The position numbers and the translations under genes were made by a program. The notes beneath the pieces were generated by a model, which saw only the letters and a list, made by a program, of their open reading frames with translations, was not told where the DNA came from and did not search any database. Shown here in pieces: positions 1 to 59,013 of a DNA stretch of 59,013 nucleotides (the first letter of the stretch is position 1; the number at the start of each line of letters is the position of its first letter). The stretch is taken from IMG/VR virus record IMGVR_UViG_3300030329_002180, positions 1 to 59,013 of that record; one strand, given 5' to 3'. The DNA comes from a virus. Taxonomy: Duplodnaviria > Caudoviricetes.

Positions 1-132
1 AGACTTTTTTGCTTTTAGCTTAGTCTGTATGACTGCTAATTTTTGATTTAATTCTTTCATAATTTGGTATATTTGGTCTATATATATAATTACACGTTTT
101 TATTTAAATTTACAATAGTACACTAATGTAAC

Positions 133-891
133 TTACAGGAAATCAAGTACTTGCGAGTGATCTACGTTCTCTATTAATTTATCTACAGCTTGCTTTTTTA
201 GCTGTGAAACTCTTACATAAGAACTACTACCTTTTATATCTAATTTTTTAGCTATTTCAATAGCTGAATGTTTATCACAATCAAGTCCGTAACTTAATCT
301 TAATACTTCTATTTCTTTATAAGATAAATGTTGTTTTATTAAAGACATTAAGTATATATTTAATATTTCCATATTATATGGTTCTGATTCATCTGGAATT
401 TGATATATAAAGTTTTCATCATCATCAACAGTAGCATCAATACTTAAAAATATAGAGTTAAAAAACATAGCAACCATTTTTTTATCTTTACCAAAATCTT
501 TTCTCATTTCATTATATATATGTTCTGGTATTCTCATATCTCCTCTATTTATATCAATACCTCTACGTATTGCTCCTCTTATTCTTTTAGAAAAGAAAGA
601 TTTTAATGTTTTTTCTTTATCATCAGATTCATATAACTTTTCCCAATCAATACGATCAACAGCTTTTGTTAATCCTGAACTTCCTTCTTGTATTAAATCC
701 ATTATACTCATTACACCTGATGCTTGTTGTGATGTAGCAAATTTTCTAGCTAAATTTTCTACAAGTGGTAAAAATATAGTTATTAATTCAGATCTTGTAT
801 AATCTTTATATTCTTTTTTATTAATACGTTTAATAGATTGCTCTACGTCGTTTTTATATTTAATATAATTCTGTATATTATAATGTTTCAT
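133..891 (-). CDS. Phage-encoded sigma70-family RNA polymerase sigma factor
   Basis: Region 2 motif LVENLARKF...MDLIQEGSSGLTKAVDRID...RIRGAIRRGI; region 4 HTH EIEVLRLSYGL...SAIEIAKKL...VRVSQLKKQAVDKL. Confidence 0.9.
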   Translation of the reverse strand: MKHYNIQNYIKYKNDVEQSIKRINKKEYKDYTRSELITIFLPLVENLARKFATSQQASGVMSIMDLIQEGSSGLTKAVDRIDWEKLYESDDKEKTLKSFFSKRIRGAIRRGIDINRGDMRIPEHIYNEMRKDFGKDKKMVAMFFNSIFLSIDATVDDDENFIYQIPDESEPYNMEILNIYLMSLIKQHLSYKEIEVLRLSYGLDCDKHSAIEIAKKLDIKGSSSYVRVSQLKKQAVDKLIENVDHSQVLDFL

Positions 892-896
892 TTTAT

Positions 897-932
897 TATT
901 ATCAATTTAAGTTAGTATTTAGTTAGTGGGGC
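897..932 (-). promoter_or_regulatory. Putative early promoter, copy 1 (CCCC..AACTAnnTAC-N11-GATAAT)
   Basis: Minus strand GCCCCACTAACTAAATAC-N11-GATAAT; GATAAT lies 6 nt before the sigma gene ATG. Confidence 0.7.
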
Positions 933-1031
933 TTATTTATCTTTTAATCTTATATGTATATAACTAAAAATACAATAACATAAAAAAACTAAACATGACC
1001 CAAATACAATATAGAATATTATTTTTTCCAT
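933..1031 (-). CDS. Small membrane protein, 32 aa (MEKIIFYIVFGSCLVFLCYCIFSYIHIRLKDK)
   Basis: Translated by hand; ATG overlaps the upstream stop (TAATG); single hydrophobic stretch. Confidence 0.55.
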   Translation of the reverse strand: MEKIIFYIVFGSCLVFLCYCIFSYIHIRLKDK

Positions 1032-1651
1032 TATAGTTGTTGGTTTAATAATTCTTTTTCTCGTTTTAATTCTGCACACATATTTCTATGTATTGTTCTA
1101 GTAGAACAGTCTAGTAATCCAGCTATTCTACCTATAGTAATCTTTTTACTTAATTCATTTAAATCTATCATACATTGATAAATATCATCTGGATGTACTT
1201 TCTTAGATCTACCTATTAATTCTCCTACGATACGTAACTTTTCTTCTTTACTAATTTTAGTAAATGGTTTAAATATAACTTTACGTAATTTATTCTTTGG
1301 TGGTCCATCTAAATCTAGCATACTAACCTCATATACTATTTTACGTAGGAGTTCTGCGTGTATAGCAAAACTCAAGAATCCATTAGGTTTGTAGCATATT
1401 ACTTCTGCTAATTTCATAAAGTCATCTTGATCAAGTTGTGGATTTAAATACCACAATACAAGCAAATGCCATTTAAGTGATTTATATGTAGTTATTTTTG
1501 CTGACGATCTAAATAGTTCATAACATTCATATGTACCATTTAAATAGAACATATATACTTCGTTATCTTGATCTGGTTTATCATTTATTGGAAATCTACG
1601 ATAAACGATACGATGATCATTTAGGTATTTGAGGTTTCTTGGGTGTGACAT
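1031..1651 (-). CDS. DNA-binding protein with C-terminal helix-turn-helix (possible replication initiator or regulator)
   Basis: C-terminal KITIGRIAGLLDCSTRTIHRNM is a typical HTH; start codon overlaps an inverted-repeat element. Confidence 0.6.
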   Translation of the reverse strand: MSHPRNLKYLNDHRIVYRRFPINDKPDQDNEVYMFYLNGTYECYELFRSSAKITTYKSLKWHLLVLWYLNPQLDQDDFMKLAEVICYKPNGFLSFAIHAELLRKIVYEVSMLDLDGPPKNKLRKVIFKPFTKISKEEKLRIVGELIGRSKKVHPDDIYQCMIDLNELSKKITIGRIAGLLDCSTRTIHRNMCAELKREKELLNQQL

Positions 1652-1689
1652 AAGCCTATTACTTATTTATATTAGGGGCTGTTGTCACA
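1644..1689. repeat. Spaced inverted-repeat element TGTGACA-N32-TGTCACA, copy 1
   Basis: tgtgaca 1644-1650 and tgtcaca 1683-1689; related copies at 8391 and 9131. Confidence 0.65.
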
Positions 1690-1793
1690 GTCCCCTTTGG
1701 TTTTAATGTTGCAATAATTATCCTTGTTTCGTTATCATTAGGATATTTAATTTTATTCCAATCATTTATTCTTTTTATTAATTGTTCTGTCAT
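1659..1793 (-). CDS. Hypothetical protein, 44 aa (MTEQLIKRINDWNKIKYPND...)
   Basis: Translated by hand; fills the gap between denV and the HTH gene. Confidence 0.4.
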   Translation of the reverse strand: MTEQLIKRINDWNKIKYPNDNETRIIIATLKPKGTVTTAPNINK

Positions 1794-2133
1794 GTATTCT
1801 TTGCTTTATTATTTTTATATCGTTATCTTGAACTTTATAATCATTCATTAATTCTTGTGGTATATTATCCCACGCACCTATATAATTCTGCACATTAAAC
1901 CCTCGTTTAATACATTCGTTATACAGGCTAATATATCTATTCTTAAGATATAATAGCTTATTATAAAAGAACTTAACATGACCAGTACCTAATTTAAACT
2001 TATCAGGTATACCATTCATATTATATTTACCTTTAGCAATACAATTTGGTATACGTTTTATTTCTCTATGTTCAGCTATTAAATGTTGATTGTTTAGTTC
2101 AATTGGTGGTATTCCCACATTTATTCTTGTCAT
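1762..2133 (-). CDS. denV: Pyrimidine-dimer DNA glycosylase / endonuclease V (T4 DenV family)
   Basis: MTRIN N-terminus with catalytic Thr2, QHLIAEHREIKRI with catalytic Glu, and FKLGTGHVKFFYNKLLYL match T4 endonuclease V. Confidence 0.92.
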   Translation of the reverse strand: MTRINVGIPPIELNNQHLIAEHREIKRIPNCIAKGKYNMNGIPDKFKLGTGHVKFFYNKLLYLKNRYISLYNECIKRGFNVQNYIGAWDNIPQELMNDYKVQDNDIKIIKQRIHDRTINKKNK

Positions 2134-2134
2134 A

Positions 2135-2251
2135 TTAAAACTTTTTAGATCTTACTGGTCTTCTAGTTTTTAAACTATTATTATTATTATGCATTTCTAC
2201 ATAAATCTTTTGTAATAATTCTACTATTACTTCAAATTGTTTTTCTGTCAT
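2135..2251 (-). CDS. Hypothetical protein, 38 aa
   Basis: Translated by hand (MTEKQFEVIVELLQKIYVEM...); tightly packed with neighbours. Confidence 0.45.
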   Translation of the reverse strand: MTEKQFEVIVELLQKIYVEMHNNNNSLKTRRPVRSKKF

Positions 2252-2355
2252 AATTCCTGTTCTTTTGCTAATTTAGTTAATAACTTAACAAGCTTTTGTA
2301 CCGCTTTAGTTAAGTCGCTAATGTCCTTATACATTTGTTGTTCATTTCTATTCAT
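2248..2355 (-). CDS. Hypothetical protein, 35 aa
   Basis: Translated by hand (MNRNEQQMYKDISDLTKAVQKLVKLL...); ATGA overlap with the next gene. Confidence 0.45.
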   Translation of the reverse strand: MNRNEQQMYKDISDLTKAVQKLVKLLTKLAKEQEL

Positions 2356-2557
2356 AATCTAATACTTTTCCAAATACTATTAATTCAATGTCACATTTTG
2401 TGTAACAATCTTTTTCAGTATAGTTTAATGCTCGATGTTGTATAGCATAATGTGGACTAGGATCTTCCATCGCCACATCATAATAGGCTATTGTCATACC
2501 TAACATGAAAGTAAATAACATTAAAGCTATTATTGATAATTTAGTTGTACTATTCAT
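2348..2557 (-). CDS. Hypothetical membrane protein
   Basis: N-terminal hydrophobic helix LSIIALMLFTFMLGMTIAY. Confidence 0.6.
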   Translation of the reverse strand: MNSTTKLSIIALMLFTFMLGMTIAYYDVAMEDPSPHYAIQHRALNYTEKDCYTKCDIELIVFGKVLDYE

Positions 2558-2559
2558 AA

Positions 2560-2847
2560 TTACATATTGTCTAATTCTTCTTGTATTTTATCTATTTTCT
2601 TTTTTATTTCCGCACATTTTTCATATTCTTCTTTTTCTTCAAACATATTCATTTGAGTCATTAGTTTAGCTAATTCACCTACTAATTCAGTTTCTCTATC
2701 AATAGGTTCTTTTTTCTTAAACTTTTGCTTTTGTATATTGTTGAATATATCAGAGGTACTTGTCTCATACCACATAGATAAGTTATTTATATTCATTAAT
2801 TTACCAACTATCATATTGGCTAACTTGTTTAATTCTTCGTCTGTCAT
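2560..2847 (-). CDS. Small protein with C-terminal UVR (UvrB/UvrC) coiled-coil motif
   Basis: QMNMFEEKEEYEKCAEIKKKIDKI fits the UVR consensus m..a...EdyE.AA.lRd.i. Confidence 0.6.
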   Translation of the reverse strand: MTDEELNKLANMIVGKLMNINNLSMWYETSTSDIFNNIQKQKFKKKEPIDRETELVGELAKLMTQMNMFEEKEEYEKCAEIKKKIDKIQEELDNM

Positions 2848-2852
2848 AATAT

Positions 2853-3461
2853 TTAATGTTTTAGTAATCCAACTTTGTTATTATTTTTATTAAACCACTT
2901 AGTAGCATACAAATCTATTTTTGAAGCGTCTAAATATCCAGCTTTTACTAACTCTTTGTGAGTAAAAAATATTTTAGTATGTCTATCTATTTGTCTATCT
3001 ACAAGATCAAATTGTTTACCACTATCAGAATATATAATATCATAATTTTCTGGTAAACTTATACTTTTTAACATTTGAATACAATTAGTATAACTATAAA
3101 ATCTTATATTAGGGTTTCTTTTAGCTATAGTCACCCATTTATACAAATATTTCTTAGAATAATAATCTCCAGAGTCATGAACTCTAACATAATCTGGTTT
3201 TTTCTTATCTAATTCAACTTGCATTATATCTACAAAATTTTTCTTTTTTGTTTCTAAATATCTTTGTTCGAAAGCTGGTTTTACATTGCTCCAAGTATAT
3301 GCTCCTTTCTTAGCATAACAAAAATCAACGCATTTATCAGCGAAAGGGCAAGTTAGTTTACCTGAAGCAGTTTTATAAGCTGGTATACCAAAGTTAAACA
3401 CTCTTAAATTTAGTTTTTTAGATGTCCTTTTTAGTTTTCTATTTTGTGTTAGTAGATTCAT
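2853..3461 (-). CDS. Gp88-like protein (radical-SAM-related, probable Fe-S cluster)
   Basis: TCPFADKCVDFCYA cysteine cluster, VRVHDSGDYY and FYSYT motifs typical of the phage Gp88 family. Confidence 0.7.
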   Translation of the reverse strand: MNLLTQNRKLKRTSKKLNLRVFNFGIPAYKTASGKLTCPFADKCVDFCYAKKGAYTWSNVKPAFEQRYLETKKKNFVDIMQVELDKKKPDYVRVHDSGDYYSKKYLYKWVTIAKRNPNIRFYSYTNCIQMLKSISLPENYDIIYSDSGKQFDLVDRQIDRHTKIFFTHKELVKAGYLDASKIDLYATKWFNKNNNKVGLLKH

Positions 3462-3825
3462 ATTTCTCTATTAATTGTTTTGGTGATCCTACAAATATAC
3501 AAGCGTCTTCATATTGTACTGGTTGACCACAAGTTTCACATTCATCTGGATAACTATCTACTTCAAATATACTTATATATGTTTCTTTACCTGGGGCTTG
3601 CCAAATGTAATATATATATTCTAAATCACCACGTTTTGTGTCTAATAATTCTATTTCCCATCCTGATATTTTTCCACAGGAGAACGATTCAGCTATATCT
3701 ATACCTAATCCTTCTGGATAACCGTCGCTGTGACAATAAAATTGCGCGTGTATAGCATTTGGATGCTCGTTAAATGATTGACCTGCTTCACGCGTAGCAA
3801 ATCGTATTTGTGCTCTTGTACTCAT
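3439..3825 (-). CDS. Conserved phage hypothetical protein (MSTR...YxHxDGYP type)
   Basis: MSTRAQI start, YCHSDGYPEGLG and EYIYYI motifs; CETC pair. Confidence 0.7.
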   Translation of the reverse strand: MSTRAQIRFATREAGQSFNEHPNAIHAQFYCHSDGYPEGLGIDIAESFSCGKISGWEIELLDTKRGDLEYIYYIWQAPGKETYISIFEVDSYPDECETCGQPVQYEDACIFVGSPKQLIEKYESTNTK

Positions 3826-3828
3826 AAT

Positions 3829-4083
3829 TTAATCTAATAATACCATATATGCTTCTGCGTTGTTTTTTCTAAACCAATCTAAACCTTTTCTAAGATCAGT
3901 TATCATACTACCGTGATGCATTCCCATTTCAGCCATTGTACTAGCACCTATTACAAAATCATACATAGATAATTCTACGTTATTTAATTTATATTCTTCT
4001 CCAGAAAATCTGTTCTGTACAGTGGCTCCGTCTTTATATACTTCACCATTAAACCATTTAGGTAATTCTTGTTTATTCTTCAT
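3829..4083 (-). CDS. Hypothetical protein
   Basis: ORF in a tightly packed early operon. Confidence 0.7.
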   Translation of the reverse strand: MKNKQELPKWFNGEVYKDGATVQNRFSGEEYKLNNVELSMYDFVIGASTMAEMGMHHGSMITDLRKGLDWFRKNNAEAYMVLLD

Positions 4084-4327
4084 ATTCTAAATATTTTTCA
4101 TTAATTGTTTCTATAATATATCTACCATTAGCAGTATGAAACCCATAGCTATGAGTTTGTAATGCATCAATTGGTCTATTTTCTAATAACAACCACATTA
4201 ACTCATATTCATCATGTACTAATTGTTGAGACATTTCTTCTATAGCAGACGCTAAAGCATCTACATCGTGAACAGGTTCACAACCTAATTCATTTTCTAT
4301 ATATTCTCTTACTTGTTCTCCCGTCAT
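4073..4327 (-). CDS. Hypothetical acidic protein
   Basis: Overlaps both neighbours. Confidence 0.7.
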   Translation of the reverse strand: MTGEQVREYIENELGCEPVHDVDALASAIEEMSQQLVHDEYELMWLLLENRPIDALQTHSYGFHTANGRYIIETINEKYLEYEE

Positions 4328-4566
4328 ACTTGGTATTCTTTTTGTAACAAGTAGTCTCCATAATAAAAATCTGTTCTACCATTTGGCCTTAATTCTTTTG
4401 GCAAAAATAGTATTAATTGATCTACTTGATCTATAGTTAAGTCTCTATAATTATCAATATCAGCTAATGAATATATAATTGCTTTATAACTAGCACTATA
4501 TTTTATTTCAGCATTTCTTTTTAATGCTTTTAAAACTTCTGGTTTTATTTTACTTATTAATCTCAT
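4324..4566 (-). CDS. Hypothetical protein
   Basis: ATGA overlap with the downstream gene. Confidence 0.7.
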   Translation of the reverse strand: MRLISKIKPEVLKALKRNAEIKYSASYKAIIYSLADIDNYRDLTIDQVDQLILFLPKELRPNGRTDFYYGDYLLQKEYQV

Positions 4567-4567
4567 A

Positions 4568-4981
4568 TTATACTATTTTTTCTGCTACAGTTTGTATATT
4601 AGAATTGATTTGATCTGCCGTTGGTTCATCTTCAGGACAATCAGCTTCTTTAAATAGTTTATATACAGCATTACATATTTTTTCCTGTAAATCATATGGG
4701 TCAAAACCTATATTACTTAAGCTAACTCTACCATCATAATCCAACTCATACTCAAGATCTTGATAGTTATCAACATCAGTAAAATCAAAGTCACTTAATA
4801 CTGACTCAATAGCTTCAGTAATTTGATCAAATACTACTGGCTCTAACTCTGGTTTATTATAGTCTACTAATTGTTTTTTAGTAACTGTTAATTGACTTTC
4901 ATAAGTACTAGCAAAGTCTTTATGCTCTTTGATCGCTTTTTCTAGACCTTCGATCTTGGTCATTAAATCCATTTTATTCAT
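4568..4981 (-). CDS. Hypothetical acidic protein with N-terminal coiled coil
   Basis: First gene after promoter copy 2; D/E-rich C-terminal half. Confidence 0.75.
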   Translation of the reverse strand: MNKMDLMTKIEGLEKAIKEHKDFASTYESQLTVTKKQLVDYNKPELEPVVFDQITEAIESVLSDFDFTDVDNYQDLEYELDYDGRVSLSNIGFDPYDLQEKICNAVYKLFKEADCPEDEPTADQINSNIQTVAEKIV

Positions 4982-5000
4982 TTTATTATATTTTATATTT

Positions 5001-5036
5001 ATATTATCCCAACTAATTTGTATTTAGTTAGGGGGT
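5001..5036 (-). promoter_or_regulatory. Putative early promoter, copy 2
   Basis: Minus strand CCCCCTAACTAAATAC-N11-GATAATATA. Confidence 0.7.
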
Positions 5037-5041
5037 TAATT

Positions 5042-5120
5042 GTAACTAGTGAGGAATCGAACCTCATACTCGTCAGTAGTCACGCGCTCGTGAAAACGTT
5101 TACGCTCCAAACCTAGTTTC
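5042..5120 (-). ncRNA. tRNA-like RNA without a canonical anticodon loop
   Basis: AACTAG/CTAGTT closing stem, GTTT-GGAGCGT-AAAC D-like arm, TCACG-AGCG-CGTGA arm with a 4-nt loop, TACT-GACG-AGTA arm, TGAGG-TTCGATT-CCTCA T arm. Confidence 0.7.
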
Positions 5121-5455
5121 CTGCTCCCAACAGCACAAATATGCTCGTATGTTTTTCGATCGAGTTACGATATCACACTCATACCCATATTTGCTATCGC
5201 TTAAGGAGCTAGTGTCATGCGAGTAAGATTGTTGTTTACTGGTCAATATCTAGCCTCTGTTATCAACATACACACCTCGCGCACACTATATATTACGAGG
5301 TCGGGCAGGTGTGGTTCTAGTATGGAGGGCTAAGAACCTCATACATACTTTTTGCTTTATCCTGCCGTTTGTACACAAAGTTTTATTCTATAGGAGATTT
5401 CGTAAAACGTCTATCCCAAACCTCTTTGTGTATCATTACCACCCTCACCTCGCAG
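5121..5455 (-). ncRNA. Putative structured non-coding RNA upstream of the tRNA-like element
   Basis: No long ORF, GC-richer than flanks, nested helices (TGCGAG/CTCGCA, TACACAAAG/CTTTGTGTA, GGCAGG/CCTGCC, CCTCG/CGAGG, GCTCC/GGAGC, CAAATATG/CATATTTG). Confidence 0.6.
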
Positions 5456-5494
5456 TAAATAAATAATAACTAATTACTTATAATGTGTATAGCA

Positions 5495-5641
5495 CTATTC
5501 GTTCTCATACCATACAGCATATACTTTTACTCCATTATGAGTTGTACATGCGTGTACTTTTTTCTTTATCTTTTGTTCCGTTAACTGGCTTTTGTCCCAG
5601 TATTTTGGATTCTTGCTGTTTAGCTTTCTCTTTTTGCTCAT
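5495..5641 (-). CDS. Small basic protein, 48 aa (MSKKRKLNSKNPKYWDK...VKVYAVWYENE)
   Basis: Translated by hand; same strand as the operon, directly upstream of the structured RNA. Confidence 0.55.
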   Translation of the reverse strand: MSKKRKLNSKNPKYWDKSQLTEQKIKKKVHACTTHNGVKVYAVWYENE

Positions 5642-5664
5642 ATAATTCTATATTTTTAAATAGT

Positions 5665-5856
5665 TTATCGTTCTGTTTTCCCATTATCTTTTATTATTAT
5701 ATCTACATTATTATCTTCGAAGCATAATCCTACTACTTCGCCTTCTTCTTTTTCTACTAATTTCATAAATTTAACTAAGTCAAATGCTCTGAAGTATATA
5801 CCACCACGAGCATTACCACCTTTAAATTCATCTAACCAAAATATTTTCTTATCCAT
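5665..5856 (-). CDS. Hypothetical protein
   Basis: ORF in early operon. Confidence 0.65.
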   Translation of the reverse strand: MDKKIFWLDEFKGGNARGGIYFRAFDLVKFMKLVEKEEGEVVGLCFEDNNVDIIIKDNGKTER

Positions 5857-5857
5857 A

Positions 5858-6484
5858 TTATATTATTTTATATCTTTCACCATTTACTATTACTGATAGA
5901 TTTTGTAATTGATTATTATCTTCCAACTCTTCAAGTTGAGCTTTATATCTATCTTTTACTTCTTGAACTCTTTCATTCTCATACTGTTTTTGCTCATGTA
6001 ACATATCATGACCATTCTTACAAGCGTTATCATACATCCATTCAGGTACAAATTTACCATCAGATACTTGATTAGCTTGCTTAATAAAGTAATTCTTAAT
6101 ACAATACTTCATCATATATTCTAATCTATCTATTTCTTTTGGTATCAACTTGCAAGTTTTAGTCTCACGCGTATAGTATTCGCCAGTTTCCTTTTGAATA
6201 TAATCACCATCATCACTCCAATAAGTTTTGTACTTAGGCCATTTTTCCGTTGTAATCTCTCTTTTATTTAGTTGATAAGGTGTATAGCAACCATTTTGTC
6301 GCCTTATATAACCCGCTTTAAAACTAGCTATTTCAATATAAGTTGCGTTCTTTTGGTTTCCTGGCCAGTTATTTTTTATTGGTAATCGCCATTGTACTGT
6401 ACCATTTTTACGTTGTCTATTTGTGGTAACGTCTTGAATACCAAGCAGTTCCATCTGTTCTATTATTTTTGATTCTCTCAACAT
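5858..6484 (-). CDS. Hypothetical protein
   Basis: 208-aa ORF with 1-nt gaps to both neighbours. Confidence 0.75.
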   Translation of the reverse strand: MLRESKIIEQMELLGIQDVTTNRQRKNGTVQWRLPIKNNWPGNQKNATYIEIASFKAGYIRRQNGCYTPYQLNKREITTEKWPKYKTYWSDDGDYIQKETGEYYTRETKTCKLIPKEIDRLEYMMKYCIKNYFIKQANQVSDGKFVPEWMYDNACKNGHDMLHEQKQYENERVQEVKDRYKAQLEELEDNNQLQNLSVIVNGERYKII

Positions 6485-6485
6485 A

Positions 6486-6701
6486 TTATTCTATTATATA
6501 AGTTAAACCCTTGTAGTTAAACCACTCATCTATTACAGATAGTCTAGCTACTACATCTCCATCTTCATTAGTTATTTCTTCTACCATTCCAAATTGATTT
6601 GGTAAGTCACAAATAGTGTAAGGTTTATAAATTACACCATTTAGTTTGATTTTCTGCAACCCAGTGGTTACATCTGCTTTTAAAAATTTAATTCCATTCA
6701 T
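6486..6701 (-). CDS. Hypothetical protein
   Basis: ORF in early operon. Confidence 0.65.
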   Translation of the reverse strand: MNGIKFLKADVTTGLQKIKLNGVIYKPYTICDLPNQFGMVEEITNEDGDVVARLSVIDEWFNYKGLTYIIE

Positions 6702-6729
6702 AATTAGTTATTTTTATTTGTTTATACTA

Positions 6730-6939
6730 TTATCCTAACATCGTGCCATAACCTCTGCGTTGAGTCAACCTAGCTATGCGAGCAGCGTCACTGCTTGACA
6801 TAATCTGTATGGAATTACCGGTTTTATGGTTAATTAGTGGTGCGCAACCGTATCGCTCGGTTGTAGAGCAGTTGACACACACTTTATAGCCAAGTTTGAC
6901 TCGCGGCATTGGTATTATATTTTTACATTTACATTTCAT
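6730..6939 (-). CDS. TraR/DksA-like C4 zinc-finger protein
   Basis: CKCKNIIPMPRVKLGYKVCVNCS resembles the C..C...Ip..R......C..C finger of TraR/DksA. Confidence 0.6.
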   Translation of the reverse strand: MKCKCKNIIPMPRVKLGYKVCVNCSTTERYGCAPLINHKTGNSIQIMSSSDAARIARLTQRRGYGTMLG

Positions 6940-6945
6940 ACAATT

Positions 6946-6981
6946 ATATTATCAATCTATTGTTGTAAACAGTTGTACGGC
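6946..6981 (-). promoter_or_regulatory. Putative early promoter, copy 3 (more divergent)
   Basis: Minus strand GCCGTACAACTGTTTAC-N11-GATAATATA; GATAAT 8 nt before the Zn-finger ATG. Confidence 0.6.
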
Positions 6982-7193
6982 TAGTTATTTATTTGACTTA
7001 TTGGATATGGAACACAAGTCACTCCTTCTACTATAATATTGTTACTTTTATGCGACATCCACTCACAATTAGTTAATCTATGACCAGAATGAGTTAAAAA
7101 CTCTTCTATTTCCTCGTGTCCAGCAGTTACACCAATCTCATATTGATATACTTTACCATCTTCAAAATCTAATACTGTTATATATTTGCTCAT
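6981..7193 (-). CDS. Hypothetical protein
   Basis: ORF in early operon. Confidence 0.65.
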   Translation of the reverse strand: MSKYITVLDFEDGKVYQYEIGVTAGHEEIEEFLTHSGHRLTNCEWMSHKSNNIIVEGVTCVPYPISQINN

Positions 7194-7204
7194 ATTTATT
7201 TATT

Positions 7205-7480
7205 TTAGTCTAATCCATCTCTATGGTTACCTCTACTATCGGTAAAGTGTAACCCTCCTTTTTTATCTAATTCTATGCAATTGTGTATAGCATTCGCGAG
7301 TAAGTCTTTTTTAGGTTTCACTTCATTCGCCCATATTTCTTCAGCTCTTTTCTCAATATCTTCTAAATAATCAAAATGTTTCCAATAACCTAAATGGTGC
7401 TCAGTTCCATAACTATCGATTACATATACACTATAAACTGTATTTCCTTGATATTTACTTATTTTTATTTGTCTACTCAT
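7205..7480 (-). CDS. Hypothetical protein
   Basis: ORF in early operon. Confidence 0.65.
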   Translation of the reverse strand: MSRQIKISKYQGNTVYSVYVIDSYGTEHHLGYWKHFDYLEDIEKRAEEIWANEVKPKKDLLANAIHNCIELDKKGGLHFTDSRGNHRDGLD

Positions 7481-7492
7481 AATTTTTCTAAT

Positions 7493-7687
7493 TTAATTTA
7501 TAAATTCCCACACTTTTGAGTGTACAAAATCAGGATAGTTATCGTTTACTTTGTCTAACATTTCGTCACTCATCGGTTCACCGTTATAGTTTGCCTCTGA
7601 TATAAAAGCGTCACAATATTTTGGATAATCATAGTGATTAATACCATCCACTTCTAATACTTCTATCTTTTTTAAATCTATTCTCAT
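7493..7687 (-). CDS. Conserved phage hypothetical protein (DGI...DYP.Y.DAFI..A...G type)
   Basis: EVDGINHYDYPKYCDAFISEANYNGEPMSDEMLD. Confidence 0.7.
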   Translation of the reverse strand: MRIDLKKIEVLEVDGINHYDYPKYCDAFISEANYNGEPMSDEMLDKVNDNYPDFVHSKVWEFIN

Positions 7688-7736
7688 AATTTTATTCTAT
7701 TATATAATTCTTTTATTACTAATTCAGTTTGTATTT

Positions 7737-7793
7737 TAGTGGTAGTGTGAGAATCGAACTCACATACTACGTTAGTATTACCATTTACTACCT
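7737..7793 (-). ncRNA. Minimal tRNA-like RNA (about 55 nt)
   Basis: GGTAGT-AAATGGTA-ATACT AACGT AGTAT-GTGAG TTCGATT CTCAC-ACTACC: 6-bp closing stem, GG-containing linker, one hairpin and a perfect T arm. Confidence 0.7.
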
Positions 7794-7805
7794 ATCAACC
7801 AACTA

Positions 7806-8054
7806 CTAAACCAACTCTTTACCTCTTAATATTGTTGGAATATTGTTAGTTGCTGTGTAACTTTTGTATTTTGCCCAACAAGCTAGTTTCTCTAAATTAT
7901 CTTTCATGATTGAGAATACTACATCGTGATTATACTTTACAGTTACTCCTTTTTTGTTAGTAAATTCAATTACTTGATTTTTACCAATTCTTGATTTTGC
8001 TACTACAAATCTTTTACTTTTTAACACCACAGTGTTTTTCTTTGAATTTGACAT
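7806..8054 (-). CDS. Early protein, paralog of 8436..8666
   Basis: Shares KRFV..KS.IGKN.VI.F.NKKG....YNHD.V and C..KY.SYT.TNN.PT. Confidence 0.8.
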   Translation of the reverse strand: MSNSKKNTVVLKSKRFVVAKSRIGKNQVIEFTNKKGVTVKYNHDVVFSIMKDNLEKLACWAKYKSYTATNNIPTILRGKELV

Positions 8055-8109
8055 GACTTAATTTATTTTAGTTATTATTTAATTTACTTATTATCAATTA
8101 TTTACATTT

Positions 8110-8145
8110 ATATTATCAATTTAGTATTGTAATTAGTTGAGGGGC
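8110..8145 (-). promoter_or_regulatory. Putative early promoter, copy 4
   Basis: Minus strand GCCCCTCAACTAATTAC-N11-GATAATATA. Confidence 0.7.
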
Positions 8146-8196
8146 TATACTATTTTTAGTTGATATTTTTAGTTAACAGCTACTACTCCAACTCTC

Positions 8197-8286
8197 TCAC
8201 TGTGCAATTATTACTATTATTATAATTAATATTAGTATTAATAGTTCAGCTACGCGCTTTTCTACGTAATTTACCATACTTTTCAT
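8197..8286 (-). CDS. Small membrane peptide, 29 aa (MKSMVNYVEKRVAELLILILIIIIVIIAQ); start revised from 8388
   Basis: Promoter copy 5 lies inside the longer ORF; ATG at 8286 has an A-rich leader. Confidence 0.5.
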   Translation of the reverse strand: MKSMVNYVEKRVAELLILILIIIIVIIAQ

Positions 8287-8299
8287 TTTATTTTCATAT

Positions 8300-8336
8300 A
8301 TATTATCAATTAGTGGCAGTAGATGGATGGGGGGCC
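8300..8336 (-). promoter_or_regulatory. Putative early promoter, copy 5
   Basis: Minus strand GGCCCCCCATCCATCTAC-N11-GATAATATA. Confidence 0.6.
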
Positions 8337-8390
8337 CTGCTATACACACTATGCTATACATAGTGCTATACACAAGCTTTTGCCACATTG

Positions 8391-8436
8391 TGTGACATTA
8401 GCTTGTTAATAATACTTAGTAACTACCTTTTGTCAC
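8391..8436. repeat. Spaced inverted-repeat element TGTGACA-N33-TGTCAC, copy 2
   Basis: tgtgacattagcttgtta...ttttgtcac aligns with the 1644 copy. Confidence 0.65.
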
Positions 8437-8666
8437 TATCTAGCGAAAGTTGGTAAGTTGTTAGTATTAGTGTAACTTCCATACTTCTGAAAACATGGCA
8501 TATTATCGAAACGCTCTTTGTTCTTGTTATATACCTCATCATGATTGTAAGTACACTTATCGCCTTTCTTATTAATAAATGTTATTACTACATTCTTTCC
8601 AATCAACGACTTTCTTATTACAAATCTTTTAGTTTTAAGTTCTTCAACTTTCATTACTTTACTCAT
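8436..8666 (-). CDS. First leftward early protein, paralog of 7806..8054
   Basis: Clear alignment with the 82-aa ORF; preceded by two tandem promoters. Confidence 0.8.
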   Translation of the reverse strand: MSKVMKVEELKTKRFVIRKSLIGKNVVITFINKKGDKCTYNHDEVYNKNKERFDNMPCFQKYGSYTNTNNLPTFAR

Positions 8667-8706
8667 AATTTAATTATTTATGTTAGTTATTATTTTATTT
8701 ACAATA

Positions 8707-8743
8707 CTATTATCAGTTTGTGGTAGTAATTACTTGGGGGGCC
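8707..8743 (-). promoter_or_regulatory. Putative early promoter, copy 6
   Basis: Minus strand GGCCCCCCAAGTAATTAC-N11-GATAATAG. Confidence 0.65.
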
Positions 8744-8776
8744 TTTGCTATACATAATTAAAAAGAGATTAATTAT

Positions 8777-8813
8777 ATATTATCAGAATGGAGTAGTAAC
8801 TAGTGAGGGGGGC
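8777..8813 (-). promoter_or_regulatory. Putative early promoter, copy 7
   Basis: Minus strand GCCCCCCTCACTAGTTAC-N11-GATAATATA. Confidence 0.65.
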
Positions 8814-9130
8814 TTGCTATACACCTTCTGCTATACACAGCAGCCGCTTGGGCCTGGCCCTGCCAGCTAGTTATACATATACGTAGGGTGAGGGGTATTA
8901 TCCAAAGTAAAAAGGCATAAACCTAGGTTGGAGCTTGGTTATATATTGAAAACGTTAAAACTTATATTGGAAACTGGAAACGGAAACGAAAAAGTGAAAT
9001 ACAAAATTGGTTTTCCCAAAACCTTTTCAACTAGTATATAGATGTATTATACAAAACCCCTATATATACAACACCCCGGTACCTTTATATATATGTACCC
9101 TTTATGATATTAGTACCTAATATCTAAGGA

Positions 9131-9176
9131 TAAGACAATAGGTTATTAGAGATAGATAGTAGCAGGCAATTGTCAC
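9131..9176. repeat. Spaced inverted-repeat element, degenerate copy 3
   Basis: taagacaataggttatta...ttgtcac with the same 33-nt spacer. Confidence 0.5.
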
Positions 9177-9180
9177 GTTT

Positions 9181-9210
9181 GTAAAAAGTAATTTAATTGT
9201 GTAATTATTA
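9181..9210 (+). promoter_or_regulatory. Putative late promoter GTAAW-N15-GTRATTAT
   Basis: GTAAA at 9181 and GTAATTAT at 9201; same spacing at 27133 and 40414. Confidence 0.55.
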
Positions 9211-9236
9211 ATTTTATAACGAATAAGAAAACTACT

Positions 9237-9593
9237 ATGGCAAAAATGTGTCCTAAATCAATATTATCTAACGCTAGAACTGAAACACCTTTCAAGATGA
9301 AGGGATACGTTTCTCACGATGTACCTCGAAAAGTAGGTGAAGAAGCTATTAATGATCCACATAGTCCAGCTAAAACTGACTGGTCTAGTATTATAAGCAT
9401 CGGATCTAAAGTACTACCAGCTCTATTTGGTGGTGGGAAAAACAAAACAAATAACCAGAGTAGTGGTAATACCGTTATAAACTTACCACAACCACCTAGA
9501 CAACAAGAGAGTACAGCTAATATAATGAATAAAGTAAAAAGATTTGGATCGGACGAAGGTGTTCCAGGTGGTATGGGTGTATTCAATGTATAA
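9237..9593 (+). CDS. Hypothetical protein with SPAK motif followed by an amphipathic helix
   Basis: First rightward gene; TPFKMKG and HSPAK-TDWSSIISIGSKVLPALFGGG. Confidence 0.7.
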   Translation: MAKMCPKSILSNARTETPFKMKGYVSHDVPRKVGEEAINDPHSPAKTDWSSIISIGSKVLPALFGGGKNKTNNQSSGNTVINLPQPPRQQESTANIMNKVKRFGSDEGVPGGMGVFNV

Positions 9594-9844
9594 TGCAGAA
9601 ATTATCTCCAACTGCAAGAAGAGCTAAATTAGCTAGAGACCTAGCTTATGCTAAAACTCCTGACAGGAGAAAGAAGAAAGCGGAGAACCAAAGAATACGT
9701 AGAGCTGCTGAAAAAGCAGGTAGAGACGTAAAAGGAAAAGATTATGACCATAAACGTGGTAGGTACGTAAGCGTTAAATCCAATAGAGGTAACCAAGGAA
9801 AAGGTACTAAAAGAGAAGGAGGACGCAAGTACAAAGTAAGTTAA
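9593..9844 (+). CDS. Small highly basic protein with a reduced HNH-like motif
   Basis: GKDYDH...VSVKSNRG; R/K-rich; TAATG coupling. Confidence 0.6.
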   Translation: MQKLSPTARRAKLARDLAYAKTPDRRKKKAENQRIRRAAEKAGRDVKGKDYDHKRGRYVSVKSNRGNQGKGTKREGGRKYKVS

Positions 9845-9916
9845 ACCAAAACCAAGAACCATAGACTTTAAACAACGAAATAATAAACAAATTAATAACT
9901 TAAAAAAATTAAAAAA

Positions 9917-10264
9917 ATGGCAAAAATGTTATATTTCGCGAAAGGAGCTATAGACGGTACAACTAGTACTGAAGAAGTAGCTTGCTTTCCAATCGACAAA
10001 CTATCTCACTTTGAGATGAGTAACACTGGTGATCTTAGAATTTTCTTTGAATCAAGTCAAGAATTAACTAAAGATATTGACCAAGCGGTTGTTGCTCTTG
10101 ATATTACTGTTGGTAAGCATAAAGAAGTTATGCAGGCTATTGCAAAAGCAGCATATGAAAACAAAACTGGTACAATGGCGGTTATCGCTGACAGTGAAGA
10201 AGGTGTTTACTGTACTCCACATATCACGGCTTGTGCTTCAATATCAGTAGTTGACGCAGCTTAA
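9917..10264 (+). CDS. Hypothetical protein, possibly virion-associated
   Basis: A-rich leader and its own downstream terminator-like hairpin. Confidence 0.75.
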   Translation: MAKMLYFAKGAIDGTTSTEEVACFPIDKLSHFEMSNTGDLRIFFESSQELTKDIDQAVVALDITVGKHKEVMQAIAKAAYENKTGTMAVIADSEEGVYCTPHITACASISVVDAA

Positions 10265-10278
10265 TAACTAATTTATAG

Positions 10279-10306
10279 TACGAACCCGCTAACGCGGGTT
10301 TGTATT
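10279..10306 (+). terminator. Intrinsic terminator-like hairpin
   Basis: TACGAACCCGC-TAAC-GCGGGTTTGTA. Confidence 0.65.
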
Positions 10307-10329
10307 ATTAATACAAAATAAATAATAAT

Positions 10330-10986
10330 ATGGCATATACAAGAAAAAAATTCGAAGCTTATGATAAAGCCTCAAAGCCTGCACCAGCTAAAAAGATGGT
10401 GATGGGTGGTAAAAAAATGAAGGCTGACAATAGATTAGAGGATAAAACAGATACACCAGCTAAAATAAAAAAAGTTGGTTATGACAATCCTGAATTCGAC
10501 ATGTCAAAGACTAAGAAAAAAGCACCAACTAAAATGAGGGGAGAAGTTCATAAAAAAAAAGTAGTAGAGAATAAGAACCCTGCTCCTGGTAAGTTTTTAG
10601 ACGAAACTCAAACAATGGTATCTGATCCAAGAGCTTTAGCACTTACAACACCTACATCAACTGGTTTTAGAATGCCTGGAGATTCTACTAACGTACCTGT
10701 AGCACCTGGTGTTTTCGGTAGTAGTAATGTTATAACTCCTAGAACAGCTGCGATACCATCACCTGTTAACCCTATAGTAGATAGTGGGATAACAAGAGAT
10801 CCATCAGCTTGGTCGCCAGAAGGTGATTTAATAACACCTACTCAAACTAATGATGGGAGTGGAGATTCTATAACTACATCAGTACCATCTAGTAATCAAC
10901 CGCGTTATGCAGTTGGTTCACCTAGAGATTTAGCAAGAGGCACAGTTGTACCACCTGTTAATACTACTGGTAGAGATCCTTATTAA
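10330..10986 (+). CDS. Low-complexity Pro/Lys/Thr-rich protein; N-terminus shared with the next gene
   Basis: MAYTRKKFEAYDKASKP versus MAYNRKKFSAFDRTSKP; repeated PAK/PTK motifs. Confidence 0.7.
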   Translation: MAYTRKKFEAYDKASKPAPAKKMVMGGKKMKADNRLEDKTDTPAKIKKVGYDNPEFDMSKTKKKAPTKMRGEVHKKKVVENKNPAPGKFLDETQTMVSDPRALALTTPTSTGFRMPGDSTNVPVAPGVFGSSNVITPRTAAIPSPVNPIVDSGITRDPSAWSPEGDLITPTQTNDGSGDSITTSVPSSNQPRYAVGSPRDLARGTVVPPVNTTGRDPY

Positions 10987-10989
10987 AAT

Positions 10990-11928
10990 ATGGCTTATAA
11001 TAGAAAAAAATTTAGTGCGTTTGATAGAACTAGTAAACCTGGAGATACTCCAGCTAAAGCATATATAGTACCTGGAACCAACAAGGTTATAGGAGGAGAT
11101 TGGGGTCGGAAAATGATGCCCCAGAATCAAGGTAATTGTGGTATCCCAATTAACCCTCCACCAAGAATGTCTACACCCCCAACAATGTCTGGACCAACAC
11201 CATGGGCGGGTGGTCAATCAACTGGATTCACTGGTGGAAGTAGTATTGGAGGTTTTTTATTTAATCCAACGACCACTAACACATCTGGTGGAGTTCAAGA
11301 AATGACTGCTAAAGATATAAATCCAGAACCCCCAAGACCTAAGAGAGGATTTATGAGAGGAAGGGTTGGTACTATAGGTAAGTGGATGGCTAATTTATTG
11401 GGTAATAGAGCTATAAAGAAACGAAACTGGGGTTTGGAAAACAAGAGCGATACACTGGATTACAATAAGACAGCTGGGTATGGAAACCTAATAAATACTA
11501 GTAAACCTATTCAAAACCCAGGTGGAGTTCAAGCATTAAATCAATCAGATATATTTGTAGGTTTTTCTGGATCTAAAGGTGGTGGAAGCTCTAGTGGTTT
11601 TAATCTTGCTAAATATTCAGAAAGATACAAAAAAACAGAGCAACGTAGATCTAGTAGAAAGAAAGTTAAAAAGAGACGTAAAAAAAGAGGTTGGAGAAGA
11701 TTCTTTAGCGATATTAGATTAAAACAAAATATTGTAAAAATGGGAGTTTCATCTTCTGGAATACCTATTTACAATTTCAATTATACAGGTGATAATACTA
11801 TATATCAAGGTGTTATGGCTCAAGATTTAGTATCAATGGGTTATAACAACGCTGTAACAATAGATAACAAATCAGGATACTATATGGTTGATTACGATCA
11901 AATAGATGTTGATATGATAACAATATAG
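10990..11928 (+). CDS. Protein with C-terminal peptidase S74 (intramolecular chaperone, autocleavage) domain
   Basis: FSDIRLKQNI...GIPIYNFNY...YQGVMAQDL...GYYMVDY. Confidence 0.8.
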   Translation: MAYNRKKFSAFDRTSKPGDTPAKAYIVPGTNKVIGGDWGRKMMPQNQGNCGIPINPPPRMSTPPTMSGPTPWAGGQSTGFTGGSSIGGFLFNPTTTNTSGGVQEMTAKDINPEPPRPKRGFMRGRVGTIGKWMANLLGNRAIKKRNWGLENKSDTLDYNKTAGYGNLINTSKPIQNPGGVQALNQSDIFVGFSGSKGGGSSSGFNLAKYSERYKKTEQRRSSRKKVKKRRKKRGWRRFFSDIRLKQNIVKMGVSSSGIPIYNFNYTGDNTIYQGVMAQDLVSMGYNNAVTIDNKSGYYMVDYDQIDVDMITI

Positions 11929-11978
11929 GGAAACACCCTAAACCAAGTCAATTATTAACCAAAAAAAACCAAAAAACA

Positions 11979-12272
11979 ATGACTTATTTATATTACAAGA
12001 CTAGTACGTATACTAGCAACCAAAAACCGAATGAAAAAACTATTAGCCAATGGGAACATCTAGCTGAGAAGAAGAACTGGAGAATAACCCAACTACCTAA
12101 TGGTTTTTATCAAACAGAATGTCAAAGTCCTGAAAATGAAAAGGAGTGGCATGATGTAACTAGAAGAGAAACCATAGAAGGCGCGGAAGCAGCGATTGAC
12201 GGAAGCGTTGACCATTTCTCAAAGAAACTAGAGGCTACAAAAGGGCCTAAGGTTGTAAAGACTTTTAAGTAG
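11979..12272 (+). CDS. Hypothetical protein
   Basis: WRITQLPNGFYQTE...WHDVTRRETIEGAEAAID; upstream of groEL. Confidence 0.75.
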   Translation: MTYLYYKTSTYTSNQKPNEKTISQWEHLAEKKNWRITQLPNGFYQTECQSPENEKEWHDVTRRETIEGAEAAIDGSVDHFSKKLEATKGPKVVKTFK

Positions 12273-12306
12273 TAACAATTTAATTTAATTTAATAAAATA
12301 TAATTT

Positions 12307-13869
12307 ATGGAGTATAATCAACCAAGTCTCCTTATCAAAAATTTAGATTTTGATACGGAAGCTAAGAGTAAAATAATAGCTGGTGTTGAAAAACTAGCTA
12401 AAGCAGTAAAATCTACCTTAGGAGCGTCTGGTAAATGTGTTATTTACGAAGACGCCCGAGGTAACCCGGTGGTCACAAAAGATGGTGTAACCGTTGCAGA
12501 GAGCGTAGTCTTATACGATCCCGTGGAAAATATAGGTGCAACACTAATAAAGGAAGCTGCTAAAAACACAGTGAAAGAAGCTGGTGACGGTACTACTACC
12601 GCTACGGTATTAGCAGAAGCACTTATTAAGGAAGTTAATAACCACAATGGAATATCTATTAGACAAATAAAAGATGGTATTAATTCTTGTTTAGATAAAG
12701 TGAATGATTATTTAGACAATGTATCGATACCTGTTGACGGGAACATGTTAGAAAGTGTTAGCACTATTAGTTGTAATAACGATAGAGAACTAGGTTCTAT
12801 TATAGCCGAAGCCTATAATAAAGTTGGTAAAAATGGTGTGGTTTTAATGGAAAGCTCTGGAACAGAAAAAACATATGTTGATGTTGTTGATGGAGCAAAA
12901 ATAGAATCAGGATTAACCTCACCTCACTTTGTAACTGACACTGATAAACAAAAAGCAGAACTAGAGAAACCACTAGTACTAATCGTATCGTCAGAAATCC
13001 CAAATGTAAGAAAAATACAAAATATATTAGAGTTTGCTATTAAAAATAATAGATCTTTATTGATAGTCGCTCCAGTCTCACAACAAGTGAAAGCTGCTCT
13101 TTTAATGAATAAAGTTAAAGGTAATATAAAAATAAATATAATAGATCCACCTGGATTTGGACCTACAAAAAGAGATACTATAAAAGATTTAGCTATATTA
13201 ACTAAATCTACAGTTATAAACGAAGAGCTTGGTGATGATTTAGATTTAATATCTTTAGATGTTTTAGGAGAAGCAAAAAGATCTGTGACTGATGATAAGA
13301 GCACTATAATAACAACAGTAGATGATATAGAGGATATTGAAGAGAGAATTAAAGAAGTAAAAAAGATAAGAGATAAAGAAAAAGATCCTTTTTTTCAAAA
13401 GAAAATAGATGAAAGAATAGCTATGTTATCTGGTTCTGTTGGTATGATAAAAGTTGGTGCTAACTCTAAAGTAGAATTAAAAGAAAAAAGAGATAGAGTA
13501 GAAGACGCTATTTATGCTACAAAAGCTGCTTTACAAGAAGGTATTGTATCTGGTGGTGGAGTAGCTTTACTAAATGCTTCTCAACATATAGCTAGTACAG
13601 ATGTTGGTGAACAAATATTATTAAAAGCTATAACTTATCCTTTTAAGGTTATATTAGAAAACGCAGGTTTAAAACAAGTTGGACCAAGACCAAGTAAAGG
13701 TATTGGTGTTAATGTTGTAGATGGTAGTGATGTAAATATGATCGAACACGGTATAATAGATCCAGTGCTTGTTACCAAATCAGCGTTAAAAAACGCGGTA
13801 TCAGTTGTAAACACTATAATATCAGCTAATTGTGTAATTTCAAATATGAGAACAGATGAAAGCAATTAA
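12307..13869 (+). CDS. groEL: Phage-encoded group I chaperonin GroEL (Cpn60)
   Basis: AVKSTLG, VTKDGVTVA, AGDGTTTATVLA, RVEDA, EGIVSGGGVALL, GIIDP; no GGM tail. Confidence 0.97.
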   Translation: MEYNQPSLLIKNLDFDTEAKSKIIAGVEKLAKAVKSTLGASGKCVIYEDARGNPVVTKDGVTVAESVVLYDPVENIGATLIKEAAKNTVKEAGDGTTTATVLAEALIKEVNNHNGISIRQIKDGINSCLDKVNDYLDNVSIPVDGNMLESVSTISCNNDRELGSIIAEAYNKVGKNGVVLMESSGTEKTYVDVVDGAKIESGLTSPHFVTDTDKQKAELEKPLVLIVSSEIPNVRKIQNILEFAIKNNRSLLIVAPVSQQVKAALLMNKVKGNIKINIIDPPGFGPTKRDTIKDLAILTKSTVINEELGDDLDLISLDVLGEAKRSVTDDKSTIITTVDDIEDIEERIKEVKKIRDKEKDPFFQKKIDERIAMLSGSVGMIKVGANSKVELKEKRDRVEDAIYATKAALQEGIVSGGGVALLNASQHIASTDVGEQILLKAITYPFKVILENAGLKQVGPRPSKGIGVNVVDGSDVNMIEHGIIDPVLVTKSALKNAVSVVNTIISANCVISNMRTDESN

Positions 13870-14113
13870 TGATTACGTTATAGTATTAGATAGTAAAGAA
13901 GGTCCTAAAAAAATAGGAGGTTTAATATTAACTGAAGAATTAGATAGTGACAATAGGTATGTAAAGGCAGAAGTTGTATCTGTAGGTAATTTAGTAGAAT
14001 GTATAAAAGTTAAAGATATTATATATTACGATAAACACGCTGGACATGGTATATCTTGGAAAGATGTGCAATATAAAGTTATAAAAGGTAGAGATATTGT
14101 AATAATAGAATAA
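13856..14113 (+). CDS. groES: Co-chaperonin GroES (Cpn10)
   Basis: MKAINDYVIV, GGLIL mobile loop, AEVVSVG, VKDIIYYDKHAG; overlaps the end of groEL. Confidence 0.9.
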   Translation: MKAINDYVIVLDSKEGPKKIGGLILTEELDSDNRYVKAEVVSVGNLVECIKVKDIIYYDKHAGHGISWKDVQYKVIKGRDIVIIE

Positions 14114-14556
14114 TGAGATTAGTTGCTCAAGATCTTAAAGATATAGGATTGTTAAAATACTGGAGAACTGTTAGATTAGCTTTAGTTAAACAAAACAACT
14201 TGAAAAGTTCTGCTGATATAGAACTTTTAATATACTTAGAGTCTTTAAAAAGATTCACTTTAAAAGATTTTAAAAACGGTGTGTATTTATACACTTGGGA
14301 TAAAAGCAGATGGCAAAGATTATTAAGAGAAGGTTGGATAGATATTTGGAGACATAGAAATAGAACTACACAAAAATATAATATATATAAAGTATCATTT
14401 AAAGCATCACAAATGATATCTAGAATTTATAGACTTCTTTTAGGTGAAGAAGATCTACCTGTAACAGATAGAAGTAAATTTTATAATAATAAATCATATA
14501 CAGATAAAGTTATGAATAAAGCTATAGATGATATGATTAAAGATAAAAATAGATAA
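14113..14556 (+). CDS. Hypothetical protein, possible winged-helix fold
   Basis: ADIELLIYL...WQRLLREGWI...YKVSFKA pattern resembles MarR-like wHTH. Confidence 0.6.
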   Translation: MRLVAQDLKDIGLLKYWRTVRLALVKQNNLKSSADIELLIYLESLKRFTLKDFKNGVYLYTWDKSRWQRLLREGWIDIWRHRNRTTQKYNIYKVSFKASQMISRIYRLLLGEEDLPVTDRSKFYNNKSYTDKVMNKAIDDMIKDKNR

Positions 14557-14557
14557 T

Positions 14558-14932
14558 ATGGCATTTAAAATGAAAAATCCTTTAGCTGAAAAAACAACAA
14601 GTAGTTTGAATTTTGGCGGTAGCGATGGGGAGCAATTAGCTCCTGGTGTTACTGTTATAAGAAAAAATTTAAGTAAAGGAATTATGGGTGAAGCTAACAA
14701 AGATGGTACTATTTTTATTTCTAAAAAAGTTGAACCCGGTTCTAGTCAGGAAACACAAATATTAACACATGAAATAAAACACATGGTTGATTTAAAAACA
14801 GGTAGATTAAGGTATGATGATTATAGTTTGACTTGGGATGGTCAAACTTATGAAAGAAATAAAGGTAAAATATATTTCGAAGGACGTTGGTTACCAGAAG
14901 GTTCGGCTGACTTCCCTTGGGAGAATCATTAA
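14558..14932 (+). CDS. Small zincin-like metallopeptidase
   Basis: ILTHEIKH (HExxH) preceded by G...DGTIFI, with a C-terminal PWE providing a possible third ligand. Confidence 0.65.
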   Translation: MAFKMKNPLAEKTTSSLNFGGSDGEQLAPGVTVIRKNLSKGIMGEANKDGTIFISKKVEPGSSQETQILTHEIKHMVDLKTGRLRYDDYSLTWDGQTYERNKGKIYFEGRWLPEGSADFPWENH

Positions 14933-14933
14933 T

Positions 14934-15152
14934 ATGTGGAGTTTATTTAAAGATAAAAATGAAATAAACGAAAAGAACGTGGTAGGCTTTGCGTCTTTCG
15001 TGGTAATGTGTTTGTTTGCTGTTGCCGATTTATTAACCAGTGTAATGGCTGACAAAGATTTAATTATAAACGAAGTTGTCTATAATTCGTTTGTATGGGT
15101 AACATTAGGATGTTTTGGTATTAGTTCGTTTGAAAAAGTAAAAAAGAAATAA
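14934..15152 (+). CDS. Two-TM membrane protein (lysis-associated?); start revised to MWSLFKDK
   Basis: Two hydrophobic segments and a basic tail EKVKKK; adjacent to the holin. Confidence 0.65.
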   Translation: MWSLFKDKNEINEKNVVGFASFVVMCLFAVADLLTSVMADKDLIINEVVYNSFVWVTLGCFGISSFEKVKKK

Positions 15153-15161
15153 AATTAAATT

Positions 15162-15548
15162 ATGTTAGGAAACTTGTTATCTGGAGGAGCTGCAGATTTA
15201 GTTAAAAACGTTGGTGGTGTCATAGATAATCTACACACATCTAACGAAGAGAAACTTGAAGCAGAAAGAAAAATAAAAGAATTAATTGCTAACTACGAGG
15301 TTGAAATGGAAAAAAACATTACAGCTCGTTGGCAAGCGGATTTAAAAAGTGATTCATGGCTTAGTAAAAATGTTAGACCCATGACATTAATATTTTTAAT
15401 AGTATGCACCATGCTATTAATATTTATAGATGCAGGTGCATTAGAGTTTGAAGTTAAGTCCTCGTGGGTTGACTTATTACAATTAGTATTAATAACCGTG
15501 ATCGGCGCCTACTTCGGTGGTAGATCACTAGAAAAAGTAAAAAAATAA
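15162..15548 (+). CDS. Holin, 3TM GTA-type family
   Basis: SDSWLSKNVRP, two TM helices, AYFGGRSLEK. Confidence 0.8.
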   Translation: MLGNLLSGGAADLVKNVGGVIDNLHTSNEEKLEAERKIKELIANYEVEMEKNITARWQADLKSDSWLSKNVRPMTLIFLIVCTMLLIFIDAGALEFEVKSSWVDLLQLVLITVIGAYFGGRSLEKVKK

Positions 15549-15552
15549 AATT

Positions 15553-15900
15553 ATGGCATATACATCAAGACCATCCACATTTGCAGACGAATATTTTCAG
15601 CATGGACAAATGTATGTTCAAGATACAAACAAATTAACAGCACCAACAGGATATGTTATTATAGCTATCACAGCTTTAGAAGCTAGTACTGTTCTTACAG
15701 AATTATCACCTGAAAACGGAGCTAGTGGTTTATCAGTTGGTGAAGCTGCTAACGAAGATGGTGCAGCTGGATTAACTGGGGCTAGCGGTGGTGATTTAAT
15801 ATCATCTTCTCCTTTAGGATCTGGAGTAACTATATATGGTAGATGGATTTCACTAACTTTAAGCGGTGGTAGTGTTATGGCTTATGTTAAAAGAGCTTAA
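15553..15900 (+). CDS. Putative minor virion protein, paralog of the next gene
   Basis: IIAITALE and GVTIYGRW...L..GS...Y. Confidence 0.7.
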   Translation: MAYTSRPSTFADEYFQHGQMYVQDTNKLTAPTGYVIIAITALEASTVLTELSPENGASGLSVGEAANEDGAAGLTGASGGDLISSSPLGSGVTIYGRWISLTLSGGSVMAYVKRA

Positions 15901-15902
15901 GC

Positions 15903-16265
15903 ATGACAAGACTAAAATTAAATACCGAATCGTATAACTCTTCGTTTGGACAAAACGGAAGTTTTTTAATGAAGCATACAAGTACAGCTGTAACACTAAC
16001 TGGTAGAAATGGAGTTATAACAGCTATAGCTATATTAGAAGATAACACAACATTTGCTTCTAGTAATGGTTTAGTAGCTGAAGACGCTACTAAGTTTATT
16101 AACACAGAATCAAAACCAACGGTTGGTGGTTTAAGTGGTACTGCTTCCTCAACAGCTGTTGGTGAAGTTTTAGATTCTTATGAGTTTCCTAAAGGGTGTA
16201 TTTTGTATGGTAGATGGACTCAAATAGATTTATCCGCTGGTTCTTGTATTTGTTACGTTGATTAA
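15903..16265 (+). CDS. Putative minor virion protein, paralog of the previous gene
   Basis: ITAIAILE and GCILYGRW...L..GS...Y. Confidence 0.7.
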   Translation: MTRLKLNTESYNSSFGQNGSFLMKHTSTAVTLTGRNGVITAIAILEDNTTFASSNGLVAEDATKFINTESKPTVGGLSGTASSTAVGEVLDSYEFPKGCILYGRWTQIDLSAGSCICYVD

Positions 16266-16267
16266 TT

Positions 16268-17023
16268 ATGATGGGTAATGGTTTAACACTAGCGCAATCC
16301 TGGGGACTGGTTAGTTGGGACTTTAACGATATACCAAACAGTACAAACACAAGAATTTATTGGTGGAAAAATAGTACAGCGTCAGCGGCTAATTGGCCTG
16401 ATTATGGTAGGTGGAATAATGATTTAATTCAAACGTCAGCTGGCAATCAACCACAGGTAGTAGACCCACCTTCAACAACAGCTGGAACAGCGCCTGATTT
16501 TGAGGAGAATGATGAGCATTTTTATGATTTAACACACCAAATAGATTTACCAGCGGAAAGAAACTGGTTGATTTGTTTTGCTTGTAAGTTAGAAAGTCAT
16601 GATGATAAAGCAACAATGTTTTCTAGTGATATAACAACTGGTGGTGGACATTTTATAGAGTTTAAAGACGAAGAAACTATACGTGTGAAATCTAATGCAG
16701 CAACAACTATAATAAAGGTTACAGGTGGTGCAGTTTGGGCAGCTGGTAGTGATTTCGTTTTAACCTTATATAGAGATAGTAATGGAGCTTTTACAGTTTA
16801 TAAAAACACGAGTAAACTAACTATTCACACTGGTACATCTACTAATTATACTGATAACGATGGTAGTTTTGAACTAAATAATATGTGTTCTAAACATGGC
16901 ACATCTAGATACTTTGATGGTTTGGTATATGAAGTTGTTTTAGCTAATCAAGTAGATTCTTTAGCAGATGCTGATATATTAAAAGTAGCAACAACAATGT
17001 GTAGTGGTTTAGATATTGAATAA
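16268..17023 (+). CDS. Putative LamG/concanavalin-like virion protein
   Basis: W.D....NNDL.Q....NQP start, beta-rich core, YFDGLVYEVV end. Confidence 0.55.
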   Translation: MMGNGLTLAQSWGLVSWDFNDIPNSTNTRIYWWKNSTASAANWPDYGRWNNDLIQTSAGNQPQVVDPPSTTAGTAPDFEENDEHFYDLTHQIDLPAERNWLICFACKLESHDDKATMFSSDITTGGGHFIEFKDEETIRVKSNAATTIIKVTGGAVWAAGSDFVLTLYRDSNGAFTVYKNTSKLTIHTGTSTNYTDNDGSFELNNMCSKHGTSRYFDGLVYEVVLANQVDSLADADILKVATTMCSGLDIE

Positions 17024-17041
17024 TAATTAAAATTAAATATA

Positions 17042-17305
17042 ATGACAAAAAATAAAAAAACGGAAACTAAACCGTCTAAAATTAGTAATGAAGATTTAAA
17101 TAAACTTCAAGAGATGGTTACTAAAAGCAATAAATTAAACATGCAACTAGGAGCTATGGAAGTTAGAAAGCATGACGTTTTACACCTCACATTAATGATT
17201 AATGAAGAGCTGTTTAAATTAAAGAAGGAATTTGAAGAAAGATACGGAACAGATAATATTGATATTAATGATGGTACTATTTTAGAAAATGACAAAGTTA
17301 ATTAG
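17042..17305 (+). CDS. Hypothetical coiled-coil protein
   Basis: Heptad pattern ending EERYG..NIDINDGTI. Confidence 0.7.
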   Translation: MTKNKKTETKPSKISNEDLNKLQEMVTKSNKLNMQLGAMEVRKHDVLHLTLMINEELFKLKKEFEERYGTDNIDINDGTILENDKVN

Positions 17306-17510
17306 AAAAATAACTATAGGTAAAGACTATAAAAACGACGCCATGCATTACGCGGTAGATCAAGAAGTTTACGGCGGGCATACTATATGTAATATAATAG
17401 AAGAGAAAGATAAATATTCTGTTTATATTAAAAAAGAAGGTAACGTTATGCCCTGGAAAGATTTTAACAAAAACATGGCTATATCTGTAGAATATAATTT
17501 AGAGTATTAA
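17289..17510 (+). CDS. Hypothetical protein
   Basis: IRKITIGKDYKNDAMHY...; coupled to both neighbours. Confidence 0.7.
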   Translation: MTKLIRKITIGKDYKNDAMHYAVDQEVYGGHTICNIIEEKDKYSVYIKKEGNVMPWKDFNKNMAISVEYNLEY

Positions 17511-18112
17511 TGGATAGTGTTTATAATTATATAATTAAACCAAAAAATTCCAGATATAACAATACTAAAAAAGTTGGTAAAAAAGATTTAATATTAAACA
17601 CAGAAATATCAAATCATCAATTTATAAGTAGAGAGGCTGTTGTTAAAAGTATACCAAAAGCGTTAGAAACAGATATAAAACCTGGAGATGAAGTTATTGT
17701 TCATCATAATGTTTTTAGAAGATGGCATGACATGCGTGGTGAAGAAAAAAATAGTAGAAGTTATTTTAATGAAGAAACTTATTTAGTAACAGACGAACAA
17801 ATCTTTCTTTATAAAAATAACAACAAATGGAAATCACCTAGTGGATACTGTTTTGTAAAACCAATAAAAGCAGTTGATTCTTTTAACGTTGATTCAGAAA
17901 GACCATTAATAGGCATTGTTAAGTATTCAGATGGCACTGTAGAGGAGGGTGATTTAATAGGTTTTAAACCTAGTTCTGAATTTGAATTTGTTATTGACGG
18001 GGAACGTTTATATAGGGTTTTATCACATTTTATTACAATTAAATATGAATATCAAGGAGACGAAGAAGAATATAATCCAAGCTGGACACAAAGCAGTAGA
18101 GGAATTAATTAA
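17510..18112 (+). CDS. Tandem GroES-like domain protein
   Basis: Unit 1 NYIIKP...EAVVKSIP...IKPGDEVIV; unit 2 YCFVKP...GIVKY...VEEGDLIGF...FVIDGERLYRV. Confidence 0.6.
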   Translation: MDSVYNYIIKPKNSRYNNTKKVGKKDLILNTEISNHQFISREAVVKSIPKALETDIKPGDEVIVHHNVFRRWHDMRGEEKNSRSYFNEETYLVTDEQIFLYKNNNKWKSPSGYCFVKPIKAVDSFNVDSERPLIGIVKYSDGTVEEGDLIGFKPSSEFEFVIDGERLYRVLSHFITIKYEYQGDEEEYNPSWTQSSRGIN

Positions 18113-18320
18113 AGTAGCTAAAGAAGCTATAGTAGATTCAGACGATGATATATCTGCAGATAGATTAAAGAATGCTGCGGCTACTAAAAAGTTAGCTATA
18201 TTTGATGCGTTTGAAATACTTAATAGAATTCAAGAAGAAGAAAATTTATTAAGCGACAAACCAAAAGAAGTAAAAGAAGCAAAAGTATTTAAAGGTTTTG
18301 CGGAAGGTAGATCTAAATAA
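18045..18320 (+). CDS. Helical protein, candidate terminase small subunit; start revised to MNIKETKK
   Basis: Helical, about 91 aa, shortly upstream of the large terminase; function inferred from position only. Confidence 0.45.
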   Translation: MNIKETKKNIIQAGHKAVEELIKVAKEAIVDSDDDISADRLKNAAATKKLAIFDAFEILNRIQEEENLLSDKPKEVKEAKVFKGFAEGRSK

Positions 18321-18341
18321 TTAAAATTAAAAAAATAATAA

Positions 18342-18710
18342 ATGGCAACATTAACAGCAACATTAACATTAACATCAACGGCTGGAGATATTACAACACA
18401 AGCATTAAGTTTAAGTGAATCAGATATTTTATCGGTTGGAGAACCTACTATATCACCGTCTAGAGTGTCAGTGGCAACCACGGGAGCAGAAGTTTTAATA
18501 CCCTCTTCAGTATCAGCAATATCATATGTTTATTTAAAAAACACAGATTCTACCAATATCATTGTAGTTAAAAATGATAATGGTGATAATATTGCTGATT
18601 TAGGTCCAGGTGAGTTTGCGTGGTTTCCTTTAAAAGGTGCAACAGGTGTAGAATGTACAGCGGTAACAGCGGCGTGTATTTTAGAATATGCGTATTGGAC
18701 TAAATCGTAA
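18342..18710 (+). CDS. Putative structural protein
   Basis: Ala/Thr/Ser-rich beta protein, YVYLKNTD...LGPGEFAWFP. Confidence 0.65.
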   Translation: MATLTATLTLTSTAGDITTQALSLSESDILSVGEPTISPSRVSVATTGAEVLIPSSVSAISYVYLKNTDSTNIIVVKNDNGDNIADLGPGEFAWFPLKGATGVECTAVTAACILEYAYWTKS

Positions 18711-18719
18711 TTTATAGTT

Positions 18720-20942
18720 TTGGAAGAATATAAACAGACACTATGTAAGGTTGTAGAGCCTGTTAAATTAACAACTATAAAAAGATTAAACAAGTCTAAG
18801 AAATGGAAATACGGATATGATAAAGAACATGATATAGTTGTTATATCAAAAACCGGTCAAATTGGAGAAATACTTGAAATACAAAATTTAAAAATTGCTT
18901 TACCTAAAGTACCTAAAAAAGTATTTAAACATAAGTTAAACAAATGGGTGAAAATAGAGCAACCAAAAGAGTTAACTAGATTAAAAAATATTTTTGATTG
19001 GAAGAGTTATCCTGAAGAAAAAAAAGATAAGTGGTTTGATTATATAGACGAAGAGTTTAATAGAAGAGATGAGGGGTTTTGGTTTACTAATAATGGAAAG
19101 CCAACATATTTAACAGGTACGCACTACATGTACCTACAGTGGAGCAAAATAGATGTAGGTGCTCCTGACTTTAGAGAAGCGAATAGATTGTTCTATATAT
19201 TCTGGGAAGCTTGCAAGGCAGATAAAAGATGTTATGGTATGTGTTATCTAAAGAACAGACGTTCAGGGTTTTCGTTCATGTCATCTGCCGAAACAGTTAA
19301 TTTAGCTACAATATCGAGTGATAGTAGATATGGAATCCTATCTAAAACAGGTTCAGATGCTAAGAAGATGTTTACTGACAAAGTAGTTCCGATAAGTATA
19401 AACTATCCATTCTTTTTCAAACCGATACAAGATGGTATGGATCGTCCAAAATCTGAATTAGCTTATAGAGTTCCAGCTAGCAAGTTTACAAGAAAGAAGA
19501 TGTCTGCTACAGACGGTTTAGAAGATATAGAAGGATTAGATACAACTATTGATTGGAAGAATACTGGTGATAATAGTTATGACGGTGAAAAACTAAATTT
19601 ACTAGTACATGATGAGAGCGGTAAGTGGGAGAGACCTGATAATATATTAAACAACTGGCGAGTTACAAAAACATGTTTACGATTAGGTAGTAGAATAGTT
19701 GGTAAGTGTATGATGGGTTCTACTTCAAACGCTTTAGATAAAGGAGGTGATAACTTTAAAAAATTATACAATAACTCTGATGTTGTTAAAAGAAATAGAA
19801 ACGGACAAACTAGTTCTGGTTTATATTCTCTTTTTATTCCTATGGAATGGAATTATGAAGGATTTATAGATGAATTTGGACAACCCGTTTTCACTAATCC
19901 TAAAAAAGAAGTATTAGATCCTCACGGAGAAATTATAGATGTAGGAATAATAGAGCATTGGGAGAATGAAGCAGATGGTTTAAGAGAAGATCAAGATGGT
20001 TTAAATGAGTTTTACCGACAATTCCCTAGAACTACAGAACACGCGTTTAGAGATGAAACAAAAAACAGTATATTTAACTTAGTTAAAATATACGAACAGA
20101 TAGATTACAATGAAGGTGTTACTGGAGATACTGCTGTTACTAAAGGTAATTTTCAATGGGTTAATGGTATAAAAGATTCCAAAGTTGTATTTTTACCTAG
20201 TGGATCTGGTAGGTTTAAAATAAGCTGGGTTCCACCAACACATTTGCAAAATAATATTGTTATAAAAAATAATATGAAGTATCCAGGTAATGATTATATG
20301 GGTGCTTTTGGATGTGACTCATACGATATATCAGGTACTGTAGATGGTAAAGGTTCTAAAGGAGCTCTACATGGTTTAAGTAAGTTTAGTATGGAAGATG
20401 TACCTCCAAATCATTTTTTCTTAGAATATATAGCTAGACCTCAAACAGCTGAGATATTTTTTGAAGATGTACTAATGGCTTTAGTTTTTTATGGTATGCC
20501 TTTATTAGCGGAAAACAATAAGCCTAGATTATTGTATTATTTGAGACGTAGAGGTTATAGAGGTTTTAGTATGAATAGACCTGATAAAGTCTGGAATAAA
20601 CTATCTGTTGCAGAAAAAGAAATAGGTGGCATACCAAATACTAGTGAAGACATAAAACAAGCTCACGCGGCAGCTATCGAAATGTATATACAAGATCATG
20701 TTGGTAGAAAAGATGATGGTGGTTATGGTAATATATATTTCAATGAAACTTTAAACGATTGGGCAAGATTTGATATAAATAAAAGAACAAAGTTTGATGC
20801 TGCTATAAGTTCTGGATTAGCTATAATGGCTTGCAATAGACATTTATATAATCCAAATCAAGATAGAAGTATTAAGAAAACTAATTTTAGTTTTACTAGA
20901 TACGATAATAAAGGTTTAAACTCAAGAATAATTAAAATATAA
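18720..20942 (+). CDS. Terminase large subunit
   Basis: Walker A-like LKNRRSGFS, Walker B LLVHDESGKW, coupling motif MGST, nuclease FGCDSYD, AENN, FDAAISSG. Confidence 0.9.
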   Translation: MEEYKQTLCKVVEPVKLTTIKRLNKSKKWKYGYDKEHDIVVISKTGQIGEILEIQNLKIALPKVPKKVFKHKLNKWVKIEQPKELTRLKNIFDWKSYPEEKKDKWFDYIDEEFNRRDEGFWFTNNGKPTYLTGTHYMYLQWSKIDVGAPDFREANRLFYIFWEACKADKRCYGMCYLKNRRSGFSFMSSAETVNLATISSDSRYGILSKTGSDAKKMFTDKVVPISINYPFFFKPIQDGMDRPKSELAYRVPASKFTRKKMSATDGLEDIEGLDTTIDWKNTGDNSYDGEKLNLLVHDESGKWERPDNILNNWRVTKTCLRLGSRIVGKCMMGSTSNALDKGGDNFKKLYNNSDVVKRNRNGQTSSGLYSLFIPMEWNYEGFIDEFGQPVFTNPKKEVLDPHGEIIDVGIIEHWENEADGLREDQDGLNEFYRQFPRTTEHAFRDETKNSIFNLVKIYEQIDYNEGVTGDTAVTKGNFQWVNGIKDSKVVFLPSGSGRFKISWVPPTHLQNNIVIKNNMKYPGNDYMGAFGCDSYDISGTVDGKGSKGALHGLSKFSMEDVPPNHFFLEYIARPQTAEIFFEDVLMALVFYGMPLLAENNKPRLLYYLRRRGYRGFSMNRPDKVWNKLSVAEKEIGGIPNTSEDIKQAHAAAIEMYIQDHVGRKDDGGYGNIYFNETLNDWARFDINKRTKFDAAISSGLAIMACNRHLYNPNQDRSIKKTNFSFTRYDNKGLNSRIIKI

Positions 20943-20944
20943 AT

Positions 20945-23359
20945 ATGGTTAAATCAAATACTAATAGTGGTTTTCCTAGCCAGGTAGTTAGTGATATAGA
21001 AAAAGCTAGTTATGATTACGGTTTGAAAGTAGCAAAAGCTATTGAGAACGAGTGGTTTGGTAATACTAGTTTTCAAGATAGAAGATTTTCTGCTGCAAGA
21101 GCTGATTTTCATAAATTAAGATTATATGCTAGTGGACAACAAAGCGTAAAAAAATATAAAGATGAATTAGCTACAAATGGTGATTTGTCATATTTAAATT
21201 TAGATTGGCAACCAGTACCAATTATTCCTAAGTTTGTAGATATAGTTGTAAACGGTATGGCTGATAGAATGTATGATATAAAAACATATTCTAGAGATCC
21301 TTATGGTGTTCAAAAAAGAACAAGTTATATGGAGGAACTACTTACAGATATGCGTTTATCAGATTTAAACGATAGAGCAGAGTCTATGTTTGGAATGACT
21401 ATGTTACATAACGATCCAGCTGATATTCCAAATTCTGAAGAAGAATTAGAAATACACATGCAATTAAGTTATAAGCAAAATATAGAGATTGCTGAAGAAG
21501 AAGCTTTAAATACTTTATTTGATGGAAACAATTATGAGTTAATAAGAAGAAGAACATTAAGAGATTTAGTTGTTTTAGGTATTGGCGCTGTTAAAACTTC
21601 TTTTAATACTTCAGAGGGAGTTGTTATAGATTATGTAGATCCTTCTAACTTAGTTTATTCAAGAACTGATTCTCCTTATTTTGATGATATATATTATGTT
21701 GGTGAGGTTAAAGAAATACCGGTAAATGAATTAGTTAAACAATTTCCTTTTCTTACAAATGAAGATATAGAAGAATTAATAAGTAAAAAAGATACTAGAA
21801 ATATTACTAGAGCAAAAAGTGTTTCTGATGATAATAATAGAGTAGAAGTTTTATATTTTAATTATAAAACTTATATGAACGAGGTTTACAAAGTGAAACA
21901 AATGCCTAGTGGTGGTGAAAGACCTATTAAGAAAAACGATCAATTTAACCCACCAGACGAAAAACAAATAGATTATACTAGAATAAACAGATCTATAGAG
22001 GTTTTATATGAAGGTGCTACTGTCATAGGTAGTAATAAACTTTTAAAATGGGAGATAGCTAAAAACATGATGCGTCCTAAAAGTGATTATACTAAAGTTA
22101 AAATGAATTACAGTATAGTTGCACCTAGAATGTATGAAGGAAGAATAGAATCATTAGTAAAAAGAATAACTGGTTTTGCTGATATGATTCAAATTACACA
22201 TTTAAAATTACAGCAAGTTCTATCAAAAATGGTTCCAGATGGTGTTTACCTGGACGCAGATGGACTTGCTGAAATAGATTTAGGTAATGGTACTAACTAT
22301 AATCCGCAAGAAGCTTTAAACATGTTCTTCCAAACAGGTAGTGTTATTGGTAGATCTATGACTGCGGAAGGAGGTATGAATCCAGGAAAAATACCAATAC
22401 AAGAAATAAATACTGGTAGTGGTAGTCAAAAAATGCAAAGTTTAATACAAACGTATAATTATTATTTACAAATGATAAGAGATGTGACTGGATTAAACGA
22501 ATCTAGAGATGGTAGTACTCCAGATGCTAAAGCTTTAGTGGGTGTACAAAAATTAGCTGCTGCAAATTCTAATACAGCAACAAGACATATACTACAATCT
22601 AATCTTTACTTAACAGCTGAAATTGCTGAGCAACTTTCCCTTAGGATATCAGATATAATAGAATATTCACCAACAAGAGACGCTTTTGTACAAAGTATCG
22701 GCGCGCATAATGTTGGTATATTAAATGAATTAAAAAATTTACATTTATATGATTTTGGTATATTTATAGAATTAGCACCTGATGAAGAAGAGAAACAAAT
22801 GCTTGAAAACAATGTTCAAATGGCTTTATCTCAAGGAACGATAGATATAGAAGACGCTATTGATATAAGAGAAATAAAAAATATAAAACTAGCGAATCAA
22901 GTGTTAAAGTTTAGAAGAAAGAAAAAACAGGAAAGAGATCAAGCTGTACAACAAGAGCAGATAGCTGCTCAAGGAGAGCAAGATAGACAAACTGCAGCGC
23001 AACAGCAAGAAATGGAAATGCAAAAACAACAAATGTTAACCCAAAGTGAAGCGCAGATAGTTCAAATGAAAAATCAATTTGAAGCGCAGAGAATGATGCA
23101 AGAAGCTAGAATAAAACAACAGTTAATGGGTTATGAATTTCAAATTAATCAACGTTTAAGACAAATGGATTTGCAAGCTTTAAATGTTAGAGAAACTCAA
23201 AAAGAAGATAGAAAAGATGAGAGAACAAAAATACAAGCCTCTCAGCAAAGTGAACTTATTGATCAAAGAAAAAACAATAAACCTCCTAAAAATTTCGAAT
23301 CAGCAGGTAACGATATTTTAAACGGGGAATTCGGTTTAGGAGCGTTTGATCCTAAGTAA
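20945..23359 (+). CDS. Portal protein
   Basis: Follows terminase; 804 aa; PIIPKFVDIVVNG, IRDVTGLNE..DG, Q-rich C-terminal barrel typical of podovirus portals. Confidence 0.8.
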   Translation: MVKSNTNSGFPSQVVSDIEKASYDYGLKVAKAIENEWFGNTSFQDRRFSAARADFHKLRLYASGQQSVKKYKDELATNGDLSYLNLDWQPVPIIPKFVDIVVNGMADRMYDIKTYSRDPYGVQKRTSYMEELLTDMRLSDLNDRAESMFGMTMLHNDPADIPNSEEELEIHMQLSYKQNIEIAEEEALNTLFDGNNYELIRRRTLRDLVVLGIGAVKTSFNTSEGVVIDYVDPSNLVYSRTDSPYFDDIYYVGEVKEIPVNELVKQFPFLTNEDIEELISKKDTRNITRAKSVSDDNNRVEVLYFNYKTYMNEVYKVKQMPSGGERPIKKNDQFNPPDEKQIDYTRINRSIEVLYEGATVIGSNKLLKWEIAKNMMRPKSDYTKVKMNYSIVAPRMYEGRIESLVKRITGFADMIQITHLKLQQVLSKMVPDGVYLDADGLAEIDLGNGTNYNPQEALNMFFQTGSVIGRSMTAEGGMNPGKIPIQEINTGSGSQKMQSLIQTYNYYLQMIRDVTGLNESRDGSTPDAKALVGVQKLAAANSNTATRHILQSNLYLTAEIAEQLSLRISDIIEYSPTRDAFVQSIGAHNVGILNELKNLHLYDFGIFIELAPDEEEKQMLENNVQMALSQGTIDIEDAIDIREIKNIKLANQVLKFRRKKKQERDQAVQQEQIAAQGEQDRQTAAQQQEMEMQKQQMLTQSEAQIVQMKNQFEAQRMMQEARIKQQLMGYEFQINQRLRQMDLQALNVRETQKEDRKDERTKIQASQQSELIDQRKNNKPPKNFESAGNDILNGEFGLGAFDPK

Positions 23360-23386
23360 ATTTATTAATTATTATTATATTATATT

Positions 23387-24637
23387 ATGGAAGAAAACAA
23401 CGAAAGCATGTTAGAAGAAATCATGCAAGAGGTATCGACAGAAGAAACTGTTGATAAAACAGAAACAAAAACAGAAGAAAAAACAGAAAGCAAATTAGAA
23501 GAAAATACAAAAGACGAAGATACGACTAAAATAGATCTTAGTTCTTTTAAAGCTTCTAATGAGCCCGAAGTATTTAAAATAGATTTAAATAAACCATTAA
23601 ACCAAGAAGAAAATGAAACTAAAGAAGATAACGTTGACGACAGCGGAGTGGTTGCAGAGTCTGAAGACACCGAGTCCACACAAGAACAAAAAGAAGTACA
23701 ACCGGAAACAGAAACACAAGAAACTCCAATTTTAGAAGAAAAACCTAAAGTTGAAGATGTTGCGGTAGAAGAAAAACAACAAACAGTTACAGAGCAACCA
23801 GTTCAACAAGATGAACCTATAGGAGATTTAGATAAGTTAAAAGCTTTTATGAAAGAAACTGGTGGTAGCGTTGAAGACTACGTTAATTTGAATAGAGATT
23901 ATAGTAAACTAGATGACGTAACTGTTTTAAGAGAATATTATAAAGGAACAAAATCACATCTTAGTGCTGAAGAAATTGATTTTATGATGGAAGATCAATT
24001 TGCTTATGACGAAGAATATGAAGATGCGAAAGATGTTAAAAGAAAAAAATTAGCGTTAAAAGAGCAAGTTGCCAACGCTAGAGCCCAACTGGAAGGGTTA
24101 AAATCCAGATATTACGAAGAAATCAAAGCTGGATCGAAGCTCACGGGTGAGCAACAGAAAGCTATTGATTTTTTCAACAACTATAACGAGAACTCAAAAG
24201 TTCAAGCAGAGCAATCAGCAAAACAACAAGCTGTATTTCAAGAAGAAACAAATAAAGTGTTTCACCAAAAATTCGAAGGTTTCGAGTATAATGTTGGAGA
24301 TAAGATTTACAGATACAAAGTTAAAGATGCTAATGCTGTGAGAGAATCACAATTAAATATAGGTAATTTTATTGAGAAGTTTCTTGATAAAAATGGAAAT
24401 ATGTCTAAAACTGCTGATTATCACAAATCAATATTTACTGCTTCTAATCCAGATGTTATTGCTAAGCATTTCTATGAGCAAGGTAAAGCTGATGCTTTAA
24501 AACAAAGTATTGCTGAATCTAAAAATGTTAGTATGAAACCTAGGCAAGAACATGGAGAGGTTAAAGTACAGGGTGTTCAATTTAAACCTTTAAGTGGTAA
24601 TACAACTTCTGATTTCAAAGTTAAAATTAGAAAATAA
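23387..24637 (+). CDS. Capsid scaffolding protein
   Basis: Very acidic N-terminal half and helical C-terminal half; between portal and capsid genes. Confidence 0.7.
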   Translation: MEENNESMLEEIMQEVSTEETVDKTETKTEEKTESKLEENTKDEDTTKIDLSSFKASNEPEVFKIDLNKPLNQEENETKEDNVDDSGVVAESEDTESTQEQKEVQPETETQETPILEEKPKVEDVAVEEKQQTVTEQPVQQDEPIGDLDKLKAFMKETGGSVEDYVNLNRDYSKLDDVTVLREYYKGTKSHLSAEEIDFMMEDQFAYDEEYEDAKDVKRKKLALKEQVANARAQLEGLKSRYYEEIKAGSKLTGEQQKAIDFFNNYNENSKVQAEQSAKQQAVFQEETNKVFHQKFEGFEYNVGDKIYRYKVKDANAVRESQLNIGNFIEKFLDKNGNMSKTADYHKSIFTASNPDVIAKHFYEQGKADALKQSIAESKNVSMKPRQEHGEVKVQGVQFKPLSGNTTSDFKVKIRK

Positions 24638-24664
24638 ATTATAAATTTAAAACAACAATAAAAA

Positions 24665-26131
24665 ATGGCAATTTCATTATCTGGGATTGGTGCAGGAACA
24701 ATTGTACCAGCTTCCCAAAAAGTAACATTAGCCGGTAATTATGTTGATTTCGCTGCTGCTGCAACTGATCAGTGGGGACAACAATACATGCCGGATTTAA
24801 TGGCAAAAGAAGCTGAGATATACGGTAAAAGAACGTTATCTGGTTTCTTAAACAAAGTCGGAGCTGAAGAAGCGATGGCTTCAGACCAAGTTATTTGGAC
24901 TGAACAAGGTAGATTACACTTATCATATACTGGTAAGATAACTACAAATGGATCGGACGTTAATACTCCGTCTAAAATTACACTTGAAAAAACTATTGAC
25001 GGTGTAGCTGTTAGTAGTTCTGCTCATGGTGTTAGGGTAGGTGATACCGTATTAGTAGCTAACGCTGATCAAGTATTTAAGTGTTATGTACCAGAGGTAG
25101 ATGGTGCTGTTGTTACAGTAGCTCCTTATACAGGTACTTATTTACACAGTATGTTTACATCAGCTCCAACAGCAACTGAATCTTTAACTTTAATGGTTTA
25201 CGGTTCTGAATATACTAAAGGAGTTACTGGTAGAGACAATGCTGTTGAGCCAACTGTAACTAGTTACTCTAACAAACCAATTATTATCAAGGATATGTAT
25301 CAAGTTTCAGGATCTGATACTGCTGCGATAGGTTGGATTGAGGTTTCTGGTGAAGAAGGTCAATCAGGATACTTATGGTATTTAAAAGCTGAAGGTGATA
25401 CTAGAGCTCGTTTTACTGATTATTTAGAGATGACAATGTTAGAGGCTGAAAAAGCTTCAACTGGAAAAGGTGTTAACTCTGCTACAGCAAATGCTGGTCT
25501 TGGTAAAGATAACGTGGGTTCTGAAGGTTTATTCGCTGCAATAGAATCTAGAGGTAATGTAGGTTCTAATCTTACAGCTGCTGGTAATTTTGTACTTCAA
25601 GACTTTGACGATATATTAGCAGAGTTTGATAGACAAGGTGCTATTGAAGAATACATGATGTACTTAGATAGAGAATTAGCTCTAGCTATGGATGATATGT
25701 TAGCTACTTTAAACGCAGGTTATGGTGGTGGTACTTCTTATGGTATCTTTAACAACTCTGAGGATATGGCTCTTAATTTAGGATTTACAGGTTTCCGTAG
25801 AGGTTCTTATGATTTCTACAAAACTGATTGGAAATACTTAAATGACAAAGCTACAAGAGGTGGTCAAAAGTTAGTTGATGTAAAAGGTTGTATGATACCT
25901 GCTGGAGTTTCTTCTGTTTATGATGAAACTTTAGGTAGAAACCTTAAGCGTCCTTTCTTACACGTACGTTACAGAGCTTCTGAAATGGAAGATCGAAGAA
26001 TGAAAACTTGGACTGAAGGTTCAGTTGGAGGAAACATTACTTCTGATTTAGACGCAATGAAAGTACACTACTTATCTGAAAGATGTTTAGTTACTCAAGG
26101 TGCTAATAACTTTATGTTATTAAAAGTATAA
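24665..26131 (+). CDS. Major capsid protein
   Basis: Position after scaffold, 488 aa, SEGLFAAIESRGN, strongly biased codons and a downstream terminator. Confidence 0.8.
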   Translation: MAISLSGIGAGTIVPASQKVTLAGNYVDFAAAATDQWGQQYMPDLMAKEAEIYGKRTLSGFLNKVGAEEAMASDQVIWTEQGRLHLSYTGKITTNGSDVNTPSKITLEKTIDGVAVSSSAHGVRVGDTVLVANADQVFKCYVPEVDGAVVTVAPYTGTYLHSMFTSAPTATESLTLMVYGSEYTKGVTGRDNAVEPTVTSYSNKPIIIKDMYQVSGSDTAAIGWIEVSGEEGQSGYLWYLKAEGDTRARFTDYLEMTMLEAEKASTGKGVNSATANAGLGKDNVGSEGLFAAIESRGNVGSNLTAAGNFVLQDFDDILAEFDRQGAIEEYMMYLDRELALAMDDMLATLNAGYGGGTSYGIFNNSEDMALNLGFTGFRRGSYDFYKTDWKYLNDKATRGGQKLVDVKGCMIPAGVSSVYDETLGRNLKRPFLHVRYRASEMEDRRMKTWTEGSVGGNITSDLDAMKVHYLSERCLVTQGANNFMLLKV

Positions 26132-26142
26132 CTTGAATTTTT

Positions 26143-26188
26143 AAAAGGAGGGCGGCATGCATGTAAACGCTCTCTGCCCTCCTTTTTT
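26143..26188 (+). terminator. Intrinsic terminator after the capsid gene
   Basis: AAAAGGAGGGCGG-N18-CTGCCCTCC-TTTTTT. Confidence 0.75.
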
Positions 26189-26217
26189 ATTTTATTAATT
26201 TTATTATATATTATATT

Positions 26218-27072
26218 ATGGAAAACAATGAAAGAAATAGTGGTATTAAATTTACTGATACCGCTACTCAAAGAGAAAAAGTTGAAGATTTTAACTATAC
26301 AGATACTTCAACACAAACAATATTAAACGAAAATCCAACACCAAAAAAAGATACTTGGGAGATAAAAGATAGAATTTATTATTTAGTTAGTGAGAGAAAA
26401 CCGCTAACTTACATGATAAAATCTAAAGGTATCATGTATTTTGATGAGGAACGAGGTTACGAAAGAGAATTAAGACACACAACAAATCAAAGAAGTCCTT
26501 TTGTGGATGAGTTTAAAGGTGATGCTAGATTAGAACAAATAGTTTTTAGAAATGGAGTTTTATCAGTACCAAGAAACAAACAAACATTACAAAAACTACT
26601 TTCTCTTTATCACCCTCAAAAAGATACTGTTTATTACGAGTGGCAACCTAAAGCAGTTGCAGCAAGTCAATTAGATATTATAGAAACAGAAATTAACGCA
26701 TTAAATATAGCTAAAGATTTAGATATTGATACTACTGAGGCTATTATGCGTGTAGAGGTTGGTTCTGAGGTATCTAACATGAGTTCTAAGGAGCTTAAAA
26801 GAGATTTGTTGCTGTTTGCTAAAAGAAACCCAGAATTGTTCTTAGATTTAGCTACAGATGAGAACGTGCAATTAAGAAATATGGGTATAAAAGCAACTGA
26901 AGCAGGTATAATTGAATTAGCTCAAGATCAAAGAACTTTTAAATGGTGTGGAACTGATAGAAAATTAATGACAGTTCCTTTTGGTGAACACCCTTATTCA
27001 GCTTTAGCTATGTTCTTTAAAACTGATGAAGGTTTGGAAATTTATAATAATATTGAAAAAAGATTACAATAG
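26218..27072 (+). CDS. Hypothetical protein (morphogenesis module)
   Basis: 284-aa ORF after the capsid gene. Confidence 0.75.
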   Translation: MENNERNSGIKFTDTATQREKVEDFNYTDTSTQTILNENPTPKKDTWEIKDRIYYLVSERKPLTYMIKSKGIMYFDEERGYERELRHTTNQRSPFVDEFKGDARLEQIVFRNGVLSVPRNKQTLQKLLSLYHPQKDTVYYEWQPKAVAASQLDIIETEINALNIAKDLDIDTTEAIMRVEVGSEVSNMSSKELKRDLLLFAKRNPELFLDLATDENVQLRNMGIKATEAGIIELAQDQRTFKWCGTDRKLMTVPFGEHPYSALAMFFKTDEGLEIYNNIEKRLQ

Positions 27073-27084
27073 ATAACCCTAAAT

Positions 27085-27119
27085 AAAATAGCCACTCTAT
27101 TTTCGGGGTGGCTATTTTT
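27085..27119 (+). terminator. Intrinsic terminator, possibly bidirectional
   Basis: AAAATAGCCACTC...GGGTGGCTATTTTT. Confidence 0.8.
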
Positions 27120-27132
27120 ATATAAACTAAAT

Positions 27133-27162
27133 GTAATATAGTTACTTATCAAGTGATTATAT
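27133..27162 (+). promoter_or_regulatory. Putative late promoter
   Basis: GTAAT-N15-GTGATTAT right after a terminator and before the tail operon. Confidence 0.55.
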
Positions 27163-27186
27163 AAACATACATCTAAACAAAAAAAT

Positions 27187-27933
27187 ATGGCGGTAAATGT
27201 AGATACGGTATACCAAAGAATTTTAATGATTGCAAATAAAGAGCAAAGAGGTTATATAACACCACAAGAATTTAATCTTATGGCTAACCAAGCTCAAATG
27301 GATATATTTGAACAATACTTTTATGACTTAAATCAATTTAATAGAACACCTGATAATAACACAGAGTATTCTAATATGACAAGTATTTTAAAAGAAAAAA
27401 TAAGTATTTTTGAAGACACGTTTGAAGCCACAACTAAAAGCGGTAACGCAATAACTTTACCTAACGATGTTTATAGGTTAGGTCAAGTATTATACGGTAC
27501 AAGCGCTAGTAATTATAACGTTGTCGAGCCTATTGATAACAATAGATTGGTAAGTATACTTAGATCTAAATTAACATATCCAAGCGCTAAAAGACCTATA
27601 TATGTTAGAAATGGAGATTCTATAGGTGATCACGGTTCTCTAAGATTAAGAATATATCCTTCTACATTAACAAGTAGTATAAAAATTAATTATATAAAAC
27701 AGCCAGCCACCGTCGTGTGGGGATATAGTTTAGTACCTAATAGTGATGCCGTAGACGGATACACAGCTTTATATAACCAAAGTACATCAACAAATTTCTC
27801 TATCCATTCCTCTGAAGAAACTGAACTAGTTATAAAAATATTACAGTTGGCGGGTATAGTTTTAGAAGATCCTTCTTTATACCAAATGGCATCTGGAGAA
27901 GATCAAAAATCAATTCAACAAGAAAAAATATAA
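27187..27933 (+). CDS. Putative head-tail adaptor / tail ring protein
   Basis: NKEQRGYITPQEFN..AN.AQ, LPNDVYRL, INYIKQP; first gene of the tail operon. Confidence 0.6.
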   Translation: MAVNVDTVYQRILMIANKEQRGYITPQEFNLMANQAQMDIFEQYFYDLNQFNRTPDNNTEYSNMTSILKEKISIFEDTFEATTKSGNAITLPNDVYRLGQVLYGTSASNYNVVEPIDNNRLVSILRSKLTYPSAKRPIYVRNGDSIGDHGSLRLRIYPSTLTSSIKINYIKQPATVVWGYSLVPNSDAVDGYTALYNQSTSTNFSIHSSEETELVIKILQLAGIVLEDPSLYQMASGEDQKSIQQEKI

Positions 27934-27937
27934 ATAA

Positions 27938-28765
27938 ATGGGATATATAGAATTTTTGGATAAAAATCAAAAACAGTATTACAGTACTAATTCGCCAGAT
28001 ATTTTTGGTGACTATCAATTTGTATCATTAAACGATATTATAGATAATTTTATGGTTGGTTATGTTGGAGATGGTAAAATAATAACAACGGTAAGTAGAT
28101 CTGATGTGCAGTTTCATGCTATGAGAAATATACAAGAATTATCTTATGATACATTTAAATCTACAAAGTCTCAAGAAATAGTTGTTCCAAATACATTAAC
28201 TATGATACTACCTCAAGATTATGTTAATTATGTTAAGCTTACTTGGCTTAGTAGTAAAGATGGTTTAGAATATATGATGTATCCAACTAGAAAAACATCG
28301 AATCCTTTAGATATAACTCAAGATGCTAATGGAGATTATACTTTTAGTGGTAATGACTTAGCTACAGACAATTCATCATCAACATGGGAAGATCATAAAG
28401 GTGCTGAGTTTGAAGATCCAGAAACAGATCAAGCTGTATATCCAACTTATTATATTGATCATTTAACCGGTAAAATACATTTTAGTTCTAATTTAACTGG
28501 TAAAACAATTATATTAAAGTATATATCTGATGGGTTGGGTTCGGAAGATGAAATGATTGTTCATAAGTTTGCTGAGGAAGCTATGTACAAAGCTATAGCT
28601 TGTGATATTCTTTCTATAAAATCAAACATTCCAGAATATATTATAAATAGATATAAAAAAGAAAAATTTGCAGCTAGAAGAACTGCTAAATTAAGATTGT
28701 CTAATTTAAAAATAGACGAATTAATACAAACAATGCGAGGTAAAGACAAAACTCTAAAAGGTTAA
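27938..28765 (+). CDS. Putative tail ring / tubular protein
   Basis: LPQDYVNYVKL, GKIHFSS, ILKYISDG. Confidence 0.6.
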   Translation: MGYIEFLDKNQKQYYSTNSPDIFGDYQFVSLNDIIDNFMVGYVGDGKIITTVSRSDVQFHAMRNIQELSYDTFKSTKSQEIVVPNTLTMILPQDYVNYVKLTWLSSKDGLEYMMYPTRKTSNPLDITQDANGDYTFSGNDLATDNSSSTWEDHKGAEFEDPETDQAVYPTYYIDHLTGKIHFSSNLTGKTIILKYISDGLGSEDEMIVHKFAEEAMYKAIACDILSIKSNIPEYIINRYKKEKFAARRTAKLRLSNLKIDELIQTMRGKDKTLKG

Positions 28766-28766
28766 G

Positions 28767-31700
28767 ATGCGTAAATTAAAAAGAAATTTTGTAAAATCTA
28801 AGATGAATAAAGACCTGGATGACAGGTTTTTACCACCAGGAGAATATAGAGATGCGTTAAACATTAGTGTAATAACGAATCAAAATTCTAGTAGTGGTGC
28901 TATTCAGAATTCTAAAGGTAATGAACAAGTATCAGATACTAGTGGTACTTTACCAAAAGAATGTATTGGTGCTGTTAGTGACGAGAGTACTAATTCTGTT
29001 TACTATTTTGCGAGTACACATGATGATGATACTTCTAGAATTCAAAATTGGTCAACTCTTAGTGGTACTGGTGGTACTGAGCTTATAACCGATCCAACAA
29101 TGAGTTATAACTCTCAATCTAATCACCCTTTTTGGGACAATGGTCAAAACGCTGGAACTCACAACTGGCTGCCGGGTCCAGGATTCTTAAAAGTACTTAG
29201 TTTTGGTGCTTCTCAATCCCACTATTTTTGGAGTAATAGTATAACCTTACAAGATGGTCATACATATAAATTAGAATACGACATAACAGCTGTTAGTAAT
29301 GGCGCTGGACAACCTGCTAGTAGACTTTTTATAGCAAGTGGTGGTGGTACTAATGCTGGTTCTTATAGACCTGCTCAAGACTACGATTTAACAGTTGGAA
29401 CTGGACAATCTATAACTTTTACTTTCGACAAATCTCAAAATGGAAATAGTAATAATGTAAATATAAATTGGTGGCTTTATAAAACTTCTTCCAATAATGT
29501 TACAAAAACTATATCAGTAGACAACGTTAAACTATCTGATCAAACCGAATTAAATAGTGTTTATCAAGATATTATATATGAATATAAAGACAATAAAACA
29601 GCATTGGTATGTAATGACATCTATATGCTTGAAGTACCTTACGCTTCTGCGGCTTTAAATATTGCTAGTAAAACATTTACTAGTGAAATCTTATCAGAGG
29701 AATATTATTGGAGGATTGTTGATGAAGATTTAGAACCTATTGCTGATAGTGGCTGTAGAGGTATTGTTACTAGTTATAATACTAGTACTAATGTTGCTAC
29801 TTTAGAAACCGAAGATGGTGGTGCTATAGATTGGCCAGGTTCAAATTCAACAAACTATAGAATGGTTTTTACAAAACCAAAAATACTAGAGTTAACTACA
29901 CAGTCTAAAATGTCCGCTATAAATATTGTAGACGGTATGTTGTTTTGGACAGATGGATATAACGAACCTAAAAAAATAAATATAGAAAACTGTAAATTAG
30001 GTACGTCTAATTTCTTAACACCAACATACTTACATTTAGATGGTTTTGATGATGTTAATGATGGATTAACAGATTCTATAGTGAGATTAAGCAAAGAGCA
30101 TGTTACTGTAATAAGAAAAGCACCAACCGCACCACCAATAATTCAAAAAATAACAACAACATCGCTAAGTGGTTTGACTAATAGTGTTACCTTTACAGCT
30201 GACTTAGATGCTTTAGGGTCAGGTGGTGGTATGGGGTTACAAGTTATAGTTCCAGGTGATAGTATAACTGTTACAACTAATGAAAATAGCTCAACAACAA
30301 GTTTACAATCTGGTGATACATTACAAATATTACAAGGTGGTCCAGATGTAGATAATTTTACTATTCCAGATATAACAGCTACAATAGATAGTTTTAGCGG
30401 AACATCTTTAACCTTAAGAATTACTTATGTTAATGAAGATGTAGATTATAGTAATAGTGAACCTTACAATTGTCAAAAGGGAGAAACAATGACTTTGTAT
30501 AGGGAAAAGTTTGTAAAATTTGCTTTAAGATATAAATATATAGACGGAGAACATTCTTCTTTATCGCCGTTTTCTACAGTTTGTTTTCAACCAGAAGATT
30601 ATGTTTGGGATAGTAATAGTGGTTCTAATTTGGGAATGTTAAATAAAGTTAAACATTTAGGTATGTGGGGTTTTGTTAGAAGTGATATACCAAAAGATGT
30701 TGTAGCTATAGATATATTATATAAACAATCTAATTCACCATCTATATTTAACTTTAAAACAGTAGTTCGTGATAGTTCTGCCTGGAACGAAGTCGGATTA
30801 GGATATAGTGGTAGGGGTCATAGAGGTTACCTAACATTTAGCGCTGAGGAATTACATGGAATGCTACCATCATCACAATTGTTAAGATCTTGGGACGCTG
30901 TTCCTAGATCAGCTGTAGCACAGGAGGTTGTTGGTAATAGATTAGTATATGGTAATTATAAACAAAATTACGATTTAAAAAGTGGTGGAGTTGATATTGA
31001 TTTTCAAATAACAGCAAATTCATACGCTGGTCGTTATAATTCTTACTCTAAAGAAGGATTATTATCTTGTAAATCTTTAAGAAGGTATCAAGTTGGTGTT
31101 GTTTACGGGGATGTTTATGGAAGAGAAACAGCTGTGCTAACAAGTGAGGGTGGTTCTGTTGATATACCTGAATCTATTACAAATGGTAGAAACTTGTTAG
31201 AAGCTCAAATAAATTCAACCCCACCACCTTGGGCTGATTATTATCGTTATTATGTTAAAGAATCTTCTTCTGAATATTATAATTTTGCTTTAGATAGATG
31301 GTATGATGCTGGTGATAATAATATTTGGTTAGTTTTCCACTCTGCTGATAGAAATAAAGTTACAGAAGATTCTATATTATACTTAAAAAAGAAACATGGT
31401 AAAAACGAAGGGGTTGGTGGAAATGTAAGTGTTAAAGTTTTGTCTATTGAAAACGAAGCACCTGATATAACAAAAACAACTTATAAAATTTTAACAGCTT
31501 ATAGTGGTCAAGATGAAAACGTAAGAAACGGTTTATCAACAACCGGTACTTATAATAGTGCTAGATACGGTTTTGTAGAAACCCCTGTGTATGTTGATGC
31601 TGCTGCATCCACACCAGTTCAACAGTCTCCACCATTAGTACCTTTTAAAGGTAATATCAACCCAGGTGATACTTTTATTGATATAGATCATTTAGCTTGG

Positions 31701-34700
31701 GAAGATTCTGATTTAGCTGGCTTAGAAAATGATTGGTGGAATCAAGGTTACGGTGGACAATTGGTTATGAAAGTACATAGAGTAGGAACTTATTCCGAAG
31801 AATATGTAGTTTCAAATATACAAACACCCTCTAATTCAACTACAGCAGCTACGTATGATAGATATAGAATAACATTAGATAAGCCTTTAGGAAGTGATGT
31901 TTCCTTTGTTAAAATAAACGCACATCACGCGACTGTACCTTTTCAAATGAATACTCATGTTGATTTAGTTTTTTACAACAAAATAATAGCACCTAAACCA
32001 GAACATATAGGTAAATTTTTCGTCAAGGTTCAAAAAACTCCAGAAATACAAAACTACGTAATGACCGATGGTAAAAACATTGAAACTAGAGATTTCATGG
32101 AGTTAGCAGTACCTTATTTAGCTCATAATGCTATTTATTATAGTGATGGTAGTACCGGTATATCAACAACTCACGCTAATGTTACCGCTGGTAGTAATAA
32201 AGCCGGAGGAATAGAAGGTGCAACGCATACAACTTACGCTGCTGATGATGGATCTGCTGAATGGCACTATAGAATTGAGGGTAGAACTGCCAACTTTACA
32301 AACACTGGTGTTAACGCTAGGACTGAAACTGAGTGGCAAGATTACTGCAATAGACATTCTTTAAACAATGCTACAGATGAATTTATAGCTATATTTAAAG
32401 AACCTTACACACAATTAAAACAATGGTATTATCAAAATGGTCCAAATTGGACACCTCTATATAAAGCTTCTGATGGAACAGTTGATGCTAGTAGTGGTGG
32501 TTCATGGACAAATACTGGTTCAGCGGTAGTACCCGCTATTGGTAATAACTGGACTGACAATAATCCAGCTAGATTTGTAAATGGTACAGATGATGCGGAT
32601 GGTTACAAAACAAGTATACCTGTTTATATGGATACTTTATATGCGCAACAAGGTGGTGGTTGGGATGGACATATTTGGTCTCAGTATGATGGTGCTGAAC
32701 CTAATAATTTTCCTGAAACATCGGTGGTTAGAAACGGTGCTGGAGCCGATAAAGGTAGTACAGCTATGGGATTTGTTTATGTTGCTGGTACGAACGAATA
32801 TTCGGATGATAAATTGTGGACTTTCTGGAACAGACTGACTGTTAACGCTAAATATGGTACTTTTCAAAAGTTTTATTTTAAAGATGATCCAGATAAAATA
32901 ATATACACTGTTAACAATGCTTATTGGCATAGAGCATTAAAACTACACACGGCTTCAGGCTCAAACCCTACTAATCCAGGTTGTAATGATGCTAAAATAT
33001 CTAGAATAGTATTAGATAAACCATTAGGACAAGGACCAAGTGGGTGGTCACCGGTATACCATTCTTCTGTAAACGCTGGATCAGCAAATTACCCAGCGAC
33101 TATTGACACTGGTATAGGTTATAGTGATCCAAGTAATACACAATTAACAACAACTATAGTTCTTATAGATGAACAATTCGATAACGATGATACATTTACA
33201 GTTGATAGTCCAGCTGTTTTTGAAACAAAACCTATAATAGAAGAAGGTGTTGATATTTATTACGAAGCAGGTCCAGCTATACCAATAAAATTAAAAACAC
33301 AAGAACAATTATCTATATCAGCTTATGGTAAATATTTACCTAGTGAAACAGAAAAAATAGCAGTGAAGGGATCTGCTATAGAAGTAGATTACTCTGGTAA
33401 TGGTGGTGGTACTTTTCAATCTACAGTTGAAAGTGTTAACACTAATGGTATTATAGTTTGTGAAGATACTGAGGGTACAGCTGGTGATATAGTTAACGGT
33501 GATATTGGTAGGGTATACTTTAGATATGACCATAAAGACATGGGTTATATAAGTTTTAAAGTTGAAGCACATAGTTCTACTGGAGCACCACCAAAAATGT
33601 ATTTAACACCAAAGCATACTATTCATGGTAGACCAAACGGTATTTCTTATGGTAATTGTTTTTCTTTTGGTAATGGTGTTGAATCCGATAGAATACGAGA
33701 TGATTTTAATACGGTTGTAATGGGGAAAGGTGATATAGCGTCAACTACATTACCATCTGTTGAGAAAGAGAATCATCATAAATATGGCTTAATATATTCT
33801 GGTATATATAATTCTAAAACAGGATTAAATGATTTAAATCAATTTATAGCAGCGGAAAATATAACTAAAGACTTGAATCCTGATTATGGATCAATTCAAA
33901 AACTAAACACAAGAGAATCAGATATGACGGTTCTATGTGAAGACAAGATATTAAAGTTATTGATTAACAAAAACTCTTTATACAATGCTGATGCTTCTAC
34001 AAATATATCAGCTAGCAATATAGTTTTAGGACAAGAAGTTCCTTATGTTGGTGAATATGGAATAGCTAAAAATCCGGAATCATTCTCTCAACATGGTTAT
34101 AAATCTTATTTTACAGATAGAAGTAGAGGTGCAGTGTTACGTTTATCTAAAGATGGTTTAACAACTATATCTAAAAATGGATTAGAAACTTATTTTGACG
34201 AAAATATAAGAGGTAAAGATTTTATTATAGGTACTTATGATGCTAAAAAATATGAATATAATATAACTTACAAAAAACCAGGGCCAACAGCTATTAGTAA
34301 AAGTATTAGTAATAACAACAAAACAATCACGTTTGAAAAACCACCCATAAACTACACCTGGAAGGTTGGAATGGAAATAGAGGGTGATGGTTTGGTGAGA
34401 GGTACAACAATTTCATCTATTACAACAGATACTCAAATTATTGTTAGTAATGCTATGATAGGTACTTTTGAAGCTGGTCAAGAATATAATGCTTTTGAAA
34501 AAGAAACAATAAGTTTCAATGATATATCTAACGGTTGGGTTAGTTTTAGATCTTTTTTACCTGAAAATGGATTAAGTGTTAGAGGTGAATACTTTACATA
34601 TAGAGATGGTGATATGTATCAACATTATTTAAACGATACAGCTAATGAATATTATGGTGTTTCATATAATTCAAATATAACAACTATATTTAATGATGCC

Positions 34701-36548
34701 GCTGAAATAGTAAAGGATTTTAAAATTTTATCTTATTTAGGTAGTAAACCTAAAACTTTTGCTTCTACTAATAATAACCAAACAGTAGATTATGGTTGGT
34801 ATGTAAAAGATATACAAACAGATTTAGAAGAGGGTTATGTGGGTAAATTTGAGAAAAAAGAAGGTAAGTTTTTCGGTTATATAAAAGGTAAATATTTAAC
34901 AACGAACGCTAGTGGTAACACACAGAGAAAACTTTTAGGTACCGCTGAAGAGTTTACAACACAAGGTTTAGGTAATGTTGTTGATTTTAACTCTCAACCT
35001 GGTTGGTATAATAGTGTTAATTTAACTTTCTCAAATATAGTACACGAGTCTGCTCACAATGCAAACGATGGTGGATTTGATGTTAGTGTAACTGGAATAC
35101 CCGCGGATAGAGGTGTTAGACTATATGATAGTAATAATAATATAATTAGTACCATGTTAGAAAATGATAGTGCTGGTACACATTCAGAAACATTTACTAA
35201 TTTAGCTCCAGAAACATATGATTTAGTTGTTTTTAACGAGAGTAATGGAACTGAAGATGTGCAAATAACTTCTCCTACAGCGATTGTTAATCCTTATTTA
35301 GCATTTAATTTTGTTGATTTTGCTGGAAATACTGGATTTACATTTACAGAACCCACCACATACCAAGGTACTGATGGAGAGATTGCATTTACTATTAAAT
35401 CTTACGGGCAATCTGGTAGTAAAAGCTGGAGATTACAAAGGAATGACGGTAATAATTGGAATACTATACAGGAAGATGCTTATTCGTTTGGTGATGGAAC
35501 AACAGAAACACTTAGTGTTGTTATTAAAAATACTAATTCCACTATTAATGGTGTTATAGTTAACGCTATAGATGAACCTACTTTAATGGGTGGAACATAT
35601 AGATTACATTCTAAATTAGGTGGACAATTACATCAAGTTGGTAATAGTTTTGATACTATAAGCGCGGCTATGCCATTTGGCTCAGGTGTAACTGGTGTAT
35701 ACCACATATCAACACTTACAGCTATTCAAGAAACTGCTTTTCAAACGCATGATTGTGAATTAAGATTTGATCTATTTAATTTCTCCTTCCAAAGTGGTGT
35801 TAATAATACTGATGTTAGTTGGAAAATATTTGATCAAACCAACAATGTGGTACATGATGGGACGCAGTTAAATCAAAGTAATTTTGGTTCTTGGGTTAAT
35901 ATCCCATATTGGATTAGAAAAGGAGATGGTTCTTTTGGTTCTTCCGGTAATACGACATCTGGTCTTAGTATTCCGGGTGGTATATTTGGTGGTCAAGTTT
36001 ATAGAGTACAAGCTTATATTAGAGATGCTAATGGCGCTTGGGTTGCAAAAGCAAATGATTATAGAGAAGTAACAACGTTAGCATTTAATACTTCACCACC
36101 TACATCGATGTTATCAGTTTATCAAATTACTAATGAAACAGTTGGTGGTCTAAATGATGGTAGAATTGAATTCTTTATTCACCAAGATCCAGATGATACT
36201 GGTTATACAACTGGTATTGGATTTAAAATATTTAGAGACATTGATCTTGTAACACCAATAATAGATTGTTCAACTGGTGCAGCTATAAACAATGTTACAT
36301 GGCCTTTAGACGCTAACGCAAGTACTGATGAACAAGTAACAGTATCTATATCAGGTGATTCTTTATTAGCTTATTTTGAAAAAGGTTGGCAAGCTGGTCA
36401 ACAGGTATCAGCACCTAACCAAGTGTATGGTCTCAATGGTGATACGTATAGAATACAAGCTACATATCAAGGTAACGATATAACTGGTGAATTTATAGAT
36501 GTTACAGTTTCAATAGATACAGCTCAAACACATGATAATATAAATTAA
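28767..36548 (+). CDS. Large tail protein (nozzle / stabilization type) with inserted and C-terminal beta-rich domains
   Basis: KMNKDLDDRFLPPGEYRDALNI start, LFWTDGYNEPKKINI, NRLVYGNY, GEYGIAKNPESF, YFTDRSRGAVLRLS. Confidence 0.7.
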   Translation: MRKLKRNFVKSKMNKDLDDRFLPPGEYRDALNISVITNQNSSSGAIQNSKGNEQVSDTSGTLPKECIGAVSDESTNSVYYFASTHDDDTSRIQNWSTLSGTGGTELITDPTMSYNSQSNHPFWDNGQNAGTHNWLPGPGFLKVLSFGASQSHYFWSNSITLQDGHTYKLEYDITAVSNGAGQPASRLFIASGGGTNAGSYRPAQDYDLTVGTGQSITFTFDKSQNGNSNNVNINWWLYKTSSNNVTKTISVDNVKLSDQTELNSVYQDIIYEYKDNKTALVCNDIYMLEVPYASAALNIASKTFTSEILSEEYYWRIVDEDLEPIADSGCRGIVTSYNTSTNVATLETEDGGAIDWPGSNSTNYRMVFTKPKILELTTQSKMSAINIVDGMLFWTDGYNEPKKINIENCKLGTSNFLTPTYLHLDGFDDVNDGLTDSIVRLSKEHVTVIRKAPTAPPIIQKITTTSLSGLTNSVTFTADLDALGSGGGMGLQVIVPGDSITVTTNENSSTTSLQSGDTLQILQGGPDVDNFTIPDITATIDSFSGTSLTLRITYVNEDVDYSNSEPYNCQKGETMTLYREKFVKFALRYKYIDGEHSSLSPFSTVCFQPEDYVWDSNSGSNLGMLNKVKHLGMWGFVRSDIPKDVVAIDILYKQSNSPSIFNFKTVVRDSSAWNEVGLGYSGRGHRGYLTFSAEELHGMLPSSQLLRSWDAVPRSAVAQEVVGNRLVYGNYKQNYDLKSGGVDIDFQITANSYAGRYNSYSKEGLLSCKSLRRYQVGVVYGDVYGRETAVLTSEGGSVDIPESITNGRNLLEAQINSTPPPWADYYRYYVKESSSEYYNFALDRWYDAGDNNIWLVFHSADRNKVTEDSILYLKKKHGKNEGVGGNVSVKVLSIENEAPDITKTTYKILTAYSGQDENVRNGLSTTGTYNSARYGFVETPVYVDAAASTPVQQSPPLVPFKGNINPGDTFIDIDHLAWEDSDLAGLENDWWNQGYGGQLVMKVHRVGTYSEEYVVSNIQTPSNSTTAATYDRYRITLDKPLGSDVSFVKINAHHATVPFQMNTHVDLVFYNKIIAPKPEHIGKFFVKVQKTPEIQNYVMTDGKNIETRDFMELAVPYLAHNAIYYSDGSTGISTTHANVTAGSNKAGGIEGATHTTYAADDGSAEWHYRIEGRTANFTNTGVNARTETEWQDYCNRHSLNNATDEFIAIFKEPYTQLKQWYYQNGPNWTPLYKASDGTVDASSGGSWTNTGSAVVPAIGNNWTDNNPARFVNGTDDADGYKTSIPVYMDTLYAQQGGGWDGHIWSQYDGAEPNNFPETSVVRNGAGADKGSTAMGFVYVAGTNEYSDDKLWTFWNRLTVNAKYGTFQKFYFKDDPDKIIYTVNNAYWHRALKLHTASGSNPTNPGCNDAKISRIVLDKPLGQGPSGWSPVYHSSVNAGSANYPATIDTGIGYSDPSNTQLTTTIVLIDEQFDNDDTFTVDSPAVFETKPIIEEGVDIYYEAGPAIPIKLKTQEQLSISAYGKYLPSETEKIAVKGSAIEVDYSGNGGGTFQSTVESVNTNGIIVCEDTEGTAGDIVNGDIGRVYFRYDHKDMGYISFKVEAHSSTGAPPKMYLTPKHTIHGRPNGISYGNCFSFGNGVESDRIRDDFNTVVMGKGDIASTTLPSVEKENHHKYGLIYSGIYNSKTGLNDLNQFIAAENITKDLNPDYGSIQKLNTRESDMTVLCEDKILKLLINKNSLYNADASTNISASNIVLGQEVPYVGEYGIAKNPESFSQHGYKSYFTDRSRGAVLRLSKDGLTTISKNGLETYFDENIRGKDFIIGTYDAKKYEYNITYKKPGPTAISKSISNNNKTITFEKPPINYTWKVGMEIEGDGLVRGTTISSITTDTQIIVSNAMIGTFEAGQEYNAFEKETISFNDISNGWVSFRSFLPENGLSVRGEYFTYRDGDMYQHYLNDTANEYYGVSYNSNITTIFNDAAEIVKDFKILSYLGSKPKTFASTNNNQTVDYGWYVKDIQTDLEEGYVGKFEKKEGKFFGYIKGKYLTTNASGNTQRKLLGTAEEFTTQGLGNVVDFNSQPGWYNSVNLTFSNIVHESAHNANDGGFDVSVTGIPADRGVRLYDSNNNIISTMLENDSAGTHSETFTNLAPETYDLVVFNESNGTEDVQITSPTAIVNPYLAFNFVDFAGNTGFTFTEPTTYQGTDGEIAFTIKSYGQSGSKSWRLQRNDGNNWNTIQEDAYSFGDGTTETLSVVIKNTNSTINGVIVNAIDEPTLMGGTYRLHSKLGGQLHQVGNSFDTISAAMPFGSGVTGVYHISTLTAIQETAFQTHDCELRFDLFNFSFQSGVNNTDVSWKIFDQTNNVVHDGTQLNQSNFGSWVNIPYWIRKGDGSFGSSGNTTSGLSIPGGIFGGQVYRVQAYIRDANGAWVAKANDYREVTTLAFNTSPPTSMLSVYQITNETVGGLNDGRIEFFIHQDPDDTGYTTGIGFKIFRDIDLVTPIIDCSTGAAINNVTWPLDANASTDEQVTVSISGDSLLAYFEKGWQAGQQVSAPNQVYGLNGDTYRIQATYQGNDITGEFIDVTVSIDTAQTHDNIN

Positions 36549-36560
36549 ACAATAAATAAA

Positions 36561-38843
36561 ATGCCAATAACAGGAACAGGACCTACTAACAGTGACATGG
36601 AAATGGTTTTTGACAACGCTTTTGAAACTTTAAGTTCAAATCAAAGCGCTAGTACAAATGGTGATCATTGGACCACTGGTCCTCACACAACAATAAATCA
36701 CACTAACAACAGAGCGGAAACAGCGGGCGCAAGTTATCAAGATGTTATGTTATCTCAAAGCAACAGTAATAATACTAGTGTAAACATGCACACTTTTCAA
36801 GCTGGTAAAGTGTATAAAGTACAAATTGTTGTGGAGACTTATACTTCTGGAACTATAAATCTAGTACCAAAATCAATTGGAGGAGTTTATGATGGTTGTT
36901 TTCTTAGTGAGGATGATTATGGAGAGGGTGAACCTCAAGATGGTAGTAGCGGTAATTATAGTACAGAATACGAGTTTACACTAGATAATGGCGCTGGAAC
37001 ATATAATGTATATATGAGAGCTAGATATATTGATGATAGTTATCTCGAGTTACAAGCAGGCTACAACGGTTTTTCTGGCACTATAGGTTCAATAAGTGTA
37101 ACTGGTGGTATTGATGGAAAAATTAATTTTTCAATTGATAATAATGCTGGTGTAACTGGTTATAATGATTTAAGTTTTAGATTAGTTAGAACTTCAGGAT
37201 CGGCTGAATTAGTAAATGGTTACGACAGGGGTGTAACATGGGGCACAACTAATCCACCTGTAGAAATAGAGATTGGTCCAAGAAGTAAAATAGATGGCGT
37301 TTGGACTAGTTCTAACGCTAGGAAATTAAGCGTCTTTAATCAACAAACAATGATTGATTTGATACCTGGAACTTATAAACTATACAAAACAGTTGGTGGT
37401 GTTGATACAGACGAATTAAACAATAGCGGTAATATCGTTACATATGAGGATATTGTGATAGACCCTTATCAAGGTGCAGCCCCACCGGTTATTGTAGGTG
37501 GTAATGGTGGTGGTGGTGGTGGTAGTGCTCCTGTAGGAAGTTCTATAAAATTTAATCCTTACGACCCTGCTAACACTAACAATGATGATGGTCCTGCGGT
37601 ATATATAGATCCAAACACAGGTACAGGTCAAGGTAACCATATGTATGGTTGGCCATCAAATCCCACCGCAAGTCAAACTTACAATAATGGTGATGGAAGT
37701 TTTTGGGTTGCCATATGGATATATATAGAATCTGCTACTAATAACTGGGGTGATACTATGGGAGATAGTAAATATAAAACAATAGCATCACATGGTTATT
37801 GGAATAATTGGAGTGCTGCAGGTAGACAGGGTAGAATTTGGCATGCTGGATTAACTGAATATGCTGGTAAAAAAGGTTTAGCTTTTACAGTGCGTACTAT
37901 GGATTGGTTAAGTCACCCACAATCTACGATGGTATATGGAAAGGGTGATACTTTTACTAGAGTTACGCAGTATGTAGATCTTTGGGGTGATAATGCAGAT
38001 AGTACTTATGGTATAAAATTAAACCAATGGAATCAATTAGTTTTTCAGCATGATGGAACAGATATTAGTTCAGCTATGATAGATAGAATAAAGAATACGG
38101 GTGGATACAGTAATACCTGGGGTGGTCCTTTTAACTTTGATCAAAATGCTAGTTATCACTTTAATAGTGCTGGTTATCCACCGGCAATCAATACCGTGCT
38201 TTCAGTACCTCAAAGAGTAACTGATGGGGTGAATGGTGGTCATATTTACGTTAACGGTTTAAAAGTTGGTGGAGATGGGGTTAACCAAGGTGGTTTATAT
38301 GGAAGTAGTTTGTGCCACACCCCGTTCAATGATGATCTACAAACAAACGCTATTAAGTTGTCACAAGCAAAACAATCTAGTAACCGTTTGTTTCCAGGTC
38401 CATTTGGAGGTAGTTACAACTCGGATAAATACTCTATAATGGTTGGTTGTAACGGTTCACCAGCCTATAACGAAAACGCAGCCGTCGGAGCGGCAACCAA
38501 TCCTAATGGAGGAACTGTTAATACGTTTACGTTTTCACCTAAACACGATGCAGGAGCTGGACATCATGTTTATTTTGATAATTTTATGATGGGTGGCTCG
38601 CTTTTAACAGATACAGAAATTTCTAATATGTACACTTATAATAGTTTTAATGCAAATGGTAGTTTTGCTGATGATAGTATATATAATGATACTAGACTAA
38701 ACTTATGGTTTAAATTTGATGAAAATACAGGTTCAGAATTAATCGCTCATCATATCGCAGTTGGAACCGCAAATTCAACGAGTAAAAAAGGAAGTTTTAC
38801 TAATAATTTTTCAGATTGGGACGACAACACAACACATAGTTAA
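36561..38843 (+). CDS. Putative receptor-binding / tail protein with LamG-like C-terminal domain
   Basis: G/N/T-rich, poly-Gly linker, FWVAIWIY, NQWNQLVF, IYVNG, LWFKFDENTG. Confidence 0.6.
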   Translation: MPITGTGPTNSDMEMVFDNAFETLSSNQSASTNGDHWTTGPHTTINHTNNRAETAGASYQDVMLSQSNSNNTSVNMHTFQAGKVYKVQIVVETYTSGTINLVPKSIGGVYDGCFLSEDDYGEGEPQDGSSGNYSTEYEFTLDNGAGTYNVYMRARYIDDSYLELQAGYNGFSGTIGSISVTGGIDGKINFSIDNNAGVTGYNDLSFRLVRTSGSAELVNGYDRGVTWGTTNPPVEIEIGPRSKIDGVWTSSNARKLSVFNQQTMIDLIPGTYKLYKTVGGVDTDELNNSGNIVTYEDIVIDPYQGAAPPVIVGGNGGGGGGSAPVGSSIKFNPYDPANTNNDDGPAVYIDPNTGTGQGNHMYGWPSNPTASQTYNNGDGSFWVAIWIYIESATNNWGDTMGDSKYKTIASHGYWNNWSAAGRQGRIWHAGLTEYAGKKGLAFTVRTMDWLSHPQSTMVYGKGDTFTRVTQYVDLWGDNADSTYGIKLNQWNQLVFQHDGTDISSAMIDRIKNTGGYSNTWGGPFNFDQNASYHFNSAGYPPAINTVLSVPQRVTDGVNGGHIYVNGLKVGGDGVNQGGLYGSSLCHTPFNDDLQTNAIKLSQAKQSSNRLFPGPFGGSYNSDKYSIMVGCNGSPAYNENAAVGAATNPNGGTVNTFTFSPKHDAGAGHHVYFDNFMMGGSLLTDTEISNMYTYNSFNANGSFADDSIYNDTRLNLWFKFDENTGSELIAHHIAVGTANSTSKKGSFTNNFSDWDDNTTHS

Positions 38844-38856
38844 AAATAAAATATAA

Positions 38857-40068
38857 ATGAAAAAATCAGCAACCACTAAATTAAACACACCGAGTTCTGT
38901 AACGGGTAACACTACTACTATAGCTACCGGTACGAAAAGCCAAACTGCTAGTGATGGAGTCGTTTCGCAGGTTGCAACCGTTACCGTTAGTAGTGGTCAT
39001 TATATTGGAAAATTTTCAACAACAGAATTTACTGAAATATTTAATGTTACTTTACAAGCTGATACAGGAAGTAATTATTATTATTCAGCTCAACCATATC
39101 TATCTATTGAAAATGAAGTTGCCACTTACAAACAAACACAAGTTAATACCTATGATGATGATGGTAAAATAACTAAATGCGTTTTAACACTTTTCTATAA
39201 AGCTAGCACAGACGAGGTACAAAACGTTATACCTGAAGTTGACGTTAATTTTACTGTTGCTCAAACAACTGCTACTGTTAAAAAATTATATTCTATAGGA
39301 TGTGTAAGTAATCTAGTTGGTACAACAAGTCCTTTATATGTTTTTTGTAAAGGTGATATTGGAGCACAGTTTAAAATGAGTGTTAAAGATGAAGACGATA
39401 ATGAAGTCGCTACAACCTCTTTAGTTAGAACTATAACACCTGAAACTATCAATGATTTAGATATAGAAAGCATGGATTATGTAAAACAAAAAAAACCAGG
39501 TGTTAAAGTGTGTAAATATAATATTCCAGCTAGATCTTCTAAAAAAGTTTGGACTGTTACGCCAACTGTACACACGGGTACAACCGCTGGTAGTGGATTA
39601 GCAGCTATTACTTTTACACAAACACCTATAGTTGATATTTCTTTTACAGCAACAACAACAGGTTTAAGCAATGTTACCATGTCTACGGCTGTTACAAATA
39701 GTAATGACGTGTCTACTGGTAGTGTTATAAAATCTACTGGTAGTACTCTATTTTCAGTAGAAGATGCGCCTACTGGTAGGTTGGTTTTTACTATAACAAG
39801 CACTGGTAGCGCCATCACGGTAGACACAACTTTTAACAACGGTTTACCTATATTTAATCAAGCATTATCTGCTGTGGCTGCTGATAGTTCTAGTTTTACA
39901 AATATCACTGGTGGTGGTGTAAACGAATGCTTGTTTGAGTTTAATGATTTTTCTATAGAGCAAACAACTACACATATAATAACTTTAAAATGTAATTATA
40001 AAATTAAAGTAAGTGCTACAGCTGATTTCGCTATAGGTTTAACGCTTAATGATTTTATTAATCAATAA
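38857..40068 (+). CDS. Putative structural protein (Thr-rich beta protein)
   Basis: Composition and position in the tail operon. Confidence 0.6.
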   Translation: MKKSATTKLNTPSSVTGNTTTIATGTKSQTASDGVVSQVATVTVSSGHYIGKFSTTEFTEIFNVTLQADTGSNYYYSAQPYLSIENEVATYKQTQVNTYDDDGKITKCVLTLFYKASTDEVQNVIPEVDVNFTVAQTTATVKKLYSIGCVSNLVGTTSPLYVFCKGDIGAQFKMSVKDEDDNEVATTSLVRTITPETINDLDIESMDYVKQKKPGVKVCKYNIPARSSKKVWTVTPTVHTGTTAGSGLAAITFTQTPIVDISFTATTTGLSNVTMSTAVTNSNDVSTGSVIKSTGSTLFSVEDAPTGRLVFTITSTGSAITVDTTFNNGLPIFNQALSAVAADSSSFTNITGGGVNECLFEFNDFSIEQTTTHIITLKCNYKIKVSATADFAIGLTLNDFINQ

Positions 40069-40079
40069 AAATATAAAAT

Positions 40080-40421
40080 ATGGCTACAAGATCCGTTACT
40101 TTTTCGCCTATAAACAAATTTAACACATCGTTAACTATCGGTGATAAATTACAAACTGTTGTCAACGAAGCGTTTAAAACAGTTGGAACAGTAACTGATA
40201 TAGTTGAAGATACTACAGCTAATAAAATAGAAGTTTTTTATAACGAAGCATCTCCAATTATTAGTATTACTTCTGGTGATTTCATGTTGTTTGTAAAAAA
40301 CAAGAGTATAAACCAAGGTAGTGTAAAAGGTAGACATGCTACTATTAAAATTGAAAATGATTCTACATTGATATCAAAAGTAACAGATTTAAGCGTGGGT
40401 ATAACAGAAAGTAGTAAATAA
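40080..40421 (+). CDS. Putative structural protein
   Basis: NTSLTIGD...GDFMLFVKN...VKG; last gene of the tail operon. Confidence 0.6.
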   Translation: MATRSVTFSPINKFNTSLTIGDKLQTVVNEAFKTVGTVTDIVEDTTANKIEVFYNEASPIISITSGDFMLFVKNKSINQGSVKGRHATIKIENDSTLISKVTDLSVGITESSK

Positions 40422-40443
40422 TACACAAAAAGTGTAATTATAT
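40414..40443 (+). promoter_or_regulatory. Putative late promoter
   Basis: GTAAA-N15-GTAATTAT upstream of the ejection-protein operon. Confidence 0.55.
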
Positions 40444-40480
40444 ATAAAATATAAGATATGAAAATAAAAAACAATATATT

Positions 40481-42382
40481 ATGGCTGTAGGTAGAATAAC
40501 TAATAAAACAAAATCAGGAGATTCACCAGCTAAAATTTGGGGCGCTGTAATCGGGGCAGCTGTTGGTTTATATAATGGCTACAAAAGTAGAAAACAGCAA
40601 AAAAAGCAAATGAGAAGTTTACAAAGTCAAAGATCTGTAGATAATTCTAGACTTGAGAAAGGTAGAAAAGCTTATGAAAATATGAAGTTTACAAACCCTT
40701 ATGCTGGTTTTTCAAATCCTTATGCTGACACTCAAAACCCATATGCTGGTATGAGTAATCCTTTTTCTGGAATGCCAAACTCTTTTGCAGGTTTAAGTAA
40801 TCCTTATGAAAACGTTACTAATACTTATGCTGGTATGACTAATGCTTTTGATGGTATGACGAATGCTTATGATAACATGACTAATCCATTTTCTGGACAA
40901 AATGCTTTTGCTGGTATGACTAATGCGTTTGGTGGAGCTACAAACGCTTTTGCCGGTGCTACAAATGCTTTTGCTGGAGCACAAAATCCATATGCTCAAG
41001 TTACGAATACTTTTGCTGATCTTGATAATCCATATGCTTCGATGTCAAATTCTTATTCTGGTATAGAAAATCCTTACGCGGATGTTAGTAATTCTTTCGC
41101 TGAAACAAAAAATCCATATGCCGCTGTAAATAATCCATACGCATCGATGAAAAATCCTTATGATAATATGGAAAACACAGCTGAAGATTTAACTGTTGAT
41201 CAACAAGCGGCAGAATTTCAAACTAGACAAAACGCTCAATCTCAAGCTGACATATTAGGAAGTCTTAAAAGTAGTGCTGGTTCAACGGGTATTGCTTCTT
41301 TAGCCCAAGCTTTAGCTAATCAAAGTACAAATGCTAACGCTAAAGCCGCTGCTAATATTGCCCAACAAGAAAGTGCTAATCAAAAAGCTAAAGTAAATCA
41401 AGCTTCTAAAAACCAACAATTAGCTGCACAGGGACAAATGCAACTACAACAACTTCAAGGACAAGGACAGTTAAGATCACAAGAACTAAGAGGTCAAGGA
41501 GAGATGTTTGCTGAAAAACTTAGAGGTGAGGGAGAAATGAGAGCTGCGGAGTTAAAAGGTAAAGGTCAATGGTTAGCTGATGAGGCTGCTGCTAAAGGTG
41601 ATTTAGAAGTACAAAGATTACAGGGTCAAGGTCAATGGCTAGCTGACGAAGCTGCGGCTAAAGGAGGTATGAGAGCAGCTGAATTACAAGGTCAAGGTCA
41701 ATGGATGGCTGATCAAGCTAGAATGCAAGGTGAACAAGTTGCCGCAACACAGAGAATGCAAGGTGAGCAGTTTGCTGCAACGCAAAGAATGCAGGGTCAA
41801 CAGTATACCGATACTCAAATCATGCAAGGTCAACAATACGCGGATCAACTACAAGGACAAGCCTCTATGAATATTCAACAAATGCAAGCTCAAGGAGCAA
41901 TGAGCATACAACAACAACAAGCTCAAAGTGCTATGAATATACAACAGTTACAAGCAGCCGGTGGAATGCAAGCTCAACAATTGTATGGACAGGGACAATG
42001 GATGGCTGATGAAGCAGCCGCAAAAGGAGAGCAAGCTACAAATCAAATGATAGCCCAAGGACAGTTTATGACAAACGAGTTGATAGGTAAGGGTTATTTA
42101 TCAGCAAACGAGTTAAGAGGTAGAGGTGAAATAACTAGACAACAATATTTAGGCGCTGGAAACGAGTGGTTGCAAAACATGCAAGCAGCTAGAATTAGAG
42201 ATTTATATGGTATAGGTATGGCTAACTCTATGGCCACTAATCAAGCTATAACAGCTAATCAATCAGCACAAAATACATCAAGAGGTAATATGATAAGTGC
42301 GGTTGGTCAAGGTTTAGGTGCTTGGGCTGGTACTACTAAAGGTACCGATTGGTTAAATACCACCTTCGGGGTTAAGTGGTAA
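40481..42382 (+). CDS. Putative DNA ejection / pilot protein with two repeat arrays
   Basis: N-terminal IWGAVIGAAVGL glycine-zipper segment, 23 heptads N[PA][YF]xxxx and 23 Q-rich 11-mers. Confidence 0.7.
   Translation: MAVGRITNKTKSGDSPAKIWGAVIGAAVGLYNGYKSRKQQKKQMRSLQSQRSVDNSRLEKGRKAYENMKFTNPYAGFSNPYADTQNPYAGMSNPFSGMPNSFAGLSNPYENVTNTYAGMTNAFDGMTNAYDNMTNPFSGQNAFAGMTNAFGGATNAFAGATNAFAGAQNPYAQVTNTFADLDNPYASMSNSYSGIENPYADVSNSFAETKNPYAAVNNPYASMKNPYDNMENTAEDLTVDQQAAEFQTRQNAQSQADILGSLKSSAGSTGIASLAQALANQSTNANAKAAANIAQQESANQKAKVNQASKNQQLAAQGQMQLQQLQGQGQLRSQELRGQGEMFAEKLRGEGEMRAAELKGKGQWLADEAAAKGDLEVQRLQGQGQWLADEAAAKGGMRAAELQGQGQWMADQARMQGEQVAATQRMQGEQFAATQRMQGQQYTDTQIMQGQQYADQLQGQASMNIQQMQAQGAMSIQQQQAQSAMNIQQLQAAGGMQAQQLYGQGQWMADEAAAKGEQATNQMIAQGQFMTNELIGKGYLSANELRGRGEITRQQYLGAGNEWLQNMQAARIRDLYGIGMANSMATNQAITANQSAQNTSRGNMISAVGQGLGAWAGTTKGTDWLNTTFGVKW
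40694..41173 (+). repeat. Coding 21-bp (7-aa) tandem repeat, 23 units
   Basis: NPYAGFS NPYADTQ NPYAGMS ... NPYDNME; one unit is 6 aa. Confidence 0.9.
41429..42187 (+). repeat. Coding 33-bp (11-aa) tandem repeat, 23 units
   Basis: QGQMQLQQLQG ... KGQWLADEAAA ... AGNEWLQNMQA. Confidence 0.85.
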
Positions 42383-42397
42383 TAAAATTAAAAAAAT

Positions 42398-43807
42398 ATG
42401 GGATATAGTACAGATAATACATTAATAAATTTAGCTTATCAATTAAGACAAAGTGAATTAGCACAACCAGAGGTTAGTAATCCTTGGGAAATTGTCGAGA
42501 AAGATATTAAAAAATGGCAAAAAAACTCTCAAGAAAGAGCAGAAAAATTTATAGATAATTTACCAGAACAATTTAATTTACAAAAAATTGAACCAAATGG
42601 TAGAAAAGCTGTAGGTGCTTGGTACAAAAATATGAGAAGTAGATATACTGACGCTGCTAATAGTACGTCTTGGTTTTCTCCTGGTAGTGATGCTTATACA
42701 GAAGGTACAGCTACATTAAATAGTTTAGAAGATGAAATGAATACTGTTTCTGGTATATTAGATAACATAAAAGTTATGAGGACTAATGCTATAGAGAATA
42801 AAGATATGTTAGCTACAGGTGTTAGTGAGGATCAAAAAGCTTTAAACAACGCGTTGATATCAGGTGAGATATTTGACGATATGGAGATAAAAAATGGTGA
42901 GGTTTATTTTAAGGTAAATGGTAAGAAAATAGCAGGATCTGAATTTAAACCTGCTAGAGTACAAGAGAACATGGCAGAAGATACTTGGAATGGTATATTA
43001 GCTGCAACTGAAGAAAACAAGCAAAAAGGTTTTAAATTTAATAAAGAATTAAACAATCAAAATATATACAAAATGTTAGAATTAGGTAATAAATCTGGTG
43101 AGAGTTTTGATATGATGTTTAGCGTTAAAAACAAAACTAAAAATGGTATATCTTTTATAGATCAATATTTAAGTGGAAATCCAGTTGATAAATGGAATAC
43201 TGAAGAAAAAATAAAAAATGATTATAGAAATTTCTTTTTTGAAAATAAAAGGGATTTTGGTGGTTTTTTAATGGAAACATTAGAACATGTTGACAACAAT
43301 ACTGATTTAGATGAAAAAACTAGACAAGCTTTGTTAAAAGAAGAAGCCAATATAAGAAAAATAAATAATGATGCAAAAAAATTAGATCTTTACAATGCTC
43401 AATTAAAAAAGCAACAAGACTTAGCTGTAGTTAATCTAGGACAAGATAAAACTTTTAGATATGGAGATAAGATAATTACTAAAAACCCAGGTAAAGATGA
43501 TGATGGATATAGTATACTATTAGACAACGGAACGCAAGTGTTTGCCACTGATATTGATGATTTAATAGCACAAATTAATCTTCCTTTAGATAGTGAAGAA
43601 TACAATAAGATAATAGAAGCACAACATATAAGAAGATACAGTGTATTTAAAAAAGCTAACTCTGATCTTGACGATGATAGTATAGAAAATTTAATCGAAA
43701 CTAGTGGTGGTGATAGAAATTTCTGGAATCAATTTACAGATTGGTGGAAAAAACCTAAAGGAGGAGGTGAGTTTAACTTTAATTCAGAAAAAAATTTAAA
43801 CGAATAA
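42398..43807 (+). CDS. Putative internal virion / ejection protein
   Basis: Helical protein between the pilot-like and giant protein genes. Confidence 0.55.
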   Translation: MGYSTDNTLINLAYQLRQSELAQPEVSNPWEIVEKDIKKWQKNSQERAEKFIDNLPEQFNLQKIEPNGRKAVGAWYKNMRSRYTDAANSTSWFSPGSDAYTEGTATLNSLEDEMNTVSGILDNIKVMRTNAIENKDMLATGVSEDQKALNNALISGEIFDDMEIKNGEVYFKVNGKKIAGSEFKPARVQENMAEDTWNGILAATEENKQKGFKFNKELNNQNIYKMLELGNKSGESFDMMFSVKNKTKNGISFIDQYLSGNPVDKWNTEEKIKNDYRNFFFENKRDFGGFLMETLEHVDNNTDLDEKTRQALLKEEANIRKINNDAKKLDLYNAQLKKQQDLAVVNLGQDKTFRYGDKIITKNPGKDDDGYSILLDNGTQVFATDIDDLIAQINLPLDSEEYNKIIEAQHIRRYSVFKKANSDLDDDSIENLIETSGGDRNFWNQFTDWWKKPKGGGEFNFNSEKNLNE

Positions 43808-43817
43808 AATATAATTT

Positions 43818-46800
43818 ATGAGAAGATTTAAATTATTTGGAAGAATATATAATATTCCTGAGGAAGGTGTTAAGCAATTTTTAGAAACATATCCTGATGC
43901 CGAGGAGTATTTTGGTGAATCTAGTGAAAAAGTTACTGAGGATGTAACTAAATTATCGGATGATGATGCTGTTGTTAGATTAAACTCACAATATGGTGAT
44001 CTTGGTTTTTCTTTTGAAACGGCTGGTCTTCTTTCAAATAAAGTAAAGGTTACAAATTTCGATGGTACAATAAGTGAAACTTTTGACTTTAATAATTGGA
44101 CAGACGCTGGTAGATCAAAAGTTGCGTCTGATTTAAATGATTGGATGAGTGCGAATGCTGCTCCTAATACAGATCCTAACTTTGCTCCTATATCTGGAGA
44201 ACAATTACATAAACAATCTACTTTGAACGGTGCTTTTAATATTGAAGAGAGCGCCGTTGTACATTTAAACAATTTATATAGAGATAAAGGTGTTTGGTTT
44301 GAGGAAATATCTCCAGGTAGTGACGAAGTAAGAGTTCATAAAGGTGGCAAACATTTAGATGTAAAACTACCTAATAATATATCTAATATAAACCAAGAGA
44401 ATGCTAGAGATTGGGATATTGTTGCTAGTAAGATAAGTAACTTTGCAACAGGTGTTAGTATTACACCTGTTTATGAGGGACAAATGGGTAAGTTTTCAGA
44501 ATTAATAGAGAGAAAACTAGATGAACCAGGCTTTTTAGAAAGCTTAGGTATAACAGATTGGGAATATGCTGTTAAAAGAGAAGTTAATCAAAACATAAGC
44601 AAAGAAGAAGCTAAGTACAATGTTATATTAAAAGCTTTAAAGTCGAAAGCTGGTACAGAGGGTATTTTTGGTTTTGGTTGGAATCCTAATGATGATTATA
44701 GCCAATTAAAAGAAAAAGAAATTGATAGATCTATTGAACAAGCTGTAAACAATAGATATTACGCTGCTAGAAATGCTAGATTAGTCGCCGAGTCTAATCA
44801 ATTAGCTAATTTTTTAGCAGAAAATATAGAAGAAGATGTTGATGGTAGAAAGTTTCAAGCAGCAACCATTGATGATATTCACGAGCTTTACAAACAAAAA
44901 TCAATAAAAGAGTTTTCAAAAGAAGGAAAAAAACTATTTAATCTAGTAGAAGAATGGAAAAAATTAAACCAACAACGTTTAAATGGTGTTGATGTTAAAA
45001 GAAGTGATATTCAAAAATTAGAATCACAAATAAGAACAGCTAGAAATAACTATACCAATTGGTATACAACAGCTAGTAGTTTTGTTGATAGAGATGGAAA
45101 TCCAATATCACCAGTTCAAGGTGAAAAACTAGTTGGTGGATACATGTTAACTGAAGAGGATAGAGACAACTCTAGACAAGATGTTAGTAAAAGATTACAG
45201 TTTAGCAATATAGATGAGTTGAGAGATGATATGTATGTTGATAAGTTTATTAGTGATAAAATGTATAACAAGATGGAAAAAATTGTTATAAATAATCACG
45301 AGGGTAGAAAGCTTTTAGAAAAAGCGGGTTACAGATCTTCTGGTACAACTGATTTAGGTTATATATACGAAGTTCCATTTGGATTTTTAGCAGAAAACTA
45401 TAAAGAAATAATAAAAGGAGATACAGCTTTACCAATGGAGGGTAAAAAGTTTAAATCAGATCCTGGTTATTTTGGTCTTTTTGAATTTGACAAACAACAG
45501 TCTAAACAAGGCGCTAAAGGAGATTATGGTGATATAGAAGAGTATACGGAGGGTAAAGATTTTTCACAAAGATTTAAACAATCATTAAAAACATACAAAT
45601 CAGAACGTAAAAAACTAATATCTGATTTAAACACTGTTAATGAGATGAGCTTGTTAAATATAGATCCCGCTAGTAAAATATCAGGAAAAGGCGCGGTTGT
45701 AGAAAATGTTGGTGATTTCTTTATGCACATGGGTGGTATTTTAGTAGAAAGTACTGGGAGAATATTTGATAGAGATTTTGAAATAGATGATAGAAGTAAA
45801 AGCGTTCAAGCTGAACTAGAAAAATTAAAGAATATACCTGATTACGAAATGACAGAAGCACAATTAGAAGCTTCTAAAAAAAATATGGCTTATGAGGTTG
45901 CGGAGGGAGTAACTGGTTTTGTACCTGCTATAGCGGAGTTTGCGGCTATAGAGTTTGCTACAGCTGGACTTGGTAGTCAATTCGCTTTAAGTAAGTTGGG
46001 TATGAGATTGTTAAAAACTGAAAAATCAATAAAAGCTTTTGAAAAAGCTTATGATGTAAAGCGTGGTACAAAAGAGTTTGATAAAGCTGTTAAAACTTTA
46101 GGATTAAGATCTTTAGATTCTACTAAATTAGGAAAAGTATTAATACCAACAGCTAAAGTTTTAAACGAAGAACTTAAAATGGGTATTGTAATGGGACCAG
46201 AAGATTACCATGTAGGTTCTGGTGCTGCTTTTTATGGAGTTGGACAGTTAATGCAAAGATTATTACCGAAAGCTGCTGGTAGTAGGTGGGAAGCTGTTAG
46301 AACGTTTATTAGAAACGGTAGTAGTGGTGCGATGGGTGTTAAAGCAGGAGAAGAATTACATGCTCTTATTGAAGACATGCGCGGTAATGAGTCTTATATG
46401 AAACATATAGAAGACGCGTATGGTGATATGAGTCAAGTCGGTAGAGATGCTTTAGTAGAATTTTTAGTGTTTTCTTTAGTTGGTTTTAAAGGAACTATAG
46501 ATAGTCACGGTGGTAAGTGGTTAGGATTTAGAAGCAACAGACAATTAGACACCTTGTTAACAGAATCACTAGTTAAGTCAAGAGAACTAAACACTGATAG
46601 ATTAAACATATTAAAAGGTAGAAAATTTGAAGATTTAAATCCCGGTGAGAAAAAGAAAGTAACAGATTTAGAATCAAGAATAGATAATTGGATTCAGGTT
46701 CAGAATGGTGTTATGAGAAGAATTAATATTATAAATAGAAATATTGATTTTAAAAGTAGTCCAGAGAAAGCAACAAAACAAATGAACGAAAGGTTCAATA

Positions 46801-49800
46801 CTATAATTGAAGAGATGTCTAAAATGAGAACATCTAATAAAGATGGTGAACCTATTAAATTTAAAGTTGTTAGATATAGAAAAGATGGTGATTTTAAAGA
46901 TAAAGATTCCGCAGCGGAGTTTGATGGTAAAAATACAATATGGGTAGACGCACAGAGAGCTGAATGGGGTAAAATACCACACGAGGTTAACCATGTATTT
47001 ATAAAGCAATGGTTTGGTACTGAAAAAGGAAAACTTGTAGCTGAAAAATTTAAATTAGAATTGATAGAGAATTTGAAACCTATAAAATTTAGAGGTTTTG
47101 CTAAGAAAAACGGCGAGTATATTGATAAAGATGGTAAAGTTATAGATAAAAGAACTGATTTCGAGGGAACACCCGCGCAAATAAAAGCTCAAAAAGAAGC
47201 TGCTAGAGTTTATAAAGAGTTTTCTATAGAAGATTATATATTGAATGAATATAGTAATCGTAAAGATTTTCATGATATAAAAGCTAATGAGTTTATAAGT
47301 TATACTATGGAGGCTTTAGCAGACCCAATGAATAGAGATAAGGTTCTTGGTGGTGGTATAATGACACGTATGCACCAATCATATAATCGTTTATTAGAAC
47401 GTGGTGGTGGAGGTAAAGCTAAACTTGGTGAAAATTTAAAAGGCTTAGATTTAGTTAGATTTATGTCAAATCTATCTATGGATTTAGCAGGTGGTAAAGT
47501 TACATCGAGACAATTAGAAAAGTTCAAAGAGCTACTAAGTGACCCCGTTTTAGATAATCATATTAACAAGGTTGATAAGATTGCTAAAATGAGAGAAACT
47601 GTAACTAAGAATCAGGAACCATTAAGCTCTAAAGTTAATGAGTTTAAACGACAAGAATTAATAGAAAGAAAAAATAAGCTAGAAACTACAAAGCCTAAAG
47701 ATTGGAAAGAAAGAGTAGAGAAAACTGTAAAAGAGATTTCAGAATTAAGGAAAACAGATCAATTACAAGAAGTAACAGAATCTAATAAAAAAGTATCGCT
47801 TAAAAACGACGCTTTATTAAAAGAATATAATAAAGTAAAATTAGATAAAAAAGAAACAAAAAAACTTAGTTTGGAATTAGCTAAACTAGAGGATAAAGCA
47901 AGAAGTATAGGTGAGGCTAGAAAAGAGGGTTATATAGAAGAAATTAGAAAATTAACACCACGTATAAACGAGATTAAAGAAGGTTTAAAAAAGTCAAACA
48001 AAATAAAGGAGGATATTCTACAAAACAATAAAGGTATTGTTAATAGATGGTTGTTTGGAGACCCAAAAACAAAAACACCAGGTGTTATTGATCCAGCTAA
48101 AAGTTCTCAAGCAGAATTAAAAGAAATAAAATCATCAGCAGATATTGAGGTTATGAATATAATTGATTCGTATAAACCTTCAGAAGGAGCTTTTGGTAAA
48201 TATTTAATTGGAGCTTTAAGGGGTAAAACCGGTAACCAACGTTTAGGTAATATATTGAAAAGAGCTGGTATTGATTTAGATGTCAAAATGAAAACAGTTA
48301 GTAGAGATGCTCCAGAATATAAAGAAAAAGAGGGTGAAGGTTATGACTTTGAAGCTCAAAAAGAAAAAAGAAAGAAAGAAGAAAAAGAGTTAAAAGAAGA
48401 AATAGCTGGAAAAAGAATTTTAAAAGAAGATTTTAAACTTAATGAAGAGCAGATAAGTAGAGTTGAAAGTAGACTTGAAGGTAGAGATTGGTATAAGGAA
48501 GATTTAATAACCGTAGATAACGTTGCTAAAGATATTATATCTGAAGTAATGGGTAATACTATTACTGAAAAAATAAATTGGATTACAAAAGGTGATAATT
48601 GGAAAGTAGCGTTAGATGCTGTTAGTAAACAATCGTTTTCTATAGCCAGATTAGATTTACCACATAGAGTTGGATCTAAAGGATCTGCACAAATGTCTAC
48701 AAAGTTAAAAGGAACCGTGGTTAGAGATATTATGGAACCTACAGGCGAAACCGTAAGTTTAAAAATAGAAGGTTCAACACAAAATTTACCTATACAAAGA
48801 AAAAAGACATTTACTAGAGAAAGTTTCCTTAGAGACGTACTACATGTAACTTTTGATGCTAAAGGAAAACTTGTTAGCGTTAATGCTGATTCTGCTTTAG
48901 GTAAAAAACGTAAAAAAGCATTTAACAATCTTCAATATGAAATGGGTAGAGGTTTTTCTATTCAATTAAGTAAAGATGTTATTAAAAGAGGAGAAGCTAG
49001 TGGAGATATTGTTATTAAAACAACTTTACAAGATTTAATAAATAAGGTGCAAGACGGAAAATCTCCAAATTTAGCGTCTAAATATAACGAACTAATTAAA
49101 GAAGCTCAAGAAAGAAAACCTAGTTTGTTTAGAGTTAAAAGTATATTAGGCGAAGATAGTAAAGAATATAAAAAATTAGAAAAAGATATTTTACTACAAA
49201 TATCTGATAATAAAAAGCTAGCTACAAGTATATATGAGGCTTATGATTTAACACCAGCTAAACTAGAAAAGATAGTTGTAGAGCAATATAAACGTTTTAG
49301 AAATAAGGAATTAAGAGAAGAATTAAGAAAAGCGGGGTTTGAATTAAACAAAGATGTAGCGGGTGGTAAAGATGGTTATATTAATAAACCAGAAACATTC
49401 GTTAAATTAGCTAATTATTTAAATAAAAACCTTAAATTACCTAGTACATTTTTTTATTCAATGTTGCTAGATAGTTATGGTGTTAAAAAATGGCAACCAT
49501 ATAATTCATGGGCTGGTAGAAAAATACTTAAAGAACAAGATATTTCTTGGGAAACAATAAACGAAATACATGGACAATTTTTAGGTTTATCAGGTTTTGG
49601 AACTAAAACAACAGGTGATAAAGCTGGAATTATATTGTCTAACGCTTTGAAAGATAAAATTAGAAGAACTAATAATAAAGACTTAACACCAATAGAAAAA
49701 GCTGAAGAAATAGTTAATTGGATGGAAGGTTATCTTAACGATTATGGAACCTCTATAGTTGATGCATATAAAAATAACAAGAAAGTAAGAAAAGATTTAG

Positions 49801-52800
49801 CTGGGTCTTTACATGATTACGTTTATAAAGGTGGTGATAAAAAGTTGATAAACGAAAGGTTTAATGATGTAGCTAATTTTTTAGCACAACAAACATATAT
49901 ACCTTACGGAATATGGAGAGCTACAAATCCAGTTACATCATTTACAACAATGAAAGGTAAAGTGTCCGACCAACATATCGTTCAAGTTTTAAATCAATCT
50001 GTAAACACTGTTAAAAATATTGCTAAATATAAAAGCAAAGATAAATTTATAAAAGATTTCGTATTAACTGATAAGTATTCTAATAGATCTTTTACTACTG
50101 AAAAAAATCAAAAATTAAGCGATAAATCTGGTAGAACAACTTACGAAGGCCCAATGGCTAAAGGTGTAAAACAAGAATTCCAATTAATAGTTGACCCAAA
50201 ACAATTATCTGAAAACTTTATTATTGATGTTAAAGGTAAAAAAGTAGAAATAAAAACTTGGGGTGATAGTTTGATAGAGCAATTATCTGGCAAATCTTTA
50301 GATAAACTAGGACACTTGAGTAGTAAGGATTTAAATCATTACATAAAAGAGGTTCAAGCTATTTTAGAAGGTCAAAAAACTAAAAAGAAAAAAAGAGGTA
50401 TTACTGTTTGGGATTTTGATGATACTATAGCTAGAACAAAATCAAACGTGTTATTTACAGATCCTAAAGGCAAAAAAGGTAAACTTAATGCTGAGGAGTT
50501 TGCTAAGCATGGAAAAACGTTATTAGATCAAGGTTTTAAATTTGATTTTTCTGAATTTAATAAAGTTATTGATGGTAAGAAAGGTCCGTTTTTTGACAAA
50601 GCACTAAAAAGAAATGAAAAATTTGGTAATAAAGATGTTTTTATATTAACAGCTAGACCTGGTGTTTCTGCAAATGCTATACACGAGTTTTTGAAAGGTA
50701 TTGGTTTAGAAATACCTTTAGAAAATATTAAAGGTTTAGGTAATAGCACCGCTGAAGCTAAAGCTAAATGGATGGTTGGTAAAGTTGCGGAAGGTTACAA
50801 TGATTTTTATTTTGCTGACGATGCTATAAAAAATACTAACGCGGTTAAAAATGTACTTAATCAATTCGATGTTAAATCCAAAGTTCAACTTGCTCAACAA
50901 AGCTTATCATCAAAAAGAAGTGAGAAATTTAACAAAATACTAGAAGATGTTTCTGGAATGGAAGCTAAAAAACGTTTTTCAGATGTTAAAGCTAAAATAA
51001 GAGGCTCTGCGAAAGATAAGTTTGAATTTTTTATACCATCATCTGCTGAGGACTTTGTAGGATTAATGTATAAGTTTATGGGTAAAGGTGTTAAAGGAGA
51101 AAAACATCAAGCTTGGTTTAAAAGAAATTTATTAGATCCATTTGAAAAAGGTATTTTTGATTTAAATAATGCTAAACAAAAAATAGCTACAGAATATGAT
51201 GTTTTAAAATCTCAAAATAAAGAAGCTATAAATAAATTAAAAGAAAGAGTAAAGGATAATAAGGATTTTACTTACGAACAAGCTTTACGTGTTCATTTAT
51301 TTGAGAAGGCTGGTTACGACACGCCTGGTCTATCTAAAACAGACAAAGGTAAATTGTTAGAAGCAGTAAACTCTAATCCTGATTTACTAGCATTGTCACA
51401 CACACTAAGTAAAATATCAAGAAAGAAAGAGGGTTATATAGAGCCGAAAAAAGATTGGTTAACAGGTGATATACAAACTGATTTAATGTCATTGACATCT
51501 AGAACGGCAAGAGCTAAGTATTTGAATAAATGGATAGAAAATAAAAATGAAATATTTTCACCAGAAAATTTAAACAAAATTGAAGCTATTCACGGTACTA
51601 AATATAGAGAAGCTTTAGAAGATATTTTATATAGAATGGAAACGGGTGTTAATAGAAATATTGGTAAAGATAGATTTAATTATAGGTTTTCAGAAGCAAT
51701 GTCTAATTCTGTTGGTGCTATAATGTTTGCTAACATTAGATCAGCAACTTTACAGATGTTATCTACAGTGAACTTTGTTAATTGGGGTCATAATAATATA
51801 TTTAATGTTGCTAAAACTTTTGCTAATCCAAAACAATATTGGAAAGATGTAACTATGATATTTAATTCTAATTGGGCTAAACAGAGAAGATCAGGTTTAA
51901 AAACAGATGTTAACCACGTTGAGTTGGCGGAAGCTGCTTCTTCTGGTTCAAATAAGTTTAGATCCGGTATGAAATGGTTGTTACAAAAAGGTTTTATGCC
52001 AACTCAAATAGCTGATAGTTTTGCAATAGCAACAGGTGGTGCTTCATATTATAGAAATACTGTTAAAAAATATATGAAAGAAGGTTTGACAAAGAAAAAT
52101 GCGGAGAAGAAAGCTTGGTTAGAATTCCAACACATAGCAGAAAGAACACAGCAGTCTGCTAGACCAGATTTAATATCACAACAACAAGCTTCTCCACTTG
52201 GGAGATTTATATTAGCTTTTGCTAACACACCAATGCAGTATAACAGGATTATAAAGAAGTCTTTTACAGATCTTAAAAATGGAAGAGGAGATGCTAAAGC
52301 TCATATATCTAAAATTATATATTATGGAGCTATGCAAAACTTTATATTCTCATCATTACAAGCAGGGTTGTTCACATTATTGTTTGATGATACTGATGAG
52401 AATGCTATAAAACAAAAAGAAGTTAGAATTGCTAATTCTATGTTAGACACTGTTTTAAGAGGATCTGGTTTTGCTGGAGCTGGTGTATCATCTTTAAAAA
52501 ACATGTTACTAGAATTCCACAAGCAAGAAGGCAAAGGATATAACGCAGATCACATGAGAACTGTTTTACAAGGATTAAATTTCTCACCACCTCTAGGGTC
52601 TAGAGTTAGAAAAGTGTATTCTGGATTAACAAATTATAAATACAACAAACAGCTTATAGAAGCAAGAGGATTTAATATTGATAATCCAGCTTTAAATATA
52701 ACCGGTAATGTTGTTGAGGGATTGACAAACGTACCTTTAGCTAGATTAGTTAACAAGACTAATAATGTTGTTGAAGGTTTAAGCGGTGAGCATGAAACGT

Positions 52801-53069
52801 GGCAATCGATAGCGCTTTTAATGGGTTGGAATAGATGGGATTTAGGAGTGGAAAACGAAGAAATGAAAAAATTAAGAGAACAAATAAAGATACAAAATAG
52901 ATTAAGAGGAAAAGGTAAAGCCTCTGTAACTAGAATGATTAACAAAGCAAAAAAAGAAACTAGAGTTGGTTATAGACCATATTTATATAACAACCAAATA
53001 CGTTGGGTTAGGTTAAAAGATAAAGATATTTTTGAAAGAAATTACCCAGAAGCAGAGCTTATAAAGTAA
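43818..53069 (+). CDS. Giant multidomain internal virion protein (zincin peptidase, sigma-region-2-like, HAD phosphatase segments)
   Basis: IPHEVNH...ANEF; NNKGIVNR...IIDSYKPSEGAFGKYL; VWDFDDTIA...ILTARP...FADDAIKN. Confidence 0.7.
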   Translation: MRRFKLFGRIYNIPEEGVKQFLETYPDAEEYFGESSEKVTEDVTKLSDDDAVVRLNSQYGDLGFSFETAGLLSNKVKVTNFDGTISETFDFNNWTDAGRSKVASDLNDWMSANAAPNTDPNFAPISGEQLHKQSTLNGAFNIEESAVVHLNNLYRDKGVWFEEISPGSDEVRVHKGGKHLDVKLPNNISNINQENARDWDIVASKISNFATGVSITPVYEGQMGKFSELIERKLDEPGFLESLGITDWEYAVKREVNQNISKEEAKYNVILKALKSKAGTEGIFGFGWNPNDDYSQLKEKEIDRSIEQAVNNRYYAARNARLVAESNQLANFLAENIEEDVDGRKFQAATIDDIHELYKQKSIKEFSKEGKKLFNLVEEWKKLNQQRLNGVDVKRSDIQKLESQIRTARNNYTNWYTTASSFVDRDGNPISPVQGEKLVGGYMLTEEDRDNSRQDVSKRLQFSNIDELRDDMYVDKFISDKMYNKMEKIVINNHEGRKLLEKAGYRSSGTTDLGYIYEVPFGFLAENYKEIIKGDTALPMEGKKFKSDPGYFGLFEFDKQQSKQGAKGDYGDIEEYTEGKDFSQRFKQSLKTYKSERKKLISDLNTVNEMSLLNIDPASKISGKGAVVENVGDFFMHMGGILVESTGRIFDRDFEIDDRSKSVQAELEKLKNIPDYEMTEAQLEASKKNMAYEVAEGVTGFVPAIAEFAAIEFATAGLGSQFALSKLGMRLLKTEKSIKAFEKAYDVKRGTKEFDKAVKTLGLRSLDSTKLGKVLIPTAKVLNEELKMGIVMGPEDYHVGSGAAFYGVGQLMQRLLPKAAGSRWEAVRTFIRNGSSGAMGVKAGEELHALIEDMRGNESYMKHIEDAYGDMSQVGRDALVEFLVFSLVGFKGTIDSHGGKWLGFRSNRQLDTLLTESLVKSRELNTDRLNILKGRKFEDLNPGEKKKVTDLESRIDNWIQVQNGVMRRINIINRNIDFKSSPEKATKQMNERFNTIIEEMSKMRTSNKDGEPIKFKVVRYRKDGDFKDKDSAAEFDGKNTIWVDAQRAEWGKIPHEVNHVFIKQWFGTEKGKLVAEKFKLELIENLKPIKFRGFAKKNGEYIDKDGKVIDKRTDFEGTPAQIKAQKEAARVYKEFSIEDYILNEYSNRKDFHDIKANEFISYTMEALADPMNRDKVLGGGIMTRMHQSYNRLLERGGGGKAKLGENLKGLDLVRFMSNLSMDLAGGKVTSRQLEKFKELLSDPVLDNHINKVDKIAKMRETVTKNQEPLSSKVNEFKRQELIERKNKLETTKPKDWKERVEKTVKEISELRKTDQLQEVTESNKKVSLKNDALLKEYNKVKLDKKETKKLSLELAKLEDKARSIGEARKEGYIEEIRKLTPRINEIKEGLKKSNKIKEDILQNNKGIVNRWLFGDPKTKTPGVIDPAKSSQAELKEIKSSADIEVMNIIDSYKPSEGAFGKYLIGALRGKTGNQRLGNILKRAGIDLDVKMKTVSRDAPEYKEKEGEGYDFEAQKEKRKKEEKELKEEIAGKRILKEDFKLNEEQISRVESRLEGRDWYKEDLITVDNVAKDIISEVMGNTITEKINWITKGDNWKVALDAVSKQSFSIARLDLPHRVGSKGSAQMSTKLKGTVVRDIMEPTGETVSLKIEGSTQNLPIQRKKTFTRESFLRDVLHVTFDAKGKLVSVNADSALGKKRKKAFNNLQYEMGRGFSIQLSKDVIKRGEASGDIVIKTTLQDLINKVQDGKSPNLASKYNELIKEAQERKPSLFRVKSILGEDSKEYKKLEKDILLQISDNKKLATSIYEAYDLTPAKLEKIVVEQYKRFRNKELREELRKAGFELNKDVAGGKDGYINKPETFVKLANYLNKNLKLPSTFFYSMLLDSYGVKKWQPYNSWAGRKILKEQDISWETINEIHGQFLGLSGFGTKTTGDKAGIILSNALKDKIRRTNNKDLTPIEKAEEIVNWMEGYLNDYGTSIVDAYKNNKKVRKDLAGSLHDYVYKGGDKKLINERFNDVANFLAQQTYIPYGIWRATNPVTSFTTMKGKVSDQHIVQVLNQSVNTVKNIAKYKSKDKFIKDFVLTDKYSNRSFTTEKNQKLSDKSGRTTYEGPMAKGVKQEFQLIVDPKQLSENFIIDVKGKKVEIKTWGDSLIEQLSGKSLDKLGHLSSKDLNHYIKEVQAILEGQKTKKKKRGITVWDFDDTIARTKSNVLFTDPKGKKGKLNAEEFAKHGKTLLDQGFKFDFSEFNKVIDGKKGPFFDKALKRNEKFGNKDVFILTARPGVSANAIHEFLKGIGLEIPLENIKGLGNSTAEAKAKWMVGKVAEGYNDFYFADDAIKNTNAVKNVLNQFDVKSKVQLAQQSLSSKRSEKFNKILEDVSGMEAKKRFSDVKAKIRGSAKDKFEFFIPSSAEDFVGLMYKFMGKGVKGEKHQAWFKRNLLDPFEKGIFDLNNAKQKIATEYDVLKSQNKEAINKLKERVKDNKDFTYEQALRVHLFEKAGYDTPGLSKTDKGKLLEAVNSNPDLLALSHTLSKISRKKEGYIEPKKDWLTGDIQTDLMSLTSRTARAKYLNKWIENKNEIFSPENLNKIEAIHGTKYREALEDILYRMETGVNRNIGKDRFNYRFSEAMSNSVGAIMFANIRSATLQMLSTVNFVNWGHNNIFNVAKTFANPKQYWKDVTMIFNSNWAKQRRSGLKTDVNHVELAEAASSGSNKFRSGMKWLLQKGFMPTQIADSFAIATGGASYYRNTVKKYMKEGLTKKNAEKKAWLEFQHIAERTQQSARPDLISQQQASPLGRFILAFANTPMQYNRIIKKSFTDLKNGRGDAKAHISKIIYYGAMQNFIFSSLQAGLFTLLFDDTDENAIKQKEVRIANSMLDTVLRGSGFAGAGVSSLKNMLLEFHKQEGKGYNADHMRTVLQGLNFSPPLGSRVRKVYSGLTNYKYNKQLIEARGFNIDNPALNITGNVVEGLTNVPLARLVNKTNNVVEGLSGEHETWQSIALLMGWNRWDLGVENEEMKKLREQIKIQNRLRGKGKASVTRMINKAKKETRVGYRPYLYNNQIRWVRLKDKDIFERNYPEAELIK

Positions 53070-53092
53070 TATAAACAAGTGATAATAATAAA

Positions 53093-53371
53093 ATGGCAAA
53101 AGAATTAAATGAAGATACTGGTTTTCATATCAGTATAAAAACCTTAATAGCTATAGGTTTTGGAATGGCAACAATAATTAGTATGTGGTTTATGCTTCAA
53201 GCAGATATAGCTGAAGCAAAAGCATTACCAGAACCACCTGAGGCAGAAGTTACTAGAATGGAATTTGATATGAAAGATCAAATGATTCGTCAAACTATTA
53301 TGACAACTCAAGAAGATGTTAAGGAAATTAAAAAATCTATTGAAAAAATAGAAGATCATCTTTATAAATAA
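53093..53371 (+). CDS. Single-TM protein with C-terminal coiled coil
   Basis: TLIAIGFGMATIISMWFML then QEDVKEIKKSIEKIEDHL. Confidence 0.7.
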   Translation: MAKELNEDTGFHISIKTLIAIGFGMATIISMWFMLQADIAEAKALPEPPEAEVTRMEFDMKDQMIRQTIMTTQEDVKEIKKSIEKIEDHLYK

Positions 53372-53377
53372 AATTAA

Positions 53378-53728
53378 ATGAAAAATATTGATCCTAAAAT
53401 AGCATATCTATTTGTAATTGTGTTTTGGTTAATAGTTACAACAGCTTTTGGCCAAATAGAAGTAAAACAATTTAACGCTAGTTGGAATAGCGCTAATGAT
53501 GTTGGTTGGGTTCAAAGTCTTGAAGATTGTAAAACTATAAGTTATACTGATGTCGCTAAAGACAAAGAATCTCAAAAAGAATATAAAATAGCAGTAGTAC
53601 CTACTATTATTATATTTAAAGATGGAGAAGAAGTTGCTAGATTTCAAGCTGATTTAAGTTTTAAAATGCAAGCAACAAGAGAAGAAGTACAGGAAGAAAT
53701 AAATAACCAATTAATGAGTGATTTCTAA
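53378..53728 (+). CDS. Exported thioredoxin-fold protein lacking CxxC
   Basis: Signal peptide ending AFG-Q; FNASWNSAN replaces FxAxWCxPC; YKIAVVPTIIIFKDGEEVARF. Confidence 0.7.
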   Translation: MKNIDPKIAYLFVIVFWLIVTTAFGQIEVKQFNASWNSANDVGWVQSLEDCKTISYTDVAKDKESQKEYKIAVVPTIIIFKDGEEVARFQADLSFKMQATREEVQEEINNQLMSDF

Positions 53729-54096
53729 TGTATACTTATAAAATAAAATTAGATAGAGTTATTGATGGTGATACCATTGATGCTCATATTGATTTAGGAT
53801 TTGATGTGTCTATTAAAAAAAGAATTAGATTTGTTGGTATTAATACTCCAGAATCTAGAACTAGAGATTTAGAAGAAAAAGCAAGAGGTTTAGCAGCTAA
53901 AGATAGATTAAAGAATTTATTAGAAGGTGCTAATATGATACAATTAAAATCTCACGGCGTTGGAAAATATGGAAGATGTTTAGGTGAGTTACACATAGAC
54001 GTTGTTGACGGTCAAGATAAAATGACCTTAGAAAATGTAAATGAATTATTAATAAAAGAGGGCCATGCCGTAGAATATCATGGAGGTAAAAGATAA
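53728..54096 (+). CDS. Staphylococcal nuclease-like (thermonuclease) protein
   Basis: RVIDGDTID, RIRFVGINTPE, KYGRCLG, NELLIKEGHA. Confidence 0.85.
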   Translation: MYTYKIKLDRVIDGDTIDAHIDLGFDVSIKKRIRFVGINTPESRTRDLEEKARGLAAKDRLKNLLEGANMIQLKSHGVGKYGRCLGELHIDVVDGQDKMTLENVNELLIKEGHAVEYHGGKR

Positions 54097-54100
54097 AAAT

Positions 54101-54184
54101 ATGAAAGAAACTATATGTAAACTTATATGTAAAATTACTGTTGGTAATATTTGTTTAGGATGGTGTGATAAAAAATGTTGTTAA
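54101..54184 (+). CDS. Cys-rich micropeptide, 27 aa (MKETICKLICKITVGNICLGWCDKKCC)
   Basis: Translated by hand; A-rich leader; fills the gap with 4-nt and 2-nt spacing. Confidence 0.55.
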   Translation: MKETICKLICKITVGNICLGWCDKKCC

Positions 54185-54186
54185 TA

Positions 54187-54297
54187 ATGAAACAATTATT
54201 AATTATATTATTATTATTATGTTTATCAAGTTGCTTGACAACAAAACAAACTTGTGAAAAAGAAACTAAAAAATGTTGTACAAAAAAAATAAAATGA
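54187..54297 (+). CDS. Small lipoprotein, 36 aa (MKQLLIILLLLCLSSCLTTKQTCEKETKKCCTKKIK)
   Basis: Translated by hand; lipobox LSS-C; stop overlaps the next ATG (ATGA). Confidence 0.6.
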   Translation: MKQLLIILLLLCLSSCLTTKQTCEKETKKCCTKKIK

Positions 54298-56486
54298 AAA
54301 AAATAATACTATTACTATTACTACCTATAATAACTTTTGCGCAAAAAGAAGTTGTTATACATATACAAACTGATTCTTGGCCAGGAGAAACTAAATGGAC
54401 TTTGTATAAAGACGCTTATCAAGGCGATACTATAGCTTACGTTCCTTATTATCATTATAGTGCGCCAAATACAATGCACAGAGACACTGTTTATATGGCT
54501 GATAGTATTACTAATATATCATTTGTTATATATGATGGATATGGTGATGGTATTGTGAATGGTAGTTATTACGTTACTATATGTGGTGATACTGTGGTAG
54601 ATTATCCTGTATCTACATTTACAACAGGGTTAATACACAATAGAATGGTTCCTCAATGCATGCCTAATCCTCCTCCAGGTGTACCTGTTAAAATTGTTAT
54701 TAATTTAGATCAATATCAAGGCGAAACATCTTGGGATATAAAAGATACAAACGGTGTAACCTATGCTACGGGTGGTGGATATAATGTTCAACCTGATTAT
54801 GCTACAGTAATAACAAACGCTACTATCCCTAAGGGAGATTTGATATTTAATATATATGATAGCTACGGAGATGGTTTAAACGGAGCTTTATGGCAGGGAC
54901 AAGATGGTTCTTATTACGTTATTCAATGTAACGATACTTTAATATATGGTACTGATCCAGCTTTTGGATATGACACTTCACATGTATTTGTATCTGATTC
55001 TTGTCCTCCTATACTTGGTTGTACAGATGATGATTATGTAGAGTGGAATCCTTTTGCAACAGTAGATGATGGAAGTTGTCAAACACTAAAAATATTTGGT
55101 TGCTTAGATTCTACAATGTATAATTACGATCCAGGTGCCAATACAATGGAATTAATTGACACATGTACTTTTAAATTAATACTACATGATTTGATGGGTA
55201 ATGGTTGGGTTGGTTCTCATTTAAAACTAATACATCCAGATACATCATATCAATTTACACATTCAGGCGGGTTTGATGATATATATTACGTAGGATTAAC
55301 AGCTCCAGATCCAATAACATTTAGATTTCATATATCATCACAAGCTAGTTTAACCACTATAGAATGTGGATTTACTTTAATTAATCCAGAAGGTGATACT
55401 ATGATAAGTATTCAACCTCCGTTTATACAACCGTTGTTTTCTTATAATATGATTACTAATTGTGGTAATACTTGTGAAGAAAAAGTATTTGGGTGTATGG
55501 ATATATTAGCAATTAATTACGATAGTTTAGCAAACACAGATGACAGCACTTGTTATTATGGTCCTGGTTGTACTAACTCTTCTTATTTAGAATATTACAC
55601 ACAAGGTTATGTAGCTGACTATGACGACGGTAGTTGTATAACGCTAGCCGTATGGGGATGTATGGATTCTACAGCGTTTAATTATGATACATTAGCTAAT
55701 ATAGATAATGGTGGATGTGTCCCTGTTATATTAGGTTGTATGAATGAATTAGCTTTTAATTACAATCCTAATGCAAACACACCGGATACTTGCGTACCTT
55801 TAATATATGGATGTACGGATCCTACAATGTATAATTTCTGTGATACTTGTAACACGGATGACGGTAGTTGTGAGCCTTATGTTTTTGGATGTACTGATTC
55901 TACTATGTTTAACTTTAATCCATTAGCAAATGCAGATAACAACTCTTGTATTCCTTATATTTACGGTTGCACTGATCCTAGTATGCTTAATTACAACCCA
56001 CAAGCCAATACAGAAGATTTTAGTTGTATTGCTTATATTTATGGTTGTATGGATAGTACTGCTCTTAACTATGATTCAACAGCTAATACTGATAACGGTT
56101 CGTGTATCACTGTGGTTGAAGGATGTATGGACCCATCAGCTTACAACTATTCTGAGCTTGCTAATGTTAATGATAGCAGTTCTTGCTTATATAATGCTGG
56201 TTGTATCACTGGCCCAGGTGTTCCGTATTGGTTAAACGATCCTTGCTACGCTTGGGTATTATCAGTAGATGATTACTGTTGTGAAAATGAGTGGGATACA
56301 ATATGTCAAGCAACTTATAATCATTGTTTTAATGGGTGGGTCGGGCCATTATTAACAAGACAAATGGAAAGGAAAATAATAGCAATAACAGATTTACTAG
56401 GAAGACCAACAAAAGAAATAAAAAATCAACTTTTATTTTACATATATAATGATGGTACTGTTGAAAGAAAATTAATAAAAGATTAA
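54294..56486 (+). CDS. Secreted Cys/Asp-rich repeat protein with T9SS-like C-terminal sorting domain; start revised to MKKIILL
   Basis: Signal peptide ending TFA-Q; about 11 GC[TM]D....NY...AN.DDGSC repeats; ITDLLGR...FYIYNDGTVERKLI end. Confidence 0.75.
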   Translation: MKKIILLLLLPIITFAQKEVVIHIQTDSWPGETKWTLYKDAYQGDTIAYVPYYHYSAPNTMHRDTVYMADSITNISFVIYDGYGDGIVNGSYYVTICGDTVVDYPVSTFTTGLIHNRMVPQCMPNPPPGVPVKIVINLDQYQGETSWDIKDTNGVTYATGGGYNVQPDYATVITNATIPKGDLIFNIYDSYGDGLNGALWQGQDGSYYVIQCNDTLIYGTDPAFGYDTSHVFVSDSCPPILGCTDDDYVEWNPFATVDDGSCQTLKIFGCLDSTMYNYDPGANTMELIDTCTFKLILHDLMGNGWVGSHLKLIHPDTSYQFTHSGGFDDIYYVGLTAPDPITFRFHISSQASLTTIECGFTLINPEGDTMISIQPPFIQPLFSYNMITNCGNTCEEKVFGCMDILAINYDSLANTDDSTCYYGPGCTNSSYLEYYTQGYVADYDDGSCITLAVWGCMDSTAFNYDTLANIDNGGCVPVILGCMNELAFNYNPNANTPDTCVPLIYGCTDPTMYNFCDTCNTDDGSCEPYVFGCTDSTMFNFNPLANADNNSCIPYIYGCTDPSMLNYNPQANTEDFSCIAYIYGCMDSTALNYDSTANTDNGSCITVVEGCMDPSAYNYSELANVNDSSSCLYNAGCITGPGVPYWLNDPCYAWVLSVDDYCCENEWDTICQATYNHCFNGWVGPLLTRQMERKIIAITDLLGRPTKEIKNQLLFYIYNDGTVERKLIKD

Positions 56487-56487
56487 C

Positions 56488-57333
56488 ATGAAATGGTTAG
56501 GTCAACATATTGTAGATTTTATAGCTAGGTTTCGTAGTGACGTATATTTAGAAGGTGCAACTGAAGAAACACAAGATCATGTTGTTAGTATTAACGCTGA
56601 TGATGGTAAATTATACTACCAACCTGCGGCTACAGGAGATATAACAGGTGTAACAATAACAACAGATAGTGGTGGTGGAAGTAAAGCAACAGATACAGCT
56701 GGTAGTGCTGATTTTAGTATATTAGGATCTAGTGGGGTTGGCGTAACAAATTCTGGTACTACTATAACAGCGGTAGCTGTTCCCGGTGAGATTGACCATG
56801 ATTCGTTAAATAATTTTGATGCTAACGAGCATTTTACTCAAGCTAATATAACAACAGTTGGTACAGTATCTTCTGGAACATGGCAAGGTACGCCTATAGC
56901 TGCAGCTTATATTGCAGATAATAAAGGTACAAAACATTTTGGTGATACTATAAAAATATTACCAACTGATTTTATGTCTAACGAGGATGGAGGGGCGAAT
57001 AAATCCGCACAATTTAGAGATGATACTATAATAGGAGTTAGATCAACACATAACGATGCTGAGCTTTATGCTTTTGTAGCTATACCAGAAGGAAAAACAG
57101 CCACATCCGTAACAGTATATGGAAACGATACGGGTTTAGCAGTTAACGTTTATGAATCTGATATTAACGCTGGTGCTTTAACTGACAAAACTCCCGGTGG
57201 TGGTTGTACGGTTGGATCAGCTTGTGATATAACCGATGTAGCATCAGATGCTACTAATTATTTAGCTATAAAAGTAACAACAACAAACTACACTAACGAT
57301 ATAGTATATGGTGGTATAGTAACGATATCTTAA
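56488..57333 (+). CDS. Putative tail fibre / structural protein
   Basis: MKWLGQHI start, GDITGV, ITTVGTVSSGTWQGTPI fibre-like repeats. Confidence 0.55.
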   Translation: MKWLGQHIVDFIARFRSDVYLEGATEETQDHVVSINADDGKLYYQPAATGDITGVTITTDSGGGSKATDTAGSADFSILGSSGVGVTNSGTTITAVAVPGEIDHDSLNNFDANEHFTQANITTVGTVSSGTWQGTPIAAAYIADNKGTKHFGDTIKILPTDFMSNEDGGANKSAQFRDDTIIGVRSTHNDAELYAFVAIPEGKTATSVTVYGNDTGLAVNVYESDINAGALTDKTPGGGCTVGSACDITDVASDATNYLAIKVTTTNYTNDIVYGGIVTIS

Positions 57334-57339
57334 TATAAA

Positions 57340-57882
57340 ATGGCAAGAACAACTACACAAAAAATAACAGCTAATACTAAAACAGAAATAACAACTGGTT
57401 ATCATCATTATGATTCATTAAGTTTAACAAATGTTAAAAGTAGTGGTACTGTAACTATAAGTTTATGGATAACTTCTCAAGTTGGTAGTAGTATCACAGA
57501 TACAGGGACAAACTCAAATGAAAGTGATAATGCTGCTACTACTAGCTCGGTAACATTAACTGTTGATGGAACAGCAGCAACCGCAGATGTTTTTGAAAAT
57601 GAAAAAGTATGGAAATCTGACGGTACATTATTTGGTACATGTACGGCTAGAAATAGTAATACAGAGATTGTGTTTGGAGGAGGTTTAGAACAAATATTAG
57701 CTAACAATGATGATTTATATGTTGGTACTAGATATTATATATTAAGTAATGTTATTATACCAAATGGATCGACTTTGGTTTTAGATAATAGTGATTTTGA
57801 ATTTGATTCAAGATTATATAATTTATATATAATATCAGATAGTTCTGATGGTGATATAGATGTAATAATAAGAAAGTTTTAA
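57340..57882 (+). CDS. Putative structural protein
   Basis: Thr-rich beta protein, YYILSNVIIPNGSTLVL. Confidence 0.55.
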   Translation: MARTTTQKITANTKTEITTGYHHYDSLSLTNVKSSGTVTISLWITSQVGSSITDTGTNSNESDNAATTSSVTLTVDGTAATADVFENEKVWKSDGTLFGTCTARNSNTEIVFGGGLEQILANNDDLYVGTRYYILSNVIIPNGSTLVLDNSDFEFDSRLYNLYIISDSSDGDIDVIIRKF

Positions 57883-57892
57883 AAAAAACAAT

Positions 57893-58972
57893 ATGAAAAA
57901 ATTAATATTAATTATACTTTTATTTCCTTTACTATTAAAATCTCAAATAGATGTTCAAGATGTAATAAAGAAGAATTTAAAGTTTTCTACATTTTACGCC
58001 GCTGTTAATGGTGGGACATCATTATCTGATGTTAATATTTTTTCTGTTGATAATGGTTTGTCTACACAAACTATTTCAACTCCTTATGATTACAATTTTA
58101 CCATAGGTTTACGTAAGATAGCGAGATTTGGATATGAAAATAAAGCACAAACGTTTTACGATGGAACGGAGTCTAATTACAGTGATGCGGCTACTGTGGG
58201 TAAAGTTAGAGGAGTTGAATACTTATTTGAGGTAGATTATAAAAGACAAGAAGGTGTAGATTATGTAGACCAACACCATTTTATTAGATTTAGTTCTGAT
58301 GATGATTGTGACGACCCATTGTGTGTTAACTTTTTTGCTTTAAAATTAGAGTATTTACAAGATGGTTTTGCTGATATAGAATATTTTGAAGCATCAGAAA
58401 GATTTAGGTATAAATATACTAGAGACTTATCCTTTAACATCGGAGCTGTACATCGACTAGCAGAGCCTTATGGATATAATCCCTTAAGCGAATGGATGCT
58501 ATCAAATGGTAATTTACATTATACTTATTTAGCAATTCAAGAAGGGTACAATATCGATGTCGCTAATAGTGAATACTTTGCACCAGATGGAACTTTAGTT
58601 GCGACTAGTCCTGAGGTTTGGGAAGCAGTTGTAATTCCAGAGGTGTTGTCAGATTACGTTGCTAAAAAAAGAAACGAATTAGAAAATGTCATACAACATT
58701 CTATCGTTATAGGATTTGATTATTATAAATATACTAAGAAAAACTGGTTACATATTTGGGGTAACATATTACCTTGGCATTATAATGATGGAAGTGAATT
58801 CTCATACCATAACTTTATAAAAGATGATCAATGGTATGATTATTCTGGAGGATTAATATACGGAATAAAACAAAATAAAAATTTAGGATATTTCATAGAA
58901 GGAAAATATAATAAGTACTGGAATAGAGAATGGTATGATTTTAAAATAGGATTAAATTACACAATATTTTAA
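57893..58972 (+). CDS. Putative outer-membrane beta-barrel protein
   Basis: Signal peptide ending KS-Q, aromatic alternating strands, C-terminal beta-signal FKIGLNYTIF. Confidence 0.7.
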   Translation: MKKLILIILLFPLLLKSQIDVQDVIKKNLKFSTFYAAVNGGTSLSDVNIFSVDNGLSTQTISTPYDYNFTIGLRKIARFGYENKAQTFYDGTESNYSDAATVGKVRGVEYLFEVDYKRQEGVDYVDQHHFIRFSSDDDCDDPLCVNFFALKLEYLQDGFADIEYFEASERFRYKYTRDLSFNIGAVHRLAEPYGYNPLSEWMLSNGNLHYTYLAIQEGYNIDVANSEYFAPDGTLVATSPEVWEAVVIPEVLSDYVAKKRNELENVIQHSIVIGFDYYKYTKKNWLHIWGNILPWHYNDGSEFSYHNFIKDDQWYDYSGGLIYGIKQNKNLGYFIEGKYNKYWNREWYDFKIGLNYTIF

Positions 58973-58974
58973 TT

Positions 58975-59013
58975 ATGATAAGTAAACATATAAGCTATAA
59001 AGAAGGCGTGTAT
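58975..59013 (+). CDS. Partial ORF, possibly the start of a peptidase M15-type endolysin
   Basis: MISKHISYKEGVY resembles the [IL]SKH[IF]S..E start of M15A endolysins; truncated by the window edge. Confidence 0.35.
   Translation, partial: MISKHISYKEGVY

Follow-up and report, generated by a model that had tools for sequence, protein, structure and literature searches.

A putative podophage ejection protein in which 23 heptads and 23 hendecads appear to pair along an antiparallel hairpin

Introduction

Podovirus ejection proteins are poorly understood and hard to recognise from sequence. The stretch of DNA analysed here (59,013 nt of a Caudoviricetes genome, IMG/VR record IMGVR_UViG_3300030329_002180; hereafter the window) raises the question of what a phage protein does with two long arrays of different repeats, and why the two should contain the same number of units. 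An earlier note on this DNA had proposed that the chain folds back on itself with one heptad per hendecad, giving a length-tunable conduit across the envelope that resembles the phiX174 pilot protein H. Our analysis defines a large family around this protein, and we regard it with moderate confidence as a virion-borne ejection protein of a ~59-kb Flavobacteriia podophage that would form a long hairpin and occupy the place of T7 gp14 or P22 gp7. A literature search returned no description of a 1:1 heptad/hendecad architecture and, to our knowledge, no other protein has two different repeat types in strict 1:1 register; apparently, this is a podovirus ejection protein variant with an undescribed architecture.

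Organization of the ORF and its repeat arrays

The protein and its parts are located in the window as follows:

40481..42382, + strand: hairpin protein ORF, 633 aa, stop codon included
40529..40678, + strand: N-terminal helix, residues 17-66, as predicted by AF2 for the window protein (pLDDT 70-91)
40694..41173, + strand: array of 23 heptads N-[PAST]-[YF]-A-G-[MV]-[TS], residues 72-231, the putative descending, non-helical arm
41174..41419, + strand: conserved core, residues 232-313, the region common to homologs
41276..41290, + strand: putative hairpin turn A-G-x-[ST]-G, residues 266-270, with an invariant Gly pair and a modelled helix break
41420..42178, + strand: array of 23 gap-free hendecads, residues 314-566, the putative ascending helical arm
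42179..42256, + strand: C-terminal anchor motif of the R..[LM]YG[IM]G type, residues 567-592, closing the hendecad array
42257..42379, + strand: C-terminal tail rich in Gly, Ala and Thr by composition, residues 593-633

The start of the ORF is backed by P0001-P0003, the closest homologs, whose N-terminal sequence starts in the same way, and the repeat-bearing span 40694-42187 given in the earlier note is in frame with it, corresponding to residues 72-569. We found that the 23 heptads, including one 6-mer (unit 10, NPFSGQ), all carry Asn at position 1 and Tyr or Phe at position 3, with position 2 occupied by Pro (12 units), Ala (6), Ser (3) or Thr (2). Gly and Pro each occur in 12 of the 23 units, and a degenerate 24th heptad, NTAEDLT, constitutes the conserved start of the core. 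The hendecads follow one another without indel; Gly is found at position 5 in 21 units and Gly or Ala at position 3 in 19, while Gln makes up 23% of the array. On the DNA level, Tandem Repeats Finder detected both arrays, with a period of 21 and periods of 33 and 66, respectively, at 69-74% matches. The 23 Asn-aromatic heptads and 23 Q/G-rich 11-mers reported in the earlier note are thus present, but its N[PA][YF] pattern fits only 18 of the 23 heptads, the other five having Ser or Thr at position 2, and the non-repeat stretch between the arrays measures 82 residues rather than 'about 85'.

The two arrays also mirror each other in sequence. When the similarity between heptads was compared with that between hendecads, the correlation was highest (r = 0.362) with heptad i set opposite hendecad 24-i; this register (i + j = 24) was the best of 30 tested (15 antiparallel, 15 parallel), the runners-up (0.285 and 0.173) were both parallel, and none of 20000 permutations reached the value. 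Four NAF heptads (11-14) lie exactly opposite four [AQ]RMQG hendecads (13-10), which agrees with one of the two pairs of mirrored blocks claimed earlier, whereas the second pair is about one unit off. Mutual information summed over all 77 position pairs did not single out register 24 (50.1 vs a maximum of 52.2 elsewhere). A single pair chosen after inspection, heptad position 2 with hendecad position 3, gave 0.74 bits with register 24 as the best of 22, a post hoc value reached by 10 of 100000 permutations.

Between the arrays, the core runs from N..EDLTVD through two core helices, separated by the invariant turn, to QQE..N, and the stretches that best match homologs centre on query residues ~216-330. 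Invariant columns of alignment A2 are N232, E235, G267, G270, A275 and Q296; the two turn residues G267 and G270 do not vary across 64 sequences. The C-terminal anchor motif was recovered by an iterated HMM in 108 of the 186 sequences searched, with G577 nearly invariant. As for the termini, the N-terminal helix starts with residues 18-31, which are rich in Gly and weakly hydrophobic, and continues with a basic stretch, and the tail has a mildly hydrophobic GxxxG-like stretch near residues 604-617. A crude hydropathy scan gave a top Kyte-Doolittle 19-residue mean of only 0.81 for the whole protein (residues 12-30), and therefore a classical membrane helix is not predicted.

Coupled lengths of the two arms among homologs

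In a 50%-identity library, the family counts 851 representatives (E <= 1e-3), from which the best 150 were taken; IMG/VR contains at least 564 confirmed stretches. We scored 186 sequences (185 retrieved proteins and the window protein), of which 100 contain all four HMM anchors. The other 86 fell outside strict scoring: 55 have no recognisable C anchor, seven no N anchor and eight no core, six are truncated, and 10 can be scored with lenient anchors only. Lengths were read by the anchor HMMs, as an earlier cyclic-profile repeat counter broke up distant arrays. A simple step-of-7 chain counter agreed exactly in 72 of 111 proteins and fails at irregular units, the window protein included. Four large low-complexity repeat proteins without the core (P0040, P0074, P0091 and P0137) proved unrelated and were set aside.

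We determined that in 93 of the 100 homologs the hendecad-side length equals 27 + 11 x (heptad-side length / 7) within 2 residues. The relation is exact in whole units for 66 homologs with n of 1-8 (from 7->38 up to 56->115 residues), although in most family members the number of heptads is 1-3; the window protein (160->280) has 23 units, one being the 6-mer. Regression over the homologs with four anchors gave a slope of 1.581 +/- 0.027, compared to 11/7 = 1.571, with r = 0.986, and independent copies from IMG/VR loci all followed the rule (71/71 within 2 residues; slope 1.572 +/- 0.005, intercept 26.98). Partial steps are matched as well, 4-5 extra strand residues going with 7 helix residues and 11 with 18. 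Off the line are P0021, P0083, P0167, P0062, P0087, P0124 and P0134.

The same coupling is seen between close relatives. From 114 close pairs we obtained 56 clean alignments with 60 unique indel events, in which the paired sizes include 7/11 (16 events), 14/22 (9), 21/33 (4), 28/44 (2), 4/7 (4) and 18/29 (4); P0006 and P0008, for instance, differ by exactly one heptad and one hendecad. Paired indels lie at mirrored distances from the core, with r = 0.86 overall and r = 0.81 when only the 37 single-indel events are considered. The earlier note had made a count near 1:1 across homologs the test of its own proposal, and both homolog sets answer it in favor of coupling; length coupling and size-matched indels likewise bear out its expectation that the arrays expand together, one heptad per hendecad. 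Its antiparallel hairpin is strongly supported by these comparative data, namely by the mirrored indels and by the best register, and comparison of the sequences makes a hairpin of an extended Asn-aromatic strand on one long helix a well supported reading.

This provides a checkable family rule, by which one 7-residue strand unit is gained or lost together with one 11-residue helical unit at the mirror position. The rule offers a handle on what sets the length of an ejected conduit or rod and how this length evolves, and bears on how two arrays can expand together given that every step takes two separate duplications. It may also serve as a template for rods of designed length.

Structure prediction

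The AF2 model of P0172, a 218-aa homolog with a 53-row alignment, has a mean pLDDT of 85.3 and predicts the heptads as coil, with a mean pLDDT of 90-98 per 10-residue block, next to one helix spanning residues 103-217. Solved helical hairpins can be superposed on this model over its residues 20-191 and 46-153, and these superpositions centre near the A-G-x-[ST]-G turn, where the helix breaks in the models of both P0172 (98-102) and the window protein (266-270). For the window protein itself the AF2 model is mediocre (pLDDT 69.6, pTM 0.32): only the two ends of the heptad array are confident, the middle heptads are called helical at pLDDT 40-60, and the predicted helices 271-390, 397-491, 501-536 and 542-616 are broken only at low pLDDT.

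A VIA-align search with the P0172 model returned generic helical hairpins, among which post-ejection chains of T7 gp14 rank 4 and 5 of 48161 chains (7ey7_A: Z 7.9, rmsd 3.0, 93 aligned residues; 8e4g_a: Z 7.7, rmsd 3.4, 108 aligned), Z values below 8 being common for helical models. Foldseek with the same model against PDB gave nothing at E <= 0.001.

Gene context and family relationships

The genes surrounding the hairpin protein gene are:

28767..36548, + strand: tail muzzle-like protein, 2593 aa (phrog_14478, E 5e-117)
40080..40421, + strand: upstream ORF, 113 aa, a conserved neighbour in the place of T7 gene 13 or P22 gene 14
42398..43807, + strand: downstream ORF, 469 aa, in the place of a gp15/gp20-like ejection protein
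43818..53069, + strand: downstream ORF, 3083 aa, in the place of a gp16-like or giant cargo protein

The operon thus encodes proteins of 113, 633, 469 and 3083 aa and lies downstream of the muzzle-like gene, with three ORFs between the latter and the 633-aa gene. Parallel sizes are found in T7 (138-196-747-1318 aa), P22 (151-229-471-609 aa) and elemoF (135-205-449-3694 aa), and, as in ejection operons, the gene adjoins one coding for a protein in the 431-982 aa range, followed by a larger gene, near tail genes. Relatives of the 2593-aa protein, whose match to Pfam crAss_MUZ_C (25.9 bits) is just below the cutoff of 27, occur in 80 stored loci. Relatives of the 113-aa ORF, detected by phmmer, are positioned upstream of the family gene in 64 stored loci (82 of the 84 searched), and this ORF has a further match to the end of a giant muzzle-like protein. 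In all 15 IMG/VR loci inspected, the family gene is immediately followed by an ORF of 234-552 aa, and in elemoF by one of 449 aa; the 469-aa ORF of the window shows no sequence similarity to P22 gp20 and no phage-database match. The 3083-aa ORF, which gave no Pfam, PHROG or PDB sequence match, corresponds in position to a 3694-aa 'structural protein' of elemoF.

By sequence, the window protein does not belong to the T7 gp14 or P22 gp7 families (PF24072, PF25688). No Pfam family was detected in it at E <= 1; among 136 homologs, one (P0133) reaches 23.3 bits with T7_gp14, below the cutoff of 27, and no P22_gp7 match is listed. Similarly, one of the 53 members of alignment A1 matches T7_gp14 at E <= 1 (0.014), and hhalign with the A1 profile gave probabilities of 0.14% for T7 gp14 and 0.20% for P22 gp7. 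The nearest named ESM clusters are those of the T7 gp14 family (0.95) and P22_gp7 (0.90), and the best BFVD match is named 'Internal virion protein'. The syntenic elemoF protein, annotated 'structural protein', could be aligned with the profile of the family (hhalign 78%, E 1.7e-5), and PHROG matches of homologs include phrog_4287 'DNA ejection protein' (6/64) and phrog_6121 'virion structural protein' (11/64). The names 'structural' and 'ejection' are annotations. We also searched 50,697 phage records by tblastn with the window protein, its 469-aa neighbour and two homologs, and found no match to the core, though the low-complexity filter may hide some; the search yielded matches to the S74 module only, in Brucella, Pseudoalteromonas, Vibrio, Pseudomonas and Microcystis phages.

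Proposed fold and alternative readings

The data establish the repeats, the 7:11 coupling of lengths, the mirrored topology and a conserved gene order; from there we infer atomic contacts between the arms, a location inside the virion, ejection, an oligomer and a channel. The descending arm would lead from the N-terminal helix through 23 non-helical Asn-aromatic heptads to the first core helix; the invariant A-G-x-S-G would form the turn; and the ascending arm would be a single helix of ~345 residues, consisting of the second core helix, the 23 hendecads and the C-terminal anchor. Each heptad would span three helical turns, equal to one hendecad (16.5 A, ~2.4 A per strand residue). The small residues at hendecad positions 3 and 5 would leave a seam, which the aromatic and aliphatic side chains of the heptad probably occupy. 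With heptads so paired on hendecads, a change in either arm would need a counterpart in the other, and hence the arrays would co-expand. The predicted length of the rod is ~16 nm plus 1.65 nm per unit pair, or ~52 nm for the window protein, with both mildly hydrophobic Gly-rich termini at the open end and the most conserved sequence at the closed tip. Once ejected, several hairpins probably join to form a rod or channel by which the tail is extended through the host envelope.

The trans-envelope DNA conduit foreseen in the earlier note remains a plausible, putative function, to which gene order, the annotation of relatives and a generic resemblance to the T7 gp14 fold point. A bolder version, which we offer tentatively and consider doubtful, is that of a penetration device that zips itself up and has a programmable length: the protein would be unfolded on leaving the virion and then fold back, one heptad per hendecad, its Gly-rich ends would meet at a membrane, and several copies would form a rigid channel of 16-52 nm. 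The number of unit pairs would set the span of this channel, in adaptation to the host envelope. If true, the 7:11 rule would represent a new structural principle in which an extended Asn-aromatic strand clamps a helix, and it could be used for rods of designed length.

Hairpin and coupling data fit equally well a trimeric tail needle, fibre or plug that is not an internal, ejected protein. In such a structure, three hairpins would build a six-element rod, in which the heptad strands occupy the grooves of a central three-helix hendecad coiled coil. The rod would be attached to the tail or placed within it, and its length would set the reach. Peptidase_S74, an intramolecular chaperone module typical of trimeric tail spikes and fibres, follows the C-terminal tail in 13 of 136 homologs (E <= 1e-3) and a self-cleaving Hint module in 5 of 136. 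The gene is located among tail genes, a short-tail-fibre-like gene (phrog_12032) is directly upstream in four of eight loci scanned, and in P22 the needle gene 26 sits just ahead of the ejection genes. A Pfam search, however, found neither S74 nor Hint in the window protein; its nearest named clusters and annotated relatives are internal or ejection proteins; and the order of a small gene, the family gene, one of about 450 aa and a giant one is that of ejection operons. An S74-bearing protein is itself labelled 'putative ejection protein' in one phage record, which makes ejection compatible with S74. We judge a trimeric tail structure to be unlikely.

Less likely again is an internal ruler, scaffold or core-stack component, whose length would match a dimension of the virion (tail barrel, muzzle or cargo zone) without any conduit. 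Length-programmed rods are the working principle of tape-measure proteins, which provide a precedent; the crAss001 cargo protein gp45 spans tail and capsid; and among four related phages compared, the hairpin is longest in that of the window, and so is the muzzle-like protein (2593 vs 1493, 1551 and 946 aa). Across IMG/VR loci, on the other hand, giant proteins of 990-2381 aa accompany family proteins of 200-303 aa with no visible trend, a weak point given that many of the giant ORFs end at the edge of the locus.

Very improbable is a reading in which each array folds on its own, the heptads forming a beta-roll or solenoid, the hendecads forming a coiled coil, and the equal numbers being due to shared ancestry or a common partner rather than to contact: heptad arrays of 6 of 136 homologs do match PF21300 (grass antifreeze beta-roll) below threshold (20-24 bits, cutoff 30), but the window protein has no such match, most members have too few heptads for a roll, a roll would gain ~5 A in height from two heptads whereas two hendecads cover 33 A, AF2 predicts the heptads as a confident extended segment inside the hairpin, and the indels agree in size and mirror position down to the 4/7 and 11/18 partial steps, which shared ancestry alone does not predict.

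Comparison with known systems

The ejected hairpin that we favor resembles T7 gp14 and P22 gp7, internal virion proteins of podoviruses that are ejected first, in its operon slot, between a small and a medium gene followed by a giant one, beside tail genes. The typical family size of 200-300 aa compares with 181-240 aa for T7 gp14-like proteins according to excerpts of PMC8954989, and the P0172 model, a helical hairpin, matches the channel subunit formed by gp14 after ejection only at a generic score. Yet no significant sequence or profile similarity links the family to either protein. The reported size variation of the gp14 class is below 30%, in contrast to ~200-633 aa reached here through paired repeats. 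The excerpts of PMC8954989 also give 2-5 predicted membrane helices for gp14-like proteins, whereas in the hairpin protein hydrophobic segments are weak and one arm is predicted to be a non-helical Asn-aromatic strand.

PDB searches with the window protein produced weak repeat-on-repeat matches to FtbJ (9j1k) and QmcA (8z5g), which were rejected; the A1 profile found nothing. The QmcA match is a local one of 80 residues to the hendecad coiled-coil wall of SPFH proteins (E 0.0016), with hendecads bearing small residues and units of the L-x-[AG]-E-G-E type in both proteins; it is weak and may reflect composition. The hairpin protein has no SPFH domain, and SPFH helices are not paired with a heptad strand. 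Class I viral fusion proteins form, in the post-fusion state, a 'trimer of hairpins', in which a long central helix is surrounded by an antiparallel, partly extended outer layer and the membrane-active ends are brought together. This is an analogy only; these proteins have no repeat arrays and no 7:11 rule and are unrelated to the hairpin protein.

In crAss001, gp45 and gp46 have been proposed to exit first and to form a trans-membrane channel (PMC10172136, in part). Their genes come directly after the muzzle gene and before those of giant virion proteins; the position in the window is broadly similar, with three ORFs intervening. Excerpts of PMC10172136 do not mention repeat arrays in gp45/gp46, and we liken them to the hairpin protein by gene position alone.

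In the phiX174 H protein, 3 hendecads precede 11 heptads; these repeats are all alpha-helical and follow one another in a parallel decamer (PMC7354561, Table 1), and its rod of 170 A is, according to the same source, enough to cross the cell wall. H is an ejected protein, as we propose for the hairpin family, and has in common with that family hendecads together with heptads, richness in Gln and a rod, the predicted basal rod of the family measuring ~160-170 A. No H-protein entry was found in PDB at E <= 1 with the window protein or the A1 profile. H has no hairpin, no Pro/Gly heptads and no 1:1 pairing. The comparison made in the earlier note is thus a loose one, which stands for the Gln-rich hendecad/heptad build and falls for sequence and for the serial helical layout: the heptads of the window protein contain Pro and Gly, are modelled as coil in P0172, and appear to pair antiparallel with the hendecads.

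Repeat Organization of the Window Protein and Its Relatives

As the earlier note had proposed, 23 heptads are followed by 23 hendecads; we confirmed both arrays within a single ORF, separated by a core of 82 residues:

40481..42382, + strand: hairpin-family ORF, 633 aa, enclosing the repeat region
Residues 72-231: heptad array, 23 units, one being a 6-mer
Residues 232-313: non-repeat core, 82 residues
Residues 314-566: hendecad array, 23 units, indel-free

In the window protein, N at heptad position 1 and Y or F at position 3 are invariant (23/23 each), and position 2 is occupied by P (12), A (6), S (3) or T (2). The hendecads retain G at position 5 (21/23) and G or A at position 3 (19/23), and Gln constitutes 23% of their array. 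Both arrays are also visible in the DNA as periods of 21, 33, and 66, with matches of just 69–74%; thus, the repeat copies are old or diverged.

No Pfam model matches the window protein, and among PHROGs it gets one weak match only. A word-indexed search retrieved 38 relatives. Searching 1.84 billion representatives exhaustively with HMMER yielded 851 at E ≤ 1e-3, of which 407 reached E ≤ 1e-10. The part common to these relatives is the core (best stretches around query residues 216–330). Most are 200–400 aa long, with a few heptads N-terminal and a few hendecads C-terminal of it. The closest homologs, P0001–P0003 (351–356 aa), possess 7 heptads and 7 hendecads each and share 52–54% identity with the window protein over local BLASTP alignments that span 34% of it. 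With n = 23, the window copy is the longest of 171 copies scored.

The Two Arrays Lengthen Together

Array lengths were measured between four iterated-HMM anchors: the first heptad together with the motif preceding it, the N..EDLTV start of the core, the QQE at its end and a C-terminal LLG[MI]-type motif. All four were present in 100 of 186 sequences. We found that the QQE-to-C-anchor distance equals 27 + 11 x (heptad-array length / 7), a rule that holds within 2 residues in 93/100 anchored homologs, with a regression slope of 1.581 +/- 0.027 (11/7 = 1.571; r = 0.986). In 66/100 the fit is exact in whole units, n ranging from 1 to 8 (heptad to hendecad side: 7 to 38, 14 to 49, 21 to 60, 28 to 71, 35 to 82, 42 to 93, 49 to 104, and 56 to 115). 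The window protein pairs 160 with 280, i.e., 23 units including the 6-mer. Seven of the 100 fall off the line (P0021, P0083, P0167, P0062, P0087, P0124, and P0134).

Strict scoring left out 86/186 sequences: 55 without a recognizable C anchor, 7 without the N anchor, 8 without the core, 6 truncated, and 10 scorable with lenient anchors only. Four of the 8 core-less sequences are unrelated repeat proteins. As computed, 4/10 lenient-anchor sequences lie on the line, and a step-of-7 count adds three more (P0058, 17/17; P0060, 10/10; P0102, 2/2).

An independent set was obtained from 80 IMG/VR loci by degenerate patterns, giving 79 core-bearing ORFs, 71 of them with all anchors. None of the 71 deviates from the line by more than 2 residues (slope 1.572 +/- 0.005, intercept 26.98). 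The set, made up of 44 copies at 7 to 38, 22 at 14 to 49, one at 21 to 60, and four partial steps, is skewed to short forms by its seed, the short-form alignment A1. The proposal that the two arrays expand together, one heptad per hendecad, is thus borne out in both collections.

In P0023, P0024, and P0030, the strand arm contains an insertion of 25 residues that do not form heptads, accompanied by just one additional hendecad; by a hand count of sequences and lengths, the insertion acts as one unit plus a loop-out of ~18 residues.

Mirror Topology of the Proposed Hairpin

Among 114 close-relative pairs (core identity ≥ 0.8, unequal array lengths), 56 clean global alignments provided 60 unique indel events, and the sizes of paired indels follow the same proportion.

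Indel pairing between the two arrays (heptad side; hendecad side; events)
7 aa; 11 aa; 16
14 aa; 22 aa; 9
21 aa; 33 aa; 4
28 aa; 44 aa; 2
4 aa; 7 aa; 4
18 aa; 29 aa; 4

The farther a heptad indel lies upstream of the core, the farther downstream lies its hendecad partner (r = 0.86, slope 0.90, mean difference 0.92 unit; single-indel alignments with no ordering imposed, r = 0.81 over 37 events), although the events have sequences in common and are not independent. The reverse trend would be expected of a parallel arrangement. In the homologs P0005 and P0011, three indels lie 1.0, 3.7, and 7.1 heptads from the core (indel edge to core), and their counterparts 1.3, 3.4, and 7.0 hendecads from it.

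Within the window protein, heptad-heptad similarity compared with hendecad-hendecad similarity peaks at the antiparallel register i + j = 24 (r = 0.362), a value reached by 0/20000 permutations. Other registers are a fairer control, since neighboring units resemble one another; the next best of 29 are 0.285 and 0.173, both parallel. At register 24, NPY heptads stand opposite L-x-G-x-G hendecads in 10/12 cases, four NAF heptads opposite four [AQ]RMQG units and N[ST][FY] heptads opposite AAAKG-type units, a facing statistic picked post hoc with the data already in view. The mirror-placed, size-matched indels and the best register agree with the antiparallel hairpin put forward in the earlier note.

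Geometry and Structural Models

At a helical rise of 1.5 Å per residue, 11 helix residues span 16.5 Å, and therefore the strand arm would advance by ~2.4 Å per residue. This is below a beta strand and suggests a turn inside each heptad. Partial steps fit this geometry: 4 or 5 extra strand residues accompany 7 extra helix residues, and 11 accompany 18.

The AF2 model of P0172, a 218-aa homolog with two heptads (53-row alignment), has a mean pLDDT of 85.3. It consists of a helix (15–44), a coil (45–64) holding both heptads (residues 50–63; mean pLDDT 90–98 in 10-residue blocks), a helix (73–97), a break at the invariant AGGSG and a single helix (103–217). The model superposes on solved two-helix hairpins (residues 46–153 and 57–147) and, over residues 20–191 (172 aligned), on the Maxi antifreeze protein's long hairpin. 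These ranges are centered close to the turn, as would be expected of one long hairpin. AF2 does less well on the window protein (pLDDT 69.6, pTM 0.32): helices extend over 271–616 with breaks at low confidence only, and the heptad array is coil at both ends and helical in the middle at pLDDT 40–60, a call that we judged untrustworthy.

By arithmetic, arm 1 (helix 17–66, 23 x 16.5 Å and the first core helix) measures ~505 Å and arm 2 (346 helical residues) 519 Å. From this agreement we infer that both Gly-rich, mildly hydrophobic ends lie at the open end of the hairpin. On an 11/3 helical wheel, hendecad positions 1, 5, 9 (L, G, A) and 3, 7 (G/A, M/W) form two opposite apolar seams, and positions 2, 6, 10 a Gln-rich face. 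Such seams suit a helix with partners on two sides, either the strand and a neighbor or two neighbors.

Genomic Context and Putative Role in Ejection

The window is GC-poor (26–36%), and its structural genes are co-directional from ~9 kb onward. It encodes the large terminase, portal, virion structural proteins, GroEL, GroES, and a 2593-aa protein matching phrog_14478 (E 5e-117) and, slightly below the Pfam cutoff, the crassvirus muzzle C-terminal domain. The portal shares 41–54% identity with those of Flavobacterium 'elemo' phages, Maribacter phage Panino, Cellulophaga phages and an uncultured ~60-kb podovirus; therefore, judging by sequence, the window is most likely a Flavobacteriia podophage. 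The GroEL (12307–13869; phrog_5725, E 2e-130) and GroES-like (17510–18112; phrog_13932) genes have counterparts in the relatives MW202828, elemoF, and Panino. At ~8 kb, GC and AT skew change sign and ORF orientation turns from - to +, probably marking a boundary of divergent transcription units.

The gene order in the window is muzzle-like (2593 aa), 760, 403, 113, 633, 469, and 3083 aa. In 14 of 15 inspected IMG/VR loci, the order opens with a giant ORF of 990–2381 aa, muzzle-like (phrog_14478) in all 7 of those loci scanned. It is mostly followed by one or two ORFs of ~260–830 aa, often an ORF of ~120 aa, sometimes a short-fiber-like ORF, the family gene and an ORF of 316–552 aa. Locus L042 alone has a different layout. 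Across the stored loci (82/84 searched), relatives of the 113-aa protein occur in 64 and of the muzzle-like protein in 80.

The 113-aa ORF (40080–40421, directly upstream of the family gene) is similar to the C-terminal portion of giant muzzle-like proteins: it matches the giant ORF of locus L074 (phmmer, E 6.6e-9), and its counterparts in loci L004 and L023 match phrog_18548, a family also matching muzzle-like proteins. The 3083-aa ORF (43818–53069) has no sequence match in Pfam, PHROG or PDB; one strong relative, in L042 (E 4.7e-250), lies upstream of the family gene, not downstream. Directly after this giant gene, a 122-aa ORF (53728–54096) matches the endonuclease family phrog_452 (E 1e-37).

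Operons compared (sizes in aa)
Window: 113-633-469-3083
elemoF: 135-205-449-3694
T7: genes 13 (138), 14 (196), 15 (747), 16 (1318)
P22: genes 14 (151), 7 (229), 20 (471), 16 (609)

The 205-aa gene of elemoF, annotated 'structural protein', aligns with the family profile (hhalign 78%, E 1.7e-5) and is without heptads. A review of podovirus ejection proteins describes the gp14-like ones as ~200 aa long, varying by < 30% in size, ejected first and forming a hexameric helical channel at the outer membrane (PMC8954989). For crAss001, it has been proposed that cargo proteins encoded after the muzzle gene form the trans-membrane channel (PMC10172136).

In a fold scan of 48161 chains, ranks 4 and 5 went to T7 gp14 in its post-ejection form (Z 7.9 and 7.7, a range common for helical models). 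One homolog fragment matches Pfam T7_gp14 below the cutoff, the T7 gp14 family (0.95) and P22_gp7 (0.90) come nearest among named language-model clusters, and the best BFVD match is named 'Internal virion protein'. In addition, phrog_4287 ('DNA ejection protein') is matched by 6/64 homologs and phrog_6121 by 11/64. These are independent, weak pointers to the gp14/gp7 class. T7_gp14 at E ≤ 1 was found in only 1/53 members of A1, hhalign of the family against T7 gp14 and P22 gp7 gave probabilities < 1%, and the 469-aa neighbor has no similarity to P22 gp20. Given the absent Pfam match and these probabilities, we infer from context that the window protein works in place of gp14 or gp7, and do not call it a member of either family.

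The last 70 residues of a 312-aa ORF (10990–11928) match the C-terminal end of phrog_6121 (profile positions 322–387 of 392). The common stretch may be an S74-like self-cleaving module, in which case part of the family's phrog_6121 signal reflects the module, not the hairpin.

Alternative Roles and Comparison with phiX174 H

A trimeric needle or fiber stays a serious alternative, since Peptidase_S74 chaperone modules, typical of trimeric fibers, end 13/136 homologs scanned (of 174 with a core match); Hint modules, like S74 self-removing C-terminal domains, end 5/136, and the hairpin fits a needle or fiber equally well. The protein could also act as an internal ruler. A beta-roll formed by the heptads on their own, to which six sub-threshold PF21300 matches point, leaves both the size-matched, mirror-placed indels and the single-heptad members unaccounted for. 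The family seems to be a podovirus ejection protein built on an apparently undescribed structural rule; in the open-access papers searched, no phage protein is described that pairs a heptad array with a hendecad array.

The likeness to phiX174 H drawn earlier holds for repeat lengths, Gln richness and perhaps the task, but not for architecture. As described in PMC7354561, H comprises three hendecads, a transition and eleven heptads, all helical and in series, forming a parallel decameric tube 170 Å long.

Several homologs depart from the common layout. In P0045 (292 aa), one core and hendecad stretch is followed by a second heptad array, a core restart and degenerate sequence; either the entire module has been duplicated in tandem, or this is an assembly/frameshift artifact. 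P0131 (259 aa), normal in its heptads and core, continues C-terminally with a match to the N-terminal helical region of flagellin (PF00669, E 3.5e-12) and could represent a chimeric assembly or a genuine fusion. P0010, P0018, P0061, and P0066 (858–885 aa) share a conserved extra domain of ~500 residues after the hairpin and an S74-like module.

Follow-up and report, generated by a model that had tools for sequence, protein, structure and literature searches.

A short word at the domain seams of a giant phage protein, possibly a processing site for a built-in zincin

A giant protein of a tailed phage carries the four-residue word L[SA]SK at each of four seams between its domains. The word is conserved in the closest relatives, other clades have words of their own at the same seams that change in step from seam to seam, and an HExxH...E signature is found in the same chain across the family. 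Judging from the sequence, we tentatively propose that the seam words are proteolytic processing sites that free the modules, most likely read by the built-in zincin, a reading to which we give slightly less than an even chance. Here 'processing' refers to cutting at the word, which we infer, as we do the position of the scissile bond, the identity of the protease and the timing. Each module would be set free as a protein of its own, either inside the capsid or once injected, and the zincin would act in cis or on neighbouring copies of the protein.

The protein is encoded in a window of 59,013 nucleotides, the whole stretch of DNA that was analysed, which comes from an uncultured, marine phage of 59 kb. 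By capsid protein, the nearest phages are Elemovirus, Cellulophaga and Maribacter podophages, and upstream of the giant ORF lies a muzzle-like tail gene whose end resembles crAss_MUZ_C. The evidence is best explained if the giant ORF codes for a polyvalent protein of the virion, serving as cargo or in ejection, from a marine podophage of the Flavobacteriia type whose tail module is crassvirus-like. The phage also encodes GroEL and GroES homologues.

Several unrelated domains (zincin-like, HAD and a conserved C-terminal module) share one chain of 3083 residues, and conservation differs from block to block. The order of modules appears to be an N-terminal part ending in the zincin-like domain, a helical middle, a module of ~415 residues, a HAD phosphatase, and a helical C-terminal module of 717 residues (Table 1).

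Table 1. Coordinates of the giant ORF, its domains and seam motifs, and a second candidate peptidase in the window
Feature	Position (nt)	Strand	Evidence
Giant ORF, 3083 aa, without cysteine	43818..53069	+	
Zincin-like domain, ~aa 1010-1262; HEVNH aa 1055-1059 (nt 46980-46994); candidate third ligand E1158 (nt 47289-47291)	46845..47603	+	
Junction motif 1, LSSK, aa 1269-1272	47622..47633	+	Conservation, alignment, model
Helical domain, aa 1317-1485, confidently predicted (pLDDT 84-95)	47766..48272	+	Weak sigma-region-2-like fold matches
Strongly conserved block, aa 1561-1745, with its end shortly upstream of motif 2	48498..49052	+	66-79% identity to clade (30-residue windows)
Junction motif 2, LASK, aa 1752-1755	49071..49082	+	Conservation, alignment; block pLDDT 47
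Poorly conserved module, aa 1756-2166, ~415 aa	49083..50315	+	Conservation blocks, Pfam
Junction motif 3, LSSK, aa 2167-2170, 32 residues upstream of HAD motif I	50316..50327	+	
HAD-type phosphatase domain, aa 2194-2362; DFDDT aa 2199-2203	50397..50903	+	PHROG 415, E 1e-4
Junction motif 4, LSSK, aa 2363-2366; aligns with the family-majority word [QK]FSK	50904..50915	+	
C-terminal all-helical module, 717 aa; most conserved part of the family	50916..53066	+	
Separate 124-aa ORF with HEIKH, second candidate metallopeptidase, clade-specific	14558..14932	+	

Pfam gives no match above threshold with the whole protein or with seven segments of it, and none to the LPD, MPTase or MuF hallmark models. 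A PDB sequence search with the giant protein, and also with a clade profile, finds nothing relevant. The two AlphaFold models have a middling mean pLDDT of 66-67, and neither has a Foldseek match in the PDB at E <= 0.001. In a protein atlas, the clusters closest to the C-terminal module are ones with LPD39 (in 28% of their members) and with LPD38, which is a lead only.

The giant ORF contains four L[SA]SK words, LSSK at residue 1269, LASK at 1752 and LSSK at 2167 and 2363, exactly where a sequence-only reading had placed them (nt 47622, 49071, 50316 and 50904). Composition predicts 0.25 matches, and four are reached in 0.0004 of 5000 shuffles, in a test that is post hoc. Because other 4-mers of the same protein recur equally often (KGKL four times, SKIS and ELIE three times each), the count in the query alone is weak evidence. 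Across the remaining 51 ORFs of the window, 14,831 residues in all, there is a single match to the strict motif. The Ser and Leu codons differ among the four sites, and the constraint is therefore on the peptide, not on the DNA; a DNA-level repeat or recombination joint is ruled out.

In an alignment of five sequences, all four sites fall at edges between conserved blocks. Motif 1 follows the zincin-like domain, motif 2 follows the conserved middle block, and motifs 3 and 4 flank the HAD domain on both sides, so that the earlier placement of the motifs at domain seams is borne out by alignment and AlphaFold. The pLDDT of ten-residue blocks near motifs 1 to 4 is 61-68, 47, 35-46 and 67, respectively, with blocks of 41-44 preceding motif 4. 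The suggested match to AlphaFold boundaries thus holds in part, as all motifs lie in stretches of low or middling confidence between better-predicted domains, but motifs 1 and 4 are modelled within helices or at helix starts, without clear loops.

That helical modelling is in keeping with a different role, in which the seam words are never cut but serve as a structural hinge or as a linear motif bound by a common partner, for example a dock for capsid packaging, for the phage chaperonin or for ordered unfolding at ejection. The GroEL and GroES homologues would suit it, and the N4 virion RNA polymerase, which has an MPTase domain, is packaged uncut according to the available text of PMC5512222. 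On the other hand, a word of three to five residues at several seams of unrelated modules, flanking an enzyme, is how cleavage sites are arranged in polyproteins, and the same chain nearly always holds a protease-like domain. We regard an uncut motif as unlikely, though worth keeping in mind.

Conservation was followed in the clade of five to which the query belongs. The sites at 2167 and 2363 read x[SA]SK in all five members; that at 1752 reads L[SA]SK in four, the fifth having LSSP; and that at 1269 reads [LV]SSK in three of the five. After the zincin domain, IASK and LSSK are found in P0124, a partial protein of a more remote relative, and SSK in another protein, P0123. At the junctions in homologues, the [SA]SK core is thus conserved within the five-member clade, and other clades use a word of their own there. 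The query clade typically has hydrophobic-[SA]-S-K; the family, which spans at least 520 viral contigs, has mostly [QK]-F-S-K.

The seam after the HAD domain is the reference for the rest of the family. Its columns hold F in 73, S in 94 and K in 64 of 116 aligned sequences. A 4-mer of this seam comes back elsewhere in the chain in 124 of 186 proteins; 42 of these have two or more further copies and 15 have three or more, where control windows give a mean of 0.29 extra copies. The 50 residues upstream of the HAD domain contain a 3-mer of this seam in 103 of 182 proteins (control rate 0.078), and the sequence that follows the zincin domain contains one in 87 of 174 (control rate 0.18). As the compared proteins are related to one another, the shuffled-window controls overstate significance. 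The permissive pattern [FLMIV][SA]{1,2}K was dropped, being too noisy at 17 matches per protein.

The words differ by clade, namely QFSK, SKSI, RSxNPS and [LM]SSK, and they differ together. Pairs found within single proteins are QFSK/QFSK, SKSI/SKSI, RSANPS/RSVDPS and [VM]SSK/MSSK. Word sharing within a protein is 0.67-1.00 in the main classes, compared with 0.12-0.28 across classes, and the seam words change together in at least five distinct motif classes. If a single common factor read all the seams, one would expect just this: in each clade, a word of its own, repeated from seam to seam. Although the query by itself gives weak evidence, the L[SA]SK seam pattern becomes real with the relatives, because it is conserved there and the clade words change in step.

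This in-step change bears on several of the other explanations. An uncut motif with one common reader accounts for it equally well. A functionless repeat, left by chance and shared ancestry, would draw on the other recurrent 4-mers of the query and on the relatedness of the family members, whose counts are not independent; ancestry alone, however, is insufficient for the same word at non-homologous positions that changes together in at least five classes, and the codons at the four sites differ, which makes this explanation very improbable. Still harder to credit is protease-free self-cleavage at the X-Ser bond by an N-to-O acyl shift, as in Nup98-type or pyruvoyl-enzyme precursors. At the post-HAD seam no residue of the word is better conserved than the Ser, as this chemistry would have it, but the acyl shift needs a dedicated fold before the site, and here the zincin, the conserved block, the poorly conserved module and the HAD domain are mutually unrelated.

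Processing by the built-in zincin, the reading we prefer, calls for a peptidase in the chain. HEVNH, earlier noted near nt 46980, is confirmed at residue 1055 and proves to be part of a family-wide HExxH...E signature. In 82 sequences, H, E, H and a downstream E (~100 residues on) are each at least 90% conserved, and HExxH is kept in 72 of 76 full-length giants. The model has three strands followed by a helix with HExxH (helix 123-137) and a helix with E1158 (helix 227-239), from which E1158 may be the third zinc ligand. The best PDB profile match of the domain is an M48 peptidase at a borderline E of 0.02. For the zincin fold, there is no significant match by Foldseek (E <= 0.001) or VIA; the VIA list is filled by the domain at residues 1317-1485, and the zincin part is barely covered.

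The signature is not universal. QE[IVF]GH replaces HExxH in the four nearest full-length relatives of the query and in one fragment, and the seam motif is kept in them. Other deviating lineage members have HDxxH (L023 and L034) or EExxH (L062). Since the QExxH relatives keep the seam motif, cutting by the built-in peptidase is plausible but unproven.

The same relatives would fit a scheme in which the seam words are cut by another protease, either a host protease after injection or, in the query clade, the separate 124-residue HExxH protein of Table 1. All eight homologues of this ORF retain HExxH, and the genome of the closest relative has a 54% identical copy with HEVKH. However, only seven homologues were found in the protein collection and the ORF is present in one of the five family genomes searched, the other four being incomplete (46-86%), so that it cannot explain a family-wide pattern. 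Its Pfam matches, eCIS_core and M90, are below threshold (E 0.015-0.04), and its likeness to the built-in zincin profile is not significant by hhalign (probability 1%). A host protease, for its part, would leave the clade-by-clade change of the word unexplained. Cutting by another protease is judged improbable, at perhaps one chance in several.

The middle region of the protein had been called sigma-like, a label for which its helical domain gives weak fold matches. A VIA comparison with sigma-A domain 2 aligns 120 residues of this domain at rmsd 4.5 (Z 7.8), and several other sigma chains score Z 6.6-7.5; all of these matches are tied with coiled-coil hairpins and fall under the level at which the tool is reliable for helical bundles. 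By sequence, no sigma likeness of the middle region is found in Pfam, PDB-profile or hhalign searches. The phage encodes a sigma factor of its own, and hhalign finds no likeness between it and the giant protein. Close relatives of the middle region are few, with only 10 in a library of 1.8 billion representatives and one viral contig.

In the HAD domain, motifs I to IV are all present (DFDDT at 2199-2203, T2278, K2315 and D2334-D2335), and their residues do not vary across alignments of 29 and of 45 sequences. The domain's Pfam HAD score is E 0.046 with 14.6 bits against a cut-off of 27, and Foldseek likens it to class C acid phosphatases, e(P4), with a probability of 0.96 but an E of 0.15. 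The combination of HAD and C-terminal module was found in no named phage. Shorter proteins holding the C-terminal module number 1292 at E <= 1e-10; among 21 whose N-termini were read, many begin inside the HAD domain or lie on short contigs and therefore look like fragments, with no clear sign of naturally split genes.

We also conceive of a stronger form of processing, in which the built-in zincin reads the seam word as its own private code for cleavage, word and zincin co-evolve clade by clade, and the products released in the host include the HAD phosphatase and a sigma-region-2-like factor. This form is a speculative one, which we would expect to fail more often than it holds. If it were true, a dsDNA phage would use an RNA-virus-like polyprotein strategy for injected cargo, and the sigma-region-2-like product could redirect host RNA polymerase before phage gene expression. 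If word and protease do co-evolve, they would make a simple natural system of orthogonal protease/site pairs. In any event, a seam word on hundreds of marine viral contigs allows exact, cheap tests and offers a rule for parsing giant proteins into functional units.

Among known systems, the prohead proteases of T4 (gp21) and phiKZ-like phages (gp175) process head proteins at short consensus words. As proposed for the giant protein, a short word is used there, with 3 residues marking the many places at which internal head proteins are cut. Unlike in those systems, the query word is hardly seen outside one protein, and the candidate protease sits within its own proposed substrate. The four sites are unlikely to be general prohead-protease sites. 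The searched seam patterns are all missing from the source phage's major capsid, portal and scaffold-like proteins, and no prohead protease family was found with Pfam and PHROGs in 65 ORFs, a search that distant families could escape.

A giant structural protein of Flavobacterium phage Elemovirus elemoE, gp18 (NC_055854.1), occupies the same genome position and has the same central HExxH context, 'IHINLEKANRRTVAHEIFHAIL'. It differs in having no BLAST-level likeness to the query, no detected HAD or C-terminal module, and no 4-mer present more than four times. Crassviruses encode cargo proteins downstream of the muzzle gene, as with crAss001 gp45-gp50 (Bayfield et al. 2023, PMC10172136). The giant ORF likewise lies downstream of a muzzle-like gene, a likeness of gene order; on crassvirus cargo, the available text of that paper makes no mention of proteolysis, cleavage, protease or peptidase.

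The nearest known counterparts are the polyvalent proteins of phages and plasmids that carry a zincin-like MPTase domain (PMC5512222). As far as the available text of that source goes, they share with the giant protein its size, multiple domains and embedded HExxH, and enzyme modules likely delivered with the DNA. There, Iyer, Burroughs, Anand, de Souza and Aravind (2017) proposed that MPTase domains process polyvalent proteins, citing phage P1 DdrB as a processed case. The same text names no cleavage-site word ('cleavage site' appears only in a reference title), and no cut site for the proposal was given in the literature searched; the giant protein, in contrast, has a defined, clade-variable seam word. 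The self-processing proposal for polyvalent proteins dates from 2017, and in the giant protein a defined seam word flanks an enzyme domain.

Four L[SA]SK motifs lie in the 3083-aa giant protein at the positions given by the sequence-only reading, as does its HEVNH motif (table). The count alone is unconvincing because KGKL is present four times in this protein and two more 4-mers are each present three times, and because the test was post hoc; composition predicts 0.25 occurrences, and at least four arose in 0.0004 of 5000 shuffles. The strict motif occurs once in the other 51 ORFs of the window (14,831 aa), and codons differ among the four sites.

The closest relatives share 47-50% identity with the query over the full length; three (P0003-P0005) come from the protein collection and one, a giant ORF (L003 = L010), from a viral contig. 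In their alignment with the query, all four sites coincide with conservation transitions, bearing out the claim that the motif falls at domain junctions. The motif core is retained at every site in three to five of the five clade members, with variable flanks around [SA]SK.

Features of the window, with conservation and model confidence at the four L[SA]SK sites (pLDDT in ten-residue blocks)
Feature	Nucleotides (strand)	Length or residue	Remarks
Sigma-70-type factor	133-891 (-)		leftward arm
Pyrimidine-dimer DNA glycosylase	1762-2133 (-)		leftward arm
GP88-domain protein	2853-3461 (-)		leftward arm
GroEL, Cpn10 GroES and a second ORF with a GroES PHROG match	12307-14113 and 17510-18112	GroEL, 520 aa	phage-encoded
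Candidate metallopeptidase ORF	14558..14932	124 aa	HEIKH; weak, sub-threshold Pfam eCIS_core and Peptidase_M90 matches
Portal	20945-23359		no cysteine
Probable scaffold	23387-24637	416 aa	between portal and capsid genes
Muzzle-like protein	28767-36548	2593 aa	crAss_MUZ_C-like end, 25.9 bits (cut-off 27); strong PHROG 14478 match
Upstream ORF	40481-42382	633 aa	no cysteine
Upstream ORF	42398-43807	469 aa	no cysteine
Giant ORF	43818..53069 (+)	3083 aa	muzzle-like gene lies five genes upstream; no cysteine
HEVNH	46980	aa 1055	
Site 1	47622	aa 1269	in a conservation trough, adjoining a query-specific insertion; [LV]SSK in 3/5 clade members; pLDDT 61-68
Site 2	49071	aa 1752	closes a block of 66-79% identity; L[SA]SK in 4/5, LSSP in the fifth; pLDDT 47
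Site 3	50316	aa 2167	immediately precedes the HAD block; x[SA]SK in 5/5; pLDDT 35-46
Site 4	50904	aa 2363	closes the HAD block; x[SA]SK in 5/5; pLDDT 67, after blocks of 41-44
Thioredoxin-like ORF (below threshold) and staphylococcal-nuclease-like ORF	53378-54096		immediately past the giant gene
Cysteine-rich ORF	54273-56486	737 aa	37 cysteines (5%); no Pfam or PHROG match

Relatives are encoded on at least 520 stretches of IMG/VR contigs, and 119 of the 120 matches listed share only aa ~2180-3020, the HAD domain and C-terminal module. In most members the seam after the HAD domain reads K-[VI]-[QK]-F-S-K (F, S and K occupy their columns in 73, 94 and 64 of 116 sequences, respectively). QFSK ranks first in an unbiased count of 4-mers occurring at least three times per protein (15/119 proteins), one subfamily carrying 4-5 copies per protein, and FSK is found 303 times against 97 expected. 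A 4-mer of the post-HAD seam is repeated elsewhere in its own chain in 124 of 186 proteins (42 have two or more such repeats, 15 three or more); random windows give a mean of 0.29 extra copies. A 3-mer is common to this seam and the 50 aa before HAD in 103 of 182 proteins (control, 7.8%), and to this seam and the 120 aa after the zincin in 87 of 174 (control, 17.9%).

The seam word is clade-specific, yet matches between the seams of one chain. [VM]SSK and MSSK are the matching words in the query's clade, and K[VA]-SKSI stands at three seams in a viral giant (L029) and a collection relative (P0037). Another viral giant (L032) has R-S-x-[ND]-P-S at four places, among them the positions that adjoin the HAD domain on either side. 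For the main classes, sharing within a protein amounts to 0.67-1.00, compared with 0.12-0.28 between classes; these figures are effect sizes and not probabilities because the compared proteins are related. Such concerted change of sequence at non-homologous positions points to one common reader. P0185, a shorter relative (1003 aa; longest contig 28,008 bases) with HAD and C-terminal modules only, begins M-M-F-S-K-A, 26 residues before its HAD motif, where the pre-HAD seam word lies.

The giant's layout, as read from sequence, is that of a polyprotein: unrelated modules, a short seam word, an enzyme domain bracketed by it, a protease-like domain in the chain and clade-specific matching words occur together. 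The chain is probably cut at the seam words, whatever the protease. Ser is the most conserved residue of the word and S-K the commonest pair, and the scissile bond cannot be placed within it. Matching words might also mark a docking or hinge motif that stays uncut, and sites 1 and 4 are modelled as helical by AlphaFold; beside the layout just described, this reading is unlikely.

If the words are cut, the built-in zincin is the most likely reader, though still a tentative one. The family alignment contains a conserved ...I-x-I-N-K...V-x-x-H-E-x-x-H block, and H1055, E1056, H1059 and E1158 are each at least 90% conserved (82 sequences). The zincin-domain profile matches an M48-family peptidase best in the PDB, through the HExxH block and at a borderline E of 0.02. 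The model of aa 930-1800 (mean pLDDT 66.1) places three strands before the HExxH helix and a helix with E1158, and its zincin part gave no usable match in Foldseek or the VIA wide search. The earlier proposal that this internal peptidase cuts its own chain at L[SA]SK to release effectors is favored by HExxH in 72 of 76 full-length viral giants (exceptions: QExxH in L010, HDxxH in L023 and L034, EExxH in L062). On the other hand, the first His column of the local alignment holds H in 75 sequences and Q in five, and these five are exactly the query's nearest relatives and one fragment, which retain the seam word; this is the main result against that mechanism.

Cutting by another protease would accommodate these QExxH relatives but is a slim prospect. 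The other candidate metallopeptidase, the 124-aa ORF, has a 54% identical copy in the closest relative's genome and HExxH in 8/8 homologues; it is rare, found only in the query's clade.

None of the four HAD motifs varies in either alignment, of 29 and of 45 sequences. Each match of the domain is weak, yet all point the same way: PHROG 415 at E 1e-4, Pfam HAD at E 0.046, and a fold match to class C acid phosphatases with probability 0.96 but E 0.15. The 717-aa C-terminal module is modelled as all-helical (mean pLDDT 66.9 for aa 2150-3083); its fold search returned no match, and the protein atlas gave leads only, to clusters with LPD39 or LPD38. The middle region had been called sigma-like. Its best-predicted part, aa 1317-1485 (pLDDT 84-95), gave weak VIA matches to sigma region 2 chains (Z 6.6-7.8), but these tie with coiled-coil hairpins, and no sequence method applied supports the relationship.

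Cysteine is absent also from 54 of the 76 full-length viral relatives and 85 of the 119 from the protein search, which fits proteins extruded unfolded.

The window is an entire IMG/VR virus record, with 59,013 bases and an estimated completeness of 99%; its G+C is ~30%, and the strand switches near 8 kb. Genes of the rightward arm include those for GroEL and GroES homologues, the large terminase, the portal, a capsid protein, several 'virion structural' PHROGs and the muzzle-like protein. A second ORF besides Cpn10 GroES matches the 'co-chaperonin GroES' PHROG, and Elemovirus has the same chaperonin set. The probable scaffold is very acidic and Glu/Thr-rich in its first third, and no protease domain was found in it. 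The 37-cysteine ORF may encode a fibre or a receptor-binding protein rich in cysteine.

At the level of titles and abstracts, with subscription journals outside the coverage, no description of seam words in polyvalent-type giants was found. Processing of polyvalent proteins by an MPTase domain is a proposal of Iyer et al. 2017 (PMC5512222), in whose accessible text 'cleavage site' is present only within a reference title; their examples are P1 DdrB, cited as a processed protein, and the virion RNA polymerase of N4, cited as packaged without cleavage. The nearest named phages by capsid protein are Flavobacterium Elemovirus, Cellulophaga phages and Maribacter phage Panino (41-46% identity). In gp18, the giant structural protein of Flavobacterium phage elemoE (NC_055854.1; L002, 30676-41323), HEIFH stands in the IHIN...VAHExxH context of the query's family, although BLAST finds no likeness. 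By its sequence, with a near-threshold end match, the 2593-aa ORF gives this non-crass podophage of 59 kb a muzzle of crassvirus type, and in crAss001 the position downstream of the muzzle that corresponds to the giant's is occupied by cargo proteins (PMC10172136).
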